Shown: in pieces, positions 1 through 16,989 of the stretch
How positions within the stretch are numbered: the first letter of the stretch is position 1
Layout of the letters: the number at the start of each line of letters is the position of its first letter
Program-made: the position numbers and the translations under genes
UHGV virus genome: UHGV-0048692
Reading direction: 5' to 3' (one strand)
From: a virus
Length of the DNA: 16,989 bases
Notes under the pieces: model-generated
The model's database searches: none
What the model was told of the DNA's origin: nothing
Seen by the model: only the letters and a program-made list of their open reading frames with translations

Positions 1-1
1 G

Positions 2-106
2 CAGCACCTGGCACGGCTGGGACGGAAGTCGCTGTCGTTCTCAAAATCGGTGGAGCTGCATGACAAAGTCATCGGGCATTATCTGAACATAAAACACTAT
101 CAATAA
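2..106 (+). CDS. 3' end of an upstream gene truncated by the window edge (...[34 protein letters not shown])
   Basis: Frame 2 is open from the window start to a TAA at 104-106. It is in the same frame as the next ORF. Confidence 0.3.
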
Positions 107-133
107 GTTGGAGTCATTACCCAAATTTTAGGT

Positions 134-772
134 TTGTCAGCCATTCCTTTAGCCGTTGGCGGTGCTACAGTTTTAGAGGTTCTCAAGAAGCTTAACGGGC
201 GTAAGATCGACATAGTCGAGAAAGCTAACGGTAGTGACAAAGTTAAGCTGAAAGTCGATGGTGAAGAGATTGTTTGCTCTGAAGATGTCGAAAAAATCGT
301 TAATGCCCCAGAGATTCGTAAGGCTGTTGACGCGTTTGTCAGACAGCCTCTGTTACAAGATGGTATCGACAATTTTGTGGTAAAAAAATCGCGCACCTCT
401 AAGAAAGAAATCCTCAAAATTCATAAAGATGAGGCAGAAGAGTTTAAGTCGCCAAAAGTTCTCTTTGAAACCAAAGAAGAAGTTGACGAATTTGAAACAA
501 CCGTGACATTCGTTTCGGCGCATACTGACAAAAAAAGTGGCTGGCGTGTTGAGTTTGGCGGTGAAAAGCGCAATGTCAGAATGGAAGATAATGAGTTCAT
601 CAAGCTTGTTACTGGACCAGACGCCCCCAAAATTTTTGGCGAATTGTTTGCTGTGAAGATGAAGAAAATTGTGAAAGATTCCGGTGGCCAGGTAGACGAA
701 AAGTTATCGATCATCAAAGTGGGTCGACACTTTGCCGCCAAAGATAGAAAAATAAAACCTGATGCGGATTAA
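134..772 (+). CDS. Hypothetical charged (K/E/D-rich) soluble protein, 212 aa; cargo gene
   Basis: Long ORF in AT-rich region with a TTG start at 134. No in-frame ATG until residue 150 and no well-spaced SD. Stop overlaps the next gene's start context (TAAAAATG). Confidence 0.5.
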   Translation: MSAIPLAVGGATVLEVLKKLNGRKIDIVEKANGSDKVKLKVDGEEIVCSEDVEKIVNAPEIRKAVDAFVRQPLLQDGIDNFVVKKSRTSKKEILKIHKDEAEEFKSPKVLFETKEEVDEFETTVTFVSAHTDKKSGWRVEFGGEKRNVRMEDNEFIKLVTGPDAPKIFGELFAVKMKKIVKDSGGQVDEKLSIIKVGRHFAAKDRKIKPDAD

Positions 773-774
773 AA

Positions 775-1038
775 ATGTCTATAGATATTAGTGTGTTAGG
801 ATGGTTGGGGCTGCTTGTTGCAGCTCCAGCTATATTTATAGGTGCTAGAGTGGCTATACGTAGCCTGCTCGATCGAGTTATTGTCGAAACAAAAGTTTCT
901 ATCACTTATACTGATGCAAACAAAAATGTCTATAAAACAAATATTTATATAAACAATGATGATGAGTTAATAAAGCTCATCGATGATATAGCAGAGAAAA
1001 ATAAGCGTGAGAGGAAGGAGTCAGCCTCTCATGCCTGA
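775..1038 (+). CDS. Small membrane protein, 87 aa (N-terminal TM helix, charged C-terminal tail)
   Basis: ATG 3 nt after the upstream stop (translational coupling). Hydrophobic segment VLGWLGLLVAAPAIFIGARVAI. Confidence 0.5.
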   Translation: MSIDISVLGWLGLLVAAPAIFIGARVAIRSLLDRVIVETKVSITYTDANKNVYKTNIYINNDDELIKLIDDIAEKNKRERKESASHA

Positions 1039-1447
1039 ACAAAAGAAAACAAGCGGTAAAGCAGTCGGTGTTACAGGTGGCGGCGGTGTAGGCCTTTTCC
1101 TAATAAAGCTGGCTAGCTTCATTACAGATCCAACATGGAAAGACCTTTACATTGCTTCAATACCGATGGTGTCAATTCTTTTAAGCGAAGTTTTTACTTT
1201 TGCATGGACGATTTATGCTGTTGATCCGCAAGAAATCAAACTGAAAAGGCGGTTGAAGGCTCTGAAGAAGCAAGCCGAAGCAGTTTTAAATGCACCATCG
1301 TCCCCTGTTTCTCCAGAAATGCGAGAGAAAGCGCAGGCTCGTTACGACGTGATCTGTGGAATTGAAATGGGAATTTACCCCCTCTCAATTGTAAATACGC
1401 TAGATGGAAAAGTATCCCCCACAGCGCAAACGCCGGACGTTAAATAG
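1031..1447 (+). CDS. Small membrane protein, about 138 aa (Gly-rich segment GVTGGGGVG, one TM helix, basic coiled-coil-like tail)
   Basis: ATG at 1031 preceded by GGAAGGAG (1013-1020). The ORF track's earlier start at 1007 is GTG without an SD. Overlaps the previous gene by 8 nt. Confidence 0.5.
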   Translation: MPEQKKTSGKAVGVTGGGGVGLFLIKLASFITDPTWKDLYIASIPMVSILLSEVFTFAWTIYAVDPQEIKLKRRLKALKKQAEAVLNAPSSPVSPEMREKAQARYDVICGIEMGIYPLSIVNTLDGKVSPTAQTPDVK

Positions 1448-1510
1448 CAGTTTCTACTTTGCATGACTATGCTGCATGAAATCGCATGATCGTTTGAGGA
1501 TCGTTTTTGC

Positions 1511-1538
1511 AAAAGCCCGCCAGAACTGGCGGGCTTTT
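1511..1538. terminator. Bidirectional rho-independent terminator (AAAA-GCCCGCC-loop-GGCGGGC-TTTT)
   Basis: Perfect 7-bp GC stem flanked by an A-tract and a T-tract, about 65 nt downstream of the + strand operon. Confidence 0.6.
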
Positions 1539-1583
1539 GCGTAGAGCATGCATCTGCATGAAAACCACTACATAAAGCGGGCA

Positions 1584-1602
1584 GGCGTGGCGGGGATACG
1601 AG
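1584..1602. other. cos-like site (putative cohesive-end region of the P2-like phage)
   Basis: GGCGTGGCGGGGATACGAG followed by CGCGCGC resembles the P2/P4 cohesive end as I recall it (GGCGAGGCGGGGAAAGCAC then TGCGCGC), about 14 of 19 identical. It lies in the correct orientation relative to the portal gene. Confidence 0.4.
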
Positions 1603-1689
1603 CGCGCGCAATAGGGTTATGTACAATAAATTTTTGACGATCTTCGAGTGTTATTAGCTTGAGGCTGTCAGGGAAAATGAATACAATAA

Positions 1690-1721
1690 GAAGCGCCTAG
1701 CAGAATGTTACTAGGCGCTTC
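1690..1721 (-). terminator. Hairpin terminator for the - strand mini-ORF operon
   Basis: Perfect 11-bp inverted repeat GAAGCGCCTAG / CTAGGCGCTTC with a 10-nt loop, followed on the - strand by T-rich TTATTGTATT; 34 nt downstream of the last mini-ORF stop. Confidence 0.45.
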
Positions 1722-1754
1722 GAATATATAACCTGTATGACTTTCTTAACCTAC

Positions 1755-1862
1755 TTATCTTTTTGATTTCTTCTTCGTATCATCGTGATCGAATACTTGG
1801 CGGGTAGGCGGCTTGCTGGGTGGTGGCGGCGGCGGTAAATTAGATTTCTCATTTTTGCTCAT
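1755..1862 (-). CDS. Polyproline mini-protein 3 (35 aa, MSKNEKSNLPPPPPPSKPPTRQVFDHDDTKKKSKR)
   Basis: ATG overlaps the 3' end of mini-ORF 2 by 14 nt. Shares the PPPPPP-x-KPP-T/I-R motif and charged tail with the other two. Confidence 0.35.
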   Translation of the reverse strand: MSKNEKSNLPPPPPPSKPPTRQVFDHDDTKKKSKR

Positions 1863-1983
1863 CTTTATTTTTCCTATTTTTTGGATCATTGCCATAGCTT
1901 TCTCTAACTAACCGAGTGATTGGCGGTTTAGGTGGTGGTGGTGGTGGTGCTTCATTTTTTTTAGGATTTTTGTGTTCGGTCAT
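1849..1983 (-). CDS. Polyproline mini-protein 2 (44 aa, MTEHKNPKKNEAPPPPPPKPPITRLVRESYGNDPKNRKNKDEQK)
   Basis: Internal ATG at 1983 of the 62-aa track ORF, chosen because it aligns with the paralogues. Overlaps mini-ORF 1 by 23 nt. Confidence 0.35.
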   Translation of the reverse strand: MTEHKNPKKNEAPPPPPPKPPITRLVRESYGNDPKNRKNKDEQK

Positions 1984-2098
1984 TTTTATCGTCCTTTCTG
2001 TCTCTTCGTAGTTGCCTTGCTTTTGAATCATCTTCAATAACGATCCTTCTTGCGGGTGGAGTAGGCCGAGGAGGTGGTGGCGGTAACGGTTTGGTCAT
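1961..2098 (-). CDS. Polyproline mini-protein 1 (45 aa, MTKPLPPPPPRPTPPARRIVIEDDSKARQLRRDRKDDKNDRTQKS)
   Basis: ATG overlaps the stop of the 216-aa gene (TAATG). AGGAG lies 8 nt upstream of the ATG. Below the 60-aa cutoff of the ORF track. Confidence 0.4.
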   Translation of the reverse strand: MTKPLPPPPPRPTPPARRIVIEDDSKARQLRRDRKDDKNDRTQKS

Positions 2099-2748
2099 TA
2101 AGTTCTCCTGACATTTTCAATAGGTATTATCAAATAGTTAGGGGCGTTATTTTTCCGCGGTGATGCTGCATCTAAATCAGCTAAAAGAAATATGACTACT
2201 GCTGCGATAATTGGAATCCATGACCAGACAAGATACTTTGTTGACTCAAATAGTTTACTGGAACGTTCCTCATTGATATTACTGTTCCAGCTAGCACACT
2301 CTCTGATTTCTTGATGAATAAACTCCCAAAGTTTATTATCAGGGTTATAACTTTCATCGTATGTAAGTCCATTGTCATCGCAATATTTTTTATATTTCAC
2401 TTCGTAACTAATCAGATCTATGTGATAATCATGCAATGCTTTAGGTGCAGGGCAATACTTAAATTCATTTCCCCATATGACTTGTTTCAACAGAATTGAT
2501 GATACAAGAACTAAGCCAAATGAAATTGCGGTACATAAAAATACTAGGCAAGCTAGCCTTGGGTGGGATTCATAAGATGTGTTTTTGGCGAGATAAGTGA
2601 GTATAGTTGCGGTAATGACAACTAATCCGAATTCGGCTTGAGCGCGAGTATGTATCTTGTCTTTATTCTCAATTTCTGAGAAATAAAGTTTTTCGTAAAA
2701 TTCTAATGCTTTATCCTTTTTCATTTTTAGATTCAGTGTGATGTCCAT
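2098..2748 (-). CDS. Hypothetical integral membrane protein, 216 aa (two predicted TM helices flanking a Cys/Tyr/Asp-rich domain); cargo gene
   Basis: AT-rich ORF directly downstream of the Q terminator. Hydrophobic segments LACLVFLCTAISFGLVLVSSILL and LVWSWIPIIAAVVIFLLADL. No fold recognised. Confidence 0.55.
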   Translation of the reverse strand: MDITLNLKMKKDKALEFYEKLYFSEIENKDKIHTRAQAEFGLVVITATILTYLAKNTSYESHPRLACLVFLCTAISFGLVLVSSILLKQVIWGNEFKYCPAPKALHDYHIDLISYEVKYKKYCDDNGLTYDESYNPDNKLWEFIHQEIRECASWNSNINEERSSKLFESTKYLVWSWIPIIAAVVIFLLADLDAASPRKNNAPNYLIIPIENVRRT

Positions 2749-2770
2749 GTATCAAACATATCACGATAAC

Positions 2771-2798
2771 AAAAAAAGAAAAGCCGCAATTCTGCGGC
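2771..2798 (-). terminator. Rho-independent terminator downstream of portal gene Q
   Basis: On the - strand, GCCGCA-GAAT-TGCGGC followed by TTTTCTTTTTTT, immediately after the Q stop codon. Confidence 0.6.
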
Positions 2799-2808
2799 TG
2801 TTGGGAAG

Positions 2809-3843
2809 CTAATCTAGCGATAATTCGTAATTTGTGAACCCTATCGCGTTTTTATCCAGCCATTTATTAAGCTCCTCAAAGCGTCTCTGAAGCGGAATAA
2901 GTTCATTACGAACGAATACGCGGCTGGCCTTCTCCACATCCCCAAATCCCCCAACATTATTAGGCATAATCCCCATCATCTGCGGTGGCACACGATGCGC
3001 CGCCATCATGTCATCCCGGCTCACGTTCTTGATGTTCAGAAACTCATCCTTCGCCGCGACTTCTGACAGAGGAATGATCTGAAGCCCATCCTTTTTGCCG
3101 TTAGGCGAGTACATAAACAGGTTGCGGAAGTTACCCGGTCCTTTGGCGCTTTTCATCGCATTGCGGAGGTTGTTCACATCCTCCTGGTTCTGCGCGGCAT
3201 CGGTCATGTACATGATGAAGCCTGCATGACTACCGTTAATGTAATACTTCCGGCGGAACAGCGTGGCGGACTCGTTGAGCAAAGCGGATGGGATGGCAGA
3301 AAGATAGCCGGGCAGGCCGTAGATCTCCTGATTAATATCCGGTTCCATCAGATGAAAAATGCTGCCTTTCGTGAACTGATACGGCTGGGTTGTCATACCG
3401 TATTGCACAAACCAGTAGGTATCCAGGTCTAACCCGCGTCGGGTATATTTTGCCAGAGCAGGCTCAAGGGCGATAACTTCACCGAAGCGGTTCGTGCGTT
3501 TCTCCAGATAGGCGTTACCAAATACCAGATAGTCCTGCACAAAACGTGAAAAAGCCTGCTGGCTGAGCAGCGGGTGAGGGATGTAGGTACTGGTCAGTAT
3601 GTTGCATTTCACCGCAATTGGTGAACTGTGATGCACGGCAGCGCGGAAGGTGCGCGCCAGTCCGTCAAAGCTTACTGGCGGCTCATACCAGCGATCTGTC
3701 TGTACGCATTCCACATAGTCCAGCAGTTCTCGGCGGTCCAGAACAGGAACGGGATCGCCGAAGCTGAATGCTTCGGCTGTAGTTTGACTTTTAAGCTGGA
3801 TCTGTTTCGTCGCCGAAGCGCGGTTCTTCTTACTCTTTCCCAT
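2809..3843 (-). CDS. Q: Portal (capsid) protein, P2 gpQ-like, 344 aa
   Basis: Size and position identical to P2 Q. ATG at 3843 overlaps the P stop (ATGA); the track's 3846 start is TTG. Confidence 0.9.
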   Translation of the reverse strand: MGKSKKNRASATKQIQLKSQTTAEAFSFGDPVPVLDRRELLDYVECVQTDRWYEPPVSFDGLARTFRAAVHHSSPIAVKCNILTSTYIPHPLLSQQAFSRFVQDYLVFGNAYLEKRTNRFGEVIALEPALAKYTRRGLDLDTYWFVQYGMTTQPYQFTKGSIFHLMEPDINQEIYGLPGYLSAIPSALLNESATLFRRKYYINGSHAGFIMYMTDAAQNQEDVNNLRNAMKSAKGPGNFRNLFMYSPNGKKDGLQIIPLSEVAAKDEFLNIKNVSRDDMMAAHRVPPQMMGIMPNNVGGFGDVEKASRVFVRNELIPLQRRFEELNKWLDKNAIGFTNYELSLD

Positions 3844-5609
3844 CAAAAAATCTCCACAATATTGCTGGTATTGGCGGACTCGCCCTGCAGCGGTTCGTTA
3901 AACAGTGCGTGCATTGTTGCCCAGGCCAGATCGGCGTGGCTGGCTTCTTCGCTGCGGCTGGCTTCATAGGTCGGGCGGTTGCCGCTGGCGGTGGTGGCGC
4001 GACGGATTGCCATGAATGACTGCGCTATGTCGGTGTGTCCGGCGTCAAACTCCAGACGGCGGTGGCTGATAATGTCGTAGGCCTTGAGTACCAGGGCGTT
4101 TTTAACATTGGGGTTGTAGACAAACTCCCGGACGGCAGGAAAGAACGCTTTCACGTTCTCGTAAACCCCGTGGCCGACCCCAGTTGAGTCGATGCCGATA
4201 TAGGTCACGTTGTACTGTTCGGTCAGTTTTTTGATGGCGTCAGCCTGGGCGCGGAAGTCCATCCCGCGCCACTGGTGACGCTCAAGAATGCGGAACTTAC
4301 CACCCGGCACGGCTGGCGGTGCCACCACTACGCATCCGGCGCTGTCGCCGTTTTGCGTACCTTTTGCCGGGTCATAACCGATCCACACTTCGCGCCAGCC
4401 AAACGGGCGCAGCGCCAGTGCATGAAAGTCGGTCCAGACTTCCCAACTGTCCACCATGCACGCCTGCAGCTCGCTGAGCGGAAACACGGACGCGAGATCG
4501 TCCACAAACTCGCACATCAGCAGGTTCTGGTATTCGTCCGGGCTGTACTCCATGCGCAACTGGTCAAGGTCGAACAGGTTGCAGCCGCCGCGCACCGCAT
4601 CTTCCACGGTGACTATCTGGCGGTATTGCCCGTCTGCGCACAGCAGGCCGGGGGCCAGATTGCTGTGGGACAGGTCGATGTCCACCTTGTCAGCTTTGTT
4701 GCGTCCACGGTTGAACAGCGCACCGGACCAGAACGGATAAGCACTGTGGGTCAGGCTGGATGGCGTGGAAAAATAGGTTTGTCGCCATTTCTTGTGAATA
4801 GCCATCCCGGAAGCCACTTTGCGCAGCTCCTGGAATTTCGGTATCCAGAAATATTCATCCAGATACAGGTTGCCGTGATAACTCTGGGCCGTGCGGGCAT
4901 TGGTGCCGAGGAAGTAAAGCGTGGCCCCATTAGGAAGCACCATCGGATCGCCTTTTAGCTCCACCTCGACTTCTTTGGCGAAGTCGATGATGTATTGTTT
5001 AAAGACGTGGGCCTGTGCCTTACTGGCGGAAAGGAAAATCTGGTTACGTCCGGTAAGCAGGGCGTCAATCAGGGCTTCACGGGCAAAGTAAAAGGTCGCG
5101 CCGATCTGGCGTGACTTCAGCAGGTTGCGGATGCGGTTGGTTTTTCCGGCTTCCCACCAGTGGCGCTGGTAGTTGAACATGGAGGAATGGAAGATTTCTT
5201 CCAGCTTCTCAATCTGCTCATCGGTGAAAACATTCTTTTCCGGCTGACGGCGTGGGCCTTTGTTGCGGTTGGCGACGTTAGGGTTTAAGTCGGCTTCGTT
5301 GCCGCCATTGTTAAACTTGCCGATCCGCGCGTGGCGCTCCGACTGGCGCGCCAGCAGGTCAATCTCTTTGAAATCTTTCCCTTCTTTGTGCTCCTTCATA
5401 ATGAGCTGGCAGTAGCGTGCGGCGGTGGTGAGCTGCATCTGATCCAGCGGCCCATAGTCACCCCACTTGTCGCGTTTTTTCCAGCTGTGAACGGTTGCAA
5501 CTTTCTCGCCCAGCATTTCAGCAATGCGGGCTACGCGGTATCCCTGAAAGTACAGCAGCATGGCCTGCCGACGGGGATCGAGATCTGCGGGTGTCAGTGT
5601 GGTGTTCAT
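3843..5609 (-). CDS. P: Terminase large (ATPase) subunit, P2 gpP-like, 588 aa
   Basis: Size and position as P2 P. Divergent from O across a short intergenic region, as in P2. Confidence 0.9.
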   Translation of the reverse strand: MNTTLTPADLDPRRQAMLLYFQGYRVARIAEMLGEKVATVHSWKKRDKWGDYGPLDQMQLTTAARYCQLIMKEHKEGKDFKEIDLLARQSERHARIGKFNNGGNEADLNPNVANRNKGPRRQPEKNVFTDEQIEKLEEIFHSSMFNYQRHWWEAGKTNRIRNLLKSRQIGATFYFAREALIDALLTGRNQIFLSASKAQAHVFKQYIIDFAKEVEVELKGDPMVLPNGATLYFLGTNARTAQSYHGNLYLDEYFWIPKFQELRKVASGMAIHKKWRQTYFSTPSSLTHSAYPFWSGALFNRGRNKADKVDIDLSHSNLAPGLLCADGQYRQIVTVEDAVRGGCNLFDLDQLRMEYSPDEYQNLLMCEFVDDLASVFPLSELQACMVDSWEVWTDFHALALRPFGWREVWIGYDPAKGTQNGDSAGCVVVAPPAVPGGKFRILERHQWRGMDFRAQADAIKKLTEQYNVTYIGIDSTGVGHGVYENVKAFFPAVREFVYNPNVKNALVLKAYDIISHRRLEFDAGHTDIAQSFMAIRRATTASGNRPTYEASRSEEASHADLAWATMHALFNEPLQGESANTSNIVEIF

Positions 5610-5655
5610 GGCACAAACCTACAGCCTTGAATGAAGGCTTTCCCCGCCTGCGGTT

Positions 5656-5673
5656 TGTGTGGTTGTCGGTACA
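5656..5673. promoter_or_regulatory. TGT-N12-ACA dyad (Ogr/Delta-type late-activator site) in the divergent P/O promoter region
   Basis: TGTgtggttgtcggtACA, centred about 55 nt upstream of a plausible O transcription start. P2 late promoters carry this dyad near -55. Confidence 0.4.
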
Positions 5674-5751
5674 AATACCGCGCATTGTTTCACTGCCCCC
5701 ATCACCGCAACCATAAGGCTCCAGTAAGTTTTTTCTAACGGAGCACGGCTC

Positions 5752-6585
5752 ATGACAGTGAAAGCAAAGCGTTTTCGCATCGGGGTGGAAGGTGCCACCA
5801 CCGACGGACGCGAAATCCAGCGTGAATGGCTGGAACAGATGGCAGCCAGCTACAACCCGGCGGTGTATACCGCGCTGATTAACCTTGAGCACATCAAGTC
5901 TTATCTGCCGGACAGCACCTTTAACCGCTACGGCAAGGTGACGGCGCTATTTGCTGAAGAAATCACGGAAGGTCCGCTGGCAGGCAAGATGGCGCTGTAT
6001 GCCGACGTTGAGCCAACGGAATCCCTGGTGGAACTGGTGAAAAAAGGCCAGAAATTATTCACCTCTATGGAAGTCAGCCCGAAGTTTGCTGATACGGGCA
6101 AAGCCTACCTGGTCGGCCTGGCTGCCACTGATGACCCTGCCAGTCTGGGCACTGAAATGCTGACATTCAGCGCCAGTGCAGCCCATAACCCGCTGGCAAA
6201 CCGCAAGCAGAATCCCGCCAATCTTTTTACCGCTGCAGAGGAAACGGTGATCGAACTGGAAGAAATCCAGGATGACAAACCGTCCCTGTTTGCCCGTGTC
6301 ACGGCGCTGTTCACCAAAAAAGAGCAGTCCGATGACGCCCGGTTCTCTGATGTGCATAAGGCCGTGGAACTGGTCGCCACTGAGCAGCAGAACCTGAGTG
6401 CGCGCACCGAAAAATCCCTGTCTGAGCAGGAAGAACGCCTGTCTGAGCTGGAGACTGCCCTGCAGGCACAGCAGACCGCCTTTAACGAACTGGTGGACAA
6501 GCTGAGCCAAGAAGACAGCCGCCAGGACTACCGCCAGCGTGCAACAGGTGGTAACGCCCCCGCTGACACTCTGACCAATTGCTGA
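5752..6585 (+). CDS. O: Capsid scaffolding protein, P2 gpO-like, 277 aa
   Basis: Position and size (P2 O about 284 aa). Acidic coiled-coil C-terminal part typical of scaffolds. Confidence 0.85.
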   Translation: MTVKAKRFRIGVEGATTDGREIQREWLEQMAASYNPAVYTALINLEHIKSYLPDSTFNRYGKVTALFAEEITEGPLAGKMALYADVEPTESLVELVKKGQKLFTSMEVSPKFADTGKAYLVGLAATDDPASLGTEMLTFSASAAHNPLANRKQNPANLFTAAEETVIELEEIQDDKPSLFARVTALFTKKEQSDDARFSDVHKAVELVATEQQNLSARTEKSLSEQEERLSELETALQAQQTAFNELVDKLSQEDSRQDYRQRATGGNAPADTLTNC

Positions 6586-6601
6586 TGGAGCACAAAACCT
6601 G

Positions 6602-7660
6602 ATGAAGAAGAATACCCGCTTTGCTTTTAACGCTTACCTGCAGCAACTGGCGCGTCTGAACGGTGTGGCAGTTGAAGAACTGTCCAGCAAGTTCACCGTA
6701 GAGCCGTCCGTGCAGCAGACATTGGAAGACCAGATCCAGCAGTCCGCCGCTTTCCTGACGCTGATTAACGTCACGCCAGTGACTGAGCAGTCCGGTCAGC
6801 TGCTGGGGTTGGGAGTTGGCAGCACCATTGCCGGAACCACTGATACCACCGCGAAAGAGCGTGAACCTATCGATCCGACGCTGATGGTCGATGTGGAATA
6901 TAAATGCGAGCAGACCAACTTTGACACGGTACTGACCTACGCGAAGCTGGACCTGTGGGCGAAGTTTCAGGATTTTCAGGTGCGTATCCGTGACGCCATC
7001 GTGAAACGTCAGGCACTGGACCGCATCATGATCGGCTTTAACGGCGTGAAGCGTGCGAAAACCTCCAACCGTAGCGAAAACCCGTTACTGCAGGATGTGA
7101 ATAAAGGCTGGCTGCAGAAAATCCGTGAGGATGCACCGGATCACGTCATGGGCAGCACCACCACGGGCGGTGAAACCACACCGGGTGCGGTGAAAGTCGG
7201 GAAAGGTGGCGAATATGCCAACCTGGACGCCGTGGTGATAGATGCCGTTAATGAGCTTATCGACGTGGTCTATCAGGACGATGACGATCTGGTGGTGATT
7301 TGCGGTCGTGAACTGCTGTCTGACAAGTATTTCCCGCTGGTCAACAAAGAGCAGGAAAACAGTGAAAAACTGGCTGCCGATATGATCATCAGTCAGAAAC
7401 GCATGGGTGGCCTGCAGGCCGTGCGTGCGCCGTTCTTCCCGCCGAATGCGCTGCTGATCACCCGTCTGGATAACCTGTCCATCTACTGGCAGGAAGACAC
7501 CCGCCGCCGTTCAGTTATCGACAACCCGAAACGTGACCGGATTGAAAACTTTGAATCCGTTAACGAAGCCTATGTGGTTGAGGACTACCGCTGCGCCGCA
7601 CTGGTGGAAAACATCCAGATTGGTGATTTCAGCGCCGCCGCAGCCGAAACCGGAGCGTAA
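6602..7660 (+). CDS. N: Major capsid protein, P2 gpN-like, 352 aa
   Basis: Position after O and size (P2 N about 357 aa). Confidence 0.9.
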   Translation: MKKNTRFAFNAYLQQLARLNGVAVEELSSKFTVEPSVQQTLEDQIQQSAAFLTLINVTPVTEQSGQLLGLGVGSTIAGTTDTTAKEREPIDPTLMVDVEYKCEQTNFDTVLTYAKLDLWAKFQDFQVRIRDAIVKRQALDRIMIGFNGVKRAKTSNRSENPLLQDVNKGWLQKIREDAPDHVMGSTTTGGETTPGAVKVGKGGEYANLDAVVIDAVNELIDVVYQDDDDLVVICGRELLSDKYFPLVNKEQENSEKLAADMIISQKRMGGLQAVRAPFFPPNALLITRLDNLSIYWQEDTRRRSVIDNPKRDRIENFESVNEAYVVEDYRCAALVENIQIGDFSAAAAETGA

Positions 7661-7663
7661 TCC

Positions 7664-8314
7664 ATGAGCCTGAGTCCCGCACGGCAGCATCGCCTGCGCG
7701 TTCAGGCTGAACAGGCCGCCCGCGAGGGCGGCAGTGTTCGCCACGCATCGGGCTATGACCTGATGCTGCTGCAACTGGCGGAAGACCGCCGCCGTCTCAA
7801 GGGCGTTCAGTCCACGGTCAAAAAAGCGGAAATCAAGGTGGAGCTGCTGCCGAAGTACGCCGCCTGGGCGGAGGGCGTCCTGGCTGCCGGAGGCGCTCAA
7901 CAGGATGACGTGCTGATGTACGTGATGCTGTGGCGCATTGATGCCGGAGATTATGCCGGGGCGCTGGAGATCGGGCGTCATGCCCTGCGTCATGGCTGGG
8001 TGATGCCGCTGGGTAACCGCAACGTGCAGACCGTGCTGGCAGAGGAAATGGCAGATGCAGCGCAGAGCGCAATGCTTGCCGCCACCGACTTTGATGCCGA
8101 TCTGTTGCTGCAGACGCTGGAGCTGACAGACGGTCTGGATATGCCGGACCAGTCACGGGCGCGTCTGCATAAAGCGATTGGCGCTGTCCTGAGTGAAAGC
8201 AATCCGGCTTCCGCCCTTAATCATCTCAACCATGCGTTACAGCTCGATCCCCGCTGTGGCGTGAAAAAAGACAAACAGCAGCTGGAGCGCAGACTGCGCA
8301 ATGACAGCCGCTGA
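7664..8314 (+). CDS. M: Terminase small (endonuclease) subunit, P2 gpM-like, 216 aa
   Basis: Position after N. Arg-rich N-terminus. Confidence 0.8.
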   Translation: MSLSPARQHRLRVQAEQAAREGGSVRHASGYDLMLLQLAEDRRRLKGVQSTVKKAEIKVELLPKYAAWAEGVLAAGGAQQDDVLMYVMLWRIDAGDYAGALEIGRHALRHGWVMPLGNRNVQTVLAEEMADAAQSAMLAATDFDADLLLQTLELTDGLDMPDQSRARLHKAIGAVLSESNPASALNHLNHALQLDPRCGVKKDKQQLERRLRNDSR

Positions 8315-8409
8315 CAGAACGTGCCCCCGCGCACGGGCGGCACGGGGTGGCGAAAGGCACTGCCACATCAAAACCCCGTCCACCGCCCTCTATTTCAGGA
8401 GAAAGCAGC

Positions 8410-8874
8410 ATGAAGTTTGTTGCGCCAGAACAGGCACCGGAACAGGCGGAAATCATCAGAAATACGCCGTTCTGGCCTGATGTGGACCTGTCGGAGTTTC
8501 GCTGTGTCATGCGCACTGACGGCACGGTGACGCAGCCGCGTTTAAAGCAGGTTGCGCTGTCGGCAATTTCGGAGGTCAACGCAGAGCTGTATGAGTTTCG
8601 CAGACGTCAGCAGATGCTGGGATATGCCTCGCTGGCAGAGGTTCCGGCGGAACAGCTGGACGGCAAAAGTGAGCGCATTCATCACTATTTCAACGCGGTT
8701 TACTGCTGGGCACGCGCCATGCTCAACGAGCGTTATCAGGACTATGACGCCACGGCATCCGGTGTGAAGCGGGGCGAGGAACTGGCGGAAGCAAGCGGTG
8801 ATTTGTGGCGTGACGCCCGCTGGGCCATCAGCCGGGTGCAGGATGCGCCGCACTGCACAGTGGAGCTTATCTGA
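8410..8874 (+). CDS. L: Head completion/stabilisation protein, P2 gpL-like, 154 aa
   Basis: ATG at 8410 preceded by AGGAGAAA. The track's longer ORF from 8347 lacks an SD. ATGA overlap with X. Confidence 0.75.
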   Translation: MKFVAPEQAPEQAEIIRNTPFWPDVDLSEFRCVMRTDGTVTQPRLKQVALSAISEVNAELYEFRRRQQMLGYASLAEVPAEQLDGKSERIHHYFNAVYCWARAMLNERYQDYDATASGVKRGEELAEASGDLWRDARWAISRVQDAPHCTVELI

Positions 8875-9077
8875 TGAAAGTGCGTGCGCATCAGTATGAC
8901 ACGGTGGACGCGCTTTGCTGGCGTCATTACGGGCGCACGCAGGGTGTCACGGAGCAGGTACTGAAGGCAAATCCGGGGCTTGCCGAATACGGCCCCTTTT
9001 TACCTCACGGGCTGCAGGTGGAGCTGCCGGACATTCCGACAACCACCACCGTGCAGACCGTCCAGCTATGGGACTGA
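8874..9077 (+). CDS. X: Tail protein X, 67 aa
   Basis: Exactly the size of P2 gpX, in the P2 position. Confidence 0.75.
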   Translation: MKVRAHQYDTVDALCWRHYGRTQGVTEQVLKANPGLAEYGPFLPHGLQVELPDIPTTTTVQTVQLWD

Positions 9078-9080
9078 ATT

Positions 9081-9296
9081 ATGACGCTTGAGCGAATCAG
9101 CGCCTTTATCACGTATTGCATCGCCGTCGTGCTGGCCTGGCTGGGCGATTTGTCCATCAAGGATGCCTCAACGCTGGGCGGCCTGATGATTGGTGTGCTG
9201 ATGCTGGCTATCAACTGGTACTACAAACACAAAGCCTACCAGCTTCTGCGCGACGGGCAGATCACGCGGGAGGACTATGAATCCATCAATCGTTAA
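9081..9296 (+). CDS. Holin, probably pinholin-like (71 aa, two TM helices)
   Basis: Two hydrophobic helices and a charged C-terminus. Immediately upstream of, and overlapping, the endolysin gene. Confidence 0.6.
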   Translation: MTLERISAFITYCIAVVLAWLGDLSIKDASTLGGLMIGVLMLAINWYYKHKAYQLLRDGQITREDYESINR

Positions 9297-9789
9297 ACGC
9301 TGCCTTGTCGGGGCCGTGCTGGCTATTGCTGCCACGCTGCCGGGTTTTCAGCAGCTTCACACCTCCGTGGAGGGGCTGAAACTGATTGCTGATTACGAAG
9401 GCTGTCGTCTGCAGCCGTATCAGTGTAGCGCGGGTGTCTGGACCGACGGCATTGGTAATACGTCGGGCGTCATTCCCGGCAAAACCATTACGGAGCGACA
9501 GGCAGCAGAAGGGCTGATCTCCAACGTGCTGCGTGTGGAGCGGGCGCTGGAAAGGTGTGTGAAGCAACAGCCGCCGCAGAAGGTGTATGACGCTGCGGTG
9601 TCGTTTGCCTTCAACGTGGGAACGGGCAATGCCTGCAGTTCCACACTGGTGAAATTACTCAATCAGCGGCGCTGGGCGGATGCGTGCCGACAGTTGCCGC
9701 GCTGGGTTTATGTGAAAGGTGTTTTTAATCAGGGGCTGGATAACCGCCGTGCGCGGGAGATGGCCTGGTGCTTACAGGGAGCAAACTGA
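9277..9789 (+). CDS. K: Endolysin, T4-lysozyme-like (GH24) with an N-terminal signal-anchor-release (SAR) domain, 170 aa
   Basis: Gly/Ala-rich weakly hydrophobic N-terminus (LVGAVLAIAATLPGF) followed by an EGLKL...D...T catalytic motif like T4 lysozyme and P21 R. Confidence 0.8.
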   Translation: MNPSIVKRCLVGAVLAIAATLPGFQQLHTSVEGLKLIADYEGCRLQPYQCSAGVWTDGIGNTSGVIPGKTITERQAAEGLISNVLRVERALERCVKQQPPQKVYDAAVSFAFNVGTGNACSSTLVKLLNQRRWADACRQLPRWVYVKGVFNQGLDNRRAREMAWCLQGAN

Positions 9790-9790
9790 A

Positions 9791-10168
9791 ATGAAAAAGA
9801 AAGTAATCAGCGGGCTGTTTCTGATGTTATGGATGGCGCTGTTGATCGCAGCAATGGTGTATCCACAGGGGATTTTTCCGGTACTGGCAGCGTCCGGTGT
9901 CTGGGTAGCCTGTCTGCTGACATGGGCGGTAATTCCGGTAGCACTGGCTGCGTTAATTAAGAACGGCCCGCTCTGGCAGGAGTTGAGGGCATCTTTGCTA
10001 AAGACCATTACCCGAAAAGAAAACGTATTTATCAGCTGGGTGATGCGATTGCTGATTGTCGTAAGTTTCGCCTGGACGGGGTGGGCTATTACCCTGGTCT
10101 TTTATCTGCTGACCGTTATTGCCTTCTGGATGATCCGTAATCAGATTGCGCAACAGGTAGCAGCATGA
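9791..10168 (+). CDS. lysA: LysA-like polytopic membrane protein, 125 aa
   Basis: ATG 2 nt after the endolysin stop, with GGGAG upstream. Several TM helices. Position as P2 lysA. Confidence 0.6.
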   Translation: MKKKVISGLFLMLWMALLIAAMVYPQGIFPVLAASGVWVACLLTWAVIPVALAALIKNGPLWQELRASLLKTITRKENVFISWVMRLLIVVSFAWTGWAITLVFYLLTVIAFWMIRNQIAQQVAA

Positions 10169-10593
10169 ACCGGTTGCTGCTGGTTGTGCTGGCGTTATTA
10201 CTGGCGGCGCTGGGCTGGCAGACGTGGCGGCTGGCTGATGCCAGCCAGACCATCAGCACGCAGGCAGACGAGCTTCGGAGCAAAAGCCAGGCACTGGCAA
10301 AGAGCAACAGCCAGCTTATCAGCCTGTCCATTCTGACTGAAACCAATAACCGGGAGCAGGCGCGGCTCTATGCCGAAGCAGAACAGACCAGTGTACTGCT
10401 GAGACAACGACAACACCGGATTGAGGAACTGAAACGTGAGAACGAGGATTTACGCCGCTGGGCTGATACTCCTTTGCCTGCTGACATTATCCGGCTGCGG
10501 GAACGCCCCACACTCACCGGAGGTGCAGCTTACCGTCAGTGGTTGTCCGCGAGTGACGCCGTGTCGGCTGGGGCAGGCAGCGCCGCGCACTAA
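10165..10593 (+). CDS. lysB: Inner-membrane spanin (Rz-like), P2 LysB-like, 142 aa
   Basis: N-terminal TM helix followed by a long coiled-coil region. ATGA overlap with lysA. Confidence 0.7.
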   Translation: MNRLLLVVLALLLAALGWQTWRLADASQTISTQADELRSKSQALAKSNSQLISLSILTETNNREQARLYAEAEQTSVLLRQRQHRIEELKRENEDLRRWADTPLPADIIRLRERPTLTGGAAYRQWLSASDAVSAGAGSAAH

Positions 10594-10726
10594 CGGTGAC
10601 CTGAACGCGTTGCTGGATGAAACGGAGGCCGCCTGGGCGGTCTGTGCAGACAAAGTGGACATGATTATTGCGTGTCAGGAGCGAAACAGTGAACAAACCA
10701 CAATCCCTGCGCCACGCCCTCAATAA
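10436..10726 (+). CDS. lysC: Outer-membrane lipoprotein spanin (Rz1-like), P2 LysC-like, 96 aa
   Basis: Starts in the +1 frame inside lysB and runs past its end. Lipobox LTLSGC with Cys; Pro-rich mature part. Confidence 0.7.
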   Translation: MRTRIYAAGLILLCLLTLSGCGNAPHSPEVQLTVSGCPRVTPCRLGQAAPRTNGDLNALLDETEAAWAVCADKVDMIIACQERNSEQTTIPAPRPQ

Positions 10727-11120
10727 AGCGGTGCCTTATGTCCGCAATAACCCGGACAAACTGCATCTGTTTGTGGATAACGGTTCGCTGGTTGCCACGG
10801 GGGCCAGCTCCATGTCATGGGAGTACCGCTATACCCTGAACGTGGTGATAGAGGATTTCAGCGGCGACCAGAATCTGCTGATGGCCCCGGTTTTACTGTG
10901 GCTTCGGGATAACCAGCCCGATGCCATCAATAACCCGGCGTTACGGGAAAAGCTATTCACCTTTGATGTGGATATTTTGCGCAACGATGTCTGTGATATC
11001 AGCCTTAATCTGCAACTGACGGAACGTGTGCTGGTCAGCACTGACGGCAGTGTGTCGAGCGTTGAAGCTGTAGCAGAACCCGATGAACCTGAAGAAATGT
11101 GGACGGTGAAACGTGGCTGA
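10689..11120 (+). CDS. R: Tail completion protein, P2 gpR-like (about 143 aa from GTG 10689)
   Basis: GTG at 10689 with AGGAG 7 nt upstream. The track's ORF begins at TTG 10668. Position after lysC. Confidence 0.7.
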   Translation: MNKPQSLRHALNKAVPYVRNNPDKLHLFVDNGSLVATGASSMSWEYRYTLNVVIEDFSGDQNLLMAPVLLWLRDNQPDAINNPALREKLFTFDVDILRNDVCDISLNLQLTERVLVSTDGSVSSVEAVAEPDEPEEMWTVKRG

Positions 11121-11559
11121 ACTGCAGAAGGTGGACGACTGGCTGAGTGCCTTGCTGGCGAATCTGGAACCAGTCGCAAGAAGCCGCATGATGCGCCAGC
11201 TGGCGCAGGAACTGCGCCGGACACAGCAGCAGAATATCAGGATGCAGCGCAATCCAGATGGCAGCAGTTATGAGCCGCGCAGGGTAACAGCACGCAGCAA
11301 AAAGGGGCGCATCAAACGTCAGATGTTTACAAAGCTGCGCACCACACAATACCTGAAAACTGCCGCCAGCGCCGACTCTGCCAGCGTGCAGTTTGAAGGC
11401 AAGGTACAGCGCATTGCCCGTGTTCATCACTACGGCTTACGTGATCGCGTCAGCCGCAAAGGACCGGAGGTACGGTACGCAGAGCGGCAGTTGTTGGGGA
11501 GCAACGATGAGTTAGAGGCCATCACTCATGATATTTTACTTCATTGGTTGTCAGGGTGA
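11113..11559 (+). CDS. S: Tail completion protein, P2 gpS-like, 148 aa
   Basis: Position and size (P2 S about 150 aa). Overlaps R by 8 nt. Confidence 0.8.
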   Translation: MAELQKVDDWLSALLANLEPVARSRMMRQLAQELRRTQQQNIRMQRNPDGSSYEPRRVTARSKKGRIKRQMFTKLRTTQYLKTAASADSASVQFEGKVQRIARVHHYGLRDRVSRKGPEVRYAERQLLGSNDELEAITHDILLHWLSG

Positions 11560-11560
11560 G

Positions 11561-12412
11561 TTATATAAAAGGGTTTCTATAATCACTAAAATTCCAGTTG
11601 ATATGATGATCGCTGAATTCTGCTTCTTTTAATATGACTAGGCAGTTTAATCGTTTAAATTGTGAGTAAAAATCCTTTAGTGCAAAACTGATTGTTTTAG
11701 AGCCTCTTTTCATCGGCATGGTTTGGAATTGACCATTGTGAAATAATGCGTTCCTTAAGCTACAGTAAATATCAAGTGAGATGTCATGATGTTTATTGTT
11801 TTGTTGATTTATATTAAACCCATGCTTTTTGAGGTAACGATACATGATTGGCGTAATGTTTGATTTAAAATCATTCTCACGTTCTCGAACTAATGACTCA
11901 AGGCCAGAAAAAAGTAAGTAATATGATACATCAAGATAATTTATTGGATTAGAGAAAACCAATACATTTTTATGAGGTATTGTGGTAAATGGTCGATCTC
12001 TAGCAATGATGATCTTATTTATAGCAAGTTCAATAAAGTAGCGTCTTGAGTTTTTGGAAAAGCAATCTTCAAGAATGATTTCTCCTGAACTTGATAAGTT
12101 AATATTAGGAGTTATAAAGAGAGGGTAATCTATGGGCAAGTCAAATTTATGAGTCTTATTATTTAGTTGGTGTCTGATAAATACTGCTCTCTGTTCTATA
12201 AAACTCAAAATTTTCTCTAGATGAAATATGATATTATCTGTTTCGCTCTTGTCTATGATGTCAAGTTCAAGGAGCGCAGTAAGATATAATTTTTCCTTGT
12301 CTTGTCTATATTTTTTTAATTTAAGAAAACTGGTTTCTATTGGATACATTGTCCCGAATGAAAAGTGAGTTATCTTTGTTAGAGTAAAGCCGTAAATACC
12401 AACAGTAAACAT
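11561..12412 (-). CDS. Hypothetical protein, 283 aa, strongly AT-rich moron on the opposite strand between S and V; possible abortive-infection-type protein
   Basis: Long clean ORF whose composition is clearly foreign to the phage backbone. One R-x4-H motif (RNALFH, residues 220-225, nt 11738-11755). No P2 late gene of this size at this position. Confidence 0.6.
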   Translation of the reverse strand: MFTVGIYGFTLTKITHFSFGTMYPIETSFLKLKKYRQDKEKLYLTALLELDIIDKSETDNIIFHLEKILSFIEQRAVFIRHQLNNKTHKFDLPIDYPLFITPNINLSSSGEIILEDCFSKNSRRYFIELAINKIIIARDRPFTTIPHKNVLVFSNPINYLDVSYYLLFSGLESLVRERENDFKSNITPIMYRYLKKHGFNINQQNNKHHDISLDIYCSLRNALFHNGQFQTMPMKRGSKTISFALKDFYSQFKRLNCLVILKEAEFSDHHINWNFSDYRNPFI

Positions 12413-12425
12413 TCAATCTCCATTT

Positions 12426-12443
12426 TGTATCTTCATTCATACA
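12426..12443. promoter_or_regulatory. TGT-N12-ACA dyad upstream of V (putative late promoter PV activator site)
   Basis: TGTatcttcattcatACA, centred about 55 nt upstream of the V start codon. Confidence 0.35.
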
Positions 12444-12489
12444 AATTTCTTCGCAATGGTAGGACATTCTAATGTGAGACACTTTAGAA

Positions 12490-13068
12490 ATGAACGCACA
12501 ATTAACCGAAATCATGCGCCTTATCACCAACCTGATCCGCACAGGGGTAGTCACCGAAGTGGACAGGGAAAACTGGCTTTGCCGGGTGAAAACGGGCGAG
12601 CTTGAAACCAACTGGATCAGCTGGCTGATGCTGCGTGCCGGGAATGCCCGTACATGGTGGCGACCATCGGAAGGTGAGCAGGTGGTGCTGCTGAGTCTGG
12701 GCGGCAATCTGGAAACCGCCTTTGCGCTGCCCGCTGTCTATTCGAATCAGTTCGCACCACCGTCGACGTCGGCGGACGCCTGCGTGACAGAACATCCTGA
12801 CGGTGGCTGGTTTGAATACGAACCCGCCACCGGGCGCTGGTATGTCAGGGGCATCAAATCAATGGTCATTGAGGCTGCTGACAACATCACCATGAAAACC
12901 AGTGAGTTTGTACTGGAGGCTGACCGCACGCGCATTAACAGCGAAGTGGTGATCAATGGTGGCGTTACCCAGGGCGGCGGAGCGATGAGTTCTAACGGGA
13001 TCGTGGTTGATGCGCATCAGCATACTGGCGTCCTGAAAGGCGGCGATACAACCGGAGGCCCGGTATGA
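12490..13068 (+). CDS. V: Baseplate spike/assembly protein, P2 gpV-like, 192 aa
   Basis: N-terminus and Gly-rich C-terminus resemble P2 gpV. Position before W. Confidence 0.85.
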   Translation: MNAQLTEIMRLITNLIRTGVVTEVDRENWLCRVKTGELETNWISWLMLRAGNARTWWRPSEGEQVVLLSLGGNLETAFALPAVYSNQFAPPSTSADACVTEHPDGGWFEYEPATGRWYVRGIKSMVIEAADNITMKTSEFVLEADRTRINSEVVINGGVTQGGGAMSSNGIVVDAHQHTGVLKGGDTTGGPV

Positions 13069-13424
13069 CGCTTTATAGCGGGATGAACAATACCAGCGGC
13101 AAAGTCATTACTGATATTGATCATCTGCGCCAGTCGGTGCGGGACATTCTGCTGACACCGCAGGGTAGCCGTATTGCCCGCCGGGAATATGGTTCCCTGC
13201 TGTCGGCACTGATAGATCAGCCACAAAATCCGGCATTACGCCTGCAGGTCATGTCGGCAGTGTATGTGGCGCTGAGTCGCTGGGAGCCACGGTTGACGCT
13301 GGATTCCATCACCATCAACAGCAATTTTGACGGTTCAATGGTGGTGGAGCTGACCGGGCGGCGGAATAACGGTGTGCCTGTGTCCCTTTCCGTATCAACA
13401 GGAGCAGAGAATGGCAGTGATTGA
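13065..13424 (+). CDS. W: Baseplate wedge protein, P2 gpW-like (gp25/GPW family), 119 aa
   Basis: Size and position. ATGA overlap with V. Confidence 0.85.
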   Translation: MTLYSGMNNTSGKVITDIDHLRQSVRDILLTPQGSRIARREYGSLLSALIDQPQNPALRLQVMSAVYVALSRWEPRLTLDSITINSNFDGSMVVELTGRRNNGVPVSLSVSTGAENGSD

Positions 13425-14319
13425 CCTTTCGCAGTTGCCTGCACCGCAGATTGTGGATGTGCCGGACTTTGAGACGCTGCTTGCCGAACGCAAGGCAGAA
13501 TTTGTGGCGCTTCATCCGAAAGATGAGCAGGAAGCAGTGATCCGCACGCTGGAACTGGAATCTGAACCCGTCACCAAATTGCTGCAGGAGAACGCTTACC
13601 GTGAGTTGCTTCTGCGCCAGCGCATTAACGAAGCCGCGCAGGCTGTGATGGTGGCTTACGCGATGGGCAGCGATCTTGACCAGCTCGCTGCCAACTACAA
13701 CGTGAAACGCCTGACGGTGACGCCTGCTGATAATGACGCTGTGCCGCCCGTTGCAGCTGTGATGGAAAGCGATGAAGCGTTACGCCTGCGTGTGCCTGCA
13801 GCCTTTGAAGGGCTTTCAGTTGCGGGGCCAACTGCAGCTTATGAATTTCATGCCCGAAGCGCCGACGGTCGGGTGGCGGATGCCAGTGCAACCAGCCCGG
13901 CACCTGCAGAGGTGGTGCTGACTGTCCTTAGCCGCGAAGGCGATGGAACTGCAGAAAAAAACCTGCTGGACGTGGTGGAAAAAGCTCTGAACAGTGAGAA
14001 CGTCCGCCCGGTGGCTGACCGTATTACGGTTCGCAGCGCAGAAATCATCCCGTATCGCGTGGAAGCCACCATTTTTCTCTATCCGGGACCGGAAGCAGAG
14101 CCGGTAATGGCAGCGGCAAAAGCCAGCCTGCAGAAGTACATCGCCAGTCAGACGCGTCTTGGTCGGGATATTCGCCGTAGCGCCATCTTTGCCGCCCTGC
14201 ATGTTGAGGGTGTGCAGCGTGTGGAGCTGGCTTCTCCTCTGGCGGATGTGGTCCTGAACAAAACACAGGCGGCATCATGTACGCAGTGGAGCGTAACCAA
14301 CGGAGGAACGGATGAATAG
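13411..14319 (+). CDS. J: Baseplate protein, P2 gpJ-like, 302 aa
   Basis: ATG at 13411 with AGGAG upstream gives 302 aa, the size of P2 J. The track's ORF starts earlier at GTG 13372. Confidence 0.85.
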   Translation: MAVIDLSQLPAPQIVDVPDFETLLAERKAEFVALHPKDEQEAVIRTLELESEPVTKLLQENAYRELLLRQRINEAAQAVMVAYAMGSDLDQLAANYNVKRLTVTPADNDAVPPVAAVMESDEALRLRVPAAFEGLSVAGPTAAYEFHARSADGRVADASATSPAPAEVVLTVLSREGDGTAEKNLLDVVEKALNSENVRPVADRITVRSAEIIPYRVEATIFLYPGPEAEPVMAAAKASLQKYIASQTRLGRDIRRSAIFAALHVEGVQRVELASPLADVVLNKTQAASCTQWSVTNGGTDE

Positions 14320-14917
14320 TCTGCTGCCACCGGGTTCAACACCACTGGAGCGCCGACTGGCGCAAACCTGCAGCGGGATTTCTGATCTGCAGGTGCCGCT
14401 TCGTGACTTGTGGAATCCGGCAACCTGTCCGGTCAGTTTCCTGCCTTATCTCGCCTGGGCGTTCTCTGTGGATCGCTGGGACGAGGGCTGGACAGAAAGC
14501 GTCAAGCGCCAGGTGGTGAAGGATGCTTTTTATATTCATCAGCATAAAGGGACCACCAGTGCCGTGCGGCGGGTGGTGGAGCCGTTCGGCTTTCTGATCC
14601 GCATTATTGAGTGGTGGCAGACCGGAGAGGCACCGGGCACGTTTCGCCTGGATATCGGCGTGCAGGACCAGGGCATCACTGAAGATACCTATCTGGAACT
14701 TGAGCGACTGATAAGCGATGCCAAACCATGTAGCCGCCACATGATCGGCATGTCCATCAATCTGCAGACCAGCGGCCCGCATTGGGTGGGAGCCGCCAGC
14801 TATCTTGGCGAAGAAATCACGATCTATCCGTATATCAACGAAACGATTATTTCCGGTGGCACCGCGCATGAAGGCGGGGCGGTCCATGTTATTGACACAA
14901 TGAGAGTGAATCCATGA
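14312..14917 (+). CDS. I: Baseplate/tail protein, P2 gpI-like, 201 aa
   Basis: Position between J and H. Overlaps both neighbours. Confidence 0.8.
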   Translation: MNSLLPPGSTPLERRLAQTCSGISDLQVPLRDLWNPATCPVSFLPYLAWAFSVDRWDEGWTESVKRQVVKDAFYIHQHKGTTSAVRRVVEPFGFLIRIIEWWQTGEAPGTFRLDIGVQDQGITEDTYLELERLISDAKPCSRHMIGMSINLQTSGPHWVGAASYLGEEITIYPYINETIISGGTAHEGGAVHVIDTMRVNP

Positions 14918-16416
14918 GCACAAAATTTTATACCCTGCTGACGGATATTGGCGCGGCGAAACTTGCCAGCGCCGCCGCGCTCGGTGTGCCGCTAAAAATT
15001 ACCCATATGGCGGTGGGCGATGGCGGCGGAGCATTGCCGACGCCGGACGCAAAGCAGACGGCACTGGTAAATGAGAAACGCCGGGCTGCGCTGAATATGC
15101 TCTATATCGACCCGCAGAACAGCAGCCAGATTATTGCTGAACAGGTGATCCCTGAAAACGAGGGCGGTTGGTGGATACGTGAAGTGGGCCTGTTTGATGA
15201 GTCCGGGGCATTGATTGCCGTGGGAAACTGCCCGGAAAGCTATAAGCCGCAACTGGCTGAAGGCAGCGGGCGTACCCAGACCGTGCGCATGGTGCTGATC
15301 ACCAGCAGCACGGACAATATCACCCTGAAAATCGACCCTGCTGTAGTGCTGGCAACCCGTAAATACGTGGATGATAAAGTCCTGGAATTAAAGCTGTATG
15401 TGGATGACCAGATGAGAAACCACATTGCCGCACAAGATCCTCATACCCAGTATGCGCAGAAACATAATCCGACATTTACCGGAGAACCAAAAGCGCCGAC
15501 GCCTGCAGCAGGAAATAACACCACTCGGATTGCGACCACAGAGTTTGTTCAGGCCGCTATTACTGCTCTGATTAACGGTGCGCCAGCCACGCTGGACACA
15601 CTGAAAGAAATTGCCGCAGCCATTAACAATGACCCGAAATTCAGTACCACTATTAATAATGCACTGGCACTGAAAGCGCCGCTGTCGAGTCCGGCACTCA
15701 CCGGAACGCCAACAGCACCTACTGCGGCACAGTCGGTCAACAATACACAGATTGCCACCACGGCATTTGTGAAATCGGCGATTGCGGCAATGGTGGGTTC
15801 TGCACCTGCGGCACTGGATACACTGAACGAACTGGCGGCGGCACTGGGGAATGATCCGAACTTTGCCACGACAATGCTTAATGCGCTGGCAGGTAAACAA
15901 CCGCTGGACAATACGCTGACTCATTTGAGTGGAAAGGATGTAGCAGGTCTTCTCGCATACCTTGGTTTGGGAGAAGCGGCAAAACGAAATGTGGGCAACG
16001 GGGAAAACCAAATCCCTGATATGTCTTTCTGGACGGTTACTGGTGGCAATGGAAATTTTGTGATTCGTCAACCTGACGGGCTAATCATTCAGATGGTTAC
16101 TGTAAGTATAAGCGGTCCAGTGGCGATGAATGGAATGACTGATAATGCTTATGCCATTACAGGTTCTAATAAGTCTTATATTGCCACAGCCACATTGCCC
16201 TTTGTATTTCCTAATAAGGTGCTGGGCGTTATCCCTCTGGTATCAACAACAGCTTATGGTGGTGTATCCAGTAATATTACAGGTTCATACGCGACGGCGG
16301 TTTGTTCTTTTGCCGCTGTCAGGGGGAATAATACGATTGTGTTCAAAGTCGACAAACCACTGAATGCAGCCTTTCCTTCAGATACCAGCGTCTCAGCGTT
16401 AATCATTGGACGGTAA
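14914..16416 (+). CDS. H: Tail fibre protein, P2 gpH-like, 500 aa, with a compositionally distinct C-terminal receptor-binding part
   Basis: Conserved N-terminus MSTKFYTLLTDIGAAKLA..., internal tandem fibre repeats (IATTEFV... and IATTAFV... units), AT-richer C-terminal third. Confidence 0.85.
   Translation: MSTKFYTLLTDIGAAKLASAAALGVPLKITHMAVGDGGGALPTPDAKQTALVNEKRRAALNMLYIDPQNSSQIIAEQVIPENEGGWWIREVGLFDESGALIAVGNCPESYKPQLAEGSGRTQTVRMVLITSSTDNITLKIDPAVVLATRKYVDDKVLELKLYVDDQMRNHIAAQDPHTQYAQKHNPTFTGEPKAPTPAAGNNTTRIATTEFVQAAITALINGAPATLDTLKEIAAAINNDPKFSTTINNALALKAPLSSPALTGTPTAPTAAQSVNNTQIATTAFVKSAIAAMVGSAPAALDTLNELAAALGNDPNFATTMLNALAGKQPLDNTLTHLSGKDVAGLLAYLGLGEAAKRNVGNGENQIPDMSFWTVTGGNGNFVIRQPDGLIIQMVTVSISGPVAMNGMTDNAYAITGSNKSYIATATLPFVFPNKVLGVIPLVSTTAYGGVSSNITGSYATAVCSFAAVRGNNTIVFKVDKPLNAAFPSDTSVSALIIGR
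15950..15975. other. Putative site-specific inversion crossover site (Hin/Gin/Cin/Pin-type) inside H
   Basis: 26-bp imperfect palindrome TTCTCGCATACCTTGGTTTGGGAGAA, about 19 of 26 identical to hixL as I recall it (TTATCAAAAACCTTGGTTTTCAAGAA). Sits where composition changes within H. Confidence 0.5.
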
Positions 16417-16418
16417 GA

Positions 16419-16862
16419 ATGAACTCAGTATTCTTTTCACCCGGAAGTAAAAGTTTTTATCTGCAAGAATTGTTTCCAGAATATGAGGATGCGGGAACGC
16501 TTCCTGATGATGTTATTGAAATTACCAGAGAAACATATGAGCAATTTCTTGGGCTGCATCCAGAAGGGAAAGAAATTGGCGCTGACAGTTCAGGACGACC
16601 AGTATGGATTAATTCCCCACCGCCTTCAAAAGAGGATGAGGTGCTGGCGGCTGAAATGAAAAAAATATCTTTGGTTTCAGAAGTCAATACCTACATCAAT
16701 ACCCATCAGTGGCCTGGCAAAGCTGCTATTGGTCGTCTGAAAGGTGACGAGCTGGAACAATATAATTTATGGCTGGATTATCTGGACGCACTGGAACTGG
16801 TCGATACTTCCGGTGCGCCAGATATTGAATGGCCTACGCCTCCGGCAGTTCAGGCCAGATGA
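16419..16862 (+). CDS. G: Tail fibre assembly chaperone, P2 gpG-like (Tfa family), 147 aa
   Basis: Position after H and a typical Tfa C-terminus (...DIEWPTPP...). Confidence 0.8.
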   Translation: MNSVFFSPGSKSFYLQELFPEYEDAGTLPDDVIEITRETYEQFLGLHPEGKEIGADSSGRPVWINSPPPSKEDEVLAAEMKKISLVSEVNTYINTHQWPGKAAIGRLKGDELEQYNLWLDYLDALELVDTSGAPDIEWPTPPAVQAR

Positions 16863-16989
16863 CATCCGGCGCGGTGCTGGTATCTGTTGCCGTCACCGCG
16901 TCAATGTAATCCAGCACAGCGTTAAGTCGGGTGTTTTCTGTATGCGTCAGCTTCCGCCCGGCCTGTAATTTCAGTTGAATCAGACTGAT
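16834..16989 (-). CDS. 3' part of a second, convergent tail-fibre-assembly gene (partial; ...NAVLDYIDAVTATDTSTAPDVIWPELPEA*)
   Basis: Frame open on the - strand from the window edge to TAG at 16834-16836. Tfa-like C-terminus. Overlaps the 3' end of G by 29 nt. Confidence 0.55.
   Translation of the reverse strand: MSLIQLKLQAGRKLTHTENTRLNAVLDYIDAVTATDTSTAPDVIWPELPEA

Follow-up and report, generated by a model that had tools for sequence, protein, structure and literature searches.

An IS1-truncated remnant of a probable three-gene gp29-like defence cassette in a cargo slot of a P2-like prophage

The MichelleMyBell gp29-gp30 pair is a prophage defence system that was reportedly described by Dedrick et al. 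in 2017 and is listed in DefenseFinder as MMB_gp29_gp30. The MichelleMyBell prophage reduces the plating of phage Tweety by 4-5 orders of magnitude; the same source describes Tweety gene 54 as a counter-defence, of obscure mechanism, to this effect (PMC8549241). A paper that cites the pair at second hand (PMC11856565) calls gp29 toxic and takes gp30 for a putative membrane protein, with the mechanism given as unknown. DefenseFinder reports gp29-gp30 exclusively in Actinobacteria (bioRxiv 10.1101/2023.03.30.534874). A further source of relatives is the PDC collection of 145 untested candidates, which trace back to genes lying inside BREX, DISARM and type I RM loci (bioRxiv 10.1101/2024.01.29.577857), and which includes the guilt-by-embedding candidate PDC-S42 (Payne et al. 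2024 preprint).

The window analyzed here is a stretch of 16,989 nucleotides of a viral genome (UHGV-0048692), at the left end of which IS1 adjoins a small group of genes in a P2-like prophage. Positions 122-1447 are best explained as the remnant of a three-gene gp29-like defence cassette, of an abortive-infection or toxin-antitoxin-like type, that has been inactivated by IS1; we put the probability of this reading at roughly 0.6. The features of the segment are given below, with reference to an intact prophage of E. coli 13E0767 (L002, NZ_CP020107.1), in which the complete cassette and its upstream intergenic region lie within L002:7620-9500, and to a related prophage with an empty slot (L015).

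1-121, plus strand: right end of IS1, comprising the 3' end of insB (stop TAA at 104-106) and the terminal inverted repeat to 121; from megablast, the IS1A transposase annotation in a 100% identical record, and translation.
122-772, plus strand: 3' fragment of gene 1, about codons 82-297, of the gp29-like / PDC-S42 / LAPAL family; from identity to intact WP_000764102.1 in L002 and HMM matches.
775-1038, plus strand: gene 2, 87 aa, intact, with one predicted N-terminal transmembrane (TM) helix and a conserved cytoplasmic beta/alpha tail, V(T/S)(I/V)TY ... DDIAEK; from the ORF, hydropathy, and an HMM in 36 loci.
1031-1447, plus strand: gene 3, 138 aa, intact, with a Gly-rich hydrophobic segment, a TM helix and a basic helix; from the ORF, hydropathy, and an HMM in 36 loci.
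1448-1459, plus strand: 3' end of the cargo insert; from the L015 empty slot compared with L002 and the window.
1509-1540, no strand assigned: perfect 14-bp GC-rich hairpin, GCAAAAGCCCGCCAG-AA-CTGGCGGGCTTTTGC, terminator-like in both directions, with a minimum free energy of -63.9 kcal/mol and a z score of -3.2.

Three open reading frames are present on the plus strand, at 134..772 (212 aa from a TTG), 775..1038 (87 aa) and 1031..1447 (138 aa from an ATG, the longest possible version beginning at GTG 1007). A gap of 2 nt separates the first from the second and the second and third overlap by 8 nt, and the three ORFs and tight coupling noted in the first-pass annotation are thus confirmed. The 212-aa protein, which had been taken for a gene in its own right, is however the IS1-cut 3' fragment of a 297-aa gene. 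Megablast identifies window positions 1-121 as the IS1 right end and every other match to the locus starts at 122; the translation of 2-106 is the InsB C-terminus, its TAA at 104-106 lies in frame with the downstream gene 1 fragment, and TTG 134 is simply the first available start after the insB stop. The intact gene 1 (894 nt, 297 aa, WP_000764102.1, L002:7758-8651) is present in 7 other complete E. coli genomes, and nucleotide identity between it and the window begins exactly at 122, at about codon 82, with 122-772 corresponding to the 3' 72% of the gene. IS1 has deleted the promoter and ~81 codons from the beginning of gene 1, the start codon among them, and with these codons the conserved residues Y12 and G62-S63-F64. 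PGAP annotates 134..772 as a 212-aa CDS (WP_249941024.1), which, as judged from the sequence, is an annotation artefact: the fragment lacks the N-terminal domain, a start codon and a promoter and is thus a pseudogene fragment and no complete gene. The system had been expected to continue upstream of the window, but no further genes are missing there, and the lost portion consists of the 5' quarter of gene 1 and the promoter region, replaced by IS1.

Because gene 1 is 5'-truncated, the window copy is almost certainly inactive, and the cassette as it stands here is very probably non-functional. We infer that genes 2 and 3 in the window are promoterless passengers; a promoter scan yielded no more sites than expected by chance, such that an internal promoter for these two genes cannot be claimed, and any residual expression may come from IS1 read-through. 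Neither gene differs from its counterpart in intact cassettes (100% identity), which suggests that the IS1 insertion is recent. The chromosome of E. coli 22AR0118 is 100% identical to window positions 1-2800, and in this strain the prophage early region is missing between the integrase and the cassette, with the order IS1 - integrase (inverted) - rcdA - ybjJ - ybjI' - IS1 - gene 1 fragment, and with ybjI split. This gene order points to an IS1-mediated deletion accompanied by an inversion. Between S and V the window also contains 0.86 kb of additional inserted sequence, which is absent from 22AR0118.

Gene 1 does not belong to an unrecognizable family, as had first been supposed, but to one already represented in PADLOC, NCBIfam and PHROGs. 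The intact gene 1 product matches the PADLOC PDC-S42 HMM (PDLC05015) with an E value of 8.8e-44 over almost its full length (residues 5-288 against profile positions 3-293 of 302), NCBIfam NF053583 ("LAPAL motif-containing putative phage structural protein") with 191.7 bits, above the curated cutoff of 60, and also phrog_3243. The LAPAL consensus MDxxxLAPAL corresponds to MDILSFAKSL in intact gene 1, a region that is deleted in the window. A Vibrio homologue bears the annotation note MMB_gp29_gp30__gp29, and the MichelleMyBell genome (KF986246) encodes a 310-aa gp29 followed by an overlapping 67-aa two-TM gp30. A search of gp29 with the gene 1 family profile (hmmsearch) gives 74.7 bits over HMM positions 17-299 of 304. 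Profile-profile comparison with hhalign gives a probability of 83.6% for a narrow alignment (A1), and of 98.7% for a 145-sequence alignment (A3), the latter with an E value of 1.6e-16 over 268 columns. gp29 itself matches the PDC-S42 HMM at 1.6e-16 and retains the conserved family positions G62, S63, F64, P157, L158, W222, D237, F240 and V281. Gene 1 is therefore, by these sequence comparisons, homologous to MichelleMyBell gp29 and a member of the same family as PDC-S42 and LAPAL. The family is large: a profile search against 1.84 billion representatives returns 3620 clusters (50% identity) at E ≤1e-3 and 2228 at E ≤1e-10, and the best 150 of the 3620 clusters are mostly 280-320 aa in length.

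An AlphaFold2 model of intact gene 1, built with a deep alignment, has a pLDDT of 93.2 and a pTM of 0.84, and predicts three parts. Residues 1-75 form an N-terminal alpha/beta domain that includes the GSF hairpin and the LAPAL helix, residues from about 112 to 190 form a second alpha/beta domain in the middle of the chain, and residues 198-285 form a C-terminal five-stranded barrel in which strands 3 and 4 are separated by a helix. The barrel as modelled is of OB-fold topology, and holds the near-invariant residues W222, D237 and F240. Comparison of the model with the PDB gives no whole-chain match, the matches being to OB folds only, and a PDB sequence search using the family profile returns nothing meaningful. 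The entire N-terminal domain is deleted by the IS1 insertion. Residues 80-102 were considered as a TM helix, a reading that was rejected since the high-confidence model has short helices and coil at this position; it is also opposed by MichelleMyBell gp29, in which no stretch exceeds the hydropathy threshold.

The earlier descriptions of the two smaller proteins stand up well. Gene 2 has a single N-terminal hydrophobic helix, and gene 3 has the Gly-rich hydrophobic stretch (with the motif AVGVxGGGGxGxFL), a single clear TM segment at residues 39-64 (IPxxSxxLSExFTF) and the basic helix, together with a conserved RYDxIxGIEMGIY motif. A strong Shine-Dalgarno sequence, AGGAAGGAG, lies upstream of the gene 3 ATG. 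Neither protein has a significant match in Pfam, NCBIfam, PADLOC or PHROGs, a weak match of gene 2 to phrog_36230 (8e-4) being the nearest, and hhalign comparison of the gene 2 and gene 3 profiles with MichelleMyBell gp30 gives a probability of 0.2%. A role for them as a holin or spanin was rejected, as the phage has its own complete lysis cassette and the three-gene cassette is missing from nearly all related prophages.

In its intact form the cassette consists of three genes of 297, 87 and 138 aa, and an HMM scan finds the same gene 1-gene 2-gene 3 order in 36/36 sampled loci of the Enterobacterales/Aeromonas/Vibrio clade, where the three products are about 290, 83 and 140 aa. The gene 2 HMM matches across the 36 loci have E values of 1e-26 to 1e-37, the HMM having been built from the sequences of 10 of those same loci. 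Homologues of gene 1 with 48-97% identity are spread across the Enterobacterales, the trio is also present in a relative with only 33% identity, and a scan of genome contigs returned 4 loci. The contexts in which the trio is found are as follows.

P2-like prophages of E. coli and Pantoea.
A Klebsiella prophage, in which the trio is flanked by an Imm_superinfect gene and SSB.
Proteus lambdoid prophages, immediately following a CI-like repressor.
A Proteus siphovirus-type prophage, in the tail module.
A Mu-like phage, in the head module.
A PM2-like (Vinavirales) Vibrio element, beside its integrase.

The cassette thus resembles gp29-gp30 in that gene 1 is a full-length gp29 homologue (in the intact allele, with about residues 82-297 kept in the window), and in being prophage cargo in a variable region in which the gp29-like gene is followed by one or more small membrane-protein genes. 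It differs in its hosts, which are Proteobacteria as opposed to the Actinobacteria of DefenseFinder, in its partners, which are a protein of 87 aa (one TM helix and a soluble tail) and one of 138 aa in place of the 67-aa two-TM gp30, and in the position of the overlap, which is between genes 2 and 3 in the cassette and between gp30 and the 3' end of gp29 in MichelleMyBell. It likewise matches the PDC-S42 HMM over the full length of gene 1, whereas PDC-S42 is modelled as a single gene and gene 1 of the cassette is always accompanied by genes 2 and 3 (36/36 loci). Actinobacterial relatives retain a gp30-like two-TM ORF overlapping the 3' end, and members elsewhere in the family show further arrangements.

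Solo, at a prophage end beside hok/gef, in Salmonella (PDC-S42 match at 4.4e-87).
Solo, just upstream of a Mu-like protease gene.
With a 103-aa downstream protein that has a C-terminal TM helix.
With an upstream, translationally coupled XRE-HTH gene.
With a 68-aa soluble downstream protein.

In this small sample the varied arrangements suggest that the gp29-like protein is the constant core and that the accessory genes are exchangeable; a membrane partner is not universal, since some members are solo or have non-membrane neighbors.

In the intact prophage the genes are ordered replication endonuclease A - hypothetical - DinI - cassette - spacer - second cargo gene - portal Q, and this agrees with the position originally proposed for the segment, with the interval from A/DinI to Q corresponding to the tin/old position on the P2 map. 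Cargo at the P2 hotspot, including old and tin, lies in the interval that separates the replication genes from cos/Q, as reportedly described by Rousset et al. in 2022. Of 5426 complete E. coli genomes, 8 carry the cassette (7 intact copies and the truncated window-type copy), while the flanking spacer is found in 1275 of the 5426, such that ~1275 carry a P2-like prophage of this kind; the spacer occurs also in P2-like phages of Klebsiella, Salmonella and Yersinia. In the related prophage L015 the slot is empty, with DinI being followed after 82 bp by the spacer, and comparison of this empty slot with L002 and the window places the insert between the DinI stop and approximately window position 1459. 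The rarity of the cassette among genomes with such a prophage identifies it as cargo, and with the empty slot at the same position it upholds the initial view of the segment as horizontally acquired and variable. The G+C content is 0.417 at 122-1447 and 0.562 in the backbone at 2809-11500, and the segment is AT-richer than the backbone as had been stated.

The bidirectional terminator that had been placed at the close of the operon is real as a hairpin at 1509-1540, but it belongs to the conserved backbone spacer (1460-1611) and is outside the cargo. It is preceded by a T run and has TTTT inside its 3' arm, and is not called by a simple terminator scan because the scan requires at least 5 T. 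An Rfam search of window positions 1-3000 gave no match. Downstream of the spacer is a second, independently variable slot, which is occupied in the window by a gene for a membrane protein and in L002 by one for a DUF262/HEC-06-like protein. The locus is therefore like the P2 hotspot in its position, its presence/absence polymorphism and its low G+C content, although here there are two adjacent slots divided by a conserved 150-bp spacer. The cassette has no homology to P2 Old or Tin, as the first-pass annotation had judged, neither being found in the PADLOC scan, in which PDC-S42 is its sole match, and has no informative Pfam match.

The suggestion that the segment might be an anti-phage system remains plausible, as the PADLOC annotation gives PDC-S42 and gene 1 is homologous to gp29. 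Under the defence reading, the intact cassette would be expressed in the lysogen and would act as an abortive-infection or toxin-antitoxin-like anti-phage module, with the gp29-like protein as both sensor and toxic effector, sensing possibly through its OB-like domain, and with the two membrane proteins filling the role of gp30 by restraining or localizing the gp29-like protein until infection. This division of labor is a guess. A defence function of the intact cassette is, on the combined analysis, somewhat favored. Two observations run against it: NF053583 carries the name of a putative phage structural protein and its members are found repeatedly in the position immediately upstream of the Mu-like protease gene, and the sequences of genes 2 and 3 do not resemble that of gp30. 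The name, along with the presence of members within head or tail clusters of Mu-like phages and of the Proteus siphovirus-type prophage, would fit a virion structural or morphogenesis accessory protein. A structural role is nevertheless highly unlikely given that the cassette is in just 8 of ~1275 otherwise similar P2-like prophages and lies outside the structural operons in P2-like genomes, that it occurs with unrelated virion architectures (myovirus, siphovirus and PM2-like) and also in a chromosomal, non-phage-looking context beside an XRE-type HTH gene, and that its G+C content is low, as in other morons.

Two further explanations would leave the genes as cargo with another purpose. In a superinfection-exclusion or lysogenic-conversion module, the membrane proteins would keep DNA from entering the cell or modify its envelope, with the soluble protein as an accessory and no abortive or toxic step. 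Two conserved small inner-membrane-type proteins in moron-type positions, including one beside the Imm_superinfect gene in Klebsiella prophages, are in keeping with such a module; we nonetheless consider it improbable, as the family has for its conserved core the soluble gp29-like protein, which is also found without a membrane partner and is described as toxic in the secondary source noted above, and as escape from MichelleMyBell defence maps to Tweety gene 54, which suggests that this defence acts after DNA entry. The same reported toxicity, with a small partner from an overlapping gene, could instead reflect a selfish toxin-antitoxin (addiction) module that stabilizes the prophage and has no anti-phage role. 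In one relative an XRE-HTH gene lies upstream and is translationally coupled, an arrangement shared with type II toxin-antitoxin loci, and the window copy retains the putative partners intact without the putative toxin, but the MichelleMyBell prophage measurably defends against Tweety, and pure addiction seems unlikely. Since many toxin-antitoxin modules double as abortive-infection systems, addiction overlaps with the gp29-like defence cassette that we prefer rather than excluding it. A more specific form of the defence reading, which we advance tentatively and regard as rather doubtful, is a distinct, undescribed three-component abortive-infection system of Proteobacteria, in which a cytoplasmic sensor, bearing an OB fold within an overall fold that is new, would recognize a nucleic acid or protein of the phage, and would either work by way of a membrane complex of two proteins or be freed from it.

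The core family is already known, having been validated in a mycobacteriophage, listed as a PADLOC candidate and named in NCBIfam. A literature search on PDC-S42, 'LAPAL motif', DUF7946 and the WP accessions found no mention of them. The literature searched also appears to hold no report of the equivalence of PDC-S42 and gp29, of the breadth of the family outside Actinobacteria, or of the constant arrangement of three genes, two of them coding for new membrane partners, at the P2 hotspot. There is also a gap in annotation, as PADLOC models a single gene and DefenseFinder may miss the system if gp29 and gp30 are both required.

For the window itself, the locus is an IS1-inactivated remnant, and it is the intact E. 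coli version, in strains such as 13E0767, that offers a genetically tractable route to the action of the family. gp29-gp30 is listed as specific to Actinobacteria, yet the family reaches well beyond them, as a fixed cassette in Enterobacterales, Aeromonas and Vibrio. If the reading as a distinct three-component system is true, the gp29 core would define a very large cross-phylum defence superfamily (at least 3600 clusters at 50% identity) with interchangeable partners.

A non-coding spacer separates two cargo slots that vary independently of each other, and a further putative cargo gene lies among the tail genes. The features concerned are as follows.

1460-1611, non-coding spacer containing a 14-bp hairpin (1509-1540)
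1755-2748, - strand, second cargo slot, directly upstream of the portal gene Q
1961-2098, 1849-2037 and 1755-1895, - strand, tandem paralogous micro-ORFs within the second cargo slot
11561-12412, - strand, very AT-rich 283-aa ORF (G+C 0.31)

At 88-95% identity, the spacer is conserved both in E. coli (1275 of 5426 genomes) and in P2-like phages of Klebsiella, Salmonella (Fels-2) and Yersinia. It has a fold z-score of -3.2 and no match in Rfam, and may serve simply as a terminator, or else as an anchor for recombination by which cargo is exchanged.

The second cargo slot encodes a 216-aa protein with approximately three transmembrane helices that matches phrog_36961 (function unknown), and its gene is translationally coupled through a TAATG motif to the three micro-ORFs, each of which codes for a peptide in which a basic tail follows a PPPPP(P) core. 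Only one of the three is covered by the PGAP annotation. The same block of 216-aa gene and micro-ORFs is also found in prophages without the three-gene cassette, which is composed of a gp29-family gene (gene 1) and two small membrane protein genes (genes 2 and 3).

The 283-aa ORF interrupts the tail genes, with S (11113-11559) on one side of the insertion and V (12490-13068) on the other, and is absent from E. coli strain 22AR0118, which otherwise matches the window. It is present in only six of 5426 complete E. coli genomes, has no matches in Pfam or PADLOC, and looks like one more seldom-carried cargo gene, here occupying a second variable site of P2.

The prophage, which in the window is preceded by an IS1 end (1-121), survives only as a remnant. 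In strain 22AR0118, which is 100% identical over positions 1-2800 of the window, the corresponding locus (L001, NZ_CM132257.1, 2698-8106) has a block in inverted orientation, containing the integrase, rcdA, ybjJ and the 5' part of ybjI, between two IS1 copies that are themselves inverted. The stretch covered there contains no early region (cI to DinI). This arrangement indicates that IS1 mediated a deletion as well as an inversion.

A further copy of the cassette, in Providencia stuartii NCTC11800 (L019, 3959-5552), is in decay, with two ORFs in place of a single gene 1 and a gene 3 that lacks its N-terminus.

In several diverged Mu-like phages (viral contigs L062-L068 and L010), gp29-family genes, occurring either solo or as the trio, repeatedly lie directly before the protease/scaffold gene. 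This recurrence suggests that Mu-like head modules hold a moron hotspot upstream of the protease/scaffold gene, and the placement of gp29-family genes within these modules may explain why NCBIfam labels the family a 'structural protein'.

Follow-up and report, generated by a model that had tools for sequence, protein, structure and literature searches.

The cos core of P2 and P4 spans 55 bp and has 19-nt 5′ ends (Ziermann and Calendar 1990, as cited in PMC3931495 and PMC5694545). The cos sites of Fels-2 (NC_010463) and SEN8 were assigned in their records by similarity, and we found no physical mapping of the ends for either of them; the cos published for SEN8 is the 19-mer GGCGTGGCGGGGATACGAG (PMC5427200). 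A hotspot for foreign genes has been suggested to lie between cosL and the gpQ homologue, as noted for phiRSY1 in PMC5694545, which cites Dodd and Egan 1996 and Nakayama 1999 on this point. Fels-2 carries at this position a 565-aa ORF (STM2723.1), and the Pseudomonas phage phiCTX, of the P2 family, whose cosL is annotated at 1-21, carries the toxin gene ctx between cosL and Q, with a spacing of 1395 bp and two annotated terminators that separate ctx from Q. In P2-like phages, the cos-adjacent region from gpA to gpQ has also been described as a hotspot (Rousset et al. 2022, PMC9122126; PMC13586616), with 1,650 arrangements over 18,150 E. coli loci (Rousset et al. 2022, PMC9122126). In these surveys (PMC9122126, PMC13586616), it was treated as a single locus, the two sides of cos being kept together.

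Here, we analyzed a stretch of 16,989 nucleotides of the virus genome UHGV-0048692 (hereafter the window). Its segment 1458-1611 (plus strand) is very probably the packaging site (cos) of a P2-family phage (Peduoviridae) of Fels-2 type. Like Fels-2, the element has the same 19-mer, a hairpin and TGCAT repeats that agree, and cargo between cos and Q; it differs from Fels-2 and SEN8 by its cargo genes on both sides of cos, by its E. coli host and by its truncation by IS1. The cos of the P2 family is a textbook element and the layout has already been published, so that the finding is correct and ordinary.

The predicted cohesive end and the conserved cos island

The predicted 19-nt 5′ cohesive end GGCGTGGCGGGGATACGAG (1584-1602, plus strand) is identical at 19 of 19 positions to the cos of Fels-2 and to the published cos of SEN8 (19/19), and it is the sole cos-type 19-mer in the window; it follows the GC-rich GGCG(A/T)GGCGGGG... 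pattern of P2-family cohesive ends. Aligned with the cohesive ends annotated in 186, P2 and P4, it is in register with all of them (15/19, 14/19 and 14/19 identical positions, respectively), differing at 4-5 of the 19 positions from the experimentally determined ends of 186 and P2. The alignment remains gapless from -45 to +26, flanks included, with 52, 49 and 45 identical positions out of 71 for 186, P4 and P2, respectively; the left flank TGCATxAAAACC...AAGCGGGC and the right flank GCGCGC are common to these elements. The sequence GGCGTGGCGGGGATACGAGCGCGCGC, which does occupy 1584-1609, had been proposed to resemble the P2/P4 cohesive ends, and the in-register alignment (14/19 with each) and that of the flanks bear this out. 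The nicks would lie at the two ends of the 19-mer, a position and a cleavage that are predicted from this similarity.

A chance GC-rich resemblance at 1584-1609, with the true site elsewhere or of headful (pac) type, would find some comfort in the shuffled sequences: the GC-rich 12-mer GGCGWGGCGGGG taken alone is weak evidence for cos, since 31 of 200 shuffled versions of the window contain it one or more times when a single mismatch is tolerated. However, judged from the sequence, the extended match beyond the 12-mer is not a chance one. The 152-bp block 1460-1611 is 90-95% identical to Fels-2-type phages (E 1e-49 to 1e-59 for the best records), Fels-2 itself reaching 92.1% identity (E 2e-52) over about 1460-1611, which upholds the claim of a match better than chance. 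The in-register ends of P2, 186 and P4, with their flanks and TGCAT repeats, and the strong conservation over 59 species also speak against chance. So do the position of the site, which is like that of P2 and 186, and the presence of P2-type terminase genes. The chance resemblance is thus effectively refuted. As in P2 and 186, cos is placed between the portal gene, whose transcription runs toward it, and the replication/SOS end; in intact relatives, A and DinI are followed by (cargo), cos, (cargo), Q and P. One such relative is the prophage of E. coli 23AR0998 (NZ_CM132249.1, about 3.11-3.13 Mb), which has the same cos and right cargo. On the minus strand, the window carries the portal gene, a homologue of P2 Q and 186 W (2809-3846; Pfam Phage_portal, E 3e-18, and RefSeq annotation), and the gene of the large terminase subunit, a gpP homologue that is the expected cos-cutting enzyme (3843-5609; Pfam Terminase_5, Terminase_6N and Terminase_6C). 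The gene of the small subunit, a gpM homologue, is on the plus strand (7664-8314; Pfam Phage_term_smal, E 9.1e-41).

The island that surrounds the 19-mer was delimited by column conservation and homology breakpoints. Among 59 species-representative prophages, the columns from -126 to +26 (1458-1610) are highly conserved, and conservation falls to background from +27, i.e. 7-8 bp rightward of the 19-mer, and the homology breakpoints at the island edges are found at 1460/1461 and 1611. Similar cos sites were detected by nhmmer (E 1e-12 to 1e-21) in 60 prophages of different species, and the island (1460-1611) was matched in 1275 of 5426 complete E. coli genomes. The right border is formed by CGCGCGCAA (1603-1611, plus strand), the homology with Fels-2 and with the intact relative L008 stopping at 1611. 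The right edge at +26 is identical in phages and P4 satellites. The part of cos right of the overhang is only about 7-8 bp long.

The same nine bases CGCGCGCAA directly follow the 19-mer of P4, whose gop-beta-cII cargo begins right there, which could make cos and the cargo to its right a P4-like satellite inserted beside the phage. However, P4 genes (psu, delta, sid, alpha, int) are absent from both sides of the site, and in intact relatives the left flank runs into the Fels-2-type DinI and A and the right one into Q and P. Hence, we give almost no credit to a satellite, and a cos belonging to the phage itself is retained.

Within the island, TGCAT repeats occur at -124, -111, -35 and -29 relative to the nick, and the offsets of about -124, -111 and -29 are common to all five elements compared, including P2, 186 and P4. 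GCATGA is found at 1461, 1474, 1484 and 1556, i.e. four copies in 100 bp vs. 17 across the whole 17-kb window. The island also includes a GC-rich perfect hairpin at 1511-1538 that is flanked by an A-run and a T-run, the shape of a bidirectional terminator. Compared with shuffled sequence, it folds at -32.0 kcal/mol (z -8.3) on the plus strand and -27.9 kcal/mol (z -7.5) on the minus strand; across 59 loci, the stem columns are mostly 83-97% conserved and the loop columns 42-69%. A GC-rich palindrome is present at the same offset in 186 and P4, without T-tracts, whereas P2 is devoid of any GC-rich palindrome at -70 to -45. Because it lies inside the conserved island and because of the palindrome of 186 and P4 at the same offset, the hairpin may be a component of cos as much as an insulator. 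An Rfam scan (E ≤ 1) of positions 1-3000 gave no match, and a tRNA scan of the whole window found none.

Cargo and predicted terminators between cos and the portal gene

Right of the island, the variable cargo segment of the cosL-to-Q hotspot (1612-2855, minus strand) includes the predicted terminator after Q and the last ~15 codons of Q; homology resumes at 2856 with L008 and at 2894 with Fels-2. The 19-mer ends at 1602, and the gap up to the stop codon of the portal gene Q is 1206 bp long. The G+C content is 32-45% in 1601-2900 vs. 51-64% in the Q/P genes. These results agree with the original prediction of about 1.2 kb of AT-rich cargo, with membrane protein and polyproline ORFs, between cos and Q: this region is variable cargo whose composition is atypical compared to the phage backbone. 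By contrast, the distance from cos to the portal gene is only 167 bp in P2 and 176 bp in 186; for P2, the measured distance from the 19-mer to the end of Q slightly corrects the value of about 0.1 kb put forward initially.

The right cargo is a set of four ORFs on the minus strand. The first one (2098-2724; RefSeq WP_024195660) encodes a helical protein of 208 aa that contains three hydrophobic segments and is predicted to be a membrane protein. It matches a PHROGs family of unknown function (phrog_36961, E 4.8e-22) and has 20 homologous clusters at 90% identity, the named members of which are all Enterobacterales. Its AlphaFold model is an all-helical bundle (pLDDT 85); the ten best PDB matches of this model are generic long-helix bundles of the BAR-domain type (E ≥ 0.06, TM-score <0.4) and are uninformative. 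The three other ORFs encode polyproline microproteins that each have a run of at least six prolines: ppA (1961-2098, minus strand, 45 aa), whose start overlaps the stop of the membrane-protein gene (TAATG); ppB (1849-1983, minus strand, 44 aa; the RefSeq version, WP_061090207, has 60 aa); and ppC (1755-1862, minus strand, 35 aa, MSKNEKSNLPPPPPPSKPPTRQVFDHDDTKKKSKR), which is kept in Cedecea neteri and Pantoea stewartii. The operon including all three microproteins is conserved in Cedecea and Pantoea. The Pantoea stewartii copy was considered as part of a P4-like satellite and this was rejected, a wider view showing a rearranged P2-like remnant with tail genes and Ogr. A homologue search with a 46-aa extended polyproline ORF returned no candidate, probably because small ORFs are rarely called. 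No PADLOC match was found for the right cargo, and its Pfam matches were only sub-threshold noise. We consider it rather unlikely, though worth stating, that the right cargo is a previously undescribed, translationally coupled accessory system carried by phages, possibly for superinfection exclusion or defence; if so, the consecutive prolines would make the output of the microproteins rely on EF-P-assisted translation.

In Hafnia and Cedecea prophages, homologues of the 208-aa protein gene also follow the portal gene immediately and share its orientation, on the Q side of cos. This could suggest that the 1.2-kb region belongs to the packaging core of the lineage, for example as part of a longer cos or as a gene for a head accessory protein. 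However, the anchors are conserved whereas the content is highly variable: the right cargo, searched over at least 80% of the query, is found in only 6 of the 5426 complete E. coli genomes; among the 1275 with the cos island, 1269 lack it. Furthermore, none of 80 species-representative loci carries it (tblastn), unrelated genes occupy this position in Fels-2, L008 and phiCTX, the composition is atypical, and nine prophages have just 148-250 bp from cos to Q. A core component is therefore very improbable, and we retain an accessory cargo.

The comparison of cos-to-Q spacing qualifies the original prediction. In 60 related prophages of different species, this spacing ranges from 148 to 3499 bp, with a median of 1667 bp; it exceeds 500 bp in 51 of them and is short, of P2/186 type, in nine. 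Cargo between cos and Q is thus the rule in this lineage and no exception to the P2 plan. The arrangement of phiCTX differs by the direction of transcription, which for ctx leads away from cos and for the cargo operon found here toward it, and by its unrelated genes and 21-nt overhang.

The cargo is framed by two other hairpins, whose terminator function is predicted from the association of a hairpin and a T-run. At 1690-1721 (minus strand), a 13-bp stem with seven GC pairs is followed by the tail TTATTGTATT; it folds at -23.4 kcal/mol (z -6.6) on the minus strand and is convincing as the predicted terminator that closes the cargo operon ahead of cos. The predicted terminator of the P-Q late operon (2782-2799, minus strand) is a 7-bp stem then TTTCTTTTTT, located 10 nt past the stop of Q; its fold on the minus strand has an energy of -11.7 kcal/mol (z -3.8), and UUUUCUUUUUUU lies downstream. 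The hairpin of the terminator attributed to Q at 2771-2798 is found, approximately within the proposed range. The tQ terminator of P2 and the tW terminator of 186 are annotated in the same place and are its positional equivalents; as in P2, 186 and P4 (tQ/tW, t95b), terminators stand where converging operons end. Relatives with other cargo have a different sequence after Q, yet each has its own inverted repeat capable of forming a hairpin. A consensus promoter scan gave sites no more frequent than in shuffled sequence, and no credible promoter between tQ and the first cargo ORF. The hairpins at 1511-1538 and 1690-1721 had been proposed to bracket cos and, with that of Q, to isolate each cargo block transcriptionally. 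All three are real folds, far more stable than those of shuffled sequence, and terminator-like hairpins do bracket the blocks; as to 1511-1538, it sits inside the island, so its role as an insulator stands less firmly.

Left cargo, IS1 and the state of the prophage

On the other side of cos, three genes are found on the plus strand. The first one (134-772) has lost its 5′ end to IS1; its intact form encodes 297 aa. An untruncated left cargo is present in E. coli PigCaeca_2 (NZ_CP038857.1, 3095129-3096697). It is a homologue of the PADLOC candidate defence model PDC-S42 (E 5.6e-28, over profile positions 102-293 of 302 only), with an E-value of 7e-44 for the intact copy of L008, and belongs to phrog_3243, a PHROGs family of unknown function. 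Among all the cargo, it is the only gene that matches a candidate defence model. The second gene (775-1038; ORF list and RefSeq WP_000020716) encodes an 87-aa protein with a hydrophobic N-terminus and the third (1031-1447; RefSeq WP_001115044) a 138-aa predicted membrane protein; neither has a Pfam or PADLOC match. Table S5 of Rousset et al. (PMC9122126) includes one arrangement with WP_001115044, WP_000020716 and WP_061090207, all from this window. None of the systems validated by these authors corresponds to the cargo found here: their three-gene system without domains ('hp+hp+hp') was considered for the left cargo and rejected, its proteins being larger and unrelated in sequence.

The first 121 positions of the window (plus strand) correspond to the right end of an IS1, with the 3′ end of the transposase gene and the terminal inverted repeat, as indicated by a RefSeq record 100% identical to the window and by the start of L008 homology. 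In this record, the IS1A-family transposase ends at position 106 of the window; the inverted repeat presumably ends at 121, and homology with L008 begins at 122. Upstream, the record shows the chromosomal genes ybjI/ybjJ/rcdA, a phage integrase gene and a second IS1 in inverted orientation. Thus, IS1 cuts into the left cargo and takes the place of the whole early region, so that no phage could be induced from this copy. This prophage copy is a defective remnant, whose cos is intact in sequence but unusable by the element alone.

It is fairly probable that the cos is a dead relic, the site and both cargo blocks decaying with no packaging role in this strain. In the source genome, IS1 replaces everything from int to the middle of the first left cargo gene, the int-side segment is inverted between the two IS1 copies, and no repressor, replication or DinI/Tum-type gene is left at the prophage locus. 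This reading is compatible with the assignment of a Fels-2-type cos rather than opposed to it. However, the cos island is identical to that of PEC148 over positions 1450-1609, segment 122-1611 is 99.8% identical to L008 and segment 1460-3100 is 99.3% identical to the intact-looking L007 prophage. Together with the full-length terminase, portal and right-cargo ORFs, these identities suggest that the deletion is recent. Furthermore, recognition of the site by a P2-type helper in the same cell is in principle still conceivable, and a second cos-like match is present in the same chromosome.

Proposed working of the site and significance

In an intact phage of Fels-2 type, the terminase would consist of gpP (3843-5609) and gpM (7664-8314). 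After binding on the left side of the island, where the TGCAT repeats and the GC-rich palindrome lie, it would introduce staggered nicks that generate the 19-nt 5′ overhang GGCGTGGCGGGGATACGAG at 1584-1602. From 1612 on, the sequence would be a swappable accessory module of the cosL-to-Q hotspot, closed by a terminator of its own (1690-1721). The three-gene module that begins with the PDC-S42 homologue would occupy the remaining half of the gpA-gpQ hotspot, on the left of cos. After cutting at cos, the two cargo modules would lie at the two ends of the virion DNA. The proposal that the packaged genome carries one cargo block at each physical end is thus supported for a genome of this type.

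The comparison of relatives shows that the hotspot consists of two halves that assort independently, with +26/+27 as a sharp boundary. The right cargo of the window recurs in L007, where the left one is missing, and its left cargo recurs in L008 together with a different right one. The practical value of these results lies in annotation and they matter little as a discovery: they set the Fels-2-type cos island at about 153 bp, with 7-8 bp needed right of the overhang. The three-gene set of PDC-S42 type, and the membrane protein with its three polyproline microproteins, are flagged for anti-phage screens. Given the right edge that it shares with P4 satellites, the cos of these phages may act as a homology anchor for the swapping of cargo.

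The cos site and its boundaries

The window comes from a P2-family prophage, on its late-gene side, and Pfam and RefSeq annotation identified in it the genes of the portal Q (2809-3846, minus strand), the large terminase P (3843-5609, minus strand) and the small terminase M (7664-8314). It shows 100% identity to E. coli 22AR0118 (NZ_CM132257.1, RefSeq) over the searched stretch 1450-2850. A check of the sequence confirmed the position of every feature listed in the original prediction: the cos-like string GGCGTGGCGGGGATACGAGCGCGCGC (1584-1609), a perfect hairpin, GC-rich and flanked by A/T runs (1511-1538), a hairpin with a 13-bp stem (1690-1721) and a hairpin with a T-run located directly downstream of Q (2782-2799, minus strand). 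The three hairpins fold far better than dinucleotide shuffles (z -3.8 to -8.3). The observation was confirmed, and its interpretation proved essentially right.

The short motif by itself is weak evidence for cos, since a 12-mer with one mismatch allowed was present in 31 of 200 shuffles. By contrast, the extended evidence is decisive for the putative cos at 1584-1602 that had been proposed, well beyond a chance match. Fels-2-type phages match window 1460-1611 at 90-95% identity (E-values as low as 1e-59), and 1275 of 5426 complete E. coli genomes match this segment. The string GGCGTGGCGGGGATACGAGCGCGCGCAA is identical in Fels-2, and the published cos of the viable phage SEN8 is the same 19-mer (PMC5427200). 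The circular junctions of P2, 186 and P4, rebuilt from records whose ends carry cohesive-end annotation, all align to the window gap-free and in register, with overhang identities of 15/19 (186) and 14/19 (both P2 and P4). Within the core (-45 to +26, counted from the first base of the 19-mer at 1584), identities are 52/71 for 186, 45/71 for P2 and 49/71 for P4; this core takes in TGCATxAAAACC...AAGCGGGC(A/G) to the left of the overhang and GCGCGC to its right. A motif search found the site once in the window, and we infer by homology that cleavage would occur there; our search yielded no phage with exactly this overhang whose ends have been mapped physically. TGCAT is found at about -124, -111 and -29 in the window, Fels-2, 186, P2 and P4, with an additional copy at -101 in the last three. 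The TGCAT/GCATGA repeats, which span window 1459-1561 at constant distances from the cos nick and include four copies of GCATGA on one strand within 100 bp (compared to 17 in the whole 17-kb window), are presumably terminase-binding sites.

To delimit cos, 80 loci encoding Q relatives were fetched (one genome per species) and cos was located by a small nhmmer profile. In 59 loci, columns -126 to +26 (window 1458-1610) are highly conserved and conservation falls to the background level at +27. Pairwise breakpoints agree with these edges: Fels-2 is homologous over 1461-1611 and then not again until 2894, and the prophage of E. coli PigCaeca_2 is homologous over 122-1611 and again from 2856. The drop at +27 and the breakpoint at 1611 indicate that, on the right, cos extends only 7-8 bp beyond the overhang. 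P4 carries the same CGCGCGCAA at this position, after which its own hotspot starts.

Cargo and terminators between cos and Q

The variable segment (1612-2855) includes the post-Q terminator and the last ~15 codons of Q (2809-2855). Since homology resumes only at 2856 (PigCaeca_2) or 2894 (Fels-2), swaps also replace the portal C-terminus. In relatives with other cargo, the post-Q sequence differs and each has its own hairpin-capable inverted repeat. The AT-rich character attributed to this cargo is borne out by a G+C content of 32-45% in 1601-2900, compared to 51-64% in Q and P.

It is not unusual for cargo to lie between cos and Q. The spacing comparison on 60 prophages whose cos hit was clear gave Q-to-cos distances of 148-3499 bp (median 1667), a few of them inflated by frameshifted Q genes without effect on the overall picture, and only nine prophages have the short P2/186-type spacing (<500 bp). 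The distance is 176 bp in 186 and 167 bp in P2, for which a short spacing had been correctly expected but at about 0.1 kb. Fels-2 carries a 565-aa ORF at this position, and in phiCTX the interval from cosL (1-21) to Q (1417-2469) contains the toxin gene ctx and two annotated terminators. A passage of one publication, which deals with phiRSY1 and cites Dodd & Egan 1996 and Nakayama 1999, describes the position between cosL and the gpQ homologue as a suggested hotspot of foreign genes (PMC5694545). Rousset et al. 2022 (PMC9122126) counted 1,650 arrangements among 18,150 E. coli loci for the cos-adjacent gpA-gpQ locus, which they describe as a hotspot. Their work is extended in PMC13586616; Table S5 of Rousset et al. 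lists an arrangement with three of the window's cargo proteins.

The right cargo (1755-2724, minus strand) was also found in two other loci (L093, 4001-4990, and L090, 4001-4960). The gene at 2098-2724 (minus strand) encodes a helical protein of 208 aa that has three hydrophobic segments and is a predicted membrane protein; it is followed by the genes of three tandem microproteins (45, 44 and 35 aa) with overlapping frames, and together they appear to form a compact, translationally coupled operon. Each microprotein carries a proline run, of 6 or more residues in the window and of at least 4 (mostly 7-12) in the other two genomes, and the last one (ppC, 1755-1862) ends with a conserved FDHDD(T/V)..KK motif. 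Homologues of the membrane protein fall into 20 clusters at 90% identity, whose named members all belong to Enterobacterales; in Hafnia and Cedecea a homologue immediately follows the portal gene, on the Q side of cos. Cedecea neteri, whose membrane protein is 71% identical, and Pantoea stewartii, where this identity is 56% and the operon is situated in a rearranged prophage remnant, both keep all three polyproline ORFs, which argues that these ORFs are real genes. Pfam and PADLOC searches gave no match for the right cargo, a fold search with the model of the 208-aa protein returned only generic helical bundles, and a database search for homologues of a polyproline microprotein found none.

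The hairpins had been proposed to isolate the cargo from the packaging region. All three are present and well folded: the one at 1690-1721 closes the minus-strand cargo operon ahead of cos, the post-Q one is the positional counterpart of tQ (P2) and tW (186), and the one at 1511-1538 has the shape of a bidirectional terminator, 186 having an annotated terminator (t95b) upstream of cos. However, the 1511-1538 hairpin may be a cos component as much as an insulator, because it falls within the conserved cos island, most of its stem columns are conserved at 83-97% (loop 42-69%; 59 loci), and 186 and P4, unlike P2, have a GC-rich palindrome devoid of T-runs at its offset. In the ordinary P2/186 design, cos has terminators on both sides, whether or not cargo is present.

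Left cargo and independent assortment

The left cargo is a three-gene module (134-1447), of which PigCaeca_2 carries an intact copy (locus L008, 5430-6998). Gene 1 is homologous to PDC-S42, a candidate defence protein of PADLOC (E 5.6e-28 for the window's truncated copy, 7e-44 for the intact one), and the downstream genes 2 and 3 encode two small predicted membrane proteins. The first ~81 codons of gene 1 are gone because of an IS1 element, whose end occupies 1-121 and whose inverted repeat we take to end at 121. Before this IS1, the source chromosome carries ybjI', ybjJ, rcdA, a phage integrase and a second, inverted IS1. The latter is located in ybjI, and the integrase-rcdA-ybjJ-ybjI' segment is inverted between the two IS1 copies (source locus L006, 5492-10657). 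The early region, from the repressor CI through the replication gene A to the DinI-like gene, is entirely absent. Since this region is missing, the prophage is a remnant that cannot be induced by itself, so that end-mapping would require an intact relative. A second place in NZ_CM132257.1 matches the cos-region query; the source genome probably carries another P2-family prophage or satellite which, if there, could supply terminase in trans.

The intact-looking prophage of E. coli 23AR0998 (CI, CII, Fil, A and DinI-like genes present) has the same right cargo as the window and an empty DinI-to-cos interval. PigCaeca_2 shares the left cargo (297, 87 and 138 aa) with the window, but its right cargo is another one, consisting of a single 89-aa ORF. 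These combinations suggest that cargo assorts independently on the two sides of cos and that the published single hotspot would consist of two sub-hotspots, with the 153-bp cos island between them. As cargo flanks cos on both sides, the deduction that cos cutting would place one block at each physical end of the virion DNA, if packaged, is retained.

Neither the cos sequence nor the arrangement of cargo around cos is new. At the annotation level, this work adds the exact boundaries of the cos island, two sub-hotspots that appear to assort independently, an IS1-truncated prophage and two uncharacterised cargo modules.

Follow-up and report, generated by a model that had tools for sequence, protein, structure and literature searches.

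A cos-proximal prophage block with a membrane protein and three proline-rich mini-genes as a candidate abortive-infection or exclusion module

We describe a self-contained moron that a P2-like prophage carries in its cos-proximal cargo slot and that consists of a promoter-like element, four ORFs and a terminator. The first ORF encodes a membrane protein, while the other three are, by every sign of conservation, real genes for short proline-rich peptides. Comparison with relatives identifies these peptides as split and triplicated paralogous copies of the C-terminal tail module of the membrane-protein family. With a probability of roughly one half, we regard the block as a candidate abortive-infection or exclusion module, in which a membrane effector would be combined with independently translated proline-rich regulators. 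The anatomy of the block, its conservation and coding status, the relationship between fused and split tails, the signals for internal starts and the placement in a hotspot were observed directly. The analysis was performed on the virus genome UHGV-0048692, and the complete stretch of 16,989 nucleotides is called the window in the following.

Results

The features of the block and its flanks are collected in Table 1. An ORF scan places all four ORFs on the minus strand, exactly where the preliminary description had located them, and reading of the sequence confirmed the reported junctions, with one nucleotide shared in TAATG, followed by the two longer overlaps. The AGGAG announced in front of mini-ORF 1 is indeed present, but its spacing to the ATG is 6 nt and not 8 nt. 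The terminator ascribed to the block was also found, and the claimed AT-richness holds, with a GC content of 0.36-0.43 compared to 0.50-0.61 in the phage core. The putative extended -10 element, located about 30 nt ahead of the start codon that is conserved for the membrane gene, is kept upstream in 10 loci of different contexts (P2-like, P4-like and Pantoea); a generic promoter scan, which needs a -35 element, made no call for it. The RNA of the block matched no Rfam family, and the module mRNA is no more structured than its shuffles (z = -0.61).

Table 1. Positions of the block's features and of its flanks in the window
Feature	Position	Strand	Remarks
cos region, P2-like phage; conserved far flank of the insert	1500..1641		from shared records
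Intrinsic terminator closing the module	1690..1721	-	13-bp stem with 7 GC pairs, T-rich tail; also in the RNA fold
Mini-ORF 3, 35 aa, MSKNEKSNLPPPPPPSKPPTRQVFDHDDTKKKSKR	1755..1862	-	14-nt overlap with mini-ORF 2
Mini-ORF 2, 44 aa, MTEHKNPKKNEAPPPPPPKPPITRLVRESYGNDP...	1849..1983	-	23-nt overlap with mini-ORF 1
Mini-ORF 1, 45 aa, MTKPLPPPPPRPTPPARRIVIEDDSK...	1961..2098	-	overlaps the membrane-gene stop at its start (TAATG)
Shine-Dalgarno AGGAG of mini-ORF 1, within the end of the membrane gene	2105..2109	-	sequence reading
Membrane-protein gene	2098..2748	-	ORF call; conserved start 2724
Putative extended -10 promoter element TGaTATGTT	2755..2763	-	conservation only
Hairpin terminator of the portal/terminase operon upstream, bounding the module on that side	2782..2799	-	7-bp GC-rich stem, then TTTCTTTTTT
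Portal gene Q	2809-3846		portal ORF end at 2809

The block lies between cos and Q and hence at the location that defines the gpA-gpQ hotspot, a cos-proximal P2 hotspot described between A and the portal gene Q (Rousset et al. 2022, PMC9122126). It had been remarked that P2 itself has almost nothing at this position; P2 may indeed hold little there, but the slot is this known cargo site. In related prophages the cargo there is a DUF262 protein, an AAA ATPase accompanied by an S8 peptidase, or something else. The block occurs in six E. coli genomes whose cargo left of cos differs, and the cos region is the sole part of 1500-2850 that is common to 1274 E. coli and 45 phage records. The module was also detected in the S-V slot of a P2-like phage and near a Psu gene, a neighbour that points to a P4-like satellite. 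Relatives are found in a lambdoid prophage, between ParE/Phd cassettes and beside a filamentous prophage and a zeta toxin, and one (L044) is chromosomal, located among housekeeping genes between thiS and a peptidase gene. Of the unknown loci in P4 hotspots, six of the eight tested were defensive (PMC13586616), and about one third of the cloned hotspot systems were active (PMC9122126). The 60-aa form of the mini-ORF 2 product (WP_061090207) is contained in the table of Rousset et al., only as 'hypothetical' (PMC9122126).

The family of the membrane protein is widespread, yet without a published description. It comprises 17 close clusters, and 957 cluster representatives match the profile, with all members annotated as 'hypothetical'. 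The membrane protein matches phrog_36961, a PHROGs family of unknown function, and PHROGs gave nothing else for the proteins of the window. Pfam, NCBIfam and PADLOC furnished nothing above threshold for the four proteins, and we found no Pfam, NCBIfam or PDB relative of the family. None of the isolated phages in GenBank carries the membrane-protein gene, and in PLSDB only two replicons (Vibrio/Photobacterium) do so. The layout had been called undescribed and this still stands, with no library model for it and no description found in literature searches.

All of the about 30 homologous loci (25-100% identity) that include enough downstream sequence carry 1-3 Pro-rich mini-ORFs, showing that these accompany every homologue of the membrane protein for which the downstream part is present. 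The proposed selection at the protein level is well borne out: dN/dS is 0.04-0.6 overall and mostly 0.1-0.35, with synonymous sites near saturation (pS 0.5-0.9), and the similarity among the DNA of the three units is low while the peptide pattern is kept, as had been noted. Mini-ORF 1 has orthologues in at least 8 loci (dN/dS 0.12-0.35) with the signature RR[IV]V[IM]EDDSK; its profile retrieved only five small proteins of the same kind from public data and no new domain partners. For mini-ORF 2 (dN/dS 0.16-0.6) the conserved start is the ATG given here, with AAAGGA upstream. Among the three, conservation is strongest for mini-ORF 3 (R.AFDHDD), which has orthologues in at least 10 loci at a dN/dS of 0.04-0.35. 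A Shine-Dalgarno sequence and an ATG are kept for each mini-ORF in every locus, the former appearing as AGGAG, AAGGAG or CGGAG in front of mini-ORF 1. The frame order differs among loci (0,2,0 versus 0,1,2) and the junction types vary too, which argues that the mini-ORFs are independent of each other.

It is extremely improbable that the mini-ORFs are not genes at all but remnants of one frameshifted tail, or that they arise from programmed frameshifting or as a side effect of a G-rich DNA repeat on the other strand. Such a reading could draw on the three frames in which the units lie in the window and on RefSeq, which annotates one of the three (mini-ORF 2), from a different start that gives 60 aa and is not conserved, and leaves mini-ORF 3 without annotation. 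It is opposed by units that all stay intact in every locus across 50-100% divergence and that acquire whole-codon indels, by dN/dS values well below 1, by the conserved starts and Shine-Dalgarno sequences, and by the variable order and junctions together with the low similarity between units. Frame order, junction variety, dN/dS and start signals also rule out a single frameshifted gene or a pseudogene.

Each of the three peptides contains one run of 5-6 prolines. Runs of at least five prolines occur three times in the six frames of the window, all of them inside the block, compared to 0.04 in shuffles. In most copies, runs of 5-12 consecutive prolines start 6-14 codons past the start codon, and the run of mini-ORF 2 changes by whole codons between strains. 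Consecutive prolines need EF-P for their translation, and the preliminary description had expected this dependence for all three peptides. A strict polyproline run is, however, not conserved; (PT)n or (PPQ)n takes its place in locus L036, and in L017 it is broken, so that EF-P dependence as an essential property is not conserved either. The peptides are net cationic, with 9-13 K+R versus 4-7 D+E.

The peptides had been considered a separate kind of partner of the membrane protein, but they turn out to be copies of this protein's own C-terminal tail module that have become detached. In many distant relatives, from Vibrio, Aeromonas and beta-proteobacteria, the membrane domain and this module are joined in one reading frame; many of the 957 profile matches are 225-310 aa long and end in the same Pro-rich motif. 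The module is composed of a short polar N-terminus, a proline-rich stretch, the element P-x-R-hydrophobic-hydrophobic-x-acidic and a charged end. Two loci (L042 and L044) possess additional separate copies after the fused gene. The fused tails retain signals for independent initiation: 36 of 44 have a Met no more than 22 aa before the Pro run, compared to about 26% expected, and a Shine-Dalgarno core precedes the internal ATG/GTG in all four fused genes but only 1 of 32 other in-frame ATG/GTG codons. Because the tail keeps its own Shine-Dalgarno sequence and start even when fused, a free peptide is probably made throughout the family. In the AF2 model of a natural fused homologue (P0218), the tail is left disordered (pLDDT 37-55) next to a membrane domain above 90, a result that speaks neither for nor against binding of the tail.

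The ORF of 216 aa reported for the membrane protein is present, but the conserved start in most homologues and in RefSeq is the ATG at 2724, giving 208 aa, and this is probably the true start. Instead of the two TM segments described before, we find three hydrophobic ones (residues 40-54, 65-87 and 172-190 in the 216-aa numbering). The AF2 model (pLDDT 82.5) contains four long helices, three of which have hydrophobic spans, and predicts an architecture of three hydrophobic helices that extend into a helical bundle. A positive-inside count over 251 homologues predicts an N-in, C-out orientation, although this charge-based call is modest. With the C-terminus outside, a fused tail would be periplasmic, whereas the free peptides are expected to stay cytoplasmic because they have no signal sequences. 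This difference does not sit easily with a simple inhibitor model. Strand-like motifs are found repeatedly, after TM3 as well as in every tail module.

The membrane-protein family is weakly similar, at the level of profile matches of some members, to PycTM, CBASS 2TM and SLATT effectors, of which it may be a remote relative. The PADLOC PycTM model PDLC02364 matches the family member P0042 with an E-value of 2.8e-6 over residues 37-185 and model positions 35-157 of 160; it matches 4 of 25 family members, a weak result for a minority and with a hydrophobic sequence that is prone to spurious matches. PDLC02363 (E 1.2e-4) and the 2TM-effector and RTasSLATT models of PADLOC (about 1e-3) gave weak, end-to-end matches to relatives. 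NCBIfam SLATT_5 reached an E-value of 0.047 on one member, which is below the cutoff, the Pfam SLATT families did not match, and the membrane protein of the window has no PADLOC match of its own. TM helices joined to a helical region, a feature of SLATT, PycTM and 2TM effectors, are present in the AF2 models. The window contains no cyclase, CD-NTase or TIR gene, and neither do the P2-like, P4-like, Vibrio and Aeromonas loci. A TIR gene downstream is present only in a Campylobacterota MAG (L010), where the module is directly followed by a ThsB-TIR and caspase pair, the genes of type IV Thoeris.

Discussion

The role in exclusion or abortive infection, which had been raised as a speculation, fits both the hotspot location and the weak end-to-end matches to TM defence effectors. 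We infer that the module is expressed in the lysogen and acts against phages. The product of the first gene would be an inner-membrane protein whose three TM helices continue into a helical bundle, and it would serve as the membrane-breaching effector of the module. Its regulators would be the disordered proline-rich peptides, produced through coupled re-initiation and most likely serving as inhibitors or else as sensors, and their loss or displacement during infection would free the effector. In a more specific version, which we consider unlikely, the polyproline peptides, free and tethered, would form a translation-coupled safety catch that holds a SLATT-like pore closed, until the takeover of translation by a phage drains the peptides and fires the pore. 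Since synthesis of each peptide begins with a long proline run, its supply would depend on the elongation capacity of the cell (EF-P, tRNA-Pro and ribosome integrity).

Other functions have to be weighed against this regulated effector. The protein could provide superinfection exclusion at the envelope: in the N-in/C-out orientation, a rigid Pro-rich periplasmic spacer of TonB-like character would present a hydrophobic-acidic strand motif and block DNA entry. We hold this to be a rather doubtful reading, and the same applies to the proposed targets of the motif, the ejection machinery of the incoming phage or a host envelope protein. The tail motif may resemble a TonB box. The positive-inside count, the disordered and linker-like tail, the strand-like motifs after TM3 and in each module and the location in a prophage moron slot are all in line with exclusion at the envelope. 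Furthermore, there is precedent for a prophage protein of the inner membrane that blocks injection, namely SieA of P22 (PMC10883804). The modest topology call speaks against such exclusion, as do the free and internally initiated peptides, which possess no signal peptide, lipobox or hydrophobic segment and should remain in the cytoplasm. It is very unlikely that the module is instead a sensor of the translation state, in which polyproline stalling, relieved by EF-P, determines how much of the peptides or the fused tail is made, and infection or stress that perturbs elongation switches the module. The early position of the proline runs, the translational coupling of the units and the established need of consecutive prolines for EF-P would suit such a device. 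Nevertheless, the run length drifts freely, and in L036 and L017 the run is replaced or interrupted with the downstream motif kept; each peptide has a strongly conserved and distinct C-terminal signature, which points to a function at the peptide level; and the module ends in a terminator with no downstream gene to regulate and without significant mRNA structure.

An accessory membrane function outside defence is possible, if improbable. Here the protein would take part in addiction or stabilisation of the element, in stress or envelope remodelling, or in the timing of lysis, with the tail as a protein-interaction motif. The exclusively 'hypothetical' annotations leave room for it, one relative resides between thiS and a peptidase gene and others beside toxin-antitoxin cassettes, and hotspot cargo is not all defensive, given the one-third share of active cloned systems (PMC9122126). 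On the other hand, the module recurs in several defence-enriched cargo slots of phages and satellites, it adjoins a Thoeris-type gene pair in L010, its membrane protein has the weak similarity to defence effectors, and holin, endolysin and LysB/LysC are already encoded by the prophage itself.

Among known systems, the regulated effector that we favour resembles in outline the TM suicide effectors found in nucleotide-signalling defence. Pycsar PycTM, CBASS 2TM and SLATT proteins (Thoeris type VII ThsH) are likewise small inner-membrane TM proteins with a cytoplasmic helical region, and they too occur in defence hotspots, with the module once beside a TIR-caspase pair. We know of none among them with a proline-rich tail module, fused or split. 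They also differ in that the module has no nucleotide-signal partner in the P2, P4 and Vibrio loci and no recognisable ligand-binding domain, and its matches do not reach the cutoffs curated in Pfam and NCBIfam. SLATT/TM effectors have been described to assemble in the membrane and kill the cell (bioRxiv 10.64898/2025.12.03.692087).

Membrane toxin-antitoxin operons share with the module a compact, mobile-element-borne arrangement of a larger membrane protein with small coupled partners, but the 'antidote' of the module is covalently fused in many relatives, the paralogous partners number three, and by the predicted topology the partners may lie on opposite sides of the membrane. A second parallel is the SieB gene of P22 and lambda, which, as Ranade and Poteete reportedly found in 1993, also yields Esc from an internal in-frame start, with Esc modulating SieB. 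This shorter C-terminal product is paralleled by the Shine-Dalgarno sequence and ATG/GTG inside the fused module genes. Unlike the proline-rich tail with its tandem ORFs, Esc is neither rich in proline nor present in tandem copies, and an antisense RNA controls it; we expect no sequence relationship. SieB has an abortive phenotype (PMC10883804). In a toxin-antitoxin or SieB/Esc-like system, an effector and a smaller modulating product come from one transcript; the module, a candidate for this, has the gene arrangement, the coupling and the internal Shine-Dalgarno and start signals.

The resemblance to antimicrobial peptides that had been suggested is one of composition only. Like oncocin, pyrrhocoricin, Bac7 and apidaecin, the mini-ORF peptides are short, cationic and rich in proline, and PRPTPP of mini-ORF 1 presumably also occurs in pyrrhocoricin. 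Those peptides, however, are secreted by animals, contain PRP motifs in repeats and bind in the ribosome tunnel, whereas the mini-ORFs conserve an R-hydrophobic-acidic element (EDD or DHDD) and their module mostly forms the tail of a membrane protein. The mini-ORF peptides either lack PRP-type repeats or do not conserve them, and PRPTPP is not kept in the orthologues of mini-ORF 1. Spanins (Rz/Rz1, P2 LysB/LysC) also combine a membrane protein and a small proline-rich protein in overlapping phage genes, but the module occurs outside phages too. A spanin was rejected, as the three peptides have no signal peptide, lipobox, cysteine or hydrophobic N-terminus and LysB/LysC lie elsewhere in the prophage. 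An arrest leader of the SecM/MifM type was dismissed as well, given that the last mini-ORF precedes a terminator, the polyproline is not strictly conserved and the mRNA has no significant structure.

Conclusion

In summary, annotation pipelines miss peptides of this kind, with RefSeq containing one of the three and that one with the wrong start, and the cos-to-Q slot of P2-like prophages is flagged as a hiding place of real micro-genes. The fused and split tail is useful for studies of small-protein evolution, internal initiation and polyproline translation and, if confirmed, would be a clean natural case of a tail that is both fused and separately initiated or split off as mini-genes. Confirmation would also yield a defence or exclusion module of about 1.1 kb that is regulated by a set of proline-rich peptides of 35-45 aa. 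It would define an unnamed family of about a thousand sequence clusters, tied to the SLATT/PycTM class but without a signalling enzyme. Should the unlikely safety-catch reading be true, this one protein family would be an immune sensor of the translation state, spread Proteobacteria-wide on phages, satellites and integron-like islands.

Results and Discussion

All four open reading frames of the block, the membrane-protein gene and its three mini-ORFs, were found at exactly the coordinates of the preliminary description, together with the TAATG junction, the 23-nt and 14-nt overlaps and a strong terminator that it had reported. The block is indeed AT-rich, with a GC content of 0.36-0.43 versus 0.50-0.61 in the phage core. 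AGGAG is present before the first mini-ORF, at a spacing of 6 nt and not 8 nt as first given. The large gene needs correction: its conserved start, according to most homologues and RefSeq, is ATG 2724, giving 208 aa instead of 216, and the protein has three hydrophobic helices instead of two TM segments. Searching all six frames of the window for runs of at least five prolines gave three only, all within the block, while shuffles give 0.04. About 30 nt 5' of the conserved start codon, just past the preceding terminator, lies a putative extended -10 element, TGnTATGTT, conserved in ten loci of differing context. Flanked by this element and a terminator of its own, the block has the classic layout of a moron. 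The block mRNA showed no significant structure, and no Rfam family matched it.

Features of the block, its surroundings and the Campylobacterota locus (window positions unless stated otherwise)
Feature	Position	Strand	Remarks
IS1 element end	1 to ~125		cuts off first gene of left-of-cos cargo set
Left-of-cos cargo set	1-1447		three genes
Truncated cargo ORF	134..772		C-terminal 212 aa of a 297-aa protein, intact in strain 13E0767
Small membrane-like ORF	775..1038		downstream in cargo set
Small membrane-like ORF	1031..1447		downstream in cargo set
Terminator	1721..1690
Mini-ORF 3	1755..1862	-
Mini-ORF 2	1849..1983	-
WP_061090207	1849-2031	-	60-aa RefSeq version of mini-ORF 2
Mini-ORF 1	1961..2098	-
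Membrane-protein gene	2098..2748	-
DLDxSSPRK	2163-2189		residues 187-195 of the 216-aa ORF
P2 late genes	from 2809 on		portal Q, terminase P, scaffold, capsid, lysis, tail
283-aa ORF	11561-12412	-	between tail genes S and V; no Pfam or PADLOC match
Gene string of locus L010 (Campylobacterota MAG)	L010:1388-4274	all same	gaps ~10 nt; unknown 256-aa protein, membrane-protein homologue, polyproline mini-ORF (2787..2888), TIR, caspase

Close relatives of the membrane protein form 17 clusters (53-100% identity) in Escherichia, Enterobacter, Cedecea and Pantoea, and about 30 loci were retrieved from genomes, metagenomes and IMG/VR for comparison. Every locus having downstream sequence carries one to three proline-rich mini-ORFs 3' of the gene; a Campylobacterota relative (25% identity) has a single one, overlapping the stop codon as ATGA. 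The frame order varies (0,2,0 in Pantoea vs 0,1,2 in E. coli), neighbouring ORFs overlap by up to 23 nt or lie up to 5 nt apart, and a purine-rich Shine-Dalgarno (SD) sequence always stands 5' of the ATG nearest each proline run. Pairwise Nei-Gojobori comparison gave, in all three peptides, dN/dS values that mostly fall within 0.1-0.35, with synonymous sites near saturation (pS 0.5-0.9), supporting the suspected selection at the protein level. The proline runs are 5 to 12 residues long, differing by whole codons, and are followed by a motif particular to each mini-ORF: RR[IV]V[IM]EDDSK in 1, [TS]R[LM]V[RQK]ES[YF] in 2 and R.AFDHDD[TV]KK in 3. From their presence, independence, start signals, selection and distinct motifs we therefore conclude that the three mini-ORFs are old, sub-functionalised paralogues. 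That they are debris of a frameshifted gene is ruled out by conservation, frame-order variety, SD sequences, dN/dS and the separate motifs. RefSeq annotates the middle mini-ORF only, from a longer, non-conserved upstream start whose ATG is TTG or missing in the compared locus L026.

A profile of the membrane protein run against 1.84 billion representatives matched 957 proteins at E ≤ 1e-3, of which 271 reached E ≤ 1e-10. Many of these are 225-310 aa long, and here the same membrane domain is followed by a variable linker and a mini-ORF-like C-terminal module, such as ...MSDKKPPPPPPQAPARPIARVFNDE and ...MTDKKPEPPKEVSPPPPPPPPPTRLIKEGVEIVKP. These fused forms, all annotated 'hypothetical', were found in Vibrio, Aeromonas, Photobacterium, Agarivorans and beta-proteobacterial metagenomes. 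AF2 gives high confidence to the membrane domain (pLDDT above 90); the tail comes out as disordered (pLDDT 37-55). In 36 of the 44 fused tails the proline run is preceded by a Met no more than 22 residues away, versus ~26% expected from a Met background of 1.3%. In all four fused genes with DNA, an SD core precedes this in-frame ATG/GTG, against 1/32 for their other in-frame ATG/GTG codons, and two of the four have a further separate, overlapping proline-rich mini-ORF 3' of the gene. Judged by these sequence signals, the fused module appears still to act as a separate translational unit. Given the internal Met/SD signals and the extra mini-ORFs, the arrangement in E. coli is thus one extreme of a spectrum, with the module split off and triplicated, and the family as a whole probably produces free tail peptides.

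What is the membrane protein? We found no sequence relative in Pfam, NCBIfam or the PDB, and its PHROGs entry, phrog_36961, is of unknown function. The PADLOC model PycTM PDLC02364 matched 4 of the 25 family members scanned end to end (best E 2.8e-6); further family matches were PycTM PDLC02363 (1.2e-4), the CBASS 2TM effector and RT-associated SLATT models of PADLOC (~1e-3) and NCBIfam SLATT_5 (0.047). Such transmembrane effectors are described as cell-killing and membrane-breaching (bioRxiv 10.64898/2025.12.03.692087). The matches are weak, but colinear over the whole domain and to one functional class. Because they are weak, lie within hydrophobic sequence and miss the window's own protein, which had no PADLOC transmembrane-effector match, we regard the family as no more than a candidate member of the PycTM/2TM/SLATT class. 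Directly after the third TM helix, the homologues share a nearly invariant DLDxSSPRK, replaced by GDLDxTKxSKP in a beta-proteobacterial subfamily. Signal-peptidase-I sites follow the AXA rule; the motif, in which positions -3 and -1 are small residues and position +1 is a proline, resembles an uncleavable site of this kind.

The window is a P2-like prophage of E. coli, and the block occurs in 6 of 5426 complete E. coli genomes, which differ in their left-of-cos cargo. In the window, the truncated ORF of this cargo matches the PADLOC candidate PDC-S42 (5.6e-28), the NCBIfam 'LAPAL motif-containing putative phage structural protein' (1.2e-35) and phrog_3243. Strain 22AR0118 is identical to the window over 1500-2850, yet has just 68 nt at the S-V position, which looks like a second moron slot; in another P2-like phage (L038) the membrane-plus-polyproline module itself fills that slot. 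In other E. coli P2-like prophages (L046-L049) the cos-to-Q slot is filled differently, by two hypothetical genes, by an AAA ATPase together with an S8 peptidase, or by a DUF262 protein, and the annotation of their cos region shows a short pseudogene interrupted by an internal stop. Hotspots of anti-phage systems have been defined by Rousset et al. close to cos, in P2-like phages as the gpA-gpQ interval and in P4-like satellites as the cos-adjacent locus; in their table the 60-aa form of mini-ORF 2 has no annotation beyond 'hypothetical' (PMC9122126). A 2026 follow-up study found six of eight randomly picked unknown P4-hotspot loci to be defensive (PMC13586616).

Elsewhere, the module lies close to a Psu gene, suggesting a P4-like satellite, within an Aeromonas lambdoid prophage and, in V. 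cholerae, next to a filamentous prophage and a zeta toxin; one relative sits among housekeeping genes. In Vibrio rarus (L040:5513-8569) a fused homologue stands between two ParE/PhdYeFM pairs and a nucleotidyltransferase gene, a layout reminiscent of a chromosomal integron cassette array. In L010 the module directly precedes the gene pair known from type IV Thoeris: a ThsB-type TIR (E 1.3e-9) followed by a caspase (E 2.4e-16). A similar order, PycTM-cyclase-TIR-caspase, is found in a published five-gene operon (PMC13069673).

What the data show directly is how the block is built, that its ORFs are coding, how the fused and split forms relate, that internal start signals exist and that the block lies in a hotspot. 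Beyond this we infer, with a probability of about 0.5, that the module serves abortive infection or exclusion. In this model the membrane protein would act as the effector, and the proline-rich peptides, both those tethered to it and the free ones, would regulate it, in the simplest case as inhibitors or sensors; when these are lost or displaced, the effector would be released. A precedent for an effector with its own modulating product is P22 sieB, where the internal in-frame product Esc modulates SieB. The phenotype of SieB is abortive (PMC10883804). Two findings limit this model. The first is the predicted topology: three TM segments must place the two termini on opposite membrane sides, and the positive-inside count over 251 homologues favours N-in, C-out. 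The fused tail would therefore be periplasmic, whereas the signal-less free peptides would be cytoplasmic. The second is that a strict polyproline run is not essential: (PT)n and (PPQ)n take its place in L036, and in L017 the run is broken. This weakens the earlier idea of EF-P dependence, although most copies would still be hard to translate; the proposed likeness to antimicrobial peptides is compositional only.

Conclusion

In agreement with the initial impression that no described system has this layout, neither the membrane-protein family nor the layout was found in the family libraries, papers and structures searched. As a well-motivated hypothesis, the block would be a transmembrane-effector-based phage exclusion or abortive-infection module that lacks a signalling enzyme and is extended by proline-rich micro-genes, an addition without precedent. 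Its architecture and the pattern of its evolution are well supported as well as unusual; it is the function that has the standing of a hypothesis.

Follow-up and report, generated by a model that had tools for sequence, protein, structure and literature searches.

The window, by which we mean the whole stretch of 16,989 nucleotides that was analysed, is the late region of a P2-like prophage, and a near-identical copy in E. coli strain 504237 (99.8% nucleotide identity over 11400–12600) adjoins ssrA. Between the tail-completion gene S and the baseplate spike gene V lies a minus-strand ORF for a 283-aa protein, hereafter the cargo gene, as a sequence-only reading of this DNA had described; the ORF call and the Pfam assignments of both flanking genes confirm the arrangement (Table 1). 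The ORF is also, as that reading had it, the most AT-rich stretch of the window, with a GC content of 0.31–0.32 over 11601–12400 against 0.52–0.58 in the flanks; the second-lowest GC in the window is 0.355, at 2201–2800. A single nucleotide separates the S stop codon (TGA, 11557–11559) from the stop codon of the convergent cargo gene (11561–11563), again as described, and 77 bp lie between the cargo start and V. Two other statements of the sequence-only reading held in part. The cargo gene does start close to a TGT-N12-ACA dyad, but the distance from dyad to ATG (12410–12412) is 13 nt and not 14, and the gene does oppose the late genes, but the rest of the window is not all co-directional, as the portal gene Q and the terminase gene P also lie on the minus strand, which is their orientation in P2.

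Table 1. Features of the S/V junction and its cargo gene, with structural matches and related genes elsewhere
Feature	Location or entry	Strand	Remarks
Cargo gene	11561..12412	-	ATG start; 283 aa plus stop; protein of ~33 kDa
Gene S, tail completion / virion morphogenesis	11113..11559	+	Pfam Phage_tail_S, E 1e-39
Gene V, baseplate spike	12490..13068	+	Pfam Phage_base_V and Apex
Shine-Dalgarno GGAG of cargo gene	12418..12421	-	5-nt spacer to ATG; read from the sequence
TGT-N12-ACA dyad, Ogr-type late promoter of the V operon	12426..12443	+	within or just upstream of the cargo leader
Candidate -10 hexamer TAGAAT of cargo gene	12466..12471	-	putative; block TCTCACATTAGAATG identical in the RE2010 locus
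Exchangeable cassette: diverged S 3′ end, cargo gene and its own variant of the PV spacer	~11400-11480 to 12489		
N-terminal alpha/beta domain, ~residues 1-118	12059..12412	-	beta-beta-alpha-beta-alpha-beta; putative sensor/regulatory domain
C-terminal helical domain, ~residues 119-283	11564..12058	-	predicted HEPN fold
Putative catalytic Rx4H (RNxxxH) motif, R220-N-A-L-F-H225	11738..11755	-	conserved in homologues
Second conserved patch, E172...R176	11885..11899	-	helix LLFSGLESLVRER; aligns with ApeA LWIALESLV
Structural match of C-terminal domain	8xdj_A		HEPN toxin; match score 6.6
Structural match of C-terminal domain	5yep_B		HepT; match score 5.9
Structural match of C-terminal domain	7ae2_A		HEPN toxin; match score 5.7
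Structural match of C-terminal domain	4nqf_B		HEPN domain protein; match score 5.7
Structural match of C-terminal domain	8jbc_A		Csm6; match score 5.4
Structural match of C-terminal domain	2hsb_A		HEPN domain protein; match score 5.0
Ec2ApeA	L019:2705-4456, E. coli JNQH497 prophage	antisense to late genes	beside TGT-N12-ACA dyad
Ec3ApeA	L018:3601-5354, E. coli EC416 prophage	antisense to late genes	beside TGT-N12-ACA dyad

The ORF is a real gene under purifying selection. A search of 5.8 billion proteins returned 29 homologues at E ≤ 1e-3 (best E 4.5e-183), and a search without a word filter yielded 191 family representatives at 50% clustering, nearly all of them ~280 aa long. PHROG 4373, a group of unknown function, matched the protein over its full length (E 3e-134). 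Comparison with an 81%-identical Salmonella allele gave a pN of 0.107 and a pS of 0.624, corresponding to a dN/dS of ~0.09 at a dS that is near saturation, and the frame was intact in six E. coli genomes at 98.8–99.8% nucleotide identity; with the frame intact and pN far below pS, the ORF is very unlikely to be the degraded pseudogene that had been named as a possible objection. The GC content of all family alleles compared was 31–35%.

The family ranges over prophages of Salmonella, E. coli and Klebsiella, with relatives outside the enterics in Vibrio, Pseudomonas and Pseudoalteromonas. In Vibrio tubiashii, a 39%-identical member (L009:8001-8870) is situated amid a long array of short co-directional ORFs that adjoins an integrase on the opposite strand and looks like a chromosomal integron cassette array, and the Pseudomonas and Pseudoalteromonas relatives are found in islands with integrases or transposases. 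The gene neighbours of the relatives differ between lineages, none of them being conserved. A two-gene system was rejected because the genes that lie upstream in the Pseudomonas, Pseudoalteromonas and Vibrio relatives are mutually unrelated. The cargo gene stands alone in the window as well, with S and V its sole flanking genes.

The S/V junction is empty in several close relatives. Escherichia phage 500465-1, whose flanks are ~97% identical to those of the window, has an S–V gap annotated as 68 bp and no cargo, and the same late-promoter dyad starts 2 nt past its S stop codon. Klebsiella phages of the Kp48xx series and KP12 (flanks likewise ~97% identical) have the same short S–V distance; compared with these empty-junction phages, the window carries ~862 bp extra at S/V. 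Among complete E. coli genomes, this allele was present in 6 of 5,426, with the flanks matched in 991, and most of the flank matches spanning both S and V, among the matches listed, had the empty-junction spacing. E. coli genomes therefore display three S/V states: empty, this allele and other cargo. The sequence-only reading had proposed a moron and had pointed to an empty junction in P2-like relatives as the observation to look for; such junctions exist in 500465-1, the Kp48xx phages and KP12, and the contrary possibility, that the gene is universal at this site, is excluded by the same relatives and by its rarity in E. coli.

The ORF is thus an accessory, moron-type gene in the S/V slot, with an odd base composition and a variable place of residence, but the data do not fit a unique recent insertion. 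The same slot holds family alleles of 81, 57, 53, 46 and 37% identity, also opposite in strand to the late genes, in phages of Salmonella, E. coli and Klebsiella that belong to different genera of the Peduoviridae, such as Felsduovirus RE2010 and Gegevirus ST437-OXA245phi4.1. All enterobacterial alleles of 46% identity or more keep the 1-nt spacing between the S and cargo stops (loci L001, L012, L013 and L014). The family is a long-standing resident of this slot in several Peduoviridae genera. Between the loci of these alleles, protein identity was 45–81% for the cargo and 83–88% for S and V; the cargo diverges much faster than its flanks, as is typical of conflict genes.

Comparison with 500465-1 also delimited the exchanged unit. 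From its ATG on, V is 100% identical at the nucleotide level, whereas S is 87% identical overall, with identity falling from ~95% to 65% over 11400–11560; the last 80–160 nt of S and the entire 77-bp spacer between ORF and V differ from the empty-site phage. The identity of V and the divergence of the S 3′ end place a recombination boundary inside that 3′ end, which travels with the cargo, and the decay of S together with the diverged spacer indicates that the unit exchanged is a cassette (Table 1) swapped by recombination. No direct or inverted repeats were found flanking the cassette, and a transposon-style insertion was rejected, there being no terminal repeats.

This slot is the already described P2 orf30 site. 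The orf30, Z/fun and TO regions are the three regions of P2 that usually hold horizontally acquired genes, and Burkholderia phage KS5 has an Old homologue between V and S (PMC3091744). P2 orf30 resembles the cargo gene in its S/V position, antisense orientation, AT-richness and non-essentiality and in lying directly before the PV activator site (PMC3091744). However, Orf30 (261 aa), which we compared as a possible homologue, is unrelated in sequence to the ORF protein, and the terminator annotated between S and orf30 in P2 has no counterpart here, where a scan of the convergent junction, with 1 nt between the two stops, revealed no terminator-like site. Besides Orf30, the slot can hold a 503-aa P-loop NTPase, a protein with an FRG domain or one of 245 aa; the last of these and Orf30 were compared and proved unrelated, both to one another and to the family of the ORF. 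The genes for the FRG-domain protein (L016:478-1413) and the unrelated 245-aa protein (L017:474-1211) are both antisense and belong to E. coli P2-like prophages. In Klebsiella phage Kp4865-2, a plus-strand gene (L004:1565-3076) for the P-loop protein fills the junction, and its product has weak STAND/AAA-like Pfam matches and no clear PADLOC match.

The 77-bp spacer between the cargo ATG and V also houses the PV promoter. Its TGT-N12-ACA dyad is present in the empty-site phage 500465-1 too, and the corresponding place in the P2 record is annotated as an activator binding site. A consensus promoter scan called no promoter upstream of the cargo gene, the TAGAAT hexamer included. With PV in the spacer and no terminator between S and the cargo gene, late O-operon transcripts may run antisense through the cargo gene, and Ogr may bind inside the cargo leader. 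H-NS silences the AT-rich cargo of a P2-like prophage in BL21 (bioRxiv 10.64898/2026.09.05.749240), and by analogy the ORF, at 31% GC, may be H-NS-silenced.

An AlphaFold2 model of the protein, built with a 25-sequence alignment, had a pLDDT of 90.2 and a pTM of 0.89 and comprises an alpha/beta domain followed by a helical one. Residues ~119–283 are helical in this model save for one small hairpin, and this part of the predicted structure has the all-alpha core fold of HEPN domains. The structural matches of the C-terminal domain are listed in Table 1; also among them were 1wwp, 1jog and 1ylm, which are HEPN/DUF86 proteins. For the N-terminal half, the matches were weak, to alpha/beta folds of TBP-like and RAM-like type. 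The sequence RNALFH is invariant in 25 homologues. H225 never varies across 105 diverged representatives, in which R220, N221, F224, E172 and R176 each reach a conservation of 90% or more, and the position of RNxxxH is the same in essentially all full-length representatives. The motif is thus a conserved Rx4-6H with a polar residue after the R, as in HEPN proteins, and the 90–100% conservation of R, N and H points to selection on the putative catalytic residues.

The sequence-only reading had suggested a HEPN RNase from what it took to be a single Rx4H motif at 11738–11755. The motif is there, but it is not the only match, as RYLKKH at residue 192 also fits the pattern; that second match is not conserved. 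The suggestion itself gained strength from the confident AlphaFold2 fold, the HEPN structural matches and the conserved RNxxxH, and a HEPN-like fold is predicted with confidence for the C-terminal domain. The Abi_2-like fold raised alongside it found no support, as neither an Abi_2-like nor any other curated family matched.

Pfam, NCBIfam and PADLOC gave no meaningful match for the ORF or for 34 relatives, in the case of Pfam and NCBIfam even at E ≤ 10. As a positive control, we used the C-terminal CDS of the Ec3ApeA-type gene in E. coli EC416 (372 aa, with RNNIVH), which likewise matches no Pfam HEPN model; because a CDS that bears the HEPN motif is missed too, the Pfam absence carries little weight. 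Foldseek searches of PDB and BFVD returned nothing below E = 0.6, a profile search of PDB sequences returned solely 1htl, a chance match, and a database search with the 105-sequence profile reached no annotated distant family. UniRef names two family members 'Apea-like HEPN' domain-containing protein.

ApeA is said to have been described by Gao et al. in 2020 as a single-gene HEPN anti-phage nuclease. ApeA forms doughnut-shaped oligomers and cleaves tRNA anticodon loops, Ec2ApeA is triggered by deoxydinucleotides, and both Ec2ApeA and Ec3ApeA are experimentally active as HEPN anti-phage nucleases (bioRxiv 10.64898/2026.01.26.701840); ApeA can also cleave the genomes of RNA phages (bioRxiv 10.64898/2026.03.20.713152). 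A new observation is that these validated nucleases occupy the S/V slot of the ORF. Ec2ApeA is encoded antisense in the same V/S slot of P2-like prophages in 11 complete E. coli genomes, and the Ec3ApeA-type gene, also antisense, lies between V and S of a P2-like prophage in EC416, the only complete E. coli genome with the gene, which is there broken up into two CDS. The 5′ sequence that was cloned along with Ec3ApeA, as given in the supplement (bioRxiv 10.64898/2026.01.26.701840), holds the reverse complement of the V start and the TGT-N12-ACA dyad, and the text of that preprint makes no mention of prophages. Functional HEPN defences are thus demonstrably housed in this slot, in the orientation of the ORF, and the presence of ApeA nucleases in the same slot of sister prophages makes the ORF a good candidate for a compact anti-phage defence gene.

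The resemblance between the two proteins is one of motifs. An ApeA profile was built from 67 sequences, mostly of ~580–600 aa, and the HEPN part of Ec3ApeA was taken from the E. coli genome copy. Alignment of the ORF-family profile with the ApeA profile (hhalign) was not significant (E 0.096, probability <1%); its best segments were two functional patches in the same order (P ~0.02 each). In one, LFSGLESLV of the ORF aligns with LWIALESLV of ApeA, and both proteins have a C-terminal RNxxxH(S/N)G motif, which reads RNALFHNG in the ORF and RNNIVHSG in Ec3ApeA. Both are single genes with no partner, both sit antisense in the S/V slot beside the same dyad (Ec2ApeA and Ec3ApeA), and among solved HEPN structures the nearest to the ORF are the HepT toxins also named by the authors on ApeA (5YEP in both cases; 7AE8 in theirs, 7ae2_A here). 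In contrast to ApeA, the ORF encodes 283 aa rather than ~580–600, it has a ~118-aa alpha/beta N-domain and neither the helical N-terminal domain, the Mid domain nor the large HEPN insertions, its E-to-R spacing is 48 residues against ~131, and it shares no significant sequence similarity with ApeA by hhalign or PADLOC. Given its half length and the missing domains and insertions, we did not file the ORF as a member of the ApeA family, from which size, domains and sequence all separate it; the model and the shared motifs suggest an ApeA-like but much smaller HEPN protein.

We regard defence of the lysogen by a solo HEPN RNase that infection triggers as the likeliest function of the cargo gene, and on present evidence as a fairly probable one. 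The stand-alone ~33 kDa protein, with its alpha/beta N-domain and its predicted C-terminal HEPN domain bearing RNxxxH, would, by analogy with other HEPN enzymes, act with two HEPN domains paired into a composite RNase site that needs no metal. The enzyme would be inactive until infection by another phage was sensed, presumably via the N-terminal domain. Once activated, it would cut tRNA anticodon loops, or mRNA or phage RNA, and this cleavage would halt translation and phage growth. We infer the RNase activity, dimerization, trigger, target, defence phenotype and mode of expression alike.

Other HEPN systems offer partial parallels. The minimal toxins of HepT-MntA (5YEP, 7AE2 and 8XDJ) match the C-terminal domain best in structure and share the Rx4H motif, but they are toxins of ~130 aa paired with an AMPylating MNT antitoxin, whereas the ORF has an extra N-terminal domain and no adjacent antitoxin gene. 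DARNA/PD-T7-3 and the lactococcal AbiD/F/J/U2 are solo HEPN, infection-triggered RNases, as is proposed here (bioRxiv 10.64898/2026.02.22.705581; PMC3710099); however, no PADLOC or Pfam model of them matches the ORF, and DARNA, at 456 aa, combines an N-terminal HEPN domain with a C-terminal ssDNA sensor. RnlA/LsoA (RNase LS) was considered for the idea of a TBP-like domain joined to HEPN, and no similarity to RnlA was found. Beside the ORF we found neither an antitoxin gene nor a repeat-encoded antitoxin RNA, there being no tandem or inverted repeats and no Rfam match; a type III RNA antitoxin was rejected on the lack of tandem repeats and Rfam matches.

HEPN domains are also found in toxins and in non-catalytic RNA binders, and several other readings have to be set beside that of a defence RNase. 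One, more specific than the function favoured above, would make the family a 'mini-ApeA', half the size of ApeA and with a new N-domain replacing the ligand-sensing scaffold, and would make the S/V slot a dedicated, regulated dock for HEPN defences. We put this forward tentatively and think it unlikely as a whole. On this proposal, the ~118-aa alpha/beta N-domain in place of the ApeA scaffold would imply a different trigger, and the overlap of the cargo leader with the Ogr-activated PV, together with the terminator-less convergence with the O operon, could allow late transcription to switch the nuclease off during the phage's own lytic cycle.

Less probable than this is a HEPN RNase that serves the phage itself, whether as an addiction or selfish toxin by which the prophage is stabilized, as a weapon against P4 satellites or as a lytic host-shutoff RNase. 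HEPN domains are common as toxins (PMC3710099), conflict between P2 and P4 is known (PMC9122126), and an ATG 13 nt from an Ogr-dependent dyad means that expression could be tied to the late programme. Yet no antitoxin gene or RNA repeat array adjoins the ORF, the gene faces away from the late operons and is dispensable in close relatives, and the non-phage relatives in integron-like arrays and islands argue against a role specific to P2.

We give still less credence to the view that the HEPN-like domain is non-catalytic, for example an MtlR-like regulator that binds RNA or a ligand, or that the fold is misassigned and the function unrelated to RNA cleavage. Inactive proteins of this kind, such as AbiV, c2405 and Swt1-like proteins, have no Rx4-6H or a partial one (PMC3710099), whereas at least 90–100% of the 105 diverged representatives of this family retain R, N and H. 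That the cargo gene is now functionless, whether silent or in decay, seems very improbable: the DNA is AT-rich and likely H-NS-bound, the scan called neither promoter nor terminator, and one same-slot ApeA copy, that of EC416, is split into two CDS, but the frame is intact in all six of the near-identical E. coli copies, pN is far below pS and full-length alleles have been kept across genera.

A defence RNase of the kind favoured here would, if confirmed, bring into the anti-phage repertoire a family of compact HEPN nucleases that work without a partner. Systems of this kind are known already; the family, which comprises ~190 clusters at 50% identity and has no PADLOC, Pfam or NCBIfam model, is uncharacterised and has an architecture of its own. 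If its activity is confirmed, a protein this small would be a handy model of the off/on control of HEPN RNases. The results also suggest that the P2 S/V (orf30) junction is a defence slot, one far less studied than the old/tin and Z/fun hotspots, and near-identical prophages with filled and empty slots would be ready isogenic controls.

Elsewhere in the window, ORFs 775-1038, 1007-1447 and 2098-2748 had no significant Pfam or PADLOC match. They fall in a second AT-rich block (1-2800, GC 0.36-0.45) to the left of Q, at the classical old/tin hotspot, in which a plus-strand ORF at 134-772 matches the PADLOC candidate PDC-S42 (E 5.6e-28; positions 102-293 of the 302 in the profile) and is possibly truncated at the edge of the window. 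At the other end, GC is ~0.43 over 16000-16989, which takes in the 3′ end of the tail-fibre gene and the next ORF, of 147 aa.

What the first reader, a model, noticed from the sequence alone, without database searches (positions are those of the whole stretch)
15950..16989. Probable invertible host-range segment: recombinase crossover site inside H and two convergent tail-fibre-assembly genes
A 26-bp imperfect palindrome (TTCTCGCATACCTTGGTTTGGGAGAA, 15950-15975) with the ACC-TTGG-TTT core and TTCTC/GAGAA arms typical of hix/gix/cix/pix sites lies inside H, exactly where the sequence becomes AT-richer. Downstream, G (a Tfa chaperone) is followed by the 3' end of a second Tfa-like gene on the opposite strand, overlapping G by 29 nt. 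This is the tail-to-tail arrangement of the Mu G segment and the P1 C segment. It predicts an alternative H C-terminus, a second crossover site and a serine invertase just beyond the window. Canonical P2 has no such switch.
Basis: partly seen in the sequence, partly recalled or inferred. Interest (0 to 1): 0.6.

Follow-up and report, generated by a model that had tools for sequence, protein, structure and literature searches.

The report
Invertible tail-fibre switch, P2-like prophage

Summary
The site TTCTCGCATACCTTGGTTTGGGAGAA lies at 15950-15975 inside tail-fibre gene H, where GC drops from about 0.55 to 0.43. It is followed by a Tfa chaperone gene and the 3' end of a convergent TfaE-like gene that overlaps it by 29 nt.

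The window is a complete 16,989-bp metagenome contig, so the predicted partner site and invertase cannot be read in it. Relatives supply them. Five relatives were inspected: three E. coli prophages and the phages pro483 and Cartapus. All continue with TfaE, a silent reverse-strand H C-terminal exon and a 188-197-aa serine invertase, then the tail sheath gene. The invertase is 83.5 % identical to e14 PinE and 71.5 % to Mu Gin. In the three prophages the inverted partner site was read directly, and it starts about 55 bp upstream of the invertase gene.

The closest relative is 99.6 % identical up to position 15976. It carries the window's remaining 1,028 bp at 99.4 % identity, but inverted and at the far end of the segment. 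The breakpoints fall at the central TT of the site.

This is an e14 Pin-type invertible tail-fibre segment in a P2-like prophage. The kind is already described (EPEC P2-like prophages, Fels-2 fin). Interest is low.

The parts
14914..16416 (+). Tail-fibre gene H (500 aa). The constant part covers aa 1-354 (14914-15975). The currently expressed variable C-terminus 'HvA' covers aa 355-500 (15976-16416).
   Evidence: ORF list. Pfam Phage_tail_fib 1-150, E 3e-65, and a weak Gp53-like_C match at 387-470. Homology of many relatives stops at 15961-15978.
15950..15975 (.). Proximal 26-bp crossover site of pixL type: two 12-bp half-sites, TTCTCGCATACC and (reverse complement) TTCTCCCAAACC, flank the core TT at 15962-15963.
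   Evidence: It has 3 mismatches to e14 pixL and is identical to the left site of L003. It is the only match in the window to a gix/pix-derived consensus, with 0 of 200 shuffles matching.
15962..15963 (.). Central dinucleotide TT, the inferred point of staggered cleavage and strand exchange.
   Evidence: The window/L003 alignments switch partner within 15962-15976. The partner sites in L001, L002 and L003 read AA on the + strand, which is TT in inverted alignment. Cleavage at the central 2 bp is established knowledge for Hin/Gin-family invertases and was not tested here.
15976..16989 (.). Proximal half of the invertible segment, which is about 2.0 kb in relatives. It is AT-richer than the constant region. 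The contig ends inside it.
   Evidence: The segment including both sites spans 1995 bp in L001 (6251-8245), 1959 bp in L002 and 2010 bp in L003.
16419..16862 (+). G / tail-fibre assembly chaperone (147 aa) paired with HvA. Its C-terminus resembles e14 TfaP.
   Evidence: Pfam Caudo_TAP, E 1.5e-27. The C-terminal ...YNLWLDYL.ALELVDTS.APDIEWPTPPAVQAR is shared with e14 TfaP.
16834..16989 (-). 3' end (51 codons plus stop) of the convergent, currently silent TfaE-like chaperone gene. It overlaps G by 29 nt.
   Evidence: It matches the L001 TfaE at 51 of 52 compared positions (stop counted) and e14 TfaE at 49 of 52. The same 29-nt overlap occurs in e14, pro483 and Cartapus.

Best explanation
The window carries the proximal end of a Pin/Gin-family (serine DNA invertase) invertible tail-fibre segment in a P2-like (Peduoviridae) E. 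coli prophage.

The late V-W-J-I-H operon transcribes a constant H N-terminal part, which ends in the motif LLAYLGLGE. That motif is encoded by a 26-bp pix-type crossover site. About 2 kb downstream, just beyond the contig end, an inverted partner site should sit about 55 bp upstream of a 188-aa invertase gene.

The invertase, presumably helped by Fis and an enhancer inside its own gene, would pair the two sites, cut at the central TT and rotate the strands. This flips the segment.

- In the orientation seen in the window, H is completed by variable exon HvA (146 aa), which is co-expressed with its chaperone G.
- In the other orientation, H is completed in frame by HvB (a Collar-domain tip of about 160-165 aa), which is co-expressed with the TfaE-like chaperone.

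Progeny phage from one lysogen population would therefore carry one of two receptor-binding tips, which is host-range bet-hedging.

Shown here: the site, its position and frame, the convergent cassettes, and the complete system and both orientations in near-identical relatives. Inferred: the presence of the distal half in this genome, catalysis at TT, Fis dependence, and the host-range consequence.
For: The site is present and non-random.

It is near-identical to e14 pixL, and the partner site in relatives is identical to e14 pixR.

Relatives L001, L002, L003, phage pro483 and phage Cartapus all have H, Tfa, a convergent Tfa, a silent H exon, an invertase and then the sheath gene.

The invertase has Resolvase+HTH_7 domains and Ser9 in the VRVSTNDQ motif. 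It is 83.5 % identical to PinE and 71.5 % to Gin. It matches the Gin structures 3uj3 and 4m6f at E 1e-92.

The 99.6 %-identical prophage L003 carries the window's segment inverted at 99.4 %. The junctions fit reciprocal exchange at the core.

Both fusions are open reading frames.

There are exactly two sites per relative locus.

Among 5,426 complete E. coli genomes, 25 have the HvA cassette joined to Hc and 158 have it next to the invertase.

The spacing from the end of the partner site to the invertase start codon is 54-55 bp here, in e14 and in Mu.

Inversion in P2-like E. coli prophages and in e14 has been shown experimentally by sequencing and PCR (PMC4272514). Fels-2 tail-fibre inversion by fin is described in PMC7953296.
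Against: The window itself holds only one site and no invertase. It is a 4.4x metagenome contig that ends inside the segment, so the rest is extrapolated from relatives.

No read-level evidence of both orientations in this sample could be examined.

A simple scan for two Fis-like sites 48 bp apart in the invertase gene was inconclusive: none in the relatives or in pinE, and one pair in gin.

Promoter and terminator scans were at chance level.

The host-range effect of HvA versus HvB is untested. The Pfam match of HvA to Gp53-like_C is below the curated cut-off.
Confidence: 0.88

Rival explanations
1. Frozen relic. The site and the convergent cassettes are remnants of a former switch. In this particular prophage the distal site or the invertase has been lost or inactivated, so the fibre is fixed as HvA. 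Canonical P2 is an example: it keeps a gix-like relic in H but has no switch.
For: The contig ends before the distal half. P2 H retains TTATCGAATATCTCGGTTTACAGGAA at the homologous YLGLQE motif, with 3 mismatches to the gix/pix-derived consensus and read by eye as 3 differences from Mu gix, yet P2 has no invertase. The prophage has an IS1 at its left end, so it may be decaying.
Against: The convergent second Tfa gene is present and intact as far as it can be read. All five relatives inspected that have this tail-to-tail layout carry an intact invertase. The site is identical to that of L003, which lies in the opposite orientation, implying recent inversion in this lineage. From established knowledge, Pin-family invertases act in trans, and the partner site equals e14 pixR, so other resident invertases could flip the segment.
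Confidence: 0.08
2. Modular exchange only. The homology break at 15976 reflects horizontal swapping of tail-fibre tips by homologous or illegitimate recombination at the conserved YLGLGE-coding sequence, not site-specific inversion.
For: Many relatives, including Klebsiella phages, share the region up to 15961-15978 and then carry unrelated tips. Cassettes pair in different combinations: only 32 genomes carry the exact L001 combination.
Against: This does not explain why the 99.6 %-identical L003 has the very same 1,028 bp reverse-complemented at the other end of the segment, with reciprocal half-site junctions. It also does not explain the adjacent invertase. Cassette exchange probably occurs in addition to inversion, not instead of it.
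Confidence: 0.03
3. Assembly artefact. The low-coverage metagenome contig is a chimera joined at the conserved site.
For: Coverage is 4.4x. The contig ends fall in repeats: IS1 on the left and a multi-copy tfaE-like sequence on the right.
Against: The same Hc-HvA-G junction is found contiguous in 25 complete E. coli genomes at about 98 % identity. Full-length matches to 15700-16989 are present as well.
Confidence: 0.01

Closest known systems
e14 P segment / PinE of E. coli K-12 (pix sites, stfP-tfaP / tfaE-stfE)
   Same: The crossover site differs from pixL at 3 of 26 positions, and the partner site in relative L001 is identical to pixR. The invertase of relatives is 83.5 % identical to PinE. 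The TfaE cassette is 88.5 % identical at DNA level, and the convergent chaperone genes show the same 29-nt overlap. The site-to-invertase spacing is the same, 54-55 bp.
   Different: The host element is an apparently complete P2-like late region rather than the defective lambdoid e14. The constant part is P2-type H (Phage_tail_fib N-terminus). The expressed tip HvA and its 147-aa chaperone are not the e14 StfP/TfaP sequences, apart from the chaperone C-terminus. The segment is about 2.0 kb, against 1.85 kb in e14.
Invertible tail-fibre segments of P2-like prophages and phages: EPEC E2348/69 P2-like prophages (PMC4272514), Salmonella Fels-2 with fin (PMC7953296), and RefSeq phages pro483 and Cartapus
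   Same: The genomic position is the same, between I/H and the sheath gene FI. The layout is the same: H, Tfa, convergent Tfa, silent H exon, invertase. Inversion has been shown experimentally in EPEC P2-like prophages (PMC4272514).
   Different: The particular tip cassettes differ between phages. pro483 and Cartapus match only 33-37 % of 15700-16989. I did not test whether the EPEC or Fels-2 cassettes are the same as HvA and HvB.
Phage Mu G segment / Gin
   Same: The principle is the same: a 26-bp site at the constant/variable border of the fibre gene, tail-to-tail S-U and U'-S' cassettes, and an invertase immediately downstream. Gin is 71.5 % identical to the relatives' invertase, and Gin structures are the best PDB matches.
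   Different: gix differs at 8 of 26 positions. The G segment is 3.1 kb. The chaperone genes do not overlap. The phage backbone is unrelated.
Canonical phage P2 (H-G-fun(Z)-FI)
   Same: The late-gene order Q P | O N M L X Y K ... V W J I H G is the same, and the H N-terminus is homologous. A gix-like relic lies at the homologous YLGLQE position in H.
   Different: P2 has no second Tfa, no silent exon, no partner site and no invertase. The fun(Z) gene occupies the slot before FI.

Membership tests
Hin/Gin/Cin/Pin-type invertible tail-fibre segment | A 26-bp crossover site made of two imperfect 12-bp inverted half-sites around a 2-bp asymmetric core, matching the gix/pix consensus | tested here: met
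   Window 15950-15975. It has 1 mismatch to a consensus built from the Mu and e14 sites and 3 mismatches to pixL. None of 200 shuffles gave a match.
Hin/Gin/Cin/Pin-type invertible tail-fibre segment | A second site in inverted orientation with the same core dinucleotide (in relatives) | tested here: met
   L001 8220-8245, L002 8184-8209 and L003 22072-22097. The core reads AA on the + strand, which is TT when inverted. Each locus has exactly two sites.
Hin/Gin/Cin/Pin-type invertible tail-fibre segment | A second site and an invertase gene in the window's own genome | not testable with these tools
   The window is the entire contig NODE_1012_length_16989 of ERZ504847 and ends 1,014 bp past the site. 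No exact continuation was found in genome or viral collections.
Hin/Gin/Cin/Pin-type invertible tail-fibre segment | An adjacent small serine recombinase with a catalytic Ser near residue 9-10 and a C-terminal HTH (in relatives) | tested here: met
   188 aa with Resolvase (E 2e-53) and HTH_7 domains. The MLIGYVRVSTNDQ motif has Ser9. It is 83.5 % identical to PinE and 71.5 % to Gin, and matches Gin PDB entries at E 1e-92.
Hin/Gin/Cin/Pin-type invertible tail-fibre segment | The site lies at the constant/variable border of the fibre ORF, and both orientations give in-frame full-length fibres, each with its own chaperone | tested here: met
   The window H is 500 aa (HvA plus G). The L003 H is 519 aa (HvB plus TfaE). 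A modelled fusion of the window Hc to the L001 HvB is open to its stop codon.
Hin/Gin/Cin/Pin-type invertible tail-fibre segment | Both orientations occur in nature for the same element | tested here: met
   Window versus L003: 99.6 % identity outside the segment, and 99.4 % inside it but reverse-complemented. The junction counts are 25 and 158 genomes. Switching within one clone was not testable here. It has been shown for other P2-like prophages (PMC4272514).
Hin/Gin/Cin/Pin-type invertible tail-fibre segment | A Fis-bound recombinational enhancer inside the 5' part of the invertase gene | tested here: inconclusive
   The 5' 250 nt of the gene is well conserved with pinE and gin. A crude scan for two G-N13-C Fis-like sites 48 bp apart found no pair in the relatives or in pinE, and one in gin. 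The Fis motif is too degenerate for this test.
Multiple-inversion systems (p15B Min; EPEC three-site P2-like locus) | More than two crossover sites, giving more than two fibre variants | tested here: not met
   Only two sites in each of L001, L002 and L003 at up to 4 mismatches to the consensus.
Shufflon (Rci tyrosine recombinase) | A tyrosine recombinase and multiple 19-bp sfx repeats | tested here: not met
   The recombinase in relatives is a serine resolvase/invertase, and the sites are 26-bp pix-type.
Canonical P2 tail-fibre region | A single H and a single G, followed by a terminator and fun(Z), with no invertase | tested here: not met
   The window has a convergent second Tfa gene after G. 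P2 has none.

The most novel reading that the evidence does not exclude
The sites are essentially pix: the partner site in a close relative is identical to e14 pixR. The segment might therefore be flipped in trans by other resident Pin-family invertases (PinE, PinQ, PinR). As recently reported for e14 StfE2 (PMC12529663), one orientation might then make the lysogen express a fibre-derived protein that masks receptors and blocks superinfecting phages. On this reading the switch would serve host defence as well as phage host range.
Probability: 0.07. Interest if true: 0.45.

Novelty: already known. Interest (0 to 1): 0.12.

Why it matters
For annotation, the 'H' protein predicted from this contig is only one of two alternative fibres. 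The prophage's host range cannot be read from one assembly orientation. Assemblies are also likely to break or mis-join here.

For biology it adds nothing new. Pin/Gin-type invertible tail-fibre segments are textbook, they have been shown to flip in P2-like E. coli prophages, and they are annotated in RefSeq Peduoviridae genomes.

The case is a useful positive control: a tool-free reader can recognise such a switch from a single half-segment.

Tried and rejected
1. I looked for the window's own continuation. An exact 60-mer from the contig end found nothing in genome contigs or viral contigs. An exact look-up of the H protein returned only the window's own contig.
2. I scanned the invertase gene for a Fis enhancer. 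The result was inconclusive.
3. Sigma-70 promoter and intrinsic terminator scans across the segment of L001 gave counts at the shuffle expectation and were uninformative.
4. My first site pattern was partly derived from the site itself, so I discarded it as circular. I replaced it with a consensus built from the Mu and e14 sites.
5. My first orientation counts used 1.29-kb queries. Segment-only matches cover 79.5-79.7 % of those queries, just under the 80 % threshold, so I re-counted with 300-bp junction-centred queries.
6. I considered and rejected a multiple-inversion (Min-like) system, a shufflon, and an assembly chimera.
Full report
**What the window is.** The ORF map shows a P2-like late region: portal and terminase on the minus strand, then scaffold, capsid, terminase small subunit, head completion, X, holin, lysozyme, LysB/C, R, S, V, W, J, I, H and G (annotation of relatives). 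An exact look-up of the H protein shows that the window is a complete metagenome contig, ena:ERZ504847:NODE_1012_length_16989_cov_4.37. Position 16989 is therefore a contig end, not an arbitrary cut, and nothing downstream can be read. An exact 60-mer from the contig end finds nothing in the genome and viral collections.

**Checking the observation.** The 26-mer TTCTCGCATACCTTGGTTTGGGAGAA is at 15950-15975.
- Twenty of its 26 positions are self-complementary, and the central TT is asymmetric.
- It sits in frame in H (14914-16416, 500 aa) and encodes LLAYLGLGE, residues 346-354.
- To avoid circularity I took the real crossover sites from the phage Mu and E. coli K-12 e14 records: gix TTCCTGTAAACCGAGGTTTTGGATAA, pixL CTCTCGAAAACCTTGGTTTGGGAGAA and pixR TTCTCCCAAACCAACGTTTATGAAAA. 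These lie at the annotated G-segment boundaries of Mu, and in e14 they flank the stfP...stfE segment next to pinE.
- A consensus built from those sites hits the window once, at this position, with 1 mismatch, and hits none of 200 shuffles.
- The window site differs from pixL at 3 positions and from gix at 8.
- GC drops from 0.53-0.57 to 0.41-0.46 just after the site.
- G (16419-16862) is a Caudo_TAP chaperone.
- The reverse strand of 16834-16989 encodes the C-terminal 51 residues and stop of a TfaE-like chaperone.
- The 29-nt overlap with G is exact, and the same overlap occurs between tfaP and tfaE of e14 and in phages pro483 and Cartapus.

**What lies beyond, judged from relatives.** Megablast of 15700-16989 against 5,426 complete E. 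coli genomes finds full-length matches at 97-98 %. In L001 (NCTC11121) and L002 (LR-25) the sequence continues as follows:
- the rest of the 603-nt tfaE-like gene (minus strand);
- a 498-534-nt minus-strand 'phage tail protein' with a Collar domain;
- a 567-nt 'recombinase family protein';
- the tail sheath gene FI.

The longest inverted repeat in these loci pairs the H-internal site with a site at the far end of the minus-strand exon, TTCTCCCAAACCAACGTTTATGAAAA in L001, which is identical to e14 pixR. With up to 4 mismatches to the consensus there are exactly two sites in each relative locus of 13-25 kb and one in the window.

The recombinase has Resolvase and HTH_7 domains and Ser9 in the motif VRVSTNDQ. 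It is 83.5 % identical to PinE and 71.5 % to Gin. Its best solved-structure matches are the Gin invertase entries 3uj3 and 4m6f, E 1e-92. Its start codon follows the end of the distal site by 55 bp, against 54 bp in e14 and Mu.

**Direct evidence of inversion.** Searching with the whole window shows that many relatives, including Klebsiella phages, stop aligning at 15961-15978, the right edge of the site. The closest relative, E. coli 22AR0118 (L003), is 99.6 % identical over 1-15976 and then diverges. Its annotation shows a 519-aa H, a 603-nt Tfa, then a minus-strand 444-nt Tfa and a 492-nt exon, followed by the recombinase. BLAST shows that window 15962-16989 equals L003 22085-21058 on the reverse strand at 99.4 %, with 6 mismatches in 1,028 bases.

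The four junctions read as follows:
- window left: TTCTCGCATACC-TT-GGTTTGGGAGAA|GCGGCAAAACG...
- L003 left: the same site, followed by |GGCTCTGCATT...
- L003 right, reverse complement: TTTTCTTAAACG-TT-GGTTTGGGAGAA|GCGGCAAAACG...
- L001 right, reverse complement: TTTTCATAAACG-TT-GGTTTGGGAGAA|GGCTCTGCATT...

The inner half-sites travel with the cassettes and the outer half-sites stay put. This is the signature of reciprocal exchange at the central dinucleotide.

Both orientations give open fibre genes. The window Hc joined to the L001 distal exon is open to its stop codon.

With 300-bp junction-centred queries, the HvA cassette is joined to Hc in 25 complete E. coli genomes and lies next to the invertase in 158. 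The earlier 1.29-kb queries gave 77 and 166.

**Mechanism.** The element behaves as a Pin-type switch. The late operon reads through the constant H part. The orientation of the roughly 2-kb segment decides whether HvA plus G, or HvB (Collar domain) plus TfaE, is expressed. The other pair is promoterless and antisense.

Cleavage at the central 2 bp, subunit rotation and the Fis/enhancer requirement follow from established knowledge of the Hin/Gin family. I could not confirm an enhancer computationally, and the promoter and terminator scans were uninformative.

**Comparison with what is known.** Canonical P2 has H, G, a terminator, fun(Z) and FI, with no invertase. P2 H nevertheless keeps a gix-like relic at the homologous YLGLQE motif.

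The arrangement is not new for P2-like phages:
- RefSeq Peduoviridae phages pro483 and Cartapus have the same layout, with an annotated 'DNA invertase'.
- Goldberg et al. 2014 demonstrated coexisting orientations in two P2-like prophages of EPEC E2348/69 and in e14 (PMC4272514).
- Inversion of the Fels-2 tail-fibre gene by the pin homologue fin is described in PMC7953296.
- A 2025 paper reports that inversion of the e14 P segment by PinQ yields a chimeric fibre protein that blocks T2 adsorption (PMC12529663). This motivates the only mildly novel reading left open.

**Rivals.**
- A frozen relic cannot be excluded for this particular contig. It is unlikely, because the convergent chaperone gene is intact as far as it can be read, every relative inspected has the invertase, and the lineage has inverted recently.
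- Cassette swapping by homologous recombination at the conserved motif clearly also happens, but it does not explain the reciprocal inverted arrangement.
- A chimeric assembly is excluded by contiguous matches in complete genomes.

**Verdict.** The feature is an already-known kind of system, seen here as a truncated copy. Interest is low.

Noticed in passing
window 1-111 and 16989 (contig ends): The window is a whole metagenome contig (ERZ504847 NODE_1012, 4.4x). I recognised its first ~111 bases as an IS1 terminus (...AAGTTGGAGTCATTACC). In the closest relative L003 an IS1A copy abuts the same point. The right end falls in the multi-copy tfaE-like sequence inside the invertible segment. Both contig breaks therefore coincide with repeats.
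   Followed up: partly
window 134-772 (+), with neighbours 775-1038 and 1031-1447: The 212-aa ORF matches NCBIfam LAPAL_fam (E 1e-35), phrog_3243 and the PADLOC candidate PDC-S42 (E 6e-28). It matches only from profile position ~95 onward, so it looks N-terminally truncated by the IS1. The two following small ORFs have no informative family match (the first only a marginal hit to an unknown-function PHROG). This is the variable cargo region beside the portal gene of P2-like phages.
   Followed up: partly
window 11561-12412 (-): A 283-aa ORF sits on the opposite strand between tail genes S and V. It matches phrog_4373 (unknown function) full-length, E 3e-134, and has no Pfam, NCBIfam or PADLOC hit. 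It is absent at this position in L003 and L002, and L001 has a different 384-aa ORF there. This is a second variable cargo slot.
   Followed up: partly
window 2098-2748 (-): A 216-aa ORF lies between the cargo region and the portal gene. It matches only phrog_36961 (unknown function, E 6e-22).
   Followed up: no
L007 2358-2383 (phage P2 NC_001895, about 13857-13882): Canonical P2 gene H contains TTATCGAATATCTCGGTTTACAGGAA, which I read as 3 differences from Mu gix. It lies at the position homologous to the window's crossover site (motif YLGLQE versus YLGLGE). P2 has no partner site or invertase, so this looks like a relic of a switch or of module exchange.
   Followed up: partly
window 15540-15900 (H aa ~210-335): By eye, H contains two tandem copies of a ~75-aa motif (...TTEFV.AAI.AL..GAPA.LDTL.E.AAA..NDP.F.TT..NAL..K.PL...). 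A weak offset self-similarity also appears between L003 and L001. This appears to be an ordinary tail-fibre shaft repeat.
   Followed up: no
L001 7073-7090 / 7199-7216 (window ~16772-16789 / 16898-16915): An 18-nt imperfect inverted repeat (GCTGGATTATCTGGACGC / GCGTCAATGTAATCCAGC) arises because both convergent chaperone genes encode the conserved LDY(L/I)DA motif near their C-termini.
   Followed up: no
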